NCBI GenBank assembly: GCA_022813865.1
Contig: JALDZX010000009.1
Span: forward strand, 372,001 to 436,000
Source: Xylographa opegraphella
Lineage: Eukaryota
Length of the DNA: 64,000 bases
Direction of reading: 5' to 3'
Shown in pieces: positions 1-64,000 of this stretch. Below the pieces are notes generated by a model. It searched no databases. It was not told the DNA's origin and worked only from the letters and a program-made list of their open reading frames with translations. How positions within the stretch are numbered: position 1 is the first letter of the stretch; each line of letters opens with the position of its first letter. Position numbers and translations under genes: made by a program.

Positions 1-579
1 ACGCTATGGGAAGTTCAAGAAGTGGAAATGAAATGTTTCTTGTTTGTGAAAAGCTTGGGTCGCGGAGGGCAATCGCAGGTGCTTATCAGGCCATAAACAG
101 TGGAGCTTGCCCCTGTGCAGCCTAGCTCCACACGCTATCGCCGCCTGTCCCGGCGACCTGTTGCTCACTATCCCCGTAGGACCTCCCCACCCTTGTTTTT
201 TCCTGCCGCCAATCTCAGCACGAGGATTTGTCCCGTTCGGGTAGTCGAGGCCCTACTCTAGAGCCATATCTCATCACGCCTTTGCTCTCTCCCTTTCCCT
301 CCCTCTACTCTTCCGGTGTTGTCACCGCCCGTACGCTCGCTCTACCCATCGTCGACGTAGTCAATTGGAGCGGTGAGCGAGGAAGAAAGAATCTCCCGTC
401 GCTACCTGGGCAAGTTTTCGATTATTTCTGGCCGGCCCTTATCGAAAACTTGAAAACAACAAACATTCGTTCGATAGCTTCAGAGGTGCTCTTTATCAAC
501 ATTCGCTCTTCAGAAAGGCCTGAACTGGTCATCACCGGTCGCTTCGCAAGCATTCACGCAAGACAGCGTGCTTAATATA

Positions 580-2223
580 ATGTTTACACACCTATTGTCC
601 GCCGCTGCAGTTTTTGCCACTATTGCCGTTCGCACCGCATCTGCTATACCTACCATATCACAGGTGGGCTCGAAGTTCTTCACCTCAGATGGCAAGCAAT
701 TCTACATCAAAGGCAAGACATCAAGCTCACTTGTTCTCGACGCAACCTAACGGGTCCCCATAGGTGTTGCCTATCAGCTAACGGGTGAGGCCTTCTGCTA
801 TGCGCCCTCCTACTTGGTCTGATAAAGTGCTCATCTCTCGATAAGAGGCCGATCCTTTGATCGATACCAATCAGTGTCAGCTCGATGCTTCTCTTATGCA
901 GCAGCTAGGTGCCAACACGATCCGAGTTTACCACGTTGACGCCAGTGCCAACCACGATGGCTGTATGTCGGCGTTTTCAGACGCTGGTATCTACTTATTC
1001 GTCGATCTGGATACGTTCAATACAGCGATAATTCAGGTAATACAGTCAGCCATGAGAGCAGTTGGCCAATACTTACATCGCGCTTCAGGAGGATCCTATG
1101 TTCAATCAAACCCAGCTGAATGATTTCCAAGCAGTGCTAGACACATTTCAGGTAGGACCTGAATGTACAAGCAGGATCTAAGATTGTCGGTGCTGAATTA
1201 TCACACAGCAATATGACAACCTTGCTGGAGTGTTCGTAGGAAACGAAGTTGTTAACTTCGGTACGAACCTTAAGGGAATATATCCGCATCGTCGCTAATC
1301 TCTGAGTCTAGCTAATGGCTCAGTCTCTGCTCCGTACATCAAAGCTGCAGCACGAGATGTTAAAGCTCACCGTGACTCGAAAGGATACCGACCGATTCCG
1401 GTTGGGTATTCAGCGGGTATGCTGGTTCACGGTTCTCTAATGCTGGAACACGGCTGACAAATATCCAGCTGATATTGCTGAGTTACGACCGTACCTGCAA
1501 AACTTCCTTGCCTGTGGTGGTGATCCTTCAGCGACTGTTGATTTCTTCTCCTTGAACGCTTACGAGTGGTGCGGTCCCGCTTCATATACCTCGTCTGGAT
1601 ACTCGCAACTCCAGGTAAACGCTTCGGATTATCCGCTCCCAATCTTCTTCTCGGAAACTGGCTGCAATACTGTTCCACCTAGGACTTTCTTAGATCAGGC
1701 AGCTATCTTCGGATCAGAGATGGTCGATACATGGTCTGGTGCTATCATATACGAATGGATCGAAGAGGCAAACAACTATGGTCTCATCAGCTACGGCCCC
1801 GAAGTTGCTGCAACTGCGACTGAGGGTGTAGGAGGCTTCATACGATCAGGGACTCCGACTCCGATTTCACCGGATTTTACAAATCTGAAGAACCAATGGG
1901 CTACTCTGACCCCTACGGGTGTATCACTCTCCGTATACTCCGTGTCTGTCTCCCGCCTTTCAACGCCTGCATGCCCAACCTCAACGCCAAATGGCTGGCT
2001 CGTTAATGGAAATGCTGCATTGCCTTCTATTGGCCAAACCGGAGCAGCAACTGCCACCACTGCTTCAGCCACCGGAGTCGCTACGTCCGGATCAGCAGCA
2101 TCAGGCACAGCGAGTGCTCCATCGCCATCTGCAACCAAGAGCACAGCAAATGGCGGTAGAGAGGTTGTCGGCATGACTATCGCCCTTGCGATTGTGATGT
2201 TGAGTTTCATCGTGTGGTTATAG
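580..2223 (+). CDS. GPI-anchored 1,3-beta-glucanosyltransferase (GH72, Gas/Gel family, Gel2-like, no X8 Cys-box); multi-exon
   Basis: Signal peptide MFTHLLSAAAVFATIAVRTASA; spliced motifs FYIKGVAYQ, LGANTIRVYHVD, FVGNEV, NAYEWCG and IFFSETGCN; Ser/Thr-rich stalk and hydrophobic C-terminus (GPI signal). Confidence 0.93.
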
Positions 2224-2798
2224 AGACGTCTGCTAAGTGGACAAACGACCTTCTTTCATTGTAAAATTGTTTGAGGTAGGTCTAATGGCATGCACTGGGC
2301 CATCCTTTTTTTTAATATTAGCCAATGGTGAAACCGCAAAAAAGGGAAATAGAGCTTGCATTGGGAGTTCGAGCGATGGATAGACATATGTAATGAGAGC
2401 ATGGTCATGGCTGCAGTATAAATGGAAATCACTCTGCGTTCGGATCGAATTTTCTTTGCCAATATCATGCACCGTATTTCTCATGTGATCTGAAGATTAG
2501 GGTAGCCGACCATCCATTTCCATTGTCATTTTGACTTCGCATCCGCAGATATTGTGGTAATAAATTAGATGAGCACTTGTTTTGTGTTCTCCACCACCTA
2601 CGACCAACACAATAGCGGCTCATGATATGTCTGTTCAATTGCAGTTAGCAGGAACACCTTAAGAGAGACCGTATCTCACATCTGGTCGTGGGTGGCAGAA
2701 ATTGTCAAAGTATTAATATCCAGTCACCTTCGCTGTTCAACTGCTAGTTGATTCGATTACCAGGACAATCTTACAATTGATAGCCAGAGGAGGAGAAC

Positions 2799-4599
2799 AT
2801 GGCAAAGTTTCTCGCGAAAGCAATGATACCGAGTGTGGCACGAGGAAGGAGATCTCGTATGCTCGTTGTTATGATCTGCGCTGCCTTGTCTACCGTGTAC
2901 TTCTGGGAAAGCCCCAAAAGTGTAAGCTTATTTCACCACGAGAGCCTGGTACTTGAATGTTGATTATTCTGAGGACATAATCTACGGGCTCTCATTGTCT
3001 CAACACCGTGGAGCGTCAGCCACAAGGCTTCCATTTGAAGATGTTTTTAATGACGAATCTCAGACTCATCAGCTGTCTCAGGACACCACCGGTATCTATC
3101 AAAATGATACACATCCAAAGCTCGTCCAGATTCGAGATCCTTCGTTCCATGTTATCATACCAGCGTCAGCCTCTAACGAAAGACTTTGCAAGACCCTCGT
3201 ATCATCGTTTCTTCTGAATTATCCCCCTCCAACTCTTGTAAACTTTGGCGAGATTTTCACGGGCGACAACTGGGACAATGGAAGTCACGCAGGCAAAATC
3301 AAAGGCGTCTACAATTTCCTTAGTGGAAATAGTCAAGTGTACGATGATGATTTGGTCTTGGTGATTGATGGCTACGATGTGTGGTTTCAGTTGCCACCTG
3401 AAGTACTGGTAAAAAGATACCACACCCTCATTAAAGATGCCAATCAACGACTTCGAAAGAAGTATGGAACAGCCACGAACAAGGTAACTTCAGAAGGCAC
3501 CATCAGATCAGGCATTCGATCATATGAGCAAACTGTAGTCTTTGGAGCAGACAAGCTTTGTTGGCCTAATGCCCCTGACGATCCAGCTTGTGCTTCGCTT
3601 CCTGAGTCTACGTTACCAAACGACAGTTACGGCAAGAAAACAGACCAAGACCCTGAAGGCTTCAACAACAGGCCCCGGTACCTGAACTCAGGCACAATCA
3701 TAGGCCCCGCGAGCGATGTCCGGGCTGTGTATAAGCGGGCTCTCGAGAAAGCCGACCAAGGTTTGGGTGCCATTGGCGATCAGTTCGTCTTTGCGGAAAT
3801 TCTCGGCGAGCAAGAATACGACCGGGACCTTTCCAACCCAAATGCACGTAAGTCATGGTTTACAGGTCTTTCTGGGATTCTTAGTCCGTTCCAATCATCA
3901 TTACCTGCTCCGAACGCAGTGAAGAATATAACGCTTATCCCAAAGCGACGATATGAATACTCTATCGGCTTGGATTATACATCTTCCCTCTTCCAAACGA
4001 TGACTCATTCCAGCGAAGACATCAGATTCACGACGTACAACAATGTCACAAGCAGGTTGTCGAGCAAGCGAAAGGATATGCCATTAGACGTGTCAAGCGC
4101 CCGTCCTCCATATCCCAGCAACGACACACTCACTAGACTCATGACGAACAAAATTCTCCCGCTTTCCGAATCACTCGATAAACTTCCCTCCAATGGCCGG
4201 AACACTTGGCTCAACACCCCTCTAGCAACCAATATACGATCGCTCACCGTGCATACCCTGTTGCATATCAACGGCGACAAGTCTCTCCTAGACTCTTGGT
4301 GGTCCTCGATGTGGTTTCAACCCAATGCTCGAGCACTTCTACGACATTACATTCGCACGCCCCAGCCTTTTCTGTGGGGAACCGTCGGGGGCCAGGAGCA
4401 TATGTGGGATAGGCGCGGAGGTAGAGGTGGGGTGTGGACGTCAGACGGAAGGTGGCTGGCGTGGGGAGAGATATGTGAGGGGGCGGAAGAAAGCGTATTT
4501 GAGGATGGCAAGGGGAAGTGGGGAGAAGAGGAAGGGGATGGGAGAACGTGGAACAGCTTTGGCAAGCAGATAACTGGAGAAGTGGATGGCGATAATTGA
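2799..4599 (+). CDS. Type II membrane protein with a PLOD/lysyl-hydroxylase-type glycosyltransferase-like domain
   Basis: Exon 1 (2799-2921) encodes a basic stretch plus a hydrophobic anchor; intron 2922-2973 joins it in frame to the 548-aa ORF; motifs LVLVIDGYDVWFQ, VFGADKLCWP, RYLNSGTIIG and GDQFVF. Confidence 0.72.
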
Positions 4600-4877
4600 G
4601 TGGCATAAAAGAATGAGAATTGCTTTATCGTCAGAGCTCTGTCTGTTGGTGTTCTATTTGGGTTTATCGGAAGCCGCGGGAAGCAAACTCGTGAGAAATG
4701 GGTTTCATAGTGAATCACGCTAGTGGTGTCTGTCATCGGTCTTCGGTAGAACTATTCGCCATAAGCTGTCGCGCGGGTTTTGAAATCCTAAGCGCGTCAA
4801 ATTATCAGGCTTCTCAAATAGACAGTTGATACACTGCGAACCCTTCCCAACGCCACACTTGTCACCAAGCTCTCAAG

Positions 4878-6717
4878 ATGCAGGCCCCTGTGGTGGTTAT
4901 GAGTGACGTCCCCAGCTCCATTGGAGCTAGTTCAGCTACTAACAAAACGCAGATACGCAGTCTGGTGATAGACAAGTAGGACGAAAAGCTCAGCTCTCGA
5001 ATATTACTGCAGCAAAGACGTAAACTATGCTTCTCATGCTTCTATTGCGGAGCCTTGGAGCTAACATAGGCTCCATAGCGTCGCTGATATAATAAGATCA
5101 TGTCTCGGTCCAAAAGCCATGCTAAAGATGCTCTTGGACCCAATGGGCGGGATTGTCCTGACGAACGACGGCCATGCAATTCTCCGGGAAATCGAAGTTG
5201 CTCATCCGGCCGCGAAGAGTATGATTGAGCTCAGTCGTACGCAAGATGAGGAGGTGGGCGATGGGACTACAACTGTTATTATCTTAGGTCTTGATTTCCG
5301 TCATCTGAAATAGGTCGGGGAACTGCTGACCCCGAATAGCCGGAGAGATACTCGCTCACGCGTTACCGCAGCTCGAACGGAACATCCATCCTGTCGTCAT
5401 TATTTCTGCTTTCAAGAGAGCGCTAGCCGATGCGCTGAACATTGTGGAGGAGATCTCAATGCCGGTGAACATAAACGACGATGAGGCCATGTCAGATCTG
5501 ATTTCCTCCTCTATAGGGACTAAATTTGTCTCGCGGTGGTCCACGCTAATGTGCCAACTCGCTTTGAAAGCCGTGCGGACTGTATCGTTTGATATTGGCG
5601 GTGGAAAGAAAGAGGTGGATATCAAGCGGTACGCTAAGGTCGAGAAAATACCAGGAGGCGAGATTGAAGACAGTAGAGTACTCGACGGGGTGATGCTGAA
5701 TAAAGATATTACTCATCCGAAGATGAGGCGGCGAATCGAGAATCCCAGAGTAGTGCTACTAGACTGTCCACTGGAGTACAAGAAAGGTGAATCTCAAACG
5801 AATATTGAGATTAGCAAGGAGGAGGACTGGAACCGGATATTACAGATTGAAGAAGAACAAGTCAAGCACATGTGTGACGCCATACTTGCCTTGAAACCTG
5901 ATCTTGTTATCACGGAAAAGGGGGTTTCAGATCTGGCTCAGCATTTCCTAGTCAAGAACAACGTTACAGCATTACGAAGGGTACGGAAAACAGATAATAA
6001 TCGTATCGCACGAGCAACCGGAGCAACGATTGTCAATCGAGTCGATGATCTCCAAGAATCAGACGTTGGTACACACTGTGGTCTTTTCGAGATAGAAAAG
6101 ATCGGAGACGAGTACTTCACATTCATTCGAAAATGTAAAATCCCCAAAGCTTGTACCATCATCCTTCGGGGTCCTTCGAAAGACATTCTCAATGAGATTG
6201 AACGAAATTTATCAGATGCGATGTCTGTTGCACGGAATGTCATGTTTCATCCACGTCTATCACCCGGCGGTGGCGCCACAGAAATGGCCGTGTCGGTACG
6301 CCTAGCACAGATGGCCAAAGGCGTAGAGGGTGTGGCACAGTGGCCGTACAAAGCAGTTGGCGAAGCTATGGCTATTATTCCGAGGACATTGGTACAAAAC
6401 TCTGGGAGCAGCCAGATCTTGCCTGTTCTTTCAGAACTGAGTGCCAAACATGCTGAGGGTCTACATACGTGGGGCATCAACGGCGACACAGGCAAGATCG
6501 CGGATATGAGAACATATGGGGTCTGGGAGCCTGAGGCGGTCAAGCTGCAGAGCATCAAAACAGCGATAGAGGTAAGCTATAAATCCTGTTGGGCCTTTTT
6601 GACGGACTAATGAATAATCTCCAGTCTGCGTGCTTGCTCCTCCGGGTCGACGATATCTGTAGTGCCAGGTCGGCGAAGCAGGCGGGTGGTAATATGGGGG
6701 GCGGCGGTGATGATTAG
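4878..6717 (+). CDS. CCT3: T-complex protein 1 subunit gamma (CCT/TRiC chaperonin)
   Basis: MQAPVVVM start; SCLGPKAMLKM, TNDGHAIL, EVGDGTTT, YKKGESQTNIEI and PGGGATEM; last exon SACLLLRVDDI...GGGGDD*. Confidence 0.97.
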
Positions 6718-7308
6718 ACATTTGCTTGGATGGTTTACATGTGCAAGATACCAAAAAGGGCAGCTTCCATCATTAAATATGGCAGTCAAGGTGTACCATG
6801 ATTGGCAGGCGCTCATCTCATGATCTACCACTTGTTTCATGGGGTACCAGGCCCTTCGATAAGCGCGTCCCAGCACGTTCGGAACGTATCCGTACTATTC
6901 TGTAGCAATCAATGAACTTCAAGGCACTGGGTAGCATCGAGCATCAAGAAATATGGTTGTGAAACTTATTGTGATAGTTAGAGTGTAAATAGAGTTTCGC
7001 AACCGCTGTCCAAGCCCTTATCGCAAATTAGCGCTATCGATACAGTAATAGGCGGAATCAACGTCATCAGGTACCAAGAATTACTCAGAATGATAATTCT
7101 ACACCTGGCAGAACCTGTGAGGTCGCATTCTCAAGGTAATAGGGTAACTTGAATACTTTATATGTGACTTTGTACGCATTGTACATATAATATATATTGT
7201 ACAAACTCTGACCAGCGCTCGTATTTGCGTTGGTCTGGAATTTGGCTGTTCAACTTTTACAACAATACATCTACTGAGATCAATCATAACATTATATCAT
7301 TACCGAAG

Positions 7309-8750
7309 ATGGGGAAACCTAGGCTCATCATCCTGATACGACATGCTCAGTCCGACGGAAACAGTGTGGTTCCTGTCTCCCATCTCTGTACCCCAAGCTG
7401 ATCTCTCTTACAGAGAACCGCGACATACATCAAACCGTCCCTGACCATCGCGTCAAGCTCACACCGGAAGGATGGAAACAAGTATTTTGCTTTCCCTCGG
7501 CGTCGAGAAGAACCCCACTGACGCTTTCCCATCAGGCCGAAGAAGCTGGCCGAAAACTGCGCTCCCTACTCAAGCCCTCCGACACCCTTCACTTCTTCAC
7601 CTCCCCATACCTCCGCACTCGTGAAACCACAGAAGGCATCCTCTCTTCTCTTACCTCTTCCGATCCTTCGCCCTCGCCTTTTCCACGCCACACCATCAAA
7701 GTCTACGAGGAACCGCGCTTGCGTGAGCAGGACTTCGGTAACTTTCAACCTTGCTCCGCCGAAATGACACGCATGTGGCAAGAGCGCGCAGATTATGGGC
7801 ACTTCTTCTATAGGATACCGAACGGAGAGTCCGCAGCTGATGCTTACGATCGCGTCTCCGGCTTCAATGAGAGTTTATGGAGGAGTTTCGGGGAAAAGGA
7901 TTTTGCGAGCGTATGTGTGCTGGTTACGCACGGACTCATGACAAGGGTGTTCTTGATGAAATGGTATCATTATAGTGTCGAGTATTTCGAGGACCTGCGG
8001 AATGTCAACCACTGCGAGTTTGTGGTTATGCGGCTGGATCGTGATAGCGGAAAGTATAACTTACAGAACCAGTTGCGGACATGGAGTGAGCTTAGAGAGG
8101 AGAAGAGGGCGAAAGAGAGCGGAAGCCCGATAATACCAATGAGGAAGAAGTGGGGTGGCTGCCCGGACGGGTGCGATCATACGGCAACCAGTAGGAAGAG
8201 GGCCGCGAAAAGGCAGAATACATCAGATTTGTTTCTGGAGGATGGGACGACAGATTTGGAGATCGTGGAGGCAAAGCTGCAGCAAATTGGGAATATTGTT
8301 GATGCAGGCCAGGAGCGCCCAAGGGCCATGATCGAGAATGATGTCCGTGGCAGAGCGTTCTCACCACATGAAAAGGAAGGACATCCCGGTGAAAACAAGC
8401 ATTCAGCCTCGCAGCGGACGAACGGGCACAAGAATAACAAAGACGCGGTCACGTCGCTGAGCAAGCTGGATGTGCTTAAAATAGGGCGAGATGGCGGGGG
8501 CTCCCTGTCAGGAGCCGCGAGCCGTTCCGGCTCTGAGGAAAGCACCGAGCGAGAGCGGGAGGCGGGACAAAGGAGGACATATCCGAGCAGTATGGCTTTG
8601 GCGCTCGGGGGGGTACTTGAGGGTGAGGAGGGCATGCGGACAGGACAACGAGCGGACGCACTAGGAGATCAGAGCGATGCGGAAGAGGGGGAAGGAGATC
8701 TGGAGAGGCAAGAACGCGTAGATAGAAGTTTCTCTGGTGCGGTCTACTAG
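7309..8750 (+). CDS. Histidine phosphatase / phosphoglycerate mutase family, DET1-like broad-range acid phosphatase
   Basis: MGKPRLIILIRHAQSDGN, FTSPYLRTRET, EEPRLREQDFGNFQ, GESAADAYDR and LVTHG; two short introns near the 5' end. Confidence 0.88.
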
Positions 8751-9054
8751 TAGGATAGCTGGGAAGAGAGATACCCGTCCGTTGCAGTTAGCAGATATAT
8801 CGTTTGTAGCGACCAATAGCGTACTCGATCTCAATATTTACCTTCTAGTTGACGGATAGTTTGAGTATCGTATATAGATTTTAAGTTCAGTCATCCAATG
8901 TATTCGAGCGAACGTTCTGCACTAATCTTAAATTGCTTCATATCCAATGACCTCGCCTCCAACGATTTAGGTCAACATTACAATGCTTCGATGTTCTCCA
9001 TGAAGCGCACATAAAATACATCCTTCACCAAGTGGGACCTTACCCGAACGCTCA

Positions 9055-10554
9055 ATGGATCAACTTACCAAACCCGAAGAGCCATCAGGCTCCCAACGCC
9101 CCAGCAGACACATCTCCCACAACCGCTGTTCGTCTCCCTTCTCTCACGATATTCTCTCTGCATTCAATCGCCCGCTCACAACCTAAATAGCCTCCCTCCC
9201 GCGCCGCACCGTCGTAGGCCCTCTCGAAGCCGACGAGTACGTACTCGACCTCAACCCCAGCCTGTCCCACGACTCACAAACTAACATCCACCCCCCAGCC
9301 CCCTCGCCGACCCACCTGCTCCGCCTCCCAAAGAAGAGCCCGTCATCTCCTCGCCGCTCTCACTCACCAGCCCCCTCTCCCTCCCCTCCAGCCTCGCCTC
9401 CCTCTCTCTCTCCGCCCCCTCCCCAGACTTTGGCTTCCTCCTCCGCCCCTCGCTCTACCACCCCCTCACCAACCACGTACGTGCCCCCCCCCCCTCCAAT
9501 TTCCCTTACTAACTAACCCTCCCAGAACATCCCCACCCCCTTCCGCACCTCCCCCAACGCCCCCGACCCCACCACCCCCCTCCCCATCCTCCTCGCGCAC
9601 GGCCACTTCCGCCCCGCCGCCGTCCTCGCCGCCTCCCTGCTCACCACCCCCCCACTACCCACCCTCCCCGCCGACATCTTCCCCCTCCTCTACGTCCGCC
9701 TCGCGTGCCTCGTCCTCATCGACGCCCAGCCCCTCGCGGCGCAGGAGGCCCAGGCCCTCGGCGACGTCGCCACCCTGCTGTACCGCCACCCGCTGACGGG
9801 CGCCCACCTCCTGCCATGGGAGCTGCGTGTGCTGCTCGTTCGCCTCGCCGGCCCGGGCGCCCGGGAAGTTGCGGGGTATTACGAGCTGGCGAGGGAGGCG
9901 CGGGTGGAGGCGCGCAAGGGGAATGGTGGTCCCGAGAGGGAGCTATGGAGGGGCAGGTTGCGGGACCTCGGGCTCAGGGTCGTGGGGGCCTTGGTCCTGA
10001 TGGGGGACGGGGCTGCGGCGGCGAGGACGCTGCGGGGCATGAAAGGGGACGGCACGGACGAGGCACTATGGCGAAGCCGAATGGCGCTCCTGTACCTCCA
10101 GATCGGCGACCTCAAGACCGCAAGGACGTTCATCGACCCCGCCCCTCCCTCTACCACCACGACCACCACCACGACCACCACCACGACCACCACCACGACC
10201 ACCACGGACCAAGACCCGCACACCGCCCTCCTGCGCCCGCTCCTCGCCCTCGCGGAGGGTGATCCCGAGCGCGCGGTCGCGCTGCTGTCCGCCTCGCCCG
10301 CCGACCCGTTGCTGACGCATAACCTGGGCGTGTGTCTCGTCTACGCCGGGCGGGCGGCCGAGGCGCGCCCGCTGCTGGAGGGCTTGGTCGATGGCGGGCA
10401 TGCGTTTCGCACGCTGCTGTTTAATCTGGCGACGGTGTATGAGCTGTGTTCGGAGGGGGCGAGGGGGTTGAAGGTCGGGTTGGCGGGGAGGGTGGCGGGC
10501 TTGGAGGGGAGGCCGTGGGGGTGGGAGAGGGGGGAGGGGGATTTTAAACTGTAG
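9055..10554 (+). CDS. TPR protein, TRAPPC12-like (trafficking protein particle complex subunit 12)
   Basis: LLPWELRVLLVRL, MALLYLQIGDL, HNLGVCLVYAGRAAEAR, LLFNLATVYELCSE and the C-terminal GDFKL; 5' exons inferred from GT/CTAAC/AG signals, so the start is less certain. Confidence 0.7.
10153..10206 (+). repeat. (ACC/ACG)n coding microsatellite, poly-Thr tract
   Basis: ACCACCACCACG units; 54 nt encoding 18 Thr. Confidence 0.9.
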
Positions 10555-11382
10555 TGGGGGAGGGGAGATGGGAGGTGGGGAGGAGGAGGGAGGAGGAGGA
10601 GGGGAGGGAAGAGGGATGGGTTGCTGGGCTTTCTTGGGGGGGGGGGTGTGTTTGTTGGCGGATCTTGCGGGAGCAGCGGCTTCGAGTTTCGGATTGCAGA
10701 TGCGGGCGTGATGTACGGATGGAGGAGGTCATCCGTCCTCATATCTGCGGCTAATCGATGCACGTGAACCCTTGGAATGTAAAGCGGAAGAGGCACTGAT
10801 CAGTCAGGTTCGTTGTCCACCGTGGCGAATCACCATGACATGCAAGGGGAACACACATGAGTGACCAGTCCACCGCCCAGCATCGTTGATGGAGCCAGGA
10901 CAGACAGACAGAGCATGCTCGGAAGAAATGAGCCCACATCGTCACGTTGGTAGGGTACGTCTTGAAAACGAACATGTGGCACGGGGAAATTTACGAGCAC
11001 CAGGGAAGACACCCATGAGCAATAACAGGCAAGTAGAAGTATTGGTCAAGTAGAGCTCATAAAATCACGAATATGTTTACATTCTGTTGGTACTCAGGAT
11101 CCGCAAAACTTTTAATGCAACGCAAACAGCACTCGAGCGATAACATAATCAACAAGTGCTAAAAGGGTCGGCGAGGGAGGGCACGTCGTGCCATTATGCT
11201 ATTCGGACGAGATACCCAACACCTGGGAGAAGTACCCGCCGGGCTGCTCACGCAATTGTACACCATTAACACCAAAAATGCAGCTCAAGATTAGCTGGAA
11301 AGCATTATTAGCCCGCGATCAACAATACCCCTCCTCAAGTCTTTGTTGCTGCCATACGTAACCTTCGTCGCTTTGCGTCACC

Positions 11383-12233
11383 TCATAAAATCACACAGCA
11401 TCCTCGTCCCTCTCCTTTCTCGAATGTGAGTAGCGCAGCTCGAGTAGCCGCTTCAAACACGTCGTCTACTCCCTCACCAGTGAGCGACGAACACTCCAGA
11501 TATTTCCGAGCTCCGATCTCGTGGGCGATGTCATTGCCCTCTTTCGAGGTGGTGAAGTGCAGTGACTTTTTTCGCATTTCTTCTTGAGCGATAGGATCGT
11601 CACGAAGGTCTTTCTTAAGACCAACAAGGATAATGGGAACGTCAGGACACCGCTCAGTGGCCTCTTCGACCCACTGTAGACACGGTTGTTAGCAGGCGTT
11701 GGAATGTGGAGATGGAGACAAACTTTGTGTTTGACATTATCTAGAGAGTCTGGTGTATCTATCGAGAAGCCGATGAGTATAACGTGGGCTTTTGAGTAAG
11801 CCAGTGGCCTCAGGCGCTCGTAGTCTTCTTGACCAGCCGTGTCCCACAGTGCCAACTGGACGGACTTTCCATCGACTCGGCAATCTGTTACGTAATTCTC
11901 AAAGACGGTTGGGACCTGTGTGTTAGAGGTCATGAGCATGTAGGCAAAAGGTAGCAATTTTCTGGTCGCAACGTGAACTCACGTAGTGCTAAGAGCAAAT
12001 TAGCCATGGACGAGGCGGGAATAACATTGCCCTACTGTTGGAAAATAACCCAGTGTGAAAACACTTAGAAGACTTGTTTTGCCACAAGCTCCGTCACCTA
12101 TGATCACAAGTTTCCTGGGAAAAAATACTCCGTTAGTTCGTTCCACGATACAGTGGCAGTCTGTCGTCCAAGCCCGGGCTCTCTGTTGAGCTACTTACCG
12201 TCGCATAACATCCGGACCTCCTTGGCCTGCCAT
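11383..12233 (-). CDS. RHO2: Rho-family GTPase Rho2
   Basis: Spliced product [28 protein letters not shown]...[42 protein letters not shown], and CCVIL CAAX end. Confidence 0.95.
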
Positions 12234-13207
12234 ATCTAAAGCGTAGGCCCTTCTTTCTTCGATTGCTAGATGATGTAGATAAGGATTGAGTATAAGGATT
12301 GGTAAGAATAGAGGTCGTCCCGATATTTAAGCGGCTACCTTCCACTTTCTTCTCACAACCCAGATGTAATTCTGAACCTGATAGAACCAGTTGCTAAAGA
12401 CTCTTGTCCCCTTGTGTGAATGCTAAGCTCTAAATCCATATCTTGTCAGAACAAATCCAGCTCAATGAGAAATCATAACATCGGAGCATTGTACTCGACA
12501 TCCCTTGTAATCGCGCAATTACCCACGATCGAATGTGAGACCCTTCGTGGTACAACCGAGGAGGTAGTGCTGACCTTTTCGAAACCTGATTGCAATTGCC
12601 ACAACTCAACGTATCAGCCACCTCCGCCGGCTCCGCCGAGGCTATCTTCCCCGTCCAGGACAGCAGTACCGATTGTTCTTTAGACCATTGAGCACAAGCC
12701 CCTACCAAGAGCCTTCGAGTGTTTTGCTGGCTGGTAGACTGAGTAGATTGGTATCGTAGATCGGGGGTGTATGGTGTAATAGGTTGAGGCCGGAGTACAA
12801 GCCGACGCTCATCGATTAAGCTCAAAAGCCGATGTTGCAGTAGCGCGTCAGCCCTACGCATTACGGACGTCGCTCGGATTTTGCCGTGATGTGTACCTGA
12901 GAAGGGTTGTCTTGCAGTAGCGAATCATGAGATTTTGTAGTAATACTTTTCCTATCTCCCTCTCCACACTGTTCGGACTTCGATCTTGATGCTTATACTC
13001 GGTACTGAGTTCATCGGACCTGGACCAAAAGGCTGTCTGAGTGCCGCTGGTGGGGAACTACCAGCACCATAGAGGGGCTTCTCAACATCAACACCGAACA
13101 GTCTTTAAGATCACACAACCACTCGACTTTGGCCAGAAACCCATCCATCGTCCGTTGCCAAAGCTACAACCAACACTTCACCACTCGAAACGGTCGGCCT
13201 CTCCGCC

Positions 13208-16200
13208 ATGGCTCCGTCTACACAACGCGCAGCTCCTCCCACTCCTCAGAAACAGCCACTCAACGGTACGTCTACACAGAATCCAGCTGGAGGAGAAGCC
13301 GGCGATATTGGGGTCAACAAGAAAAAGCAGAAGAGACGGCAGAAACAGGCAGCGCGCCTTGCTGCGGAACAACCATTGAGAGCAGGAGCGCAGCCACCGA
13401 AAAATGGCCACATCCACACGCCTCATATCGGATACGAATATTCCGACTCACAATCCCGAGTTCTCTTAAATGGTGTCGGTTATGCACCGTCGGACATGGA
13501 CGACACCTACGATCCTCGGGCTCCGAATGACCTGTATTACGCTGACGAGGATGGTCGCTTGTACGGGATATCCTTCCTTCGAAGAATTTCCTTGCTGACT
13601 TTCAAAGTGTTGAAAATGCTACAATGAGTGGTTCAAATGGGAAATCCAAACGGAAGAAACAGAAATCCGGCTCTGAAATTCGCCATGATTATCAGAGTGC
13701 ATATCCTCCGCACACAATGTCGCCGTCCAACACTTCGTCCTTTAATCCACCCCCTCCACCGCCGCCTCCGCCTCCTCTCTCCACGAACGGTGTTCAGTCT
13801 GCCCATAAAGTATCCAAGGATCGTATATGGAATACTTCGACTCAGGAGGAGAGAGAACGAATCAAGGAGTTTTGGCTGTCCCTTGAGGAGAAGGATAGGC
13901 GGTCTCTTGTGAAGGTGGAGAAGGAGGCTGTTTTGAAGAAGATGAAGGAGCAACAGAAACACTCTTGCAGCTGTACGGTTTGCGGGCGGAAGCGCACGGC
14001 CATAGAAGAGGAACTGGAAGTTCTCTATGATGCCTATTATGAAGAGCTGGAGCAATATGCGAACCATCAGCAAATCAGTTTAGACGACGGAACACCTCTG
14101 ATTCAGCCACCAAAAATGTACAATCATCCCCTTGCCAGTCCTCTAGGTCGAATCCCTCCAAATCGTATACCCCCACTGTCCGCAGCTTCACGACCTAGGG
14201 CTGGTCGTATACAAGAGCTGATTGAACATGACGATGACGGTGACGATGACGGTGACGATGACGGTGACGATGAGGACTATAGCGAAGAAGATGAGGAAGA
14301 TGAGGAATATAGTGAGGACGAATTGGAAGAAGAACCAAGAGGCCCTGCTGCGGACTTCTTTAATTTCGGGAATAGCCTTACTGTTCAAGGTAATCTTAGT
14401 GCTAAATACTTATGAACAGCAATGATAACAGCTTTTCAGGGGGGATTCTTACCGTGGCCGATGATTTACTCAAGAACGACGGCAAAAAATTCATTGAAAT
14501 GATGGAACAACTTGCCGAACGTCGAATGCAACGGGAAGAGGAAGCCCAATTGGTGGCTGCTGGGCTCAGACATCCCTCAATGCATGGACATAGTCATGGA
14601 CCACCTTTGGAAGAAGATGAATATGACGATGAAGATGATGAGGATTATGACAGTGCAGAAGATGAAGAGTATGACGAGGATGAAATGGTTAGTTGTTTCT
14701 CAACTTGGTTTAATGGCCGGGCTGACACGCTATAGGAGACAATGACCGAGGAGCAGCGTATGGAAGAAGGGCGTCGGATGTTCCAGATTTTTGCCGCTCG
14801 GATGTTTGAGCAGCGCGTCTTAACAGCCTATCGTGAAAAGGTTGCTAGAGAACGCCAAGAAAGACTGCTTGAGGAGCTTGCGGATGAGTCCCGGCTCGAC
14901 GCAGAACGAGAAGCCAAGCGAGCAAAAGAAGCGCAAAAGAAGAAAGACAAGAAACGACAACAGAAGCAGGCTAAAGATGAGGAGCGAGCAAAACGCGAGG
15001 CAGATAAAGCTGCCGAAGAAGCAGCCTTGAAGGCAATCGAGGAGCAAAAGCTCGAGGAACAACGGCTCAAGAAGGAAGAGCAGCGGAGGAAGCGAGAGGC
15101 AGAGAAGAAAGTGCAAGACGAGGAGCGACAGAGAAGAGAAGCTGACAAGCTCAAGAAGCTACAGGAAGCCCGTGAGCAGCAAGCGGAAACCGAACGAAAA
15201 CAGCGTGAGCAAAAAGAGCGAGAAAAGAAGAAACGTGAAGAAATGAAGCGGAAAGAGCGCGAGGAACGGGAAATCAAGGAAAGGGAAGTCAAGGAGCGGA
15301 AAGATCGGGAGATGACCGAGCGCCGAGAGAGAGAAATGAGGGCGAAAGTCGACAAGGAGTCGAAAGGATTGAAAGACTCGAAAGACTCGAAAGAGCGGAC
15401 GAAGAAAGACGAACAATCTACACGACATCCACCGCAGATCATACCCATCGCAATTCCTCCTCTTGTCCGCAACAAACCAAGTACTGTCGTTCCGCTTCCG
15501 CTGGGATTGCAGACAGCATCAAGCAATCATCCTTCGCCGCACCTTCAGATTGCTACTCCAGTAATCCCAAAGGCTCCTACACCCGTCCGTCCTCGTCAGG
15601 CTTCCTTTCAAGACTCTCACCAGTCTTCGCCTAAGTCTGCTCACATCCCGTCAGGAAGTTCAGCCACCTCACCTTCTTCTAGCTCTATTCCGCAACAAAT
15701 CAATCAAGCTACAGCCTCCAAGACCTCCAATGCTGTACCATCATCTCAGCAGCCCGTGTCAAATTCTTCAGTACAGCCAATTGCTCCTCCCGGGATGCAA
15801 GCACCCCCATATCCTGGGATGAATATGCCTTCGCCAATGATCAATGCCGGATATCCTATTAGTTATGCTCCGATGATGCCAGGTACAATCCCTCGTGCTC
15901 CTCCGGGCCATGAGTCGCCCTTATTCCCTCATCAGCATTCTTTCAATGCACCTCAGTATAGGAATTTTGCTGCTCCGAATGGAATGCCCTTTCCGCCCGG
16001 CATCAACGGTATCCGGCCAATGCAACCAGTTCGTGGAGCCCCGATGGATCCTCCGTCCCAAGCTCCGATAGGATCGACTACTATTGGTAGTCCTGCCATT
16101 GTCCCGCAGTATGGCATGACCCACAGCACAATGCCATCACACTCTAGACATGCGTCGGCTTCTTTTGAAAAGACTACGTTTGATGCTTCAAATCAGCAAC

Positions 16201-17159
16201 AGACCCAGCCTATTGCGCGCCCAGCTCCGATCAAACGACCCTCAAGTACACCTCAACAACAAGGCGAAGATAACCAGCGAACGAACAAACCTGACATGGA
16301 TGACCTGAGCAACCATCTTGGTAGTAGCGCACTCCTCGACGATTCTGATGACCCATTGAACTCTAATGCTGAAGATCGGCGCGGTAGTATGGTACAAGGT
16401 GGACCTCGATCTGGTAGACTGGGTTTTGGCGCATCTCCGATGTTCCCAGATCCAATCGGCTGTATGTCTCCAAACCTGCAAATAGGTTGAATAGCTGCTA
16501 ATACATGATGGCAGCTGCCAAGATGGAGAACTTCCCCCGCGGCATTCAATCCGCCAATACCTGGGGCGCCCCACCTATTCCATTCGGAACCCCGTCAATG
16601 TCCAACCCAGGATCATGGTCAAACGCACCCGGTGAGTAATTGCATAAATCTTCGCTCCTTTCTTCAAACGTACTAATTAGGTCGACCAGGATCGGGATGG
16701 TCAGGTAACAACGCCTTTGGTATCATTGGGGGACCGAATCGTCATGTGTCCCGACCAGTTACTATACGGCTGCTGGCATGTCAGGCGTGTAAGCAACTGA
16801 CAATGAGTAGTCCAATCAAGAACGACAATGGCTTTCATAGCATTGAACTCATACTACGCCAAGTCGAGCAGTTGAAGCCAACAAATGAGGGTCCGATACA
16901 GTTGAGGGAGCTACTGCAGATATGTGATACGGAAGGAAACGCTCAGAACGGCGGTGGATCCTTTGTCATCCAAGAGGAGCCACCACGGGGTTTATTCGTC
17001 AAGTATGAGCCCGATAACAATGGATCGGTGGGTAATAGAGGCGCTGGAGCACCAGGAGAGATCGGTAGTCCGATGGTGGGAATGACCATACCTGCGTTTG
17101 GTGGATCACGAGGCTTCCATCCTTCTAGCGGAAGCATTGCATCACCCTCGGGGTTTTGA
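13208..17159 (+). CDS. NST1: Stress response protein Nst1; multi-exon
   Basis: [77 protein letters not shown], a long charged coiled coil, [10 protein letters not shown] and [13 protein letters not shown]. Confidence 0.92.
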
Positions 17160-17435
17160 AGCTTTCAATATTTTACATCTGAAGCTTTGTATGAGCTGCG
17201 AGGGCGCCTGTTACAGCGAGAACTAGCGGTCCGTCGAGCATATGTTTGCTATGCATTGTCGCGGGTGTTTTCTGACTAGCCTGATGGCTGTGGCCTTGCA
17301 TTGCTGCGTTTCGGTCTAGCTGTGCTACAAGAAATGGTAGCTTCTTCTTCCAATTTCGACCCTTTGATCCGAGCAGGAACCGTGACGCCTGGGTATCTTC
17401 GCGGAACTGTGTGGAGTGTCTTCGAAAACATCGTC

Positions 17436-18161
17436 TTAATGTAAACCCCTTCCTCTGCCTCTACCAACTCCAGATCCCTTTGCAGCCACGCTGCTACCTC
17501 TCCCTCCGGTATGTGCTCCACCTCTTCCCAATCCTCTCCCACTACTTTGTCCGCCCACGCCCACATACGCCCTCCCTCTTCCTCTCCACCTGCCTCTCCC
17601 AGCACCAGCTCCCTCTCCACCAGCCCCAGCATCGCCCACCCTTCGCCTCTCCTCCTCCTGTACCCTCTTCTTCGCCAACTCCTCCCTCCTCCGCTCCTCC
17701 AGCATCTCCCTCCTCTCCATCTCCTCCCTCCTCCCCGCTTCCTCCCTCTCCGCCTCCGCCACATCCTCACTTGCCCCCTGCCAGTTCGGATTCAGGATCA
17801 GCCGTTGGTTGTGCTCCGTCTGGGACAGTATGCGCGTCCACATCTCGAGCAGGGTTGTGGATGTTTGTACGGTGGATGAGATGGTCTCCATGTTCGACCG
17901 CGCGACGCCGAGCGACTGGATCACGGTGCTGAGAGTGGAGTTGATGGAGCGCAGGGAGGCCAATTCGGCTCGGAGAGCGGAGTCGCGGGTCGGAGGTGAT
18001 GGTGGGTGAGCGGGGGTGTGGCTCGCCGGTTGGGACGTGCTGGTTTGCGTAGGCATTTTGGGCGTTTTGGGCACGGGGGCAGGAGGGCTGTGGCGGTCTG
18101 TGGGAGAGGCGAAGATGTCGGTGGTGTCGTCTGAAGGAGAAAGTTCTGATGAGGGCGCCAT
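17436..18161 (-). CDS. DUO1: DASH/Dam1 complex subunit Duo1
   Basis: RDSALRAELASLRSIN...LLEMWTRILSQTEHNQRLILNPNWQGA matches the Duo1 core; RG-rich tail. Confidence 0.88.
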   Translation of the reverse strand: MAPSSELSPSDDTTDIFASPTDRHSPPAPVPKTPKMPTQTSTSQPASHTPAHPPSPPTRDSALRAELASLRSINSTLSTVIQSLGVARSNMETISSTVQTSTTLLEMWTRILSQTEHNQRLILNPNWQGASEDVAEAEREEAGRREEMERREMLEERRREELAKKRVQEEERRRVGDAGAGGEGAGAGRGRWRGRGRAYVGVGGQSSGRGLGRGGAHTGGRGSSVAAKGSGVGRGRGRGLH

Positions 18162-18419
18162 CGTGGGGGTTGTCAGTGTATGAAGTTTGTGAAGCGAGAG
18201 TACGGAGTAGTGTGATAGTGGAAGGTCAGAAACTTTGGTATAGGAGCGCGGCGCGCGTTGCGAACTGGGAAGTGCAACCGACCCACCGGGGACGTTCCGC
18301 GCCGCTAAACGTGGGGGTCCGCCCCCCTAAAAGCGATCCTTGGCGCTGTGCGAAGATTTCCCCGTTCTATGTGCCTCAAAAGTCATATACGAAGGTACAG
18401 GACGACAGCATTGTTGATG

Positions 18420-19444
18420 ATGGCGCTTACTCCATCTCCGCTTCAAGGCGCGCTGCATCGCTATGTATGTAGTTTCAAATCTTGGTACTACTCAACCACT
18501 TATCTTGACTCAGCATACAGTATCGCTGATGTTCTTAGTCCTCCCATCTCGTGGCATTTGAGTATGCGTCAAACGTGACCGATAATGTATCTCCCACCGG
18601 AGTTCACACGCTCCTGTTTGTTGCCGGTCTTTCAGATGGCCTATACACGGTCCCATTTACCATACCCTTAGCCCGCTCTCTCCCTCCAAATTGGCGATTT
18701 GTCCAGCCTCTCCTGTCGTCCTCCCACGCTGGATGGGGCACGTCCTCGCTCGACAAGGACGTTCAAGAGCTCGTTCAATGTATCAACTACATTCTTACTC
18801 TGCGGCCGAGTGGCAAGATAGTCATGATTGGCCATTCTACCGGCTGTCAGGACATAATGCACTATCTCCTCTCGCCTTTAGGCAAGACCGAGGCACCTCG
18901 GCCACAGCTTGCAGGCGGGATCTTGCAGGCCGGCGTTAGCGACCGCGAGTCCATGGTTATGCTGCTCCCGGAAGAGCTTTACAATTCCAGCGTACGGCTC
19001 GCACAGTCGTATGTCAATGAAGGACGAGCGAAAGATGTGCTGCCTATGAGTGCCACAGGAAACTTCATGAATGTGCCTATCAGTGCAAGGAGATGGCTTG
19101 CTTTGGCAAGCCCACCGCCAGCACACGATGGCGAGGACGACTATTTCAGCTCAGATCTTTCGTATGATCGACTGAAGAACACTTTCGGACGTATTGGGTC
19201 GACAGGAACGCATATACAGTTTCTCTTCGGAGAAAGGGATCAGTACGTTCCGCGCTCCGTGGACAAGAAGCGTCTGGTTGAGAAGTGGGAGAGAGTCATC
19301 AGGAGCGGAGGAGGCGTGGTTGACAATGAAAGTGGGATAGTAATTGGTGCGAATCACAATTTGGACAATGCTAGCGAAGAGGTTATGCAAAATCTTGTAG
19401 GGAGGGTGATTGGATTCTTGAGCAGGATAGAAGAGAAGATTTGA
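18420..19444 (+). CDS. DUF1749 alpha/beta hydrolase (SidJ/UPF0613-like esterase)
   Basis: LLFVAGLSDG, WGTSSLDKDVQEL, nucleophile elbow GHSTGCQD, LQAGVSDRE, DDYFSSDL and GANH; one 5' intron; the start could be 18417 instead. Confidence 0.85.
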
Positions 19445-20234
19445 CGGTCCCAATAGAAAGACAGAGTCGACGGGATAGCATTACAAAGCTTCAACCCACA
19501 TTTGGCAAGCCTGCATTTTATTGAGGACGCGGGATGTGTACAGATTGTTATGTATTGATGCAAAGGCCAACACCCACGTCCGTATACCCAATCATCGCTC
19601 GCGATAACGGGTCCGAAGGGTGGGTGGAGGAACCTGGGTTCAATCCTCGTTTCAAATGGTTAGTTGAAGATCGCCTGTAAGGATCCGGCGGCGTTGAGAG
19701 GCATGAAATGGGGGCCAATTACATGATATGAGCCACAGGAGGACAGAACGAATATCCAGATCAACAAACGATAGTGGGGAGCTTAATTTCATGCATGTAA
19801 GCTGTGACAGAAATACTCGCCAATGGTGTTTGAACGGAAGCGTACGAGGGAGCTTGATTGGTTGGGGGCCTTTACGAGTACGGAAAGGCAAACTTTCTGA
19901 AACCCGTAGCAAGAAGCACGATGGTAGAAATTGCACGCGTGTGAAGTACCGTACACTTCTATGTATACTGAGAACGAATCTTGCAGATCTGAGGTGTTTG
20001 TGATGGTATACTCTTCAATGCGCATAACAGATGAGGACTTGAATACGTTGCAGTCGTGATTGACATAACAGCTCCGCCTCCCGACAACCGCTTACCACAT
20101 ATCCCACTAACTTCAGCCACCCTTCGAAGCCAGCGATGAGCTTCCCAATTCATATTCAGACACTGAGTTGAAGCATCACTGGAGGAAATAACTGGAATCC
20201 ACTGTGTCTGCGTAGACGCGTGGTTGCTCTGAGG

Positions 20235-22170
20235 ATGTGGAAACGTTTTAACCAACATCGTGCCTCCGAGAATGCGATTGGGAATCCGATCTTAATGGAG
20301 ACAACGCTCGATGAAAAGAGCTACAGCGGATTGACAAACCTCAGTAGTGGGGAGTTCAGTCTCAGCTCGAGACCAGCTTTCGGAAGAAAGCAGACGGAAG
20401 ATGTCGTCAAGGAGCTGCCGGCGCTGCCCTTGTACTGAAGCCCCTCAATTTGTCGGAGTTGTGTCTCAGCTAATCACATGAAGCAGAGACGACCAGTTGA
20501 TAAAACCACTTGCTATACGTTCATTTTCTGGACCATCTGCGCTTGGTTCCAAGCTCGCACCTGCACGAACCCAACGTCCAGTCAAACAACCGCGTATAGA
20601 CATTCCAAAGACCTCTTATGTGTACCCGGACGACGTCTCGCCGCCTGATTCACCACGGACTGTGGATGCTGCGAGGTCTAGGAAATCGAGCCCGAACATA
20701 TCCCCAATCACAGACCGTGGCAGCGATAGTCACAGTCTGTTCTCGTCGCCAAGACCGTACGTAAGCAATATACCTCTTCCCCGGAATCAGCAATTTGCCG
20801 GAGGAGTTGGATCTATCTCGGGCTGGAGAGACAAGGTTGGAAGGGTTGCATCACCAGTGGGCAGCTCAAAGATGACCCGCTGGGACGACTTTTCGGGAGA
20901 ACCCACGAATGGTGAGACTGGGAAACCAGCTCAGGCCACTCCAAGCACTTCAAAATTCGATAAACAGCAAAGTGAAGAGAGTTCTCCTAGAGAACCAAGC
21001 GGCTCGATAAAAATCAATAGTGTCAGTGAATACGCCAAGTCATCATCCTCTACCAAATTCAAAAAGACTGTCGGTAAAGAGTCAGATTCGCTACCCGTTG
21101 AGCGGGAGGAATGGAAAGGGCCAAGTGGACGAAGCGCAATTATAAAACCCATTGCAGACAATCTACGTGCTCCTGGCAGAGGACCTAGTGCATCGCATTT
21201 CAAAGGCAGCTTAAAGCATACAATTGGACTGAGACCCCGTCCTACCCCAGGGAGAATCTCACCAGCTAGACAGTCCCCGAAGTCTATACCTATACGCATT
21301 CCGGGAACAGTTCCCCAGGCCGATCCAGCTTCAGAATCACACGACTCAAATCTGGAATCGCCGATCCTTCCCCTTGTTCCTTTGAAGGTTCGTAGAAGCA
21401 CTCCCAATCCGGCGCCGGCTCGGGCTCAAGCTCCAATGGAAGTGTGTACTTCCGGTTTGAGTGCACACCCAGTACAAACACGAAAATCCAGTCTTGAGAT
21501 AAGGAATGATCGCAACAAAGAACCACGATCTCCGCCGGAAAGTCCTCCGCAAGAAAAGCCTCCTGAGACCTTGGAAAACGAGATTGCTGCATCTGCGAGG
21601 CATTTAGTCATGGTCAACGAACCGGGAAGTCGATTCAGTGCTACGACGTACAACACGTCCATTCCCGAGAGCCCACCAGCAACTCCAAGACGAAGCTTGG
21701 ACAATCCGCCACCTCTACCTTCTCCACCAGTGTCAATCCTGAACCGGAAACGACCTATACCTGTATCAGGCGTTATGCTTGGCAGCAAACCGCCGACCCG
21801 GAAACCCACGCCTGCCGAAGTGGAAAGTGGAACGTCCAAAACTCTTCCTTTGTCTCCACCCACAGCGGCCGCTGTTGACCGAGTGTCGCTTTTGCAAGCG
21901 CAGCTCGACAGCTTGAACCGGCGGCGGCAGAACTTGGCAACTGTCATTTACGAACTTACCCATGTTGTGCAGCCAAGTTCAATAGCATACGATATAGCAT
22001 CGCGCCAAGAGATCAAAAAATCAGTGGAGGGATTTCACGCAGAGTCTGCACAAGTCGCAAAAGAGATCTATGAAACGGGTATGAAGCTGCATAGAGCTAT
22101 GAAAAGGCGCGATGAAGAATCCATGTTCGAGCCCACTGGCCTGTGGGTTCGGCGGGTCACCACGGAGTAG
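20235..22170 (+). CDS. Fungal hypothetical protein (disordered, with a C-terminal coiled coil)
   Basis: 557-aa ORF plus an upstream exon (MWKRF...KELPALP); motifs TRWDDFSGEPT, SRFSATTYNT and GMKLHRAMKRRD...TGLWVRRVT. Confidence 0.7.
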
Positions 22171-22481
22171 GCAGTAAGAGCTTACATTCTGTTGGTTCGT
22201 GGGTAGATTTGTATATGGTGTGACTATGATAGGCGTAGCGGCGAGATCGGCGAAGTGGTATCACACGATACTCTCACGCTCACAGCTGCCAGATGGGACA
22301 GGAAATGAGCACCAATATATCTAGGATTCAAATGAAATGGTATATTCTCTGAAGCAGGTCTGGCGCTCCGTAACATCATGACCGTAAACGCCACCGCAAG
22401 GACATATTCATGACCAATGTGGCAGGCAGCCGCTGCTGAAGTGCTTGCCCATGTCGTGATCCTACATCCTCACCAAGAGTC

Positions 22482-22824
<343 letters not shown>

Positions 22825-23253
22825 TTCTAAGGCTGTTTGGGGTCCGAAAGGTGTTGGTGGTAATGAAAGAGGGATCCTCCGTGTAATTTGAACAAAGGTA
22901 TTGAATAGCGATCTTGGTTGATGGAAATCCTCCGTGCAGGCAGCAGCCTCAGGCGCTAGGCGCGGACCATCGGGTGAGACTTTTTTACCTCGTAACCTCG
23001 ATTGGCTTATCGGCTTGGAGTCAAGAATACATCGAGAAATCGATCAGCCTATACCAAAGTCGATTATTTCCCACAATTGTTTAAACTGCTGAAGTGCACT
23101 TTCATCCCGTCGAGGCAAAATCGGGCTGGGGGGGAAGCAATTCACGGGTCGGGCTTCTTACCAAAGCTCTACCAACTTTTGGCATCAGTGGCTAATCATC
23201 ATTGAACAATCAGAGAGCAGGGTCTCATAGCACGAGCTTTGTTACGCTGCAAC

Positions 23254-26068
<2,815 letters not shown>

Positions 26069-27222
26069 AGCGTTTCTTCCTCGGAAAGGCCGTGTAGAGG
26101 CTTAGGCATAGACATGGGGAAAAACTATGGGTATTCTGGCACATCCGTCGGCCCTGTAATCTCTGGCTCCGGATGCATAATATATCATGCTTTGACTATC
26201 GCTCAAGGCACCACATATCAGGTGACAGTACGAATGCCTCGCCTACCATCCGTGACTTCATCCGGACGTCCACGTCATTGATCGGCAAACTCCTTGACCA
26301 AGCATAGGCCTCACGCTTCTCACTCCCCATCTTCGTAGCACTCCGTACAGACGTGAACACTGCCCCCACCCTTGTGTTCTCAAATCCAAGTGTGTTGCTG
26401 TTCATCGACCCCAGCCATCATGCTGCTACCATTGTGCTCCCGCCTTCTGGGTTTTGTTCGTCCGAAGCCTAGTCCGGACTCGGATTCCGTGTCCGCAGGA
26501 CTAGGAATCGCCAGCTCGACATCGGAGTTGCGCGGAGGTTGAGATAGGGGGATCGGCTGGGCTGGTGTGGTGAGGATTCTGGGATTACTTCGTACTACGT
26601 GGAGATTCAGTAGCCCTAGCCATTGAATCAAGGGCACAACAAGCCCACGATTTAGTCCGCAGAACGGCTGTCGTACGTCTGAGGACCACAGTGTCAAGAG
26701 TCTGCGTGGCTAGCTCGCTTTGTGGATGGGATGATTGGTTTTGCGGAGAAAGTCAGAGGAGGAAGGTCTTCACGGTGGGATTGGTACACCGGTTGAGAAT
26801 GGTTACCTTGATGCTGAGATATGCGTACTGCTGAGGGTGTACTTGGCCAGTGACTCTACGGCGCCAGAGTGATTACTTTCTCGTTGTAGGACGAGCTTGT
26901 ATGGACGGCTGGATGTGTGGGGAGTGCGTGAGAGATATACAAGCTCCGGTTTATAGGACGGAGATTGCGTGGCGGGTTAGGTTGTCAGGACTATCAATCT
27001 GCACTGTATCTTTTCATCTGCGGATTGTCATAATAAGGTGAAGGTTCTTGACGGAACTTTTGGTTTAAAGACAGCGCTGTATCTGGGTCCTTCGGATGGT
27101 CAGATTTTGAGAATCTGAAATCGTACGGGTTATGTGCTGTTGAGCAGAGGCGGCAGCTTGTGCTACAATCATCGGCATGGCAGACCAGGTGAGATCATGG
27201 TGCAACCTCATCTGCAAACAGT

Positions 27223-28746
27223 TTAACGATTCAAAAAACAGTCCAACTGCCAGTCCACAACCTCTTCGGGCCGATATACGTTCGTCTCATCGACGCACTC
27301 CCCCCAAAAAATGTCTCTGTCCATCCCCCACCCTCGTTCGACTCCGCCTTCGTGACGCGATGCTCCCTCCGGGACGGTCACCGTAACCATTTCAACCCCC
27401 TTAGTCTTGCTGAGCTGGGTGAGATACATCATTCGATCCCACCATTCCTTCGCGTTAAGAACTAACCCCTCGAAGACAAGCTTGCTCAATCGGGGCACGT
27501 CTCGCTCCTTATGCTTCAGCATATTTTCCAGCGCCAGAAGCACGAGTTCGAAGTTATCCTCACAATGGAGCAGATGCAAGGTCTCTAGACTCCGAGGAAA
27601 CTTTCCTGTGAGGCCACGCAACTCGCTTTCTTTCCAGTCCTTCCTTTGAGAGCTTGAGGCTTCCAATTCACCGAAAATGAAGACAATAGCGACTTTGAGA
27701 ACTTTCAGAATCTCAAACTGTGCGAAGGAGCGTATAGGTGTCGTGTCATCCGTTTGATCGTTCCATTCAGGACGGACCCAGGATTCGAAATCCAGCCACA
27801 AGTTCTCGAGGTAATGCACTTGAGGCGCCAGTGCTGAGACAGCAGCCCCGAATACCATGTCACAGTATGATAGATAGCCCCAACCAACTTCATAAATAAA
27901 CGTCTTGAGCGCCTTCGGGGCCCGCAGCATATTTGCGAGATCCCGCTCGTCCAATTTGCAGTTCTTGAGCTCAATGTGAGATACTGTCGATGAAGCTGTC
28001 TGCAGCGCAGCTAGGGTCGCGTCAGGTTCGGCACCAACCCTATCGTCACTTCCTACACGGTGGCCGAATATTCTCTCGATAGAAGGTAGTCGCATGAACA
28101 TGCCGATGTATTCGACCCCCATACCATATTTGTCATTGTCCCAAGCATGCATGACATCTTTCAGAGCCAAAAATCCACGGTCTTTGTCAAACGGTTTCTC
28201 ACGCATCCCTGCCCGCTGCATCATCTTCTCAAAGTATGTGCAGCCAAACATACCAAGCATCAGGTCTAGGCTTTCTAGGTTCGGCAGTGCTGGAAGAAGC
28301 AAGGCTAGGATAGCATCCGCGTGGTCCGGCCATGTTATTTGCTCGAGCCATTGCTTCTTTTCCGCCTCGTCGTGGCTTGCGGCCTCGATAGCATCTTTAA
28401 ATACGTCGTCGACTTTGAGACGATTGAACGGCTCCCCTTGCTTAATTTGCTTCTCGGTCATGAAACCTGCGCTGAATGATTCGCGTGCGGTGAAGTGGTG
28501 GACAAGGCGGGCTAAATCGGGCCTTTTGAGAAGGAGTAATGTGAGAGGTCGTAGTGTCTTGAATTCATACTCGCCGGGGCAGCCTTCTCGGTCGTAGAGG
28601 GCAATGTGGTCATATAGGAAAGGAATTGTGATATCATAAAGTGTGTGGCACACTCGCGCCATGTTACAAAGGGTATCATCCGAATCGACGAATGAAACAA
28701 TGATTCGAAGAATCTCTAGAGGCAGATTACTGAAATATTGAGACAT
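27223..28746 (-). CDS. F-box / leucine-rich-repeat-like protein (intronless)
   Basis: FSNLPLEILRIIVSFV...LCNMARVCHTLY F-box-like N-terminus; LxxLxL units (LPNLESLDL, LENLWL, LKVLKV, LETLHL). ATG at 28746 preferred over TTG at 28773. Confidence 0.8.
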   Translation of the reverse strand: MSQYFSNLPLEILRIIVSFVDSDDTLCNMARVCHTLYDITIPFLYDHIALYDREGCPGEYEFKTLRPLTLLLLKRPDLARLVHHFTARESFSAGFMTEKQIKQGEPFNRLKVDDVFKDAIEAASHDEAEKKQWLEQITWPDHADAILALLLPALPNLESLDLMLGMFGCTYFEKMMQRAGMREKPFDKDRGFLALKDVMHAWDNDKYGMGVEYIGMFMRLPSIERIFGHRVGSDDRVGAEPDATLAALQTASSTVSHIELKNCKLDERDLANMLRAPKALKTFIYEVGWGYLSYCDMVFGAAVSALAPQVHYLENLWLDFESWVRPEWNDQTDDTTPIRSFAQFEILKVLKVAIVFIFGELEASSSQRKDWKESELRGLTGKFPRSLETLHLLHCEDNFELVLLALENMLKHKERDVPRLSKLVFEGLVLNAKEWWDRMMYLTQLSKTKGVEMVTVTVPEGASRHEGGVERGWGMDRDIFWGECVDETNVYRPEEVVDWQLDCFLNR

Positions 28747-28991
28747 GATGGAAGGGCTCGGTGCTCCAGGCAATTGGGGATGCAGTATATGCTCAAACTT
28801 GGACGGTACGTTTTTCGAAGGGCCTCAGCCTCTCATATATATGTGTCACTTGCGATACATGATTGGGAAACAATCTCAAGGCCACGTGCCCTTTGGTAAA
28901 TGATGAATGCAACGATGCTGTTGTTTACTTTGTAGGCACGGTAGGCATCACTCGGTTGCCTGAATCCCTCAGACGGTCCGCACTACGGAGG

Positions 28992-29090
28992 TAAGTCCCT
29001 GCGAGTTAGTGCTTTGCTTACTAACAAGTTAGGAGCAACCACTTTGACTTGTTAGTCAGCAAGACAGACGCACTAACCCGAAGGGGCTTA
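28992..29090. repeat. 99-nt imperfect inverted repeat (hairpin; possible MITE or structured RNA)
   Basis: Paired arms TAAGTCCCT/AGGGGCTTA, GTTAGTGC/GCACTAAC, TTGCT/AGCAA and ACTAACAAGT/ACTTGTTAGT. Confidence 0.85.
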
Positions 29091-29818
29091 GTGTATACTA
29101 TATGTGGTACCGAGGCAATCACTCATTAATGGCGTGGATAGTGTGATACAAGCTAGTCCGTACCTAGCTAGTAATCTGGCTTAGGGCAAGGTCTCGGGCC
29201 GGCTTGCTTCCGAGATGCCCTGCTTTATGTGCAGGTTCTTCGAATCCCCAATGTTAACAATCCAGCTGTCCGCGGATAATCAATGGCAAACAGAGTACAT
29301 ATTCTTGGGTTTGTTAGATCGTTTCAGCGTGAGTCCAAACGTGCTGTTTCGATTTAAATACTCCTGATTTGTCGAATCCCGTATTGATTCAAGCTAGGCA
29401 AGTCTCAAACCATCGGCCTTTGTTATATCAGTAGGAGAATATCCCGCAGCTGCTATTGCAATGTTCAGTCCAAGCTTTTCCTTCTGGTTTGACTTGCAAT
29501 GTTTACTACTAGATTCAAAATTCTAACTTGCCAGAAATGCTGGCCGAGAACAGAGGCGCAGCCCTGATCAGTTGACTGTTCGACTCAATAAATCGACTCA
29601 AAGCAAGAAAAAGCTTTCATACTACCATACTTAGGTATACCTTCAAAATATCTCCACCCCGCCCTCATAGCTATCCAGCGCGGCCTTGAAAGGCTACATC
29701 GGCGCGCCTAGGCAACAGCTCTTTTCTCATTACCTCTCTTGCGAAAATAATAGCTGGTCGAATGAGGACAGTTAAAGAATTTGATTGGCTCGCTATAAAT
29801 CGTCGTCGTATCTGTACC

Positions 29819-30451
29819 TTATGCTCCCATCATGTCCTCCGACTCTGTCCCCAGCCATATCTCCGAATCTGTTGCCGACTCTGTTTCCGACTCTATTGCC
29901 GACTCTGTTTCCGACGATGTCTGCGACCCTGTATCCGTATGCTCTGACCCTGTCTCCGACTCTGACCCTGTCTCCGACTCTGACCCTGTCTCCGAATCTG
30001 ATCCTGTTTCCGACTCTGTATCCGGCTCAGGCTCTATCTCCATCTCCGTCTCCGTCTCCGACTCCGTCTCTTCCCCAGCCTCTGGATCCGCCACCACACC
30101 CAATACTTGCATCGGCATCAGCACATCCTCTGTATTCGGCGCCGCCCACGGGTTCCAGGTACTGCTGTAGCTATTCCTTCTACACGCCAGCGCAGTCCTG
30201 ATGCGTGAGGTAGGGTCAGAGCCACCTTTGTCCTCCGCGAGGAGGTAGTCCTTGGCCGAGCGCGCTTGCTCGTATGTGGGGAAATCGGGTATGTGCGTCG
30301 CCACGGCGAGCTTGTCCGGATGGGTTTGGAGATTCACGGGCCGCCAAGCGCGACAAATGGATGCTACGGTTATAACACCATCTACCGGATTGAGACCGAG
30401 TGCGTCGAAGAGATCGAACTGCAAGTCTGGGCGAGAGGGTATGCCGGGCAT
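29819..30451 (-). CDS. Small divergent J-domain-like protein with an acidic Ser/Glu/Thr repeat tail
   Basis: DLFDALGL...ICRAWRPVNLQTHPDK...AKDYL fits the DnaJ helix I-HPD-helix III layout; ATG in CCACCATG context; (SESETG)n tail. Confidence 0.6.
   Translation of the reverse strand: MPGIPSRPDLQFDLFDALGLNPVDGVITVASICRAWRPVNLQTHPDKLAVATHIPDFPTYEQARSAKDYLLAEDKGGSDPTSRIRTALACRRNSYSSTWNPWAAPNTEDVLMPMQVLGVVADPEAGEETESETETEMEIEPEPDTESETGSDSETGSESETGSESETGSEHTDTGSQTSSETESAIESETESATDSEIWLGTESEDMMGA
29870..30070. repeat. 18-bp coding minisatellite and related 6/12-bp units
   Basis: About three copies of CTCTGACCCTGTCTCCGA, plus CCGACTCTGTTT and TCCGTC variants. Confidence 0.85.
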
Positions 30452-30544
30452 GGTGGGTTGGTGGAAGGGCGGGAAGGCGGGAGGGCTGCCTTGCGATAGA
30501 GGACTTGTTAGGCCGGAGATGGAGATGTGTGGAGAACGGAAGAG

Positions 30545-30587
30545 CTGAGCGGAAAGGAGGCACTGAGCGAAAGGAGGCACTGAGCGA
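30545..30587. repeat. 17-18-bp tandem repeat, about 2.5 copies
   Basis: CTGAGCG(G)AAAGGAGGCA units starting at 30545, 30563 and 30580. Confidence 0.8.
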
Positions 30588-31689
30588 GGAAACGTTTGCG
30601 TGGGCATGGATTTGAAGTGAGACTACAGAGGTTCTTCCAGCAGCGAACATAAGCCTTGCGAATCGAAACACACAAAAAACATTGTAAATCAGACAGGAGC
30701 ACGCGCATTGCACTATACACTCTTTCGCATCAACCAAAATAGCTAGCGCAGCATCTGAAACACACCCAAGGTTGAATGCATTATACGACAACCAGCGCAG
30801 ACCCTCCTTCCCACCCTCCCACTCCCCACAACAACAACCTCCCCTCTCCTACGCAATACCTCCCTCACATCCAAACCCCCCATCTCCCACCTCCCCCCCC
30901 CTCCCCTTATCGCCCATCCCTCCTCCCTCTCCTCCCCCTCCCCATCCAGCTCCCACCCTTCCTCCCCATGGGTTATCAATTTGCATCCCCACATCACGAC
31001 TCTCTACCCATGCGTTCCACCAGCACAGTTCTCTGATGAGGCCAGCATGACAATTATGTGTTCGTGAACGATATATTTGCACTAAGGTCGAGAGGGAGAG
31101 GGGAAAGTGGCGAGAGGGCTTGAGGGGAGGTTGGGGTGGTAGGTTTGAGGGGAAGTTGAGGTGGTAGGTTTGAGGAGGAGGAGGCTGGATGGGGGGGGAA
31201 GAGTTGAACGGAGAGGGCAGTATAACACGATAAAGGTCAGTTCCGGAAGCGACGGGCCGCAAGTGTGCGTGAGAAGCGGGTTGGCCCGGGAGAGTGAGCG
31301 TGAATGGGTGCAGATCCGGCAGGGCGGGCGTGCAGTGAAAAGTGTGAGATTTGGAAATAGACACTGCTGGGATGGGACAAAACACTGGTCATATGAGACG
31401 AAAACATGGAGTCTTGTTCGGAGAAAGAGCATCGAGAAATGACGGATCGATTATCTATCCCTAACCTTTACAGCAAAAGCCAGCGCTATGAAATACCTGC
31501 CACATGAACACCCTCGTGGGGTGGAACGCTCTGGTTCGCTTTGTGCAATCTCTGTTTACTAAGGACATCGGTACCTTCGACATGGGGCGTAGCCAAAGCA
31601 AGAAGCTCGTACACCGGATTATGCAGATTAAAGATGCTATGAAAAATGCAATTGATGTTGGTGAAGCAGCAAACGAAAAAAAAACGTCA

Positions 31690-34627
31690 CTACTTCTTGG
31701 GGCTGACCACCGTGGTGGGAGTGACGTCTTTCTGCTTCACCAGTTCCAGCACCGGAGCGCTGATCTGTTCCATGTGACGCGCAAGGTGAACCGTGAGTTT
31801 CTTCCAGTTGGCACACACGTTTCCGCAAAAACGACAAGGCTCTTCCGCGGTCGTCTTGTTGGTTTCCGCGCGACAGGAATCAACCATCCTTACGATTCTG
31901 TCCTGGGGAGAAACGTCGTCCGAGTCTCTCATGCTTTGGGACCTCATCTTCGCTGGACCTCGGATGGCCGGCCTATTCGGCTTGCTGGATTTCGCTCTTG
32001 GTTCCGGAAACTTGTGCTCCCGAACAAGATGTTGTACGAAATTATCGCGTCGATAGCATATGTGACTGCAGTCCTGCTCATTACATAACCACCACTCTAG
32101 CTGACGGTGTCTTTCGTTTTCGTGTCGGATCCAGTCTGCCTTTCGCTTGAACGATTTTGGTTCAGGGCAGCTCTCGAATGTACAGGTAAAAGGCTGAAGA
32201 TCTTCATGAACGTGTTTGGACCAGTCGGATGGCTTCTGGAAAACCTTGACTTGAAAACAGAATGGACACTCGAATTGGGCCGGAAGACGCTTCACAGGCG
32301 GTATGGGAAAAGCCTCGGGAAACTGGGCGGTGATGGCGGAAAAATCCGTAGTATCATCTCCATCTTCCTCCGTTTCACTGGGACCGACAACAGATGAAAC
32401 AGTAATAAACAAGGCTGGTGAGTCTTCCAGTGCTTTGAGTGGTATAGCTGACGAGTTCTGCGAAGTCTTGGTCGGAAGATACGTCGGTGTGCCACCTTGG
32501 TCGGCGCAATGGACGCCAGATTTGCAGTAGCCTAGTTGTTTCGACTGTGCATGTCTGATTTTGTATTCGACGAGTTTGCTGTATCTGCGCAACTGTTCCT
32601 GCCCGATCCGTTCGACAAGATAAGCCGCAATACGGGGATACACTTCTCGAATGTTTGATTTGAACCCTTCCAGAGTTGGAGCCGGAAGTCCTGCACGTGG
32701 TATGAAGCTTCCAGCCATATTTCTGTCATTTCCCATATCATCCGAGTCGGCCTCATCCTCGTCATCTGCAAATCTGGCGGTGGAAGCGCGCGACGGACCA
32801 GGATAGACCCCCGGATGCTTTACCTCGATGCGTCGTACCAATTGCGGAAATGAGGGACTTTCGTGCTGAGACCAAGGGGCGGGAAAATTAGGTCGCGACA
32901 TGTCTCGTGAAGGAGTCTGATACGACTTTCGATAGATATCCCGTGATAAGTTCTCCGTAATACTCGAGTTGGAGTTTGTTCTGCTACTGAATCCTGGTTC
33001 GTTGTACTGCAAGAGGTTATTTTGCCTCAGAGTGTCAGGACTGGGCTTCGGCAAGATGTGCGGGCGGTTCATCCTTGCCCCAGCCATTGCCGTTGTTGCA
33101 ATAACTCGCCCTGACGGTTGAATTCCCATGCTTTCCTTTCGTACAGGGTAAGGATAATTTCCTTGCTGTGCTTTGTGCAAACTGTCGTCTCTAGATTGGG
33201 CCAGGAGATTTGGTGGCCTTGTCTGTACGATTGTCTTCTGCTCTGAGCTGCTTTTCTCGCTTCTGACTAGAAACTCCTCGGCTACATCTCTGATCTGGCG
33301 GATCAAATCGGTTCTTCGGTCGTTAGGAAGATGATTTTTGCTGATTGAGAGTCTGGGTAGGAAGCCGGACGGTCCGAAGAGTCGTTCCATGTCTTCATCG
33401 CTAATACGCTGGCTGTCTGTCTCCCAAGTAGCTGCTCGTGACACCGCATCACCGTCTGCTACGCGTCGACTAAAGCGAGCCATTGCTGCGTTGGATGTTA
33501 TAGGTTGACGTGGTACGTCGTTCCGAGATGGAAGATAGATTGGGTCTGCCCATGGAAAGGCTTCTTGTGATGCAGACTCCACTTCGGAAAACCTAACCAA
33601 TGCTTCGTCCATATGATCGACATGAGCCGGCGGAGAATCAGAGTAAGGTATATCTTCGGCAAAAGCTGAGCTTCCTCCGTCAACACGTTCCTCAGCCAGC
33701 CTGGTCCCCTTGCCTAGAGACCGTGTTTGTGGTCCGCCATCCACACTTTGTAGGCCATCGGCTATATCAATGGTACCAGAGTCCTCTAGAGTTGTGCGGC
33801 GGCTTTCAGTATCAGGATCATACAATGTTGTAGGTGATGTGATATCCAGAGGACTTTCGTCACACGTCTCGAGCCATTTCACAACTTCGGCGTTTGCAGC
33901 ATTCGCCACAGACTCCTCGTCTTGAGCCTTCAAAGTCATCAAAACTTCATCTCTGATAGCGTCTCTTCGTGTAGGATCAAGGCCGATGCGAGGGTGTGGT
34001 CCTTCATCATCAACACTGTCATACGTTATGCGCGAGGCGTTCTCGACTACTTCCGTCGGACGCTCGGAACTGCGATGATGAACCATGGAACCATTACGAC
34101 TACGCTTTCTGCTAGGATGGGAGACATCCAATCTCTCCAGCTCCGGCGCTGGGGAAATCAGCTCCAGATGGTGATGGTCACGTACGGCCGGCGCGCTCAA
34201 GAATTCATAGTGCAAAGATTCCGGCGTCGTACGTTTCCGTTCTATCTTCTGGATATCAGAAGAGATGTTTAGAACTCTTTCCGATGGAAAAGATAACGAT
34301 AACGCTTCATCCTGAACGAGTTGAGAACTATATCGTGATCAGTTCTATCGAACATCAATAATAGCGTCCCACTTACAGATTCAGGTCCGCCAACTGCAGA
34401 AGACCTTGTTCTCTGTAGAGGAGTGATTGCCATGGGAATGTTGCTTTAGGCCCCGATATATTGATGGTACGCGTGAAGACACATTTCTTGCCAGCGCCAG
34501 TACAGGTCATACAACTTTCATCGCTTTCTTGAAGGACACATTTATGATTTCCGACTTGGCAAGCTTCGCAACGCGAGGACGATCGGAATTGTGCAAAGTC
34601 CCCATGGAGGGCAACTTCGTCGGCCAT
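31690..34627 (-). CDS. Transcription factor with an N-terminal Zn(II)2Cys6-like cluster and C-terminal C2H2 zinc fingers
   Basis: Exon 1 (34627-34377) has CEACQVGNHKCVLQESDESCMTCTGAGKKC; intron 34376-34328 (GTAAGT...CTGAT...TAG) joins it in frame to the 841-aa ORF carrying CPFC..HVHED, CTFESC..HENERH, CNEQDC..HLVREH and CRFC..HLARH. Confidence 0.8.
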
Positions 34628-36653
34628 AGCTGGCGATGGGATCGCGTAAGCTGCAGCCGTTGTGGCGAGGGAGGACACACGGACGGCCTCGACAGCAAGG
34701 CTCGTTACAATCTCGAGGCGTTGCACTGCATGAAAAGTCGAAATGTCGATCCACCAACCTCCATTCCGACCTGAAGGAGGCTACTCGTCCTGATGAACAG
34801 CGTGTTCTGCGTACCTGTGTGGCAAGTCGGCGAAGGCTGGTAAATTGAGGTCGCTTGTCAAATTGCGAACACGCTAACGTCCGAAGATTTCTTGGTAAGC
34901 GTCCTCCGTTCAAGGCAAATTCATGGCGCCGTTCCGTTTTCTGTTCTAGCCCGGGCGAACTAGCAGCGGGGATTGCCGTTATCGACCTGCCTTGTTAGCC
35001 CCAAGGTGCATGCGCAAGCCCCCTAAACCCCCTGTCGAAGGCCCTCCGAGGCCTACCACGCGCCTGACTGCGGGGCCGGTCTCAACACAAGAACTTTAGG
35101 GGTCATCTAGCCCCCCTGCTTTGGTCCGATAACAACGAAGCACTATCGCCATATCGACCGCCGAGTCCTGATAGGATGGCTATGTCGAGAGCACGATTGT
35201 TGAGGTGTGGCGATCGAAATTGGATAACTTCCATCGTTGAATGCGCAATTACGGAGAACGACTGTATGGATTTTATTGTTGCGCATCTAATTGTTGAGAG
35301 GCGCTTTGCGTACGGGCTACTGTTGCGCCCATGTCCGGTTCGGTCGGCTAAGCGCGGCATCGTCGTCCACCAAGTACTCCGTACGGAGCACTTGATCACC
35401 ATCTTTCTGAGGCATTGTTGCAAATGCGACTACTCTAATGACCAGGAATTGGTCTCTTGTAGGCAATGGACTAAGACGCACATCCGCAAGGCGTGGTGTT
35501 CTACTTGATGTATTCAGGGCACCCATTATGCTGTTTGTCTCACCAACCAGAATTCTGCCTCAGTGAATAGCCTCGCAACCTCGCTTCGAACAAAACGACA
35601 GTTTCTCATCGCACTCCCGCGGTTCATTAGAACTGTTGGTTTTACTGCTATTTCCTGCAATGTCTTGTATCACCGGCATCCTATACACACTAGTCGCTGA
35701 CGTAGCGCTCATGGCTCGCCATCTGAGTAGTACGGACCTTCAACGTCACCACTGCCGTTTCGCCTGTGGACTCGGTCAATGCTTAGAATTCCTATGTAGT
35801 GCAATACATCAAAATCATACTTGTTAATTTCTCCCTATTTTCAACAAAGCCAATTGCTAATGATGCCATTTATACTCGTCATACACGTGTCCTCGAAATT
35901 AGCACGAGGATCGTTCTTCAAAGTTCCCCTGCTCAGCCCTTGATGATTATCTAGACCTCATAACCCTAAAATATTTCTAGCTGCGTATCGGCTAGCACCT
36001 GTAACTACGAGAGCCATGATCAAGCTGAGAATACCATGATCGAAATGAATTGCGAACAGAGACAGAATCATTGTAGGCGTTAAGGATTGGGAGGGGAAAA
36101 GGGAGCCCCGCAGCTAACGAGTCTGGAAGGGCAATGTTAAAGTTTATCCGCTCCGAAGCTTTGAAACTCGTCAACCACGTCTCTCAATGTGCAATATCAC
36201 AGCCTATAAAAGTTCTTAATTCGGTGTATAGGACGTGATTCCAGTCACAATCGTATACGACTCTACAGATCAACGGAATTCTCCCGGCTATCCCAAGCCG
36301 ACTGTTACCTTCGGAGAGACTACTCAGGTTCATTCTGTAGATGCGTTCGTTGTTGTGAATTAACCAAGCATTGCCCTGCTCGGCCGGGAAAGGAAGCTAT
36401 CAGCATGAATGACTCGGCCTCGGCCTCGGCCTCAGGAAGGCGCGAGCTCTCTTTCTCACTCAGTGACTGGCCAGGAGGACGCCCCCGGTCGTGACCGAAA
36501 TATGAGCTCATGAAAGTGGACAATGTCGAAGACGTCATCCTCGGCCCATCGAACATATACTCCTCAATTGACCGCAGCAGAACTCACAGATAATCAGTGG
36601 TTCCATCAATCTACCTGCACGTATTCCACAGTACAAAAGCCAATACCGCCACC

Positions 36654-37274
36654 ATGCCCGAACCGCTCCAGAAGTCCGAAATCGACAGCAAGACCGACCC
36701 CTCGGTGGCGAAGCAATATGACCACGACACCCCGAAGTCCGAGCAGATCGACGATTTCTACAAAACAGTCGACAAGTTGGGCGTCGGCCTCCTCACGACC
36801 ATGCGCCAGGGTCTCGGCCCCGTCTCCCGCTCCATGGCCATCGGCAAGCGGAACGGGCCCGATTTCCTCTTCATCGCGAACAAGCACTCGAAGAAGTTCT
36901 CCGACCTCGAGCACGACAATACGGTCGAGATCACGTTCCAGAACTCCAGCACCCAGGACTGGGTCAGCATCAGCGGCACCGCCACCACCGTCTCCAACGA
37001 GGACCCGCGCATCAAGGAGATCTACAACCCGGGCTTGAGCGCCTGGTTTGGCGATCTGGGGGACGGCGTTCATACCGGCACGGCCGAGGATCCGCGTATG
37101 TCGCTGATCGAGGTGCAGCCGAAGTACATCTCGTACTGGAAGAGCACCGTCACGACGTTGGGGTTCGTGAAGGAGGTGGGCTTGGGGGCTTTGACGGGAC
37201 AGGTGGCCAATACGGGGGTGCAGAGGGAATTCACGGAGGAGGATATCAAGCAGATGAGGCATACTCAGGGATAG
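36654..37274 (+). CDS. bli-3: Bli-3-like protein (pyridoxamine 5'-phosphate oxidase-like FMN-binding fold, general stress protein 26 family)
   Basis: GLLTT...VSRSMA, FIANKHSKKFSDL, DWVSISG, AWFGDLGDGVHTGTAEDPRMSLIEV and ALTGQVANTG; intronless. Confidence 0.85.
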   Translation: MPEPLQKSEIDSKTDPSVAKQYDHDTPKSEQIDDFYKTVDKLGVGLLTTMRQGLGPVSRSMAIGKRNGPDFLFIANKHSKKFSDLEHDNTVEITFQNSSTQDWVSISGTATTVSNEDPRIKEIYNPGLSAWFGDLGDGVHTGTAEDPRMSLIEVQPKYISYWKSTVTTLGFVKEVGLGALTGQVANTGVQREFTEEDIKQMRHTQG

Positions 37275-38595
37275 GAAGGAGACGAGCACTTTGGATGCCA
37301 ACTTTTTTTTTTTTTCAAAAAATGGAGACTCTGCTCCAACTAATATTTACCAGCACCTGCTGGATCATCGACATGGATATATGTCAATTCCAGCCCGAAA
37401 ATGAGCCAAAAAGAATGCTTTTCACGTTTGGTCTACTTTACTACCTGGCATCATGCGGGTGCAGAAATGAAGTAGAATCTGTAAAATGGTATGATAGGCA
37501 CTGGCTCACGAGCTTGATGACTTATTGAGGATTGTACAACTCTTCCCACCTATTTTACCTTATTCTATTCTGTGTCCTGGGTTATCTCTCGCCTTGTCAA
37601 ATTGTAAGTAGACAGTAGTTATGTTAATGTGAAGCACAATAGCAGCCCGCACGAGGGTTTCCGCAGTGAGTTACGTAAACTCAAAATATGTAGTTGTTAA
37701 TTTCAATATGATTTCTCGTAGATAATATTCGTTAAACAAGAGGGAAAGATGATGGTATAAAAAGTAATAAGAAAATGAGCTATAACATGGCCTTCGTCAT
37801 CAAGAATACCTGACGCTACCAATCGGTATGGTTGCAGCATGGCTCTTGGCAGGGCATACCGCACCACCGCACGCAAAATATAAAATTCAGTGGAGGACCA
37901 CTGCCAAGTAGGTTGCAAGGGAATGCCAATACGCAACTCACGTGAGGCGAAGATTCAGGACCTGTGGCAGAACATACCTGTAGATATGCACAGTATTCGA
38001 GTGGCACAATTTGGCTTGCAGCTTTGCTGTGGTACTGTACCAGCTTGTGCTCTGTACTAGGTCTTTTAATTCCTCTTCTCAGGCTCAGTGGTCAGATGGT
38101 AGTACTATACAGCCCTGCAAGAGTTTGCGCGTTCCCGTATTTGGCATTTGGTGCTATTTCCTATTGCACTCAACAGAGACTTATAGCGACGCACAAAAGC
38201 AGAGGTTCAAACTCAGTAGCAATCACAGGAGATGAAGTGCGTTCTCAGGATTAGAAGTTCGCGACCAGAGTCTGCTATGGTGAGTAGGCGGCAACTCTAC
38301 TGTATGGTATTTTACTCGGATCGTCCACCATCGTAATGTACTATGTCGAAAATAGGGATCAGAAGAGAGTCCTGGACGCCTTCCAATTGGCTTTGTGCTA
38401 CGCTAGTCTAAGTTGAGATTAGCATTGACTAGCGTGACTCCCTGAGCTTCGAGCTTTGTTTACTTACGGAAGGCTTCTTAGGTTTCATGATCAAGACTAT
38501 ATGTTTGTGCACAACAGTAACAGCGCCCGAAAAGCGGTGTATGTGGTTGCCAAAGAGGAGTCGGACGGTTGTCTATCTCCCACGCTCAACGCATC

Positions 38596-41500
38596 ATGGC
38601 TCAAACCAGCGGTTCCGGAACATCTTCGCCAGACCCTCTCGCAAGCTCATTCAACGAAACCGCAACATCAACGCATCCTCCTAAACCTATGCGCGCAGCA
38701 TTGATTACGCCGAAGAAGTCTGCGATGAAAGCTAACGGCAATATACGGCTGCAGGACTTCTACCTGACGACACCGCCCGCGGGCTTGCTACGAAACTCGT
38801 CGCCTACCAAATCGATTGCTCAGACCGAAAACCTCCTTAGTCCTTGGAGGATACATGTCACCGTTGAGGCCGAGAAAGACGAACCGAAGCACGGCAATCG
38901 CAGTCCATCGAAGTCTCCTACTAAGAAGGCGACTGCTCGCACGAAGACTACAACTATTCCTTTGAAGGGTGCCGACGACTCCTCACCAATGCAAGTCAAG
39001 AAGAGTCGGGGGAGGCCGCGAAAGTCGTTGCATACTAGGATAGCGACTCCTGGACCGAAGAAGTCTATGCAGTTGCGGAAGGACGCGGAAGCAGTGGATG
39101 ATAACCCCGTAGATATTTCCAGGCCAAAAGCTACTTCACCCAAGAAGGGGCGAGGAAGGCCAAGGAAAAGCTTGGATACCGCTTTACACAATGGTGACAT
39201 ATTCACAGACCTAGCTGCGGAGCTTCAGGCTACTGCTGGCTCAACACCTGCAGTCGCGCCGCGGTTGTCACAGTCGCCGAAGCGCACAAAACCAAAGGGC
39301 AGGAGAAATGCTTTAACTCCCAGAAAGAGTGTCATTGAGTCGGATACAAGTATGACTAATCACAAAGTTCCGGATGCTGGGGATGAAGCGACAGCAGAAG
39401 AGCATATATTGGAAGTTCAAATGTCAGATCCACCGGTGTCTTTGTCAGCAAACGACGAAGCGAATAAGAGCAAGACACATCACGACCCAACTAACGACCA
39501 TCAGGAATTTGATTCCATAATGGAAAGTGAAGGATTCAGTATGGTTTCTGTATCTTCGTTGCCATCCGCTCAACAACGTCTCGTCACATTACCAGAACAG
39601 CGTGAGCCCACTACGGACATTTCAGTCCATGCGATGTATCGATCAAGAACATCGAACACGCAGACCGCAGTCCTCGACCCACCTCGCGCTGTCATCGTTG
39701 AGGCCTCAGCGCTGCCCGCATCGTCGTTGGCGTCATTTTCTAGACTCAAGGACAATTTAAATGCTGCTATTCAAAGCCGCCCTCAACCTTCGCCCTCGGA
39801 GGTCGATAATTCATCAAGACTCTATCAAATAATACACCAGCGGACCCCCAGTGAGGTACTGTCATCACCTGCGCTGCCTGCACCTCCGCAGCCTTTACCG
39901 CACACCCACTTGCCAACAGCGGAACCGAAAACAGCGGAACCGAAGCCAGCTGGTGCTACTCCGAAGCTTGCTCGTGTTGTCCGGGCTGGTATTGCCTTGC
40001 AGGGAGTTCTCAATCCTGTTGGCCAGGACGCAAAGAAAGAACCACCAAAGAGTCGGCAAATACAACCTATTACAGGCAAGACATCGCCCAAGGATCGCCT
40101 TGATGATCTCTTCAGCGGCTTCGGGGCCGGCACGCGGCGGGAACTGCGAGCAGGACTCCGACTTGGAGAACAACTTGCGAAACGGCAGCACGTTGCGGCG
40201 CAGGCTGCTGCCATGTCACAGAATGCTACAGATGATGTCTTGCAGGAAACGACCGAGCTTGGACGCCCTAGATCTTCTTCTCCACAAGACACAAGTGACT
40301 ATTCACTCACGGCGCCAGGAGTGACACATCCACTGCAATATCCGCCTCTGCCTAATCCTCAACTTCCCAGTCCTGAGGGTAGTGAGATGGTCAATGAAGA
40401 TGACGCCATGAGCTGGAAAGCAGACATCCCTGACAAGCAGGAACTTACTCACATCGGTAGTGAACTGGCGACCTTCTCCTCACCATTACCAGGGAAACCC
40501 AGTCCGATGATGATAGCCCGAGAAGCCGAATGGCAAAGGGAAAGAGAAGCCGTGAGCAGACAAGTCGAGGAAGCTAATAGCAGCCAAGTCATCATTATTG
40601 ACAATTCTTCTACCGACGGTGATGATGAAACACCGGCCGATGATGACGAGGACGCAATAGAACATTCGCCGCCGAAAGCTGGCGAAGAGACCATTGATAT
40701 TTGGCAGTGCGAAGCACAACAATCTTCCCAAGTCCAGATTGTAGGAAAATGTGACGGTTCTGAACTGCAATTCCCTGAGGAATTCGTGAGACCGCGGCGA
40801 AGCAAGTTGCCCAGTCCATGGAGGCGAAACAAGCAGGTGGTCTATAGCGATGATCCGATCCCTGTAGAGACATCTGTGGCGTGGCACCAGGACCTCAAGC
40901 ATACAGTAACTCCACAGGAATCCGTTCGGCGGAAGCGAGTGAGATATGATGCCGCTGATTATTCTGTCCTTTCCGAATTCATTGGTCAACCTGATGATGA
41001 GTCCTCACAAATGTTCGATGAAGACCATTCGATGGATGAGATCGAGGAAGACAGCCCCTCGAAGAAAATTCAGGCGTCGAAAATACTATCACATGCGCAA
41101 TACCCTCAAAAGAGGTTGGGTGATATCGCAAACAACCAGACTCTCGGGCGTAAGAAGGTCAAGTCGAAGAAGTCATCTGCACCACCTGCTGCGAAACACA
41201 ACTCAACGCATACGTCGGATTTCCAGAAAGAGAATGATCTGAGAGAAGAAGCTTCTCCATGTCTCCAACCACCTCCAAAGACCTGGCTAAGCCGCATCAC
41301 GAGCTTTGTGCCTAGACTCCAAGATCTCATACCCACAATTTCATCAACTGCGATATTGCCCACAATAACCTCATCAAAGTCTGAACCCACCTATTCCGCT
41401 AGGAATCCTGGTCCACTCAACCAGAAAGAATCTATATCGGTGTATCAGCCGTGGACGGTACCTCATTACCGTGCTCTGAAGCCACTGTACCTCGCGGCCA

Positions 41501-41856
41501 AAAGGGACAAGAAGCTCTATCCATACAACCCACATAGTCCATCGGCATGGCTTCTTGGGCGTGATATCTTTAGCCTAGGGTGGAAGAAGGTTATTGAAAA
41601 GTGGGAGCTCGGAGTGGTGGATGCATTTCTGGATATGCTGGACGTATATGGCGTGAATGACGGCGAACTCGACAAAGACGGAAATGTCAGAGCGTTGATC
41701 GACGAGCGCGAGGTGATCAATCGAGTCTTTAGTCTTTGGGTTGGGGAAGTACAGAGGCAGGAAACGTCTGTGGGCAACGGTACCGTGGGTATCTTCGATC
41801 CAAGACATGAATGGCGGAAGCCCGCTGTGCTCAAGGCTGCTGCCGAAGGGAGATAG
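38596..41856 (+). CDS. Large, mostly disordered AT-hook protein (intronless)
   Basis: ORF of about 1086 aa; two AT-hooks (KKSRGRPRKS and KKGRGRPRKS); motifs SPWRIHVTVEAE, GTRRELRAGLRLGEQLA and EAEWQREREAVSRQ. Confidence 0.8.
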   Translation: MAQTSGSGTSSPDPLASSFNETATSTHPPKPMRAALITPKKSAMKANGNIRLQDFYLTTPPAGLLRNSSPTKSIAQTENLLSPWRIHVTVEAEKDEPKHGNRSPSKSPTKKATARTKTTTIPLKGADDSSPMQVKKSRGRPRKSLHTRIATPGPKKSMQLRKDAEAVDDNPVDISRPKATSPKKGRGRPRKSLDTALHNGDIFTDLAAELQATAGSTPAVAPRLSQSPKRTKPKGRRNALTPRKSVIESDTSMTNHKVPDAGDEATAEEHILEVQMSDPPVSLSANDEANKSKTHHDPTNDHQEFDSIMESEGFSMVSVSSLPSAQQRLVTLPEQREPTTDISVHAMYRSRTSNTQTAVLDPPRAVIVEASALPASSLASFSRLKDNLNAAIQSRPQPSPSEVDNSSRLYQIIHQRTPSEVLSSPALPAPPQPLPHTHLPTAEPKTAEPKPAGATPKLARVVRAGIALQGVLNPVGQDAKKEPPKSRQIQPITGKTSPKDRLDDLFSGFGAGTRRELRAGLRLGEQLAKRQHVAAQAAAMSQNATDDVLQETTELGRPRSSSPQDTSDYSLTAPGVTHPLQYPPLPNPQLPSPEGSEMVNEDDAMSWKADIPDKQELTHIGSELATFSSPLPGKPSPMMIAREAEWQREREAVSRQVEEANSSQVIIIDNSSTDGDDETPADDDEDAIEHSPPKAGEETIDIWQCEAQQSSQVQIVGKCDGSELQFPEEFVRPRRSKLPSPWRRNKQVVYSDDPIPVETSVAWHQDLKHTVTPQESVRRKRVRYDAADYSVLSEFIGQPDDESSQMFDEDHSMDEIEEDSPSKKIQASKILSHAQYPQKRLGDIANNQTLGRKKVKSKKSSAPPAAKHNSTHTSDFQKENDLREEASPCLQPPPKTWLSRITSFVPRLQDLIPTISSTAILPTITSSKSEPTYSARNPGPLNQKESISVYQPWTVPHYRALKPLYLAAKRDKKLYPYNPHSPSAWLLGRDIFSLGWKKVIEKWELGVVDAFLDMLDVYGVNDGELDKDGNVRALIDEREVINRVFSLWVGEVQRQETSVGNGTVGIFDPRHEWRKPAVLKAAAEGR

Positions 41857-42067
41857 ATATTGTTTCGGAATTGTTTTGGGATTCCTGTACGAAGCGTGCA
41901 TTTGGAAGCATGCGTTCGAGTAATTCTTTAGCGGTTGGGTATTGGAACTTTGGGTATATGGACAGGACGAAAAGTTCGGTAGGACTGACGAGATGTATGA
42001 ATGCAAGACCGATTGTTGTTACAGAAGTGAAGCACTGTTCTTCCTCATCCTTGCCATGTTTTGTACT

Positions 42068-43090
42068 TTAGTCCAGATATATCTCCTCCCTTAGCCTTTG
42101 CAAATTCCCCAAGAATCCCTTTCCAGCTTCTCCCGTAGCCTTGCTCCCATCCAAGCCAGCCTCGGTGGAAGCTCTTTCGCGGGCCTTCAAACCACCCTTC
42201 GCCTCCACTTCCCTCCTCCGCTCGGCGACCGTTCTCGCTAGGCCATCGACGAACTTCATCCGTGGCTTCTCTTCCACCGTTCCCTTCCACACTCCCACTA
42301 GCTCTCTGAGTTCTTCCACCCGCTTTTCGGCCGCCAGGACGCCGTCCTCCGGCCCGATGGCTAGTAAGTCGTTAATCTCGTTCTTGAAGCGAGTGAATGC
42401 CTCTTGGCCGGCTGCCTCTTGACTGGGGTGGGAGTCGGTGGAGGGAGATGTGACTGAGATTAAGGAGGAAGATATGGAGAGAGTGGATGGCGGGAGTGGC
42501 CAGGAGAGCGCGGCGTCGAAGATGGAGATGATGCTCTGCAACGAGAGGCGCACGTGGTGGAGGGTGCGGAGGGAAGTGAGGGCTTCTGGATCGGTGCCAT
42601 TGCCCGCTTCAGGGGTGTCCTCTATAGCTTGTTGAGAACGGCGTGTACCATCTGGAGACGCTAGACTGGAGCCTGCAGCATCTGCGTGGGATTGTACGGT
42701 AAGACCACCCGGAACGAACTTCTCGATGTCGGGCTTCAATGTTTCCGTCAATGTCTCGGAGAGCGAGATCGCTTCGCCGCGGAGGACTTCGACTTCGTAC
42801 GCGAGCCGCGAGCCGCTGCGGATGATGTCGTCGGTCAGGGCGGTGAGGGTGGTGGTGAGGCGGGAGGTCTGGGCACTGAGCTGGGCCACGTGAGTTTGGG
42901 TCTGAGTCGCGAGTTCGGAGAGGGAGACGACATTGGATGCTTTGGAGGGAGTGGTGGAGAAGCTGAGGATCGGAAGGGTGGAGTTGAGGTAGGCTGTGGG
43001 GTCGAATGTGGGGGAGAGGAACGGTTGGAGGAGTGGATCACTGGTGTAGGGGGAGGGGGAGGGAGGATGTGAGCTTGGGCTTGGGCTCAT
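42068..43090 (-). CDS. Coiled-coil protein, possible COG/CATCHR tethering subunit (Cog7-like)
   Basis: 340-aa ORF; FLSPTFDPTAYLNSTLP followed by a coiled coil resembles the N-termini of CATCHR subunits; family assignment is tentative. Confidence 0.6.
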   Translation of the reverse strand: MSPSPSSHPPSPSPYTSDPLLQPFLSPTFDPTAYLNSTLPILSFSTTPSKASNVVSLSELATQTQTHVAQLSAQTSRLTTTLTALTDDIIRSGSRLAYEVEVLRGEAISLSETLTETLKPDIEKFVPGGLTVQSHADAAGSSLASPDGTRRSQQAIEDTPEAGNGTDPEALTSLRTLHHVRLSLQSIISIFDAALSWPLPPSTLSISSSLISVTSPSTDSHPSQEAAGQEAFTRFKNEINDLLAIGPEDGVLAAEKRVEELRELVGVWKGTVEEKPRMKFVDGLARTVAERRREVEAKGGLKARERASTEAGLDGSKATGEAGKGFLGNLQRLREEIYLD

Positions 43091-43724
43091 GATCGATGGT
43101 AAGGTAGTAGCCGATGAAGTGGGTAATTCACTGTGTACTGGTACTTGGAGAAGCTTGCCTATTCCTGGTAGTCTGAGGTAGATACCTGAGGTACTTTTAA
43201 CCGTATGGTAGGTACCTTAGTACTGTAGACTACCTTATTGAACATCACAGCGGGCACTACTCTAGGGGCTCTTACAGGGGTTCTGGCTTAGAATCAGGCT
43301 GGCTGCACTGCAGGGATTAGGTCGGTCGGTGCCTGGAATTGCTTCAACATTACGCTCCAAGGCTGGGAAGTTTACCCCAAATTGGTGGCATTGAATGTGA
43401 CTGAATGCGTCCCGATAAACACCAAGTAGAATGATGTTGACATTCTCCACAAGACTTGAACCTTCTTGGACCTAGAATGCCTGGTTCTGTTGCAGTGAAT
43501 GATGGGCCGTGATGCCAAATTCTTGTGAATCACATGTGGAGAAGCTCTACCGCCAGTGCGCAAACCGTGTATTTCCTTCGGCTTTTTTCTGGTTCTTTAT
43601 CATAAAGGCCTGCTACCTCTTATGATTCCTCTTGTTCAATAATCGGTGAAAGTCTGCTTCGTATGCAGGCTACTAAGACCAGTCACTAAACACCAAATTA
43701 CTCACTTGCAACTCCACGACCATT

Positions 43725-46700
43725 ATGCCACGAAAAGCGTTCGTCGCTGATCTACAACAAGCTATTGTGAACCTGCCATGCGAGAAGCTTGTTGACCTGA
43801 GGGCTGGCGATGACGACGGAACCTTCGCTTTTACTTACAAACCTTTAGCTGATCAGGTTTCCGTGACAGTTAATGCTTGTATTTCAGGTACACTGCACTT
43901 TTCCTAGCTAAAACAGGGCATATGCTTTACATACTATCTACACTATCACTGACTTCTCCTAAGATGTCGGAGACTATCCTACCAATCATCAATACTTCAT
44001 CTATACGGATTCTGAAAATGTACCACCGAAAGTCACCGAAGCTCTCTCCAATGTCGACATCTTCACAGGAATGCAAGTCTCTCAGATGCTAACAATGGCT
44101 GTGAAGACCCTAGACCAGACTCTAGCAGGTTCACGTTCTCATCCAGTGTGCCTAGATGATGATCCTATGGATATTGACTCTGCAGAAGTCACTGATTGCT
44201 CAGACGATCAATTCGAAGAAGAAGAGGAAGAGGATAATGATGACGAAACTCCCTTCGATCATGGTTTTGAAGAGAATGCTTTTGCCTCAACCTCCATGGA
44301 CCACCACACTTCCACCAAAAGTCACGCTTCCCAGAGTAGGTCCGTGGATAACCATGAGTCACATGAATACCTCACTCGAGTTCGATCAGACCTCCGTGAG
44401 GTGAAGAAGGCTGGATTTCATATTGGCTACGTCGGAAGTCTGCTCGAACAGGGTCGAGACTGCTGCTTGGTCCTTTCGATTCGTGTTGCAAAGCTTGACA
44501 TACCGGAGGATGCACTTCAAGCATGGCACTTGGATCCGACACAATATGTCATGCTACTGATTCATTACGCCGAAGGATATAGATGCTTCGAGGACCTGAT
44601 TGCGTGCCGTTCGGCTCTTCGCTCTGGAGTACGTATGCGTGTTGGTGTCTGTCAAAAGCAGAAGATCACTCTAAAACAGGCAATTCATGCTTTCAGTCAG
44701 ATTAGTGACAAAGATAAGAAAAGAAGCGAGTTCAACTCTGATCTGGAAGTCGTCGAGGCAGACGGCGAAACGATGACCAAAGAGGGTCTTCAGCCCCTCT
44801 TCATAGGCCGACCATTGGACGAATTGCTCAACGATCGGCTGGTCGATCTCCTCGGTTACCGACTGAGTATGTCATTTCCGTGGAGTGGCGCAGAAGAGTA
44901 CTACAATGACCATCAAGGCCGTAATCAAACTGGAGCTGAGCCATTGGACAGCAAGTACTGGGAGAAAGAAACATCTAATTTTGCATCTCATCTCCCGGAA
45001 GTGGTAACCTCTGATCATTTCGTGGAAGGTACCAAACACAAGTCTTTTCCGCTGCTTGCTCTGCAGTTTTTACTCCGACACCTTGTTCGCTGTACTGACT
45101 TCTGCCTGGTCTGCCACTGTCGCGTTCAGGTCGAGTGGGAAGCTCTTATGCCATTCGTGTGCGAAAAGCCGCTCTGTCTCTACCAATACATGGCGTTAGG
45201 TTTCGGTCCCAGTATCGAATATGAGATCTTGACCCAACCCCACGTTGTGGATTTGCTCATAAGCTTTTGCTATAGCTCTGCGCTGACTGGCGGCCTCAAA
45301 GGGTATCCACTTGGCATGAGTTTGACGGTTCCGGACCCGTCTCTCGTCCCAAGTGACAATGTTGCCGCTGAAGTGGCGGCCCTATACCATCTGCCAGGAC
45401 GTCAAAGCGCCTTCTACCCGCCACAAGTGCCAGCCGTTCCACGGGTCAAGTCAAAGGCACACCAAGCAAAGTTCGATCGCGAACATGACGAACTGGTCTT
45501 CCCGAAAGATTTTCAGGGGAAACCGCTTCGTGTGGGTGACTGGATTTGCCTCATGAAATTCAATTCTTCAGATAAGGAACACCGTCGAGTTCTCGAGACC
45601 TGGTACCCTACTGTCCGACTGGGCCCAGCTATTGAGACCGCTTTAAACAAAGTACTGCCTCCGCGGTATGCTGAATTTCAGGAATTCTTGCCAGTATTTC
45701 ACCATCGAACAACATTAACGCCTGCCACAACACCACCTTCGCAAATTGCATCTAATACTTCGAAGTTTTCGGATGTCGAGATTGTGATCTACGATCAGAA
45801 TTTCGATGATTTATCGGAAGCAGAACGGCGCAGCTCTATCCGGATGCTGCTCGATACGCTTCCTAGTGTCCTGGATATGAGATCGTACCTGCGAAGCATG
45901 GGTCATAAGCATATGTCCTTGCGTGCTTGGAGCGATCGGATTTCTCCTGCCGCATTCGGTGTAATCAGGTGGATAATTGCGTCGAATCGGTCCTGCCTTG
46001 TTCAAATCGATGGGCATGACGACGGCACGAACAGATCTGCAGAACGGGTTTCAGGTATGAGCGGTTACATGCAATTCAGGTTTGCCCAGGTAAGATTAGA
46101 TCCTGCCGTCTTCTAGCACTATCTGAACTTTAGATCTAGGGGTCTCCCGATAAGGAACAACGGTTCGTTACAGCGATACGTGAAACAACAGAGCGGCTTG
46201 CCAAACAACATCCGAAGATATTGCGATTTCCAACTCTGTTCGCATGGCACGGATCTGCCCTACAGAATTGGCATGGTATTATCAGGGAAGGCCTTCACTT
46301 TAACGAGATTAAAAACGGTCGAGCTTTTGGAAATGGTGTCTATTTTTCATCAGAGTTTGTGACAAGTCAAGGCTACAGTTCGATACACCACGAGGCCAAC
46401 AACTATGTTGGATGGCCTAAAAGTCAACTTAAGATAACACAAGCAATTTGTCTGAACGAAATTGTCAATGCCCCTATGGAGTTTGTCAGTAAAGAGCCGC
46501 ATCTCGTTGTCAGCCAGCTCGACTGGATACAAACACGTTACCTCTTCGTACGATGTGCCGAAACTGACGAAGTCACATACGAGCAGAAACCTCTTCAGTG
46601 TCTCGAACAAGATCCGGCCTTTCTTCCAAAGGGCCCAATGCGCAGCATCATTGAGATACCTATCCAGGCGATAAGTAAGGCAAGACGACCCTCAGTAAAA

Positions 46701-47756
46701 GCGGTCCAGAACGGTCATAAGAAGTCAAAAGTCCAGTCCCCTGGTCAAGTTGAGGAAGTAATAGTCAGTGATAATACGGATACTGAAGATGAGATAATTC
46801 TGCTTTCGGACGCAGATAGCGCGCGGGCGCGTTCTCGGACGTCGGTCTCCAAGAAAGTCACGAGAGAACAACCAAGGTCTCTTGTAGCCGCAATTGGAAA
46901 CAAGCTGAAGGAAGGGCAGCTGGGCGTGCGAAAAATTCTTGGTGGTCATTCTAGACCTGTACCTGGTCTCGATAGTGTGGACTACTCTCTAGTGCCTGAG
47001 AATGAACATCAACTAGGATCTTCGACAGACTTCGTTCCTGGGACTTTAAATCACTCAACATTACCCATGCTCAAAGAGCCAGCTTATGCTACAACGTCAG
47101 CAACCAAAGCGCTCCAGAGAGAGCTGAAAGCTACGCTGAAGGTGCAGCAAACGCATCCGGCACAGGAGCTGGGTTGGTATCTCGACCCTGAACTGGTTTC
47201 CAACATCTATCAATGGATTGTCGAGCTCCATTCGTTCGACTCGGGTCTTCCGCTCACCGCAGACATGAAAGATAAAGGCGTCAGAAGTATTGTCCTCGAG
47301 CTCCGGTTCGGCCAGGACTTTCCGTTTAGTCCACCATTTGTTCGTGTCATACGTCCTCGTTTTCTGCCTTTCATGCTAGGTGGTGGTGGTCACGTTACTG
47401 GTGGAGGTGCCTTGGTCAGCGTAACTCCACCGTCATATATGCATCAGAATCTGACAATTTTTTAGTGTATGCAGCTTCTGACTAGCTCCGGCTGGAATGT
47501 GGCTTGCAACATCGAGTCCGTACTCCTCCAGATACGATTAGCGATATCGTCTCTTGATCCGAAGCCTGCGCGACTCGAGTATGGACCCGTTCGTGATTAT
47601 GGTGTAGGTGAGGCGGTTGAGGCCTTCAAGCGAGCTTGTCGAGCACATAATGTTCGTTTTCTATTTTCTACCGTTGGGCATTGTGCTGACCTCATGCAGT
47701 GGGAGATTCCGAAGGACTTCGACACGATCATTCAAGGTTCCGAGAGAGGACTCTAA
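43725..47756 (+). CDS. PARP6/8-like ADP-ribosyltransferase fused to a C-terminal UBE2Q-like ubiquitin-conjugating (E2) domain
   Basis: FCLVCHC...FVCEKPLCLYQY Cys motif; QFRFAQG; FAWHGS..NWHGIIREGL, GRAFGNGVYFS and IQTRYLFV (ART fold); NIYQWIVEL, FPFSPPFVRVIRPRF and GGHVTGGGAL|CMQLLTSSGW (E2). About four introns. Confidence 0.9.
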
Positions 47757-50700
47757 TCATACGTGCCTTTTGTGTTCTTGAGAAGTTGGGTGGAGGACTA
47801 GGACTTGTTCTCCGATTATATTGGTGAGTATTGTGGCGTTTGCTGGTAGGTATTTGCCTTGGGAGTTCTATCGATACCCTTGCGTGGGACAAGTAATGAT
47901 GGCTGGGGTCCGTGACAGGCATGGTTCGGCTATTACTTGTTTATGAGAGATTATCGCTGCATAGCTGCAGCAAAGCCGATTTCTTGACAGAAGTCTTAGA
48001 CTTGAGACAATAGGATGAGCTTAAGTCATTCGGCCTCGCTTTCACATTCATGATACATTGACACGATTCTCAATTTCCTTTTTTCTTTTGACTCGTGGAT
48101 GTGACCACGTAAGAGACTTTTTATATATGATCAATCTTGGTATCTGAATCCTCACCGTTATAGTTAACTAATAGTACCCCATTTGACATGTTCCGGATCC
48201 GTGGAAGTCCCGGTGAGGAGCAAGTCACCGCGGAACGCGGTCGCGCAAACGCAAGCCGCACTGGAATCAGCTCACCAACGACTACAGAATCCAAGCCCAG
48301 TGAAGAAATGCTTGCCAGCACAGCGCGCAGTCGTTCTTTACAGGCCACATCTCTGGATTCTTCATGGTTATTCAGGTGTCTACTTTACTTCTTACCAGTC
48401 TTCAGCACCTACCTCCGCAATTCTTGAGATTCTAGCTTCTTCACCTTCAGCAAACACCCTGCGTCTACAGTCTCGCGCCTCTTACCGTGAAAGCTCGGCC
48501 CGAACGCACCAAGGATAGCGTTTACTCGAATGCGCACTGCCTCTAACAAGGGTGTCTAGAGGTGTTTGAGCACGAGGCGGTCAGAGGTGGTGATAGTGTG
48601 CGAGATTTGACGGCGAGAGATCGTGTTCTCGCATGACGAAGACATCCAAGACACAGTGCAAGAGATGTTTCAGGAGGTTCTCGCAATGCGAGGACAGCAC
48701 GGCTCTGATCGAGTGGTATTTGAAGGCTTCGGAGCGGTAAGGCGAAGACGGCCTAAAAAGGTGCGTCTTGTTTGCTTATTATTTTCTTTTCTTGTTACAA
48801 GTGCGGCCACTTGGTATAAAAGGGGAGGCTGTAAGGGCTACAGGCCTTTACCCCCTTAATGGTTAGCATGCGTGCGGACGATAAGGGCGGCCATTAAGGA
48901 TAGGGTCTCCCTTTTCTGGTTTGCGGCGTCGTTGATGAAGGTCTGCGGCACTGCATGACTCCATAATCGACGCTGGGGGATCGACACTTGGTTTCTCACT
49001 GTGCAACAAGCGTGGGAGGTCTTGGGTGTCAGACGTGGAAACTGCATCTCAGGGCCAAGTCGTTACAAATGGTAGCACTGTATCCACCGTCTGGCCTAAG
49101 CAGTAATCGACCACTTAGATACTGATACCGAACTTATCGCCGATTTCACCGGGCGCTTGTCAGCTCCACACAAACCCAAGCAGCCAGCTTTCGATATTGC
49201 TTAAGCACTTTCGTTTTCCATCTTCGTTGGGGATCAGTAGCACGAAACGCGTCGCATCCTACGAGCCGTTCATGAGCGAGGTCGACAGCCGTGGGAAGCC
49301 TACCCCTAGTATACTGCTTACGTCGGTGGACGTCGGCGAAGTCGGATTGAACCTGACTCGCGCGTGAAACGGTTTCCTCCTTTCGTGATGCTCCTTTCAT
49401 TTAGAATATTTATGGGACGCCGGAGGACTTATATAAACAATAAGACGGGTCGCGCGCGAGGGTCAAGGTGATGCGGAATACTTCTGGTATCGGATGCACA
49501 CCGAGGGCTTGGAAGCTGACTCGATGGCAATGGGTCGTACGAAGTTTAAAAAAACTTTTTGTTCGGACTTGGCCATATTCTGATCTTTCGCCACCCTCCG
49601 TGACGACGTAATTTTTCCACGAGAACTATTGTCCCTACTTCGCCCTAACCGTAGCTTGAAAAAAAAGGGTACAAGGATCTGTGCTCCCCTCCGTTGCAAC
49701 AGTAGTTCGCTAAGTTACGCTTTTAATGGAGAACGTCTTTTGTTTATTCTTATACCGTTTGAGTAATACTAATTTCGAAGAAACTATACAAATAATATTT
49801 ATTAAAATTCATAAAGGCTCTACTCCGTATTATTTATGGGGATACGGAAACGAGCTGGCTTCGTGACGAGCTTCCCTCCATTTGATAAATAGCTGACTCC
49901 ATTAAGACAAATCGTCGATACGTTTGTCGGTGTGAGCTTTTCGACCTCTTTGTATGGGGTCGAGCCTTGTGGATCATGCTATCTGGGGAGAAGTCACGAG
50001 GTCAGAAAGTGATCGCAGAGAAGAAGGGTGGGGAGTGAGTGTGATGGATTCGAGGGAGGGGATTGTTGGTTTCTGCGCATCTGATGGACGGGTTGATGGC
50101 TGGTTTCTGGGGGGCTGGTGTGAGGCTTTAGTGGTGATGAATTAGGAAGTGCGTGGTCGGCGGGTCTCATACTTTATTGTTCCGGTTTCTTGGAGACGGC
50201 TGCTACCTGTGAGCAGGGGAAGGGGGGGGGGAGGAACTGTTACCGGCTCAGGTAGTGCATGCGGGAGCCGATGTTCAGGTATGGAGTCCTCGAGGAAGGC
50301 TGCTTTGGAGGTAGTGGTGTCATGGCAGTCCGGTGCGAGTACGTAGCCGTCACTCGAACAGCTTTAATGCAACAGAAAGACGGCGCTGAAGCGTGAGAGC
50401 TTGATATAGAATTGCCTCCATGTGTTCAAGGTAACAATAGCGCATATGTAAACAGTATCCAATTCATCATGTCGAAGCGATCCCATAACGTTTTCTTTAA
50501 CCGGCGAACATTGAAACAGCTCTCCATCAGGCTGGTCCGAATTACAGCATGCACTATCCAAGTCAGTGTATTCGTGCAATATTGCCAACACGCTCCAGCT
50601 CTTCAGTACTTAGGGATCGTCTTTATTATTCTTTCTCCATGATGTCCACTCAAGGCTTCCGCAACCCTGGCTACTCACCCATGGTACCTATTTTCTGGCA

Positions 50701-51675
50701 CAACCGTTCGAGACCGGATCTATCTCTTCCGAAATCCCCTTCTCGGTCTCATATCCCCCGGCGCTTTGACATTGCAAATTCTTGAATCAATGGTGCTCCT
50801 TCTTGCTCCAAAGACCTTAGGTACTCTGATGGTCAGATAATCCATGTGTATATTTAATTCTTGGTCATCAGTAGACTGAGTGCGTGCCACGGGGTCTCCG
50901 AGGCATACGGAGTATAGCTGAGCGAAATGAAACGTGTGAGATATTGACTAAGCCGTCAGCATCGCTCGTCCTCATAGCTTCGGGCTGCTGGATTGCCTTA
51001 GGTTACATAGTACCCCGAGTAAAGGCCGCGGCTAGTGATTTCTCCGTGGCGGTTCCTTCAAAGCCCGACTTCAGCTCTAGGCGGCTGATTTAAGGTAAAA
51101 GCAGTTCGCCGATGAGTGACGCAGCCCTACCAAGCAAGGGTCAGCTTTCGGGGTTTAATGTATCTGTTCTGATTGGTTGGATTCTTGTACTAGGAGTTTT
51201 CAAGCCTAGCTCAATCTCGCATCAATCTTCTTTCCTTCGTCCGCTCGTGACGGTTCACGGCACCTTACTAGGCTGAGCAGAGCTACTGTGTTAGTTATCC
51301 CTAAAGTTCAACTCGCCGACCTCCTGAAAGCCACCAGTATGGACTTGAGGAGATGGTCGTTTCAAGACGCATCGGTTTGCAGTGTATAACGTACACCGCC
51401 TCAGCTTCACTAGGGCCGGGACCCATTGGCCTGCTGATGCGCCTCATTCCTCAGCCAAAATGCTAACATGAGCGGGAACCAGGGCGGCGTGGAACTTGTG
51501 AATACCTATCATAATGGATCCTACTTCGCCGAAGTGTTATTCGGGTGACACGGCAGTATATATACCGTCGCACTCCGGATTTTGTCGCGATGGCTAACGG
51601 CTTTCCACATCTACTCCTTACTTCTTGAGATCCCAGTCGTGTGTGACAAAGGCAGTGATAACACATCCATTCAAA

Positions 51676-53838
51676 ATGGGGCATGATGTCGAATCTGCCG
51701 ATGGGGCTTATCTGCAGAACACAACAGTGAACCATATCTCCTGGAAAGCTTTGAATGTTGAGGTCTACGACAAGTCTATTGGACGCGACAAGACGATACT
51801 ATCAGATGTGAACGGACATGTTAATGCAGGTATGATCTCTGTCGGACATGTCATGTTTATTTCTCGAGAATCGGAGATCTTGCCTTGGGCAACACGTTCT
51901 CACGCCATAGCAATTCCTTGATGGCCTTTGTTACAAAGTCAAGCTATACTGACCTCTTCCAGGAGAGATCTTAGCACTCATGGGCCCGTCAGGGTGTGGC
52001 AAGACGACTCTGCTGGATATCCTCGCTCATCGACGAACAAATCCCAAATTCAAGATACACGGCGATATACTCATTAATGATCTCAAACCATCGTTATCTG
52101 CGATTCGGAAATCTTCCAGCTATGTTGAACAAGAACGTATAGCTATTCCCCCGCCCTGCATGTACCCAGCGGTAAGCTAACATATCTTGGAAGAAAGTCT
52201 AATAGGGAGTCTTACTTCGTGGGAAACTCTTTATTTTGCTGCCAAAATAGCTCTACCGAGGTATGCACTATTGTATGAGATCGAAGGGAGACATCTCAGC
52301 TAACACCTGAACACAGAAATGTTACATCCAAAGAGCGCAAAGACCGAATCGATTCCCTCTTGTTCTCGTTTGGCCTTCAAAACCAGGCGGATACTATCAT
52401 CGGAACTCCGATCCGTAAGGGATTAAGTGGAGGTCAGAAAACACGAGTCGACATCGCAAGCTCGCTCATAACATGCCCGAAGATCCTGTTCTTGGACGAA
52501 CCCACAAGCGGACTGGATTCGGCAGCAAGCAAGGAAGTGATGTCGTACCTGAGGAAGGTTGCTAAGGCCAACTCGATTATTGTTATCGCCAGTGTACATC
52601 AGCCGTCTACGTCAACATTTGCTTTGTTCGATAAGCTTTTGCTTCTCTCAGCTGGCAAGACATGTTACTTTGGAGAGGCGGACAAGGTTAGCAGCTATTT
52701 TGGATCTATCGGGTATCCCATACCATTGCAGTTCAACCCTGCCGAGTTCCTCCTTGACCTGGTAAATGTCGACTTTGCCGAGGACAAAATTTCCGCGACA
52801 AACAACCTTAGCCAAATCCACTCCGCTTGGAACCGGTTCACACAGGGTAATGCCTCTCATCCTGTACCAGTGGCTGTTCGACGGCAACAAGAAGAAACTC
52901 GGCATGGCAACATGAGCGACAGGCTCAGTCCCAGCCTTGAGAAGAGCAAGACCGAAGCTCTCGAAGCTGATAGCCATACTGGACCTGCTCAATATCTCAT
53001 CCCTCTCACGCTGTTGCACCGGAACTTTATCAAAAGCTACCGAGACGTAGTCGCCTACGGGGTCCGATTCGCAATGTACACTGGTTTGGCCATAATGATG
53101 GGAACAGTCTGGCTTCGTCTATCCACCAACCAGGAATCCATTCAAGCCTTCATCAACGCTATATTCTTTGGCTCCGCGTTTATGTCCTTCATGGCTGTCG
53201 CTTACGTACCTTCCTATCTTGAGGATCGCGCCACATTTGTGAAAGAGCGAGCGAACGGGCTTTACGGCCCAACAAGCTTCATGATTGCCAATTTCTTGAT
53301 CGGGATCCCCTACCTATTCCTGATATCGGTAATATTCTCGCTGATTACCTACTTCCTTTCCAACTTCCGTCCCACGGCCACCGCTTTCATGACATGGTTA
53401 ATGTTCCTTTTCCTCGATCTCCTGGCCGCCGAGTCTCTTGTCGTCCTAGTCTCGTCACTGTTCCCTACCTTCGTCATCGCTCTCGCCCTTACTGCCTTTG
53501 CGAATGGGCTTTGGATGTCAGTGGGAGGCTTTCTGGTCTCGCCGACGCTCTTGAACGTCTTTTATACCTACGTCTTCTCATACATCGACTATCAGGCATA
53601 TGTTTTCAAAGGGATGATGGTCAATGAGTTCAAAGACAGGGTGTACAGCTGTGGGAATGGCTGCCGATGCATGTACGCCAGCGCGTTGGAAGACCAATGC
53701 GAGATTAGTGGGGTTGCGGTCCTTGACCAGTATGGGTATGGGACTGGGGAGCTGGGGACATGGGTGGGAATTCTGCTGGGCATTGTGGTAGGCTATAGGC
53801 TGCTTGGGTGGCTTGCTTTGTGGGTGAAGAGGTCATGA
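51676..53838 (+). CDS. ABCG-family half-size ABC transporter (NBD-TMD)
   Basis: Walker A GPSGCGKTT, signature LSGGQKTR, Walker B ILFLDEPTSGLD, H-loop SVHQPS, and an ABC2 membrane domain; several 5' introns. Confidence 0.93.
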
Positions 53839-54585
53839 GAGGTTGAGGGTTGAAAAATGATACTGAATGCTGCTCTGAAAGTGAGCAAGCACACATAGAT
53901 AGATTGCGTTGGGATTGCCCCTTAAATAGAGTCCTTGGTAGCCTTGCGCGTAATAGATTGGTCCACATCGCCAAAGACGACACGAAGATCACGGTGAGGA
54001 TTCTCTGTGGAGTTGGTCGCAATCTTGATATGCTACAATAACGTTCGTGGTTTTGGGTGCTTGTGGGGAATACTCAGACCACTGATACCTTGGGTTTACA
54101 CGATTGTACTGGGTAGCTTTGCATAGTCGGGGAGCGTGCCGTAAAGACTGCAATTGGAATGCAGTGCACCTCTTGTCTGAAGCATTGTGTGACCACCAGA
54201 TACTCTTCTCCTGCGTTGGTGAAGTGTCGAGCGTTCAAGGCTTTTGATATGTACTAGAGCATTGGCCTGGGAAGATTTAAGGGTTTGTTCAGAATGACGG
54301 CTGCCTCGCTGGAATCATCAAGATGTTTTTTAGTTGTTGGGTATTTCAGAAAGCGGTGCATACCAGAAACACCGTTCTATTGTCATGAATAAGAGAGACC
54401 AAACAGAGAAGCGAAAATCCATAACCGAGACTTTGCGTGCGAAATTCTGCGAAGTTTTAGCAATTAGGGCAAAGCACGCTAAACCGTATTGGATAAAGTT
54501 TAGGACGACAAAACTTCGTCGAAGCTCTCCACTTCCAGCAAATCGTAAAGGTTACAGCTACGCACGCGATATCAGCACAGGAGAG

Positions 54586-57044
54586 ATGCCGCTCTTCATT
54601 CTTACTGAAACAGCTGCAGGTTTTGCCCTTCTCAAAGCGAAAGGTAGACACTCCATATTTGCGGAACCACAATTGCCCTCCAATGGCAGAAATTGTGTGG
54701 GTAGTCGTCAACTAATCACCAAATTTCTTTCACAGACAAGAAACTGCTTCAAAATGAGAATCTCGAGGCTGAAACTGAGACTGCCGAGCAAATATGCTCA
54801 TTGTAAGTCAATCAACATGAGTAGGGCGCAGTCGCGTGGCACTCAAGCCCTGCAGACAGCAATATCTGGGATGCCTACTGATCCTCGCCTAGATTGAAGC
54901 TCAAGCAATTTCAAAAATTCGACAGCGCAGCGACAGCTTTGGAAGAGGTCGCAGCTCTAGTAGAAGGCAAAGTCACACCCAAACTTGCGTCACTGCTGGA
55001 CTCGATCAAAGATGAAAAGAAAGTCTCGTTGGCGGTGGCCGACCCAAAGCTTGGTACGTCAAGAGCTAAACATCAGCGATAGGGTCATGGCTAAACGTGA
55101 ACAGGCAATGCTATCAACAAGCTTCCACAATTGCAAATCACACCGATATCTGACTCTACCACCGCTGATTTGTACCGCGCTATCCGGAATCACCTTCCAT
55201 CTCTGATTCCCGGCCTACTGCCAACCGATATCTCGACCATGTCACTGGGATTGTCCCACTCTCTATCACGGCACAAGCTCAAGTTCTCTCCCGATAAAGT
55301 AGACACTATGATAGTTCAAGCCATTGCGCTGTTGGACGACCTCGATAAAGAGCTGAACACATATGCCATGCGTGTCAAGGAGTGGTATGGATGGCATTTT
55401 CCGGAGATGGGACGCATCGTCAACGACAATCTGGCATATGCCAGGGTTATACTGAAAATGGGAATGCGGACCAATGCTGTAAACGCAGATCTTACGGACA
55501 TATTACCAGAGGAGATTGAGACGGCCGTCAAAGCCGCTGCTGAAGTTTCCATGGGTACGGAAATCACCGCCGAGGATTTGGACAACATTCAGGCACTCGC
55601 GGAGCAAGTTGTGAATTTTACTGAATACCGTCAGCAGCTGTCAAGCTACTTGTCCGCACGGATGGCGGCTATTGCTCCCAATCTTACCGCTCTCGTTGGT
55701 GATCTCGTCGGCGCACGACTGATCGCGCATGCTGGAAGTCTGATGAACCTTGCCAAAAGCCCTGCGAGTACGATACAAATCCTCGGGGCCGAGAAAGCAC
55801 TGTTCCGCGCACTGAAGACGAAGCATGATACACCTAAGTATGGATTAATCTACCATGCGTCGCTTATTGGTCAAGCCACGGGTAAGAACAAGGGCAAAAT
55901 AGCTCGAGTCCTCGCCGCTAAGGCAGCAATTGGAATCCGTGTCGATGCATTGGCCGACTGGAGTGCTGAAGGTGAGGGTAAAGGCGATCTCGTCACTGAA
56001 GAAGAGAAGTCTGCGCTCGGTGTTGAAAGCCGACTTCGGATTGAGAGGCGCCTCGCTGGTTTGGAAGGCAAACCTTTACGATCCAGAGGGGTCGCCATAG
56101 GCCCCAATGGTACATCTAGTCAGCCAGGAAAGTGGGAAATAAAAGAGGCCAAAAAGTACAACCCAGACGCCGATGGACTTGCTGGCGATGAACGAGCCGC
56201 TATAGCTCCGGTGTCTAAGAAGCCGAAGGATAAGAAAGCGGAAGAACCTAAGTTAATTGAGGAGGTTGTAGACAAGCCTATGGCTGACGCTGAAGATTCA
56301 GACGATGACTCCGATGAGGAGGCGGAAGCCGACCAGGAAGTCGAAGAGAGCGAAGATGAAGATGAGGAGGACGAGGACGAAGAAATGGAAGATGTGTCTG
56401 CAACGGCACAGCCTACGGTGTCGCCACCAAAGTCCTCGAACCCGACTTTAACAACCAACGGAACAACCACGAACGGGGCGAGAAAGGACGATGATGAAAG
56501 ATCGATCACTATCTCAACAGTATCTGCAGACACTCCATACTCTCCCGACTCTCCGACGCAACAAGAACTTAATTGGCGATCCAGCATCTTAGGCAACACC
56601 AAGGAAGCCAAGAAAGCACGCAAGAAGGAACGACACGCTCGCAAGCTCGCCGAATCCGAAGAACGCAGCAAAAAGCGAGCTGAACGAAATGCAAAGCTGG
56701 CTCGCCGCCTGGACCGAAAAGAACGCAGAATCAAGCGAGCGGAGCAGATCTCAAGCCGAGAAGACCGTGAGCACGAGCAGTATCGCGATCTCGCCAATAA
56801 AGCAGGCTTGACGACTAGTCGGTACAAGCGGAAGCTCGAGAGGGGCGAGATCAAGTTCGAAGCGGACGGCACGCCGGTTGCAATCTCGAAGAAGGATATC
56901 AAGAAGGCGAGGAAACAGGCTGAGAAGGCGGCGAAGGTGCCGACGAACGGTGACGCGGATACGGTTGTTGGGCAGAAGCGGAAGAGGGAGGAGGAGAGCG
57001 GTGAGAAGGAGAAGAAGAAAAAGAAAAGTAGCAAGTCCAGTTGA
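54586..57044 (+). CDS. NOP58: Box C/D snoRNP protein Nop58
   Basis: [73 protein letters not shown] and a Lys-rich tail; three introns. Confidence 0.96.
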
Positions 57045-57863
57045 GGGAGAGGCTTTGCATTTGTGATAAGCTTGTAGCATAATATGAATGAGTCCTGGCG
57101 GACGCTGAATTTACTATGTATGGCGTTCGCGGAGCATAAGGTAAGCACCGTGTTGCAAGAATATATGGTTCTACAATCACCGCATCCGAGCGTTTGAAGT
57201 ATACAGTGATAGGTCTTATACCGCGGACTGAGGCTTGAACTGCTTCTATCTAGTATTCCAAGTAGTACTCACGCACAGAAAGAAACACTCCAGTCAAATA
57301 CGTACCCTATTCATTCTCTCGTACATCTTCCACGTCTCCAACTTCTTCCAACCGTACCCCAATACCATCACCACCTTGGCCCAAAGTATTCTACTCTTAG
57401 GTAATGCAGCAAAGCAATATAGATATTATCCCATTCAGTCACCAGATTAAGTCATCACAAGAACAAGCCAATGCGCAATACGTGGTAGTATATTAAGTTT
57501 TCGTTTCCATTATGTCCGTCAGCTTGGAAGAGGAGCAGCGAGCTCCCTGATCAGCCGAGACAACTAGAAACATGAAGTCGAGAGGTGGAGTGTGTGTGGT
57601 ATAGTACAGAGGTGTGGACGGACATGATGGTCGTGATTGAAAACATGGAGATGGAGAGTTGAGTACGAGACTGGAGAAGAAAAATGAAGAAACAAAGAGT
57701 GAAGAACAAGAGTGAAGATCAAGGCCGAAGAACAGTGGTCGGGAATGAAGACCACGGTCAAGCCGGCAGATCAGACAAACAACATAACCAGGACAAAACA
57801 GTAGCACCTCCGCATCCCCCCCCTTTTCTCTCTCCACAGACGCGCCAATTCCCTCCCAACCAC

Positions 57864-59570
57864 TCACTTCTCCCCCCCCTTCGCCCCCCTCTTCACCACC
57901 TTCTCCCCCCGAATCGCCGCCATCACGATCTCCGCCGCATTACTCTGCTTCGTCGTCGCCGGCTTCTGCTTCCCCTTCTGCACCTTCGCGCCCCTGACCC
58001 CCACCGTCCTCTTCTCCCTCTCCCTCTCCCCCTCCCCCTCCTTCTTCACCCCCTTCCCATAACACCCCCCATTGCCACTCCGGCCCCGGACCTCCGCGCC
58101 CAGCACCGCACACGCCGCCGGAATGCGATGCGCATTCGAGTAAAGGCTGTCCTTGGTGCGTTGCGGGCGCGGGCCCGTCTCCCCCGCGAGCGGCTTGCCC
58201 GCGAAGTGCTCGTTGTAGTCCAGCATCAGCTGGCCCCAGTCCGGCTTGAAGCGGGGCGTCTTGCTGCCCGATTTCTGGTTCGCGAGCCAGCCGGTGATGA
58301 ACTCTTCCTCGGCCGCCGCGTACGTGACCCGCGTCCTCTTGGGCGCGGGTTCTGCGGCGGCGGCCGAGGCGGGGGCGGGGGCCGAGGCGGGGGCGGGGGC
58401 CAAGACAGAGGCGGGAGGGGGCGCGCTGGCTTCGACTTTGAACTGTGGGCACGGGAGGGTTATTTGTGGGTTTTGCGGGTATGGGCAGGGGTGTGCGGCG
58501 GAGGGAGTCGTGCGTGGTGCGTGATTGGGTAGGAGGGGTGGGTGCGCTGGGGTGGACAGATGTGGGAAGGGGATTGGGAAATGGAAGTGGTGTGGTACGG
58601 ACGGCAGGATACGGTGCAGATGCGGAAGCAATTGGAAGGCATTGACACAGAACAAGACGTCTGAGTCGCAGTGTAGTGAATGAGAATACAAACGGCACGG
58701 AAGGAGACGTGCGTGGTGCATGAGGTGTGAAAGCGTGTGTGCGAGAAGTGGAACAAGGGGGTGATGACTTACAGTCGCCTTGCGTACTCTCTTGCCCCTT
58801 GGAGCATCCTCCTCCACCAGGTCCGTCTCCAGCTCCGCCACCATCTTGCGTTTCCGGCCCCTCCTGGGCCCTTCGGGGGCAGGATCCTCAGGAGCGGGCA
58901 CGGTAGGAGCAGGAGCATCTGCCACAGGCGCCGCAATGACAGCGGCGGTCTCGACAGCGGCAGATCCTCCCGCTTCCTCCTCCTCGTTCTCCTCCTCCAC
59001 CTCGGCGAAGAGGTCGATCAACAACGCGGCCTGCGCGTTGATGGTGGGGGAGGGTGAGGGGGCGGCGGAGCCGGTCGGGGCGGGGGCAGGGGATGGGGCT
59101 GGGGATGGGGCTGGGGATGGGGCCGGGGTGGAGGCAGAGGAAAGAGGGGCAGGGGGGGTGTTCTGGGCAGCGGCGGCGGCGGCGGCGGCGTCGGCGGCGA
59201 TGAAGGGGAAGACAGCAGCGTACACTGTCTTGCCCTCGGCAATCAAGTCGGCCGCCAGTATACGGTCAGCGACTTCGTCCGCCGCCGCCATCTGCTCGTC
59301 ACGGAGGTTGTCCTTTACGACCTGATCGGCCGTGTGGTTGTTGAGGGCCGTCCTCATGTTGAAGTCGGCCGCGACGAAGTATTCCCAGGCCGTTCCGGCT
59401 GTCACCCTGCACGTCCCCATGAGCTTGGCCACCCCCTCCTGCATCTTCGCGAGGACCTTGGCTTGCAGGCCCTTGTTGCTGGCGTAAACGGCGCCGGCCT
59501 GCTGAACACGAGCAGCGTGAACGTCGTCGACGGCACCCTCCGTGGCAGCAATGTAGGCGTATGTAGACAT
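57864..59570 (-). CDS. Orphan-like protein with an N-terminal UBA-like and a C-terminal Myb/SANT-like domain; probable 330-nt intron at 58772-58443
   Basis: 568-codon ORF; AKLMGTCRVTAGTAWEYFVAADFNMRTALN (UBA-like); RVTYAAAEEEFI...DWGQLMLDYNEHF...RTKDSL (Myb-like); GTAAGT donor and CACAG acceptor. Confidence 0.6.
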   Translation of the reverse strand: MSTYAYIAATEGAVDDVHAARVQQAGAVYASNKGLQAKVLAKMQEGVAKLMGTCRVTAGTAWEYFVAADFNMRTALNNHTADQVVKDNLRDEQMAAADEVADRILAADLIAEGKTVYAAVFPFIAADAAAAAAAAQNTPPAPLSSASTPAPSPAPSPAPSPAPAPTGSAAPSPSPTINAQAALLIDLFAEVEEENEEEEAGGSAAVETAAVIAAPVADAPAPTVPAPEDPAPEGPRRGRKRKMVAELETDLVEEDAPRGKRVRKATVSHHPLVPLLAHTLSHLMHHARLLPCRLYSHSLHCDSDVLFCVNAFQLLPHLHRILPSVPHHFHFPIPFPHLSTPAHPPLLPNHAPRTTPSAAHPCPYPQNPQITLPCPQFKVEASAPPPASVLAPAPASAPAPASAAAAEPAPKRTRVTYAAAEEEFITGWLANQKSGSKTPRFKPDWGQLMLDYNEHFAGKPLAGETGPRPQRTKDSLYSNAHRIPAACAVLGAEVRGRSGNGGCYGKGVKKEGEGEREREKRTVGVRGAKVQKGKQKPATTKQSNAAEIVMAAIRGEKVVKRGAKGGEK

Positions 59571-59643
59571 GCTGGTTGGTGGATTGAAGAAAGTGGTGTT
59601 GAAAATGGTTTGATTAGGACGGCGGCGTGAGGTTGGTTTGCTG

Positions 59644-60035
59644 GAAGTCTATGCTTGAGCTTGGTCTCTGGGACGAAGACTCGTGGATGTGTTGGAAGAT
59701 ATGTGTAAGGTGTATGGATGGGCGAAGATATGCTTGAGCTCGGTCTCTGGGACGAAGTCTCGTGGATGTGTTGGAAGATGTGTGTGAGGTGTATGGATTG
59801 GTGAAGGTATGCTTGAGCTCAGTCACTAGGACGAAGACTCCTGGATGTGTTGGAAGATGTGTGTAAGGTGTATGGATCGGTGAAGGTATGCTTGAGCTCG
59901 GTCACTAGGACTAAGACTCGTGGATGTGTTGGATGATGTATGTAGAGGTGTATGGATGGATGAAGATGTAGTTGAGCTCGGTCAATGAGACGAAGACTTG
60001 CGGATGTGTTGGATGATGTATGTAAAGGTGTGTAT
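59644..60035. repeat. 79-80-bp tandem repeat, about 5 copies
   Basis: ATGCTTGAGCT at 59651, 59730, 59809 and 59888, with a fifth diverged copy about 80 nt further on; core GGACGAAGACTCGTGGATGTGTTGGAAGATG. Confidence 0.93.
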
Positions 60036-60293
60036 GTGAAGATGTGTGCAAAGATGTGTATAAAGAGGTGTGTGTGTGTGCAAAGAGAAGTGCGAAGATG
60101 TTTGAAGCTGTGCCGTTCGTCTTGGATCTTGAAAGATGAAGAAGAAGGAAAGCTGCAGTCTGGTTGAGAAATGGGAGAGGTTTGAGGGTAAGATATAGTC
60201 GACGGCCGAGGCCCGAGCGAGCAAGCAACAATAGAATCAATAACGCGAGTTGTGAACAATAACGCGATAGAGTGCTCAATGGGGAAATTAGGG

Positions 60294-60539
60294 CTTCAAT
60301 TACCGTGTAATTGGATTTCCGAATTTCATTGGAGCCACCCTCAATGGAAGCATTAACATCAATAGGGGTGCGTAAGAAGCGATTGTCGTCCAAGAATAAT
60401 CGACATTAAGACTTCAATTATCCTGTGACTGAGTTCCCGAAGTTCAATTGAGGCACACTTAGTGGAAGCTTTAACATCAAAAGGGGTGCGTAAGGGGTGA
60501 ATGCGCAGCGATTGTCGTCCAAGAATAATCGACATTAAG
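60294..60539. repeat. Two-copy tandem duplication (about 117 and 128 bp)
   Basis: CTTCAATTA...TGGAAGC..TAACATCAA.AGGGGTGCGTAAG...AGCGATTGTCGTCCAAGAATAATCGACATTAAG occurs at 60294-60410 and 60412-60539. Confidence 0.9.
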
Positions 60540-60904
60540 TTTTGATGGGATATTGATCAGTAAGTTAGTCTGATGGGAGAATCATGTGCACCAAAGAACT
60601 AGTTGAGATGATCCAATGCTTTGATAATTGAATCGATAGAAGGTACTCTGAAGACAGCGGCATTGGCAAATGCTGTATGATTGACCAAGAAAGCCCTAGG
60701 GGTCTGTAGCATCCAATATACCACTTCTGCAGAAGATCATGACAAGCGAAAATGAGACATCTACCTCTAATGTAATATCTTCCTTCGCCATTTCCAGCAC
60801 TTGGTCAAGCGGCACTTTTTACTATAACTGAACGCCCCTTTTTAATCGTATCAATATGCGGAAATAGTAACTTCCATTCGATATTGACAGTCAGACTGCC
60901 ACTA

Positions 60905-62370
60905 TCAATCATATTGAAAGAGTACACTGATACTCTCTCCATAATGAACCCGACGGATTGCCTGAATCGTGGTTAGATAACTAGAAGGTGTTCGAGTATA
61001 GAAATACATACTTCTGCAAAGATGGTACCGACCTCCAAGACCTCGAGCTTCGAGCAACGACTTTTGTGCTCGTCTTGAGGTACACTGTTGGTCACAACGA
61101 CCTTATCAAGAGCGCTGGCGTTTATCCTGTCGATTGCGTCTCCGCTCAGAATCCCATGAGTAAGTAGAGCATACACTTTGGTAGCACCTTCTTTCTTGAG
61201 AAGCTTAGCCGCACGAGTAATAGTATTGGAAGTATCGGCAAGGTCGTCGATAAGTATTGCAGTACGATTTCTAACCTCACCAACAAGCATCATGGTAGCA
61301 TTTTGGCGATCACTGATCTTAGTAGGTCTTCGCTCCTAGAACTCTGTGAGCAGAAGTATCGTGCATTGAGAAAATGCACAAACCTTATGAATTAAAGCAA
61401 AGGGCATCCCAAGACCGTCTGCAATCGCAGTGGCTCTTTTGGCACCTCCCGCATCAGGACTGACGATCACAGCTTGTTGAAAATCTGGGATCTGATATTG
61501 TATGTATTTCTTCAAGAGGGGACGCCCATACAAATTATCAACAGGAATGTCAAAGAAGCCTTGATACTGCGCATCATGGAGATCCATCGTGATGATATGA
61601 TCAGCACCAGCACAGGTGAGAAGATCTGCTACGAGTGTGCCAGCTTCAGCGACCCACTGCTTGTAGCCGGGCTGCGGTTGGAAGACAATCGACTTAGGAT
61701 TGTTAGACTTTGTAACGATGTTCTCATCCCTAGCGGTTCCATTTCCCAGTGAAGAGGTAGAACCATTCTTTTGACGATCGAAACCGGTGGTAGACTTGCC
61801 CGAATCGATGGTGTCGTTACGGTTGTGCGGACCATTCACGTAGGACGCGAACCGAGCATTCTGAGGGCTGCTGGAAGCCGAGCTGGACTCATCCAATTGT
61901 ATCTTCGAGAGACCTTTGTGCAGCCCGTCTATACCGTTAGTCAGACCAGGACTCTGAGCATGGTCAGGATGAGGTGTTTGAGGGAGGCTATCGAGGACAT
62001 AGGGAAAGTCTGGTTTATTGTAGCAGTTCGAGGCTTTGCTCAGAGGTGCGCCTGTTTTGTTGTAGGGTATGTCGCTCTGTCGAGAGTAAGGAAAGAGGGG
62101 TAGCACAGCTGTCACTTGTCTTGCGGAGGCGGTCTTGCATGCAGAGATTGTTATAAGAAGCTCCATCAGATTGTCATTGACCTTTCCGCCTCCAGACTGA
62201 ATAATGTAGACATCTTTCCCACGAACAGATTCCTTGATTTCGACCCGAGTCTCTCCCACAGAAAATTTGTCCAGCAACACATTCGCCGGAGCAACACCGA
62301 GATGGTTGCAGATGGTGTGGGTCAGTTGAGGATGAGAGCTACCTCCCAAGACAACGATGTTTCGAACCAT
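60905..62370 (-). CDS. PRS5: Ribose-phosphate pyrophosphokinase, Prs5-type with a non-homologous insertion
   Basis: MVRNIVVLGGSSHP, PYSRQSDIPY followed by a long insert, then GYKQWVAEAGTLVADLL, VSPDAGGAKRA, ILIDDLADTSNT and AIRRVHYGESISVLFQYD*. Confidence 0.9.
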
Positions 62371-62776
62371 TGCGTGAGGTTTCGCGCTACTTCTTGTGAC
62401 CGTAGCTCTTCCTAGGACTTTCTCTTATATGACTGCCGAGGATGTATAGAATCAACTGCAGGCTAGGAGTCAAACATTATCGGATCAAGTGAGCAGCTAG
62501 CACACAGATCGCACAATAATGGAGGTTTACAATTCATGGCGGGGAGAAGCAAACCAATTCGCAGTGGGTTAAAGCAAAAGTTCTACTGACGTTCTGCCGC
62601 CAGACTTCGGCAAAAAACTAGTGATTGCGGAGCCGAGAAAACATTTATCCGTACGAGCACGTGCTTCGCGCTAAATGTGCACTGTAGACATATTAAGGTA
62701 TGTAGTAACTCGAGCGCTTGTCTCGTTCCCTGGGTATCATGATATCCTGATTCATCGTACATTTCCTAGTCGCGAC

Positions 62777-63452
62777 CTAATCACCCGTATCGACCTCCCT
62801 ACATAGGTGGTCAGTAAGATCGATCAACTTTTCTTGGGCCATCTCAGCTTACAAGTCCAGCTGAACGCCATTGCTCACTCCGTAGTCTTCCAGCGTTAGA
62901 GCATCTTTGAATGGTCGTTCACCTTGTCTCTTGAGCATGATCTCGTGGGGCTCTCGACCTATTTGAGCTGCGACTTGCGCCTTGAACAACCCTATGACAC
63001 TGTTAGCCATTAAGTAGCCGAGACACGCTGTCATCGCTCGACGTACTGATAGAATCGGATGCCAAACAGGGTATCGAAGCTTTAGTGCCCAGCCTATCGT
63101 TGACATTGACAATAATCATAGGCTCTCCTGTAGGAACTGGTCCCGATTTCTTCTCACGCTTCTCCTTCTTCTCCTTCTTGGGCTTTTCCACACTCTTTTC
63201 GGGAACAGCATCCTCACGTCTTTGTTCACGATATGGTGACCGAGGACGACCTTGATCTCTCTCACGATAACCTCTTTCTAGTCGTCTGTCCTCACCTCCA
63301 TTGGTAGGCTCTTCATCACGTCTCTTCTCTTTCCACTTGAAGCCACCTCCGGCACGCTTAGGCTTATCTTCTTCTCGCCTCCGCCGCGGTGACCGGCTCC
63401 TCGGCCTCTCCTCTTGCCTTGGTCGCGGTGATCGCGATCGAGAGTTTGGCAT
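62777..63452 (-). CDS. Hub1/UBL5-like ubiquitin-fold protein with an RS/charged N-terminal extension
   Basis: MPNSRSRSPR... N-terminus; MIIVNVNDRLGTK..IPCLASDSI, FKAQVAAQIG and FKDALTLEDYGV; a second intron gives the end LDLEVDTGD*. Confidence 0.82.
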
Positions 63453-63601
63453 CTTTACGAAGGTAGGTCTGGGGCGGTTTCGGCCAATGACGAAGAATCC
63501 TGGAGCCGCCGCTAGTGCCGGGAGAGGATCGCACTAATCCAGCCCTATGTCGCCCGTTCTAGATTCTGAGGTTCAGTCTCGAAGTTCTATGAAGCACACC
63601 A

Positions 63602-64000
63602 ATGTCTATCAGTACTTCCCATCTAGCGGTCCATCGACCCTCTTCCACAACTATTCTTTTCACGGTATCCGATGCTACTTCGCAAGGGAATATATCAGCG
63701 CGAGTTATATACTATATCACGTGCTTAGTACGTATTATCATTGGACTACTAACTGCATCATTGTTGCTTGTGAAATATGGATGTGATTCCAACCCGCACG
63801 GTTCCATGCTCAGCATGGATATGTGTCCACCATGGCTGCTCAAAGATATGCCAATACTGGTGACCTTTGCCACCAAGTACAGCTGGCAACTATTGGCACC
63901 GTTGTCGTTGGCGGTCTTATATCTTTGCTTCCGCCGTTTCTACACAGGTATTCCGCAACAGTCCTTCAAACCAGCCCCTTTAACTTGATTTGGATGGTAT
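63602..64000 (+). CDS. GPI-GlcNAc transferase subunit PIG-H/Gpi15-like (5' part, truncated by the window edge)
   Basis: LAVHRPSSTTILFTVS start, two hydrophobic segments, and RRFYT followed by a GT donor, just before where the PIG-H EESLL motif would be expected. Confidence 0.65.

Follow-up and report, generated by a model that had tools for sequence, protein, structure and literature searches.

Within the window, the 64,000-nucleotide stretch of Xylographa opegraphella DNA that we analysed, a gene of five exons at 43725-47756 on the + strand encodes a product of 1268 amino acids. The reading frame opens with an ATG at 43725 and closes with a stop codon at 47754-47756, all four introns (76, 50, 51 and 48 nt) have GT..AG borders, and the spliced translation is identical, letter for letter, to the NCBI protein P0001 of X. 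opegraphella. A preliminary description of this DNA had recognized a single gene with an N-terminal domain, an acidic stretch, a Cys motif, an ADP-ribosyltransferase (ART) domain and a UBE2Q-like ubiquitin E2 domain, and each of these parts is present in the 1268-residue protein. Its expectation that ORF-level annotation would miss the E2 Cys restored by splicing was not borne out, as the public annotation already has all five exons and both domains. The exons and introns are as follows.

43725-43887, + strand: exon 1, residues 1-54 plus one base; the FPE/RWD-like N-terminal region begins here; GT donor at 43888
43888-43963, + strand: intron 1, 76 nt, GTACAC..CCTAAG, with CTGAC 14 nt upstream of the AG
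43964-46089, + strand: exon 2, residues 55-763; remainder of the N-terminal region; the acidic insert and zinc motif; the helical extension and its beta-barrel; the first strand of the ART domain
46090-46139, + strand: intron 2, 50 nt, GTAAGA..ATCTAG; the frame shifts across it
46140-47414, + strand: exon 3, residues 764-1188, a single 425-codon open frame; ART triad, linker of ~170 residues, first 111 residues of the E2 domain
47415-47465, + strand: intron 3, 51 nt, GTCAGC..TTTTAG; the final TAG is in frame
47466-47651, + strand: exon 4, residues 1189-1250; the first codon is that of the catalytic Cys
47652-47699, + strand: intron 4, 48 nt, GTTCGT..ATGCAG; in frame, no stop
47700-47756, + strand: exon 5, residues 1251-1268 and the stop codon

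The proposed splicing and the single transcript that it would yield rest on homology and sequence signals. The product of exon 2 is conserved across the family alignment, and exon 3 by itself matches PARP16 as well as UBE2Q1/2. Across intron 3 the alignment to UBE2Q2 continues without a break, and splicing restores the E2 Cys (GGAL/CMQLL), as had been proposed, with the codon of Cys1189 opening exon 4; the intron starts at 47415, where it had been placed, and ends at 47465 rather than at about 47466. Retention of intron 4 would introduce 16 extra residues between His-Asn and Trp. Among the best 120 relatives, this intron is read through in 95 of the database models and the motif H-[GN]-W-x-[VI]-P is uninterrupted in 23; we treat it as spliced out because homologues show its removal. 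The first reading of the gene did not include intron 4 (47652-47699).

The domains and key residues map to the following positions.

44116-44370, + strand: acidic insert of low conservation, residues 106-190; Asp/Glu make up 26 of its 85 residues, and the family alignment has a mean gap fraction of 0.60 there
45091-45177, + strand: PARP6/8-type zinc motif; C431, then C435-x2-C438-x15-C454-x4-C459
45442-45804, + strand: predicted six-stranded beta-barrel in the helical extension, residues 548-668 including a low-confidence loop; from predicted models, mean pLDDT 83.2
46063-46565, + strand: ART (PARP catalytic) domain, residues 755-905, split by intron 2
46248-46250, 46341-46343 and 46500-46502, + strand: ART triad codons for His800, Tyr831 and His884
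47082-47753, + strand: UBE2Q-like E2 domain, residues 1078-1268, split by introns 3 and 4
47391-47393, 47466-47468, 47646-47648 and 47700-47702, + strand: key E2 codons for His1181, Cys1189, His1249 and Trp1251

In X. opegraphella the gene is very probably the orthologue of a fungal PARP of clade 6A, for which the names PARP-Ubc and fPARP2 are also in use. Read from its N-terminus, the protein has a putative FPE/RWD-like region and a C4 zinc motif of the PARP6/8 type; a helical extension that carries a beta-barrel comes next, then an ART domain whose triad is H-Y-H, and a linker of ~170 residues leads to the E2 domain of the UBE2Q type. His and Tyr for NAD binding and the E2 Cys are kept, and the elongating Glu is lost. 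Of the characters that define clade 6A, the protein has an ART domain with His and Tyr and without Glu, a C-terminal UBCc domain with its Cys, the motif CX2CX9-19CX4C, and similarity over the full length, with whole-length identity to 55 other family members of 32-85%. The order of parts is the same in other members, for example Af-PARP2 of Aspergillus fumigatus (AFUB_070850), from which nothing of substance differs. PF00644 and PF00179 occur together in 117 of the 120 best longer relatives, and our own search returned 322 clusters (50% identity) with matches at E<=1e-30.

The PARP-E2 fusion is already known and is not new. Descriptions of clade 6A PARP, PARP-Ubc or fPARP2 date from 2010 (Citarelli), 2014 (Perina) and 2026, and a clade 6A PARP has been reported in 322 of 534 fungal genomes. 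The Xylographa copy is an ordinary orthologue and not a new system; the preliminary description had named it the best candidate in the window for an uncharacterized one. The same description had noted fungal PARP-UBC fusions from surveys as having no assigned function, with which the literature agrees: we found no biochemical or genetic data on any clade 6A member in the accessible literature, and a 2026 review states that the activation and domain functions of the PARP-Ubc family are still to be established. One more orthologue is ordinary as a find; to the picture of the family the present analysis adds three details: a third-position His as the norm of the ART triad, a non-canonical E2 of the UBE2Q kind, and an in-frame intron 4 of 48 nt.

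In the N-terminal half of the protein, residues 1-300 align to the family consensus. Searches of exons 1, 2 and 4 against Pfam families gave no match, and an Atlas search with residues 1-330 gave no usable match; in the literature, the FPE N-terminal region of clade 6A PARPs is now interpreted as an RWD. The spacing of the zinc motif, CX2CX15CX4C, fits the definition of Perina 2014 (CX2CX9-19CX4C), in agreement with the earlier likening of the Cys motif to that of PARP6/8, and its four Cys are retained in all non-gap representatives (125/125, 126/126, 127/127 and 126/126) and are also invariant in a full-length alignment with the 55 other members. Cys440, by comparison, is kept in 38 of 151 representatives. 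Human PARP6 and PARP8 (clade 6D) share with the Xylographa protein a C4* zinc finger, a helical extension and an ART domain without Glu, and have an RWD-type domain to which its RWD-like region may correspond; an E2 domain is absent from both.

The beta-barrel insert, described as fungal-specific in the clade 6A literature, appears in our models to be a generic closed barrel, and we call it generic because fold searches gave no specific relative. With the barrel folded alone, Foldseek returned nothing at E<=0.001 (the top match, at 0.064, was a phage tail tube), and in a wide VIA fold search the best Z of 8.2, to a mitoribosomal protein (71 residues, rmsd 2.4 A), lies within the described background of the tool. 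VIA matches down to Z 5.8 were a mixture of barrels from Upf1/Sen1 helicases, reductase FAD-binding domains and ATPase N-terminal barrels. A WWE-like ADP-ribose reader was absent among the VIA matches listed.

The ART domain matches Pfam PARP (PF00644) with an E value of 9.8e-12. WHGS occupies residues 799-802 and GVYFS residues 829-833, and within 151 family representatives His800 is kept in 148/148 and Tyr831 in 149/149 non-gap rows. Poly(ADP-ribose) polymerases proper have an H-Y-E triad; where PARP1 has Glu988, the Xylographa protein has His884, which upholds the earlier placement of a His at the position of the catalytic Glu. This His is the family norm: residue 884 is H in 109 of the 151 rows, and Y in 18, C in 9, F in 7, I in 4, T in 2 and N in 1, with no Glu, Asp or Gln in any of the 151 representatives. 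The variability of this third residue (H/Y/C/F/I/T/N) argues against a specific catalytic role of His884. In PARP6 and PARP8 the third triad residue is Ile, as opposed to the His of the Xylographa protein. We found no literature that names "H-Y-H" together with "ADP-ribosyltransferase".

The register of His884 is supported by a predicted structure. In an AlphaFold model of residues 415-947 (mean pLDDT 83.7, pTM 0.85), the top structural match of the helical extension and ART domain is PARP16 (Z 18.0; rmsd 2.6 A for 221 residues). The PARP16 alignment ends, at PARP16 residue 274, 20 residues beyond His884, which would pair His884 with PARP16 Tyr254 provided that the last 20 aligned residues are ungapped; the register was also placed structurally against PARP10 Ile987. 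HMMER alignments to PARP16, whether with a single protein or with a profile, end at chain position 220, short of the third triad strand, because PARP16 has a longer loop ahead of that strand, and for the third triad residue we therefore rely on the end-points of the structural alignment. Human PARP16 is a mono-transferase and likewise has an aromatic residue at the place of the PARP1 Glu, namely Tyr254; unlike the Xylographa protein, it has the longer loop and a transmembrane tail in place of the E2 domain.

The E2 domain scores 25.4 bits with Pfam UQ_con, slightly below the cut-off of 27, and is closest to the UBE2Q enzymes. It matches the solved structure of UBE2Q2 (1zuo) over residues 1080-1249 with an E value of 1.2e-22 and that of UBE2Q1 (2qgx) with 5.8e-20; in a family-profile search UBE2Q2 and UBE2Q1 reached 8.9e-33 and 3.4e-31, and the next E2 outside the UBE2Q group only 3.1e-05. 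As in UBE2Q, the domain has no HPN motif, and its Cys lies in a stretch of the UBE2Q type (GGGA[LI]CMELL). Human UBE2Q1 and UBE2Q2 share with it the active-site stretch GG-x-V-x-GGGA-[LI]-CM-[EQ]-LLT and combine an RWD domain with a UBC domain, as the Xylographa protein may also do, but only the Xylographa protein has an entire PARP module between its RWD-like region and the UBC domain. Cys1189 aligns to the UBE2Q catalytic Cys and is kept in 149/149 non-gap rows; His1181 is found in 138 and His1249 in 139 of 151 rows.

The likeness to UBE2Q1 does not extend to its full Tyr343-His409-Trp414 triad, on which hydroxyl-directed discharge depends. His1249 aligns with His409, Trp1251 is matched by motif alone with a different spacing (H-x-W, versus H-x4-W in UBE2Q1), and the position of Tyr343 is taken by His1181. 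According to one report (PMC10971424), human UBE2Q1 and UBE2Q2, which lack HPN, transfer their ubiquitin to Ser, Thr, glycerol and glucose, Tyr343 is essential for the non-canonical activity of UBE2Q1, and the lysine reactivity of E2s needs the HPN motif. The E2 domain may therefore act like UBE2Q yet is atypical at the Tyr343 site, and since a residue essential in UBE2Q1 is replaced by His, UBE2Q-like chemistry is not guaranteed.

Upstream of the gene lie ORFs of 1111 and 382 codons, both with no Pfam matches, and downstream lies an ABC-2-type transporter; we found no hint of function in these neighbouring genes.

The PARP-Ubc family is present in most filamentous fungi, including plant and human pathogens, and to our knowledge it offers the only single chain that unites an ADP-ribosyltransferase with a ubiquitin E2. 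By extension from other PARPs and E2s, the ART domain would transfer single ADP-ribose units and E1 would charge the E2 domain on Cys1189. Because the E2 domain is of the UBE2Q kind and lacks HPN, it would probably discharge ubiquitin onto a hydroxyl or thiol, not lysine. In the mechanism that we tentatively favor as the most likely, the ART and E2 domains would work in cis on a single target, which would be mono-ADP-ribosylated first, with ubiquitin then passed either to its ADP-ribose or to a residue nearby. Such coupling of mono-ADP-ribosylation to ubiquitin transfer, proposed in the preliminary description, would be analogous to PARP9-DTX3L and the DELTEX enzymes, in which ADP-ribosylation and ubiquitin are physically linked and ADP-ribose-ubiquitin hybrids are made; unlike the Xylographa protein, these rely on a RING-DTC E3 in a second polypeptide and have no transferase-fused E2, and the analogy is functional only. 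The linker between the ART and E2 domains is long and poorly conserved, so the two may not touch.

Such a linker, being disordered, would also permit separate action, and it is possible, though somewhat unlikely, that the two activities are independent or related by regulation. The E2 domain would then be an ordinary one that serves external E3s and modifies lysines, as multi-domain E2s such as BRUCE exist, and the ART domain would regulate it through auto-ADP-ribosylation or NAD+ sensing, or mark the protein for turnover. However, the domain, like UBE2Q, lacks the HPN motif on which lysine reactivity depends, and the strictness with which both catalytic centres are kept together suggests a joint function.

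A narrower form of coupling, which we regard as unlikely, is that the tethered E2 domain, without an E3, esterifies Gly76 of ubiquitin to a hydroxyl of the ADP-ribose placed by the ART domain, such that the product would be the DELTEX hybrid mark. This would accord with the hydroxyl-reactive UBE2Q kind of the E2, with the ancient and stable fusion, with the retention of both active sites in every sampled lineage, and with the ubiquitylation of the ADP-ribose 3' hydroxyl by DELTEX E3s, as reported in PMC7615817. The chemistry itself is pure inference, however, and the essential Tyr343 of UBE2Q1 is His in the Xylographa protein.

We also consider, as a doubtful extension, that the fusion is a Rosetta stone, in which a fused, E3-independent UBE2Q-type E2 would esterify ubiquitin onto ADP-ribose from its own ART domain. 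If so, one machine making ADP-ribose-ubiquitin marks would in animals be split into PARP6/8 (RWD, C4 zinc finger and ART) and UBE2Q1/2 (RWD and UBC), which would work together, and ubiquitin-on-ADP-ribose chemistry would explain why His884 and His1181 are near-invariant. The sequence details would suggest a partnership of human PARP6/8 with the UBE2Q enzymes, for which we found no proposal in the accessible portions of the literature. The H-Y-H triad, together with an HPN-less E2 domain that has His for Tyr343, makes the idea of crosstalk concretely testable in vitro.

It is improbable that either half is a pseudo-enzyme, with the ART domain merely a reader of NAD+ or ADP-ribose or the E2 domain a non-catalytic binding module. 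The third triad position is variable and some human PARPs are inactive (PARP9 is cited as such by Citarelli 2010), but no non-gap row departs from His800, Tyr831 or Cys1189, and PARP16, with an H-Y-Y triad, is an active mono-transferase. That the ART and E2 parts belong to different genes or transcripts, or were joined by a faulty gene model, can be set aside as exceedingly improbable, given that the stop-free 425-codon frame of exon 3 spans both the ART triad and E2 residues 1078-1188 and that the same fusion recurs in 117 of the 120 best relatives.

Compared with other clade 6A proteins, the Xylographa protein has Asn instead of the usual Gly after His1249, a residue found in 5 of the 120 best relatives, all of them Xylographa, as well as Trp for Phe at position 446 and other genus-level substitutions.

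The region is occupied by a single gene on the + strand, which sequence reading and stop-to-stop frames resolve into five exons:

Exons of the PARP-E2 fusion gene (window coordinates)
43725-43887, + strand, exon 1
43964-46089, + strand, exon 2
46140-47414, + strand, exon 3
47466-47651, + strand, exon 4
47700-47756, + strand, exon 5

The introns are short (76, 50, 51 and 48 nt), all four have GT..AG borders, and three of the four carry a CTGAC branch-site-like motif 10-15 nt upstream of the AG. The spliced translation of 1268 residues is the same at every residue as P0001, the database entry for this protein, labelled as an NCBI hypothetical protein from Xylographa opegraphella; the fungus is a lichen-forming member of the Lecanoromycetes (Ascomycota). 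Because of this identity, the start, the stop and the splice that puts the E2 Cys codon in frame are correct as given in the preliminary description; its expectation that annotation would miss this splice fails, as the public annotation already includes it. Exon 3 by itself matches both PARP16 and UBE2Q1/2 within one open frame of 425 codons, and the ADP-ribosyltransferase (ART) and E2 therefore cannot be two genes at the DNA level. It is beside this frame that the weakest of three rivals to a coupled-writer mechanism, ART and E2 on separate transcripts, has to be set.

The fusion architecture has been reported repeatedly. Citarelli et al. 2010 (PMC2964712) found the catalytic Glu absent from all clade 6 proteins, and Perina et al. 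2014 (PMC4245714) described a CX2CX9-19CX4C motif as well as UBCc domains on PARP6/8 homologues in Ascomycota, Basidiomycota, one moss and one green alga. Human PARP6/8 were re-annotated by Suskiewicz et al. 2023 (PMC10450202) as a C4* zinc finger, split RWD, helical extension and ART. A 2026 preprint (10.64898/2026.07.25.740670) names the family PARP-Ubc, places its E2 in the UBE2Q subfamily and counts it in 322 of the 534 genomes of fungi, 256 of these being among the 288 filamentous ascomycetes. The same family, as fPARP2, is described in a 2026 review (PMC13720257) as RWD, 4C* zinc finger, helical extension with a fungal beta-barrel insert, ART and UBCc, whose domains and activation still await experimental validation; work from 2026 on PARP1 of A. 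fumigatus (PMC13507078) names Af-PARP2 without studying it. Our own searches agree with these surveys: 1658 longer proteins matched at E<=0.001, 117 of the best 120 of these carry both PARP and E2 domains, and 322 clusters matched at E<=1e-30. The gene therefore belongs to a known family. The preliminary description, which pointed to comparative surveys and no assigned function, was accurate in this; its observation is confirmed and its anatomy correctly read, and the discovery was already known.

The ART domain is recognized by the Pfam PARP catalytic domain (residues 796-851, E 9.8e-12, 45.2 bits) and contains the expected WHGS (799-802) and GVYFS (829-833) motifs. HMMER alignments with PARP16 end ahead of the strand bearing the third triad position, the place of the PARP1 catalytic Glu, because the PARP16 loop is longer there; residues 415-947 were therefore folded with an alignment of 55 relatives. 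In the predicted model (mean pLDDT 83.7, pTM 0.85), His800 lies at a strand end, Tyr831 in the next strand and His884 directly before the strand LVV. The top Foldseek match of this model was PARP16 (E 2.1e-06), which VIA-align superposed over 221 residues (Z 18.0, rmsd 2.6 A; model 46..490 on chain 3..274). Counting 20 residues back from the aligned end, His884 (model 470) falls on PARP16 Tyr254 and, by the same count, on PARP10 residue 987, a register that presumes a gap-free final 20 residues, as the alignment is given as end-points only. In PARP12, PARP14 and PARP15, too, it falls on what we take to be the third triad residue. On the same presumption, the manual alignment that had put His at the PARP1 Glu position is right. 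Tyr254 has been predicted to be PARP16's catalytic residue (PMC3372510), and PARP10 Ile987 is equivalent to PARP1 Glu988 (PMC3562000).

To assess conservation, we aligned the protein with 150 listed cluster representatives (50% identity, fragments included), giving 151 rows. His800 and Tyr831 are present in every row having a residue there (148/148 and 149/149). At position 884, 109 rows have His, 18 Tyr, 9 Cys, 7 Phe, 4 Ile, 2 Thr and 1 Asn, and none of the 151 has Glu, Asp or Gln; among the best 120 of the 1658 longer relatives, 112 have His there and 8 have Tyr. H-Y-H is thus the usual triad of the family, a small addition of the present analysis. The term is absent from the preprint's main text (10.64898/2026.07.25.740670), and 'H-Y-H' together with 'ADP-ribosyltransferase' was not found in the open literature; Citarelli et al. 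2010 may well show the triad in their supplementary alignment.

The E2 domain scores slightly below the curated Pfam cut-off for UQ_con (residues 1149-1216, 25.4 bits against 27), and its assignment is independent of that score. Residues 1080-1249 align with the solved UBE2Q2 (1zuo, E 1.2e-22) and UBE2Q1 (2qgx, E 5.8e-20) structures, unbroken over the exon 3/4 junction, which reads GGAL|CMQLL as previously described. A family profile improves these matches to 8.9e-33 and 3.4e-31, respectively, with the best non-Q E2 at 3.1e-05. The HPN motif is absent and replaced by GGGGHVTGGGALC, compared with GGYVLGGGA[LI]C in UBE2Q. For the human enzymes UBE2Q1 and UBE2Q2, both non-canonical E2s, Lys is a poor acceptor and ubiquitin is passed to Ser, Thr, glycerol and glucose; hydroxyl discharge needs Tyr343, His409 and Trp414 around Cys351 (PMC10971424). 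By chain numbering, Cys1189 (149/149 non-gap rows) corresponds to Cys351 and His1249 (139/151) to His409, whereas Tyr343 is substituted by His1181 (138/151); Trp1251 lies nearer His1249 than the UBE2Q spacing and is matched by motif alone. The active site is of UBE2Q type with His instead of Tyr343, again a small addition.

His1249-Asn1250 is split from Trp1251 by a 48-nt in-frame intron (47652-47699) that the preliminary description overlooked and the gene's own annotation splices out. Among the best 120 of the 1658 longer relatives, H-[GN]-W-x-[VI]-P is uninterrupted in 23, an in-frame insert of 17-21 residues precedes W-x-[VI]-P-x-D-[FL] in 9, 'HG' is followed by an unrelated tail starting with Val in 86 (72 of them Val-Ser), and 2 are truncated. 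Val-initial tails are what a GT donor yields when read through. By these patterns the fourth intron is conserved and frequently missed by automatic gene models. Most such models among the search relatives P0006-P0120 read through it (86 spurious 'HGV..' tails plus 9 inserts, of 120), so database entries have lost or displaced the C-terminal W-x-[VI]-P-x-D-F motif, whose Trp lies close to the E2 active site. Together, the triad norm, the UBE2Q-type site with His and the mis-annotated last intron leave the classification unchanged.

The functional proposal, an ART coupled to ubiquitin transfer, is plausible. PARPs lacking the Glu are mono-transferases (PMC13720257, PMC2964712), and PARP16, with Tyr at the third position, is an active one (PMC3372510). 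The E2 would be charged by E1 and, once charged, would probably prefer hydroxyl or thiol acceptors. Hydroxyls are available on ADP-ribose, the 3' one being a reported target of ubiquitylation by DELTEX E3s (PMC7615817); the most specific model would therefore be a self-contained writer of ADP-ribose-ubiquitin marks. Coupling in cis in some form is possible, if somewhat short of probable; a ubiquitin ester on ADP-ribose is unlikely. The rivals here are a conventional E2 under regulation by the ART and, to be weighed with two catalytic centres that are intact in this protein and throughout the family, a pseudo-enzyme domain.

The other features first described are also present: an acidic stretch (residues 106-190, 26 Asp/Glu in 85), which is poorly conserved, and the Cys motif, C435-x2-C438-x15-C454-x4-C459. 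Inside the genus Xylographa, conservation is highest (86-98% identity) in the zinc motif, the helical extension's second half, the ART and the E2, and lowest (55-76%) in the acidic insert and ART-E2 linker. The beta-barrel insert (residues 548-668, window 45442-45804), folded separately, gave a confident model (mean pLDDT 83.2) for which Foldseek found no specific structural relative (best E 0.064) and VIA only background-level matches (best Z 8.2 over 71 residues, rmsd 2.4 A, then a mixed list to Z 5.8); we treat this predicted fold as a generic closed barrel.

The genes adjoining 43725-47756 offered no functional hint. Upstream lie long open frames at 38521-41856 (+, 1111 codons) and 42068-43216 (-, 382 codons), neither matching a Pfam family at E<=0.001, and the ~3.7 kb 3' of the gene (47757-51500) lacks open frames of more than 116 codons on both strands. 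Within 58001-60000, a stretch of 62% G+C and strong GC skew, a 594-codon frame (57864-59648, -) encodes Ala/Pro repeats; the adjoining frame at 55101-57044 (+) resembles, by eye, a snoRNP protein of Nop56/Nop58 type that has a Lys/Glu-rich tail. Downstream, 51598-53838 (+) encodes, in several exons, an ABC transporter of ABC-2/ABCG kind, with a Walker-A-like sequence in the frame at 51953-52180 and matches to ABC_tran, ABC2_membrane_7 and ABC2_membrane in a 519-codon frame at 52279-53835.
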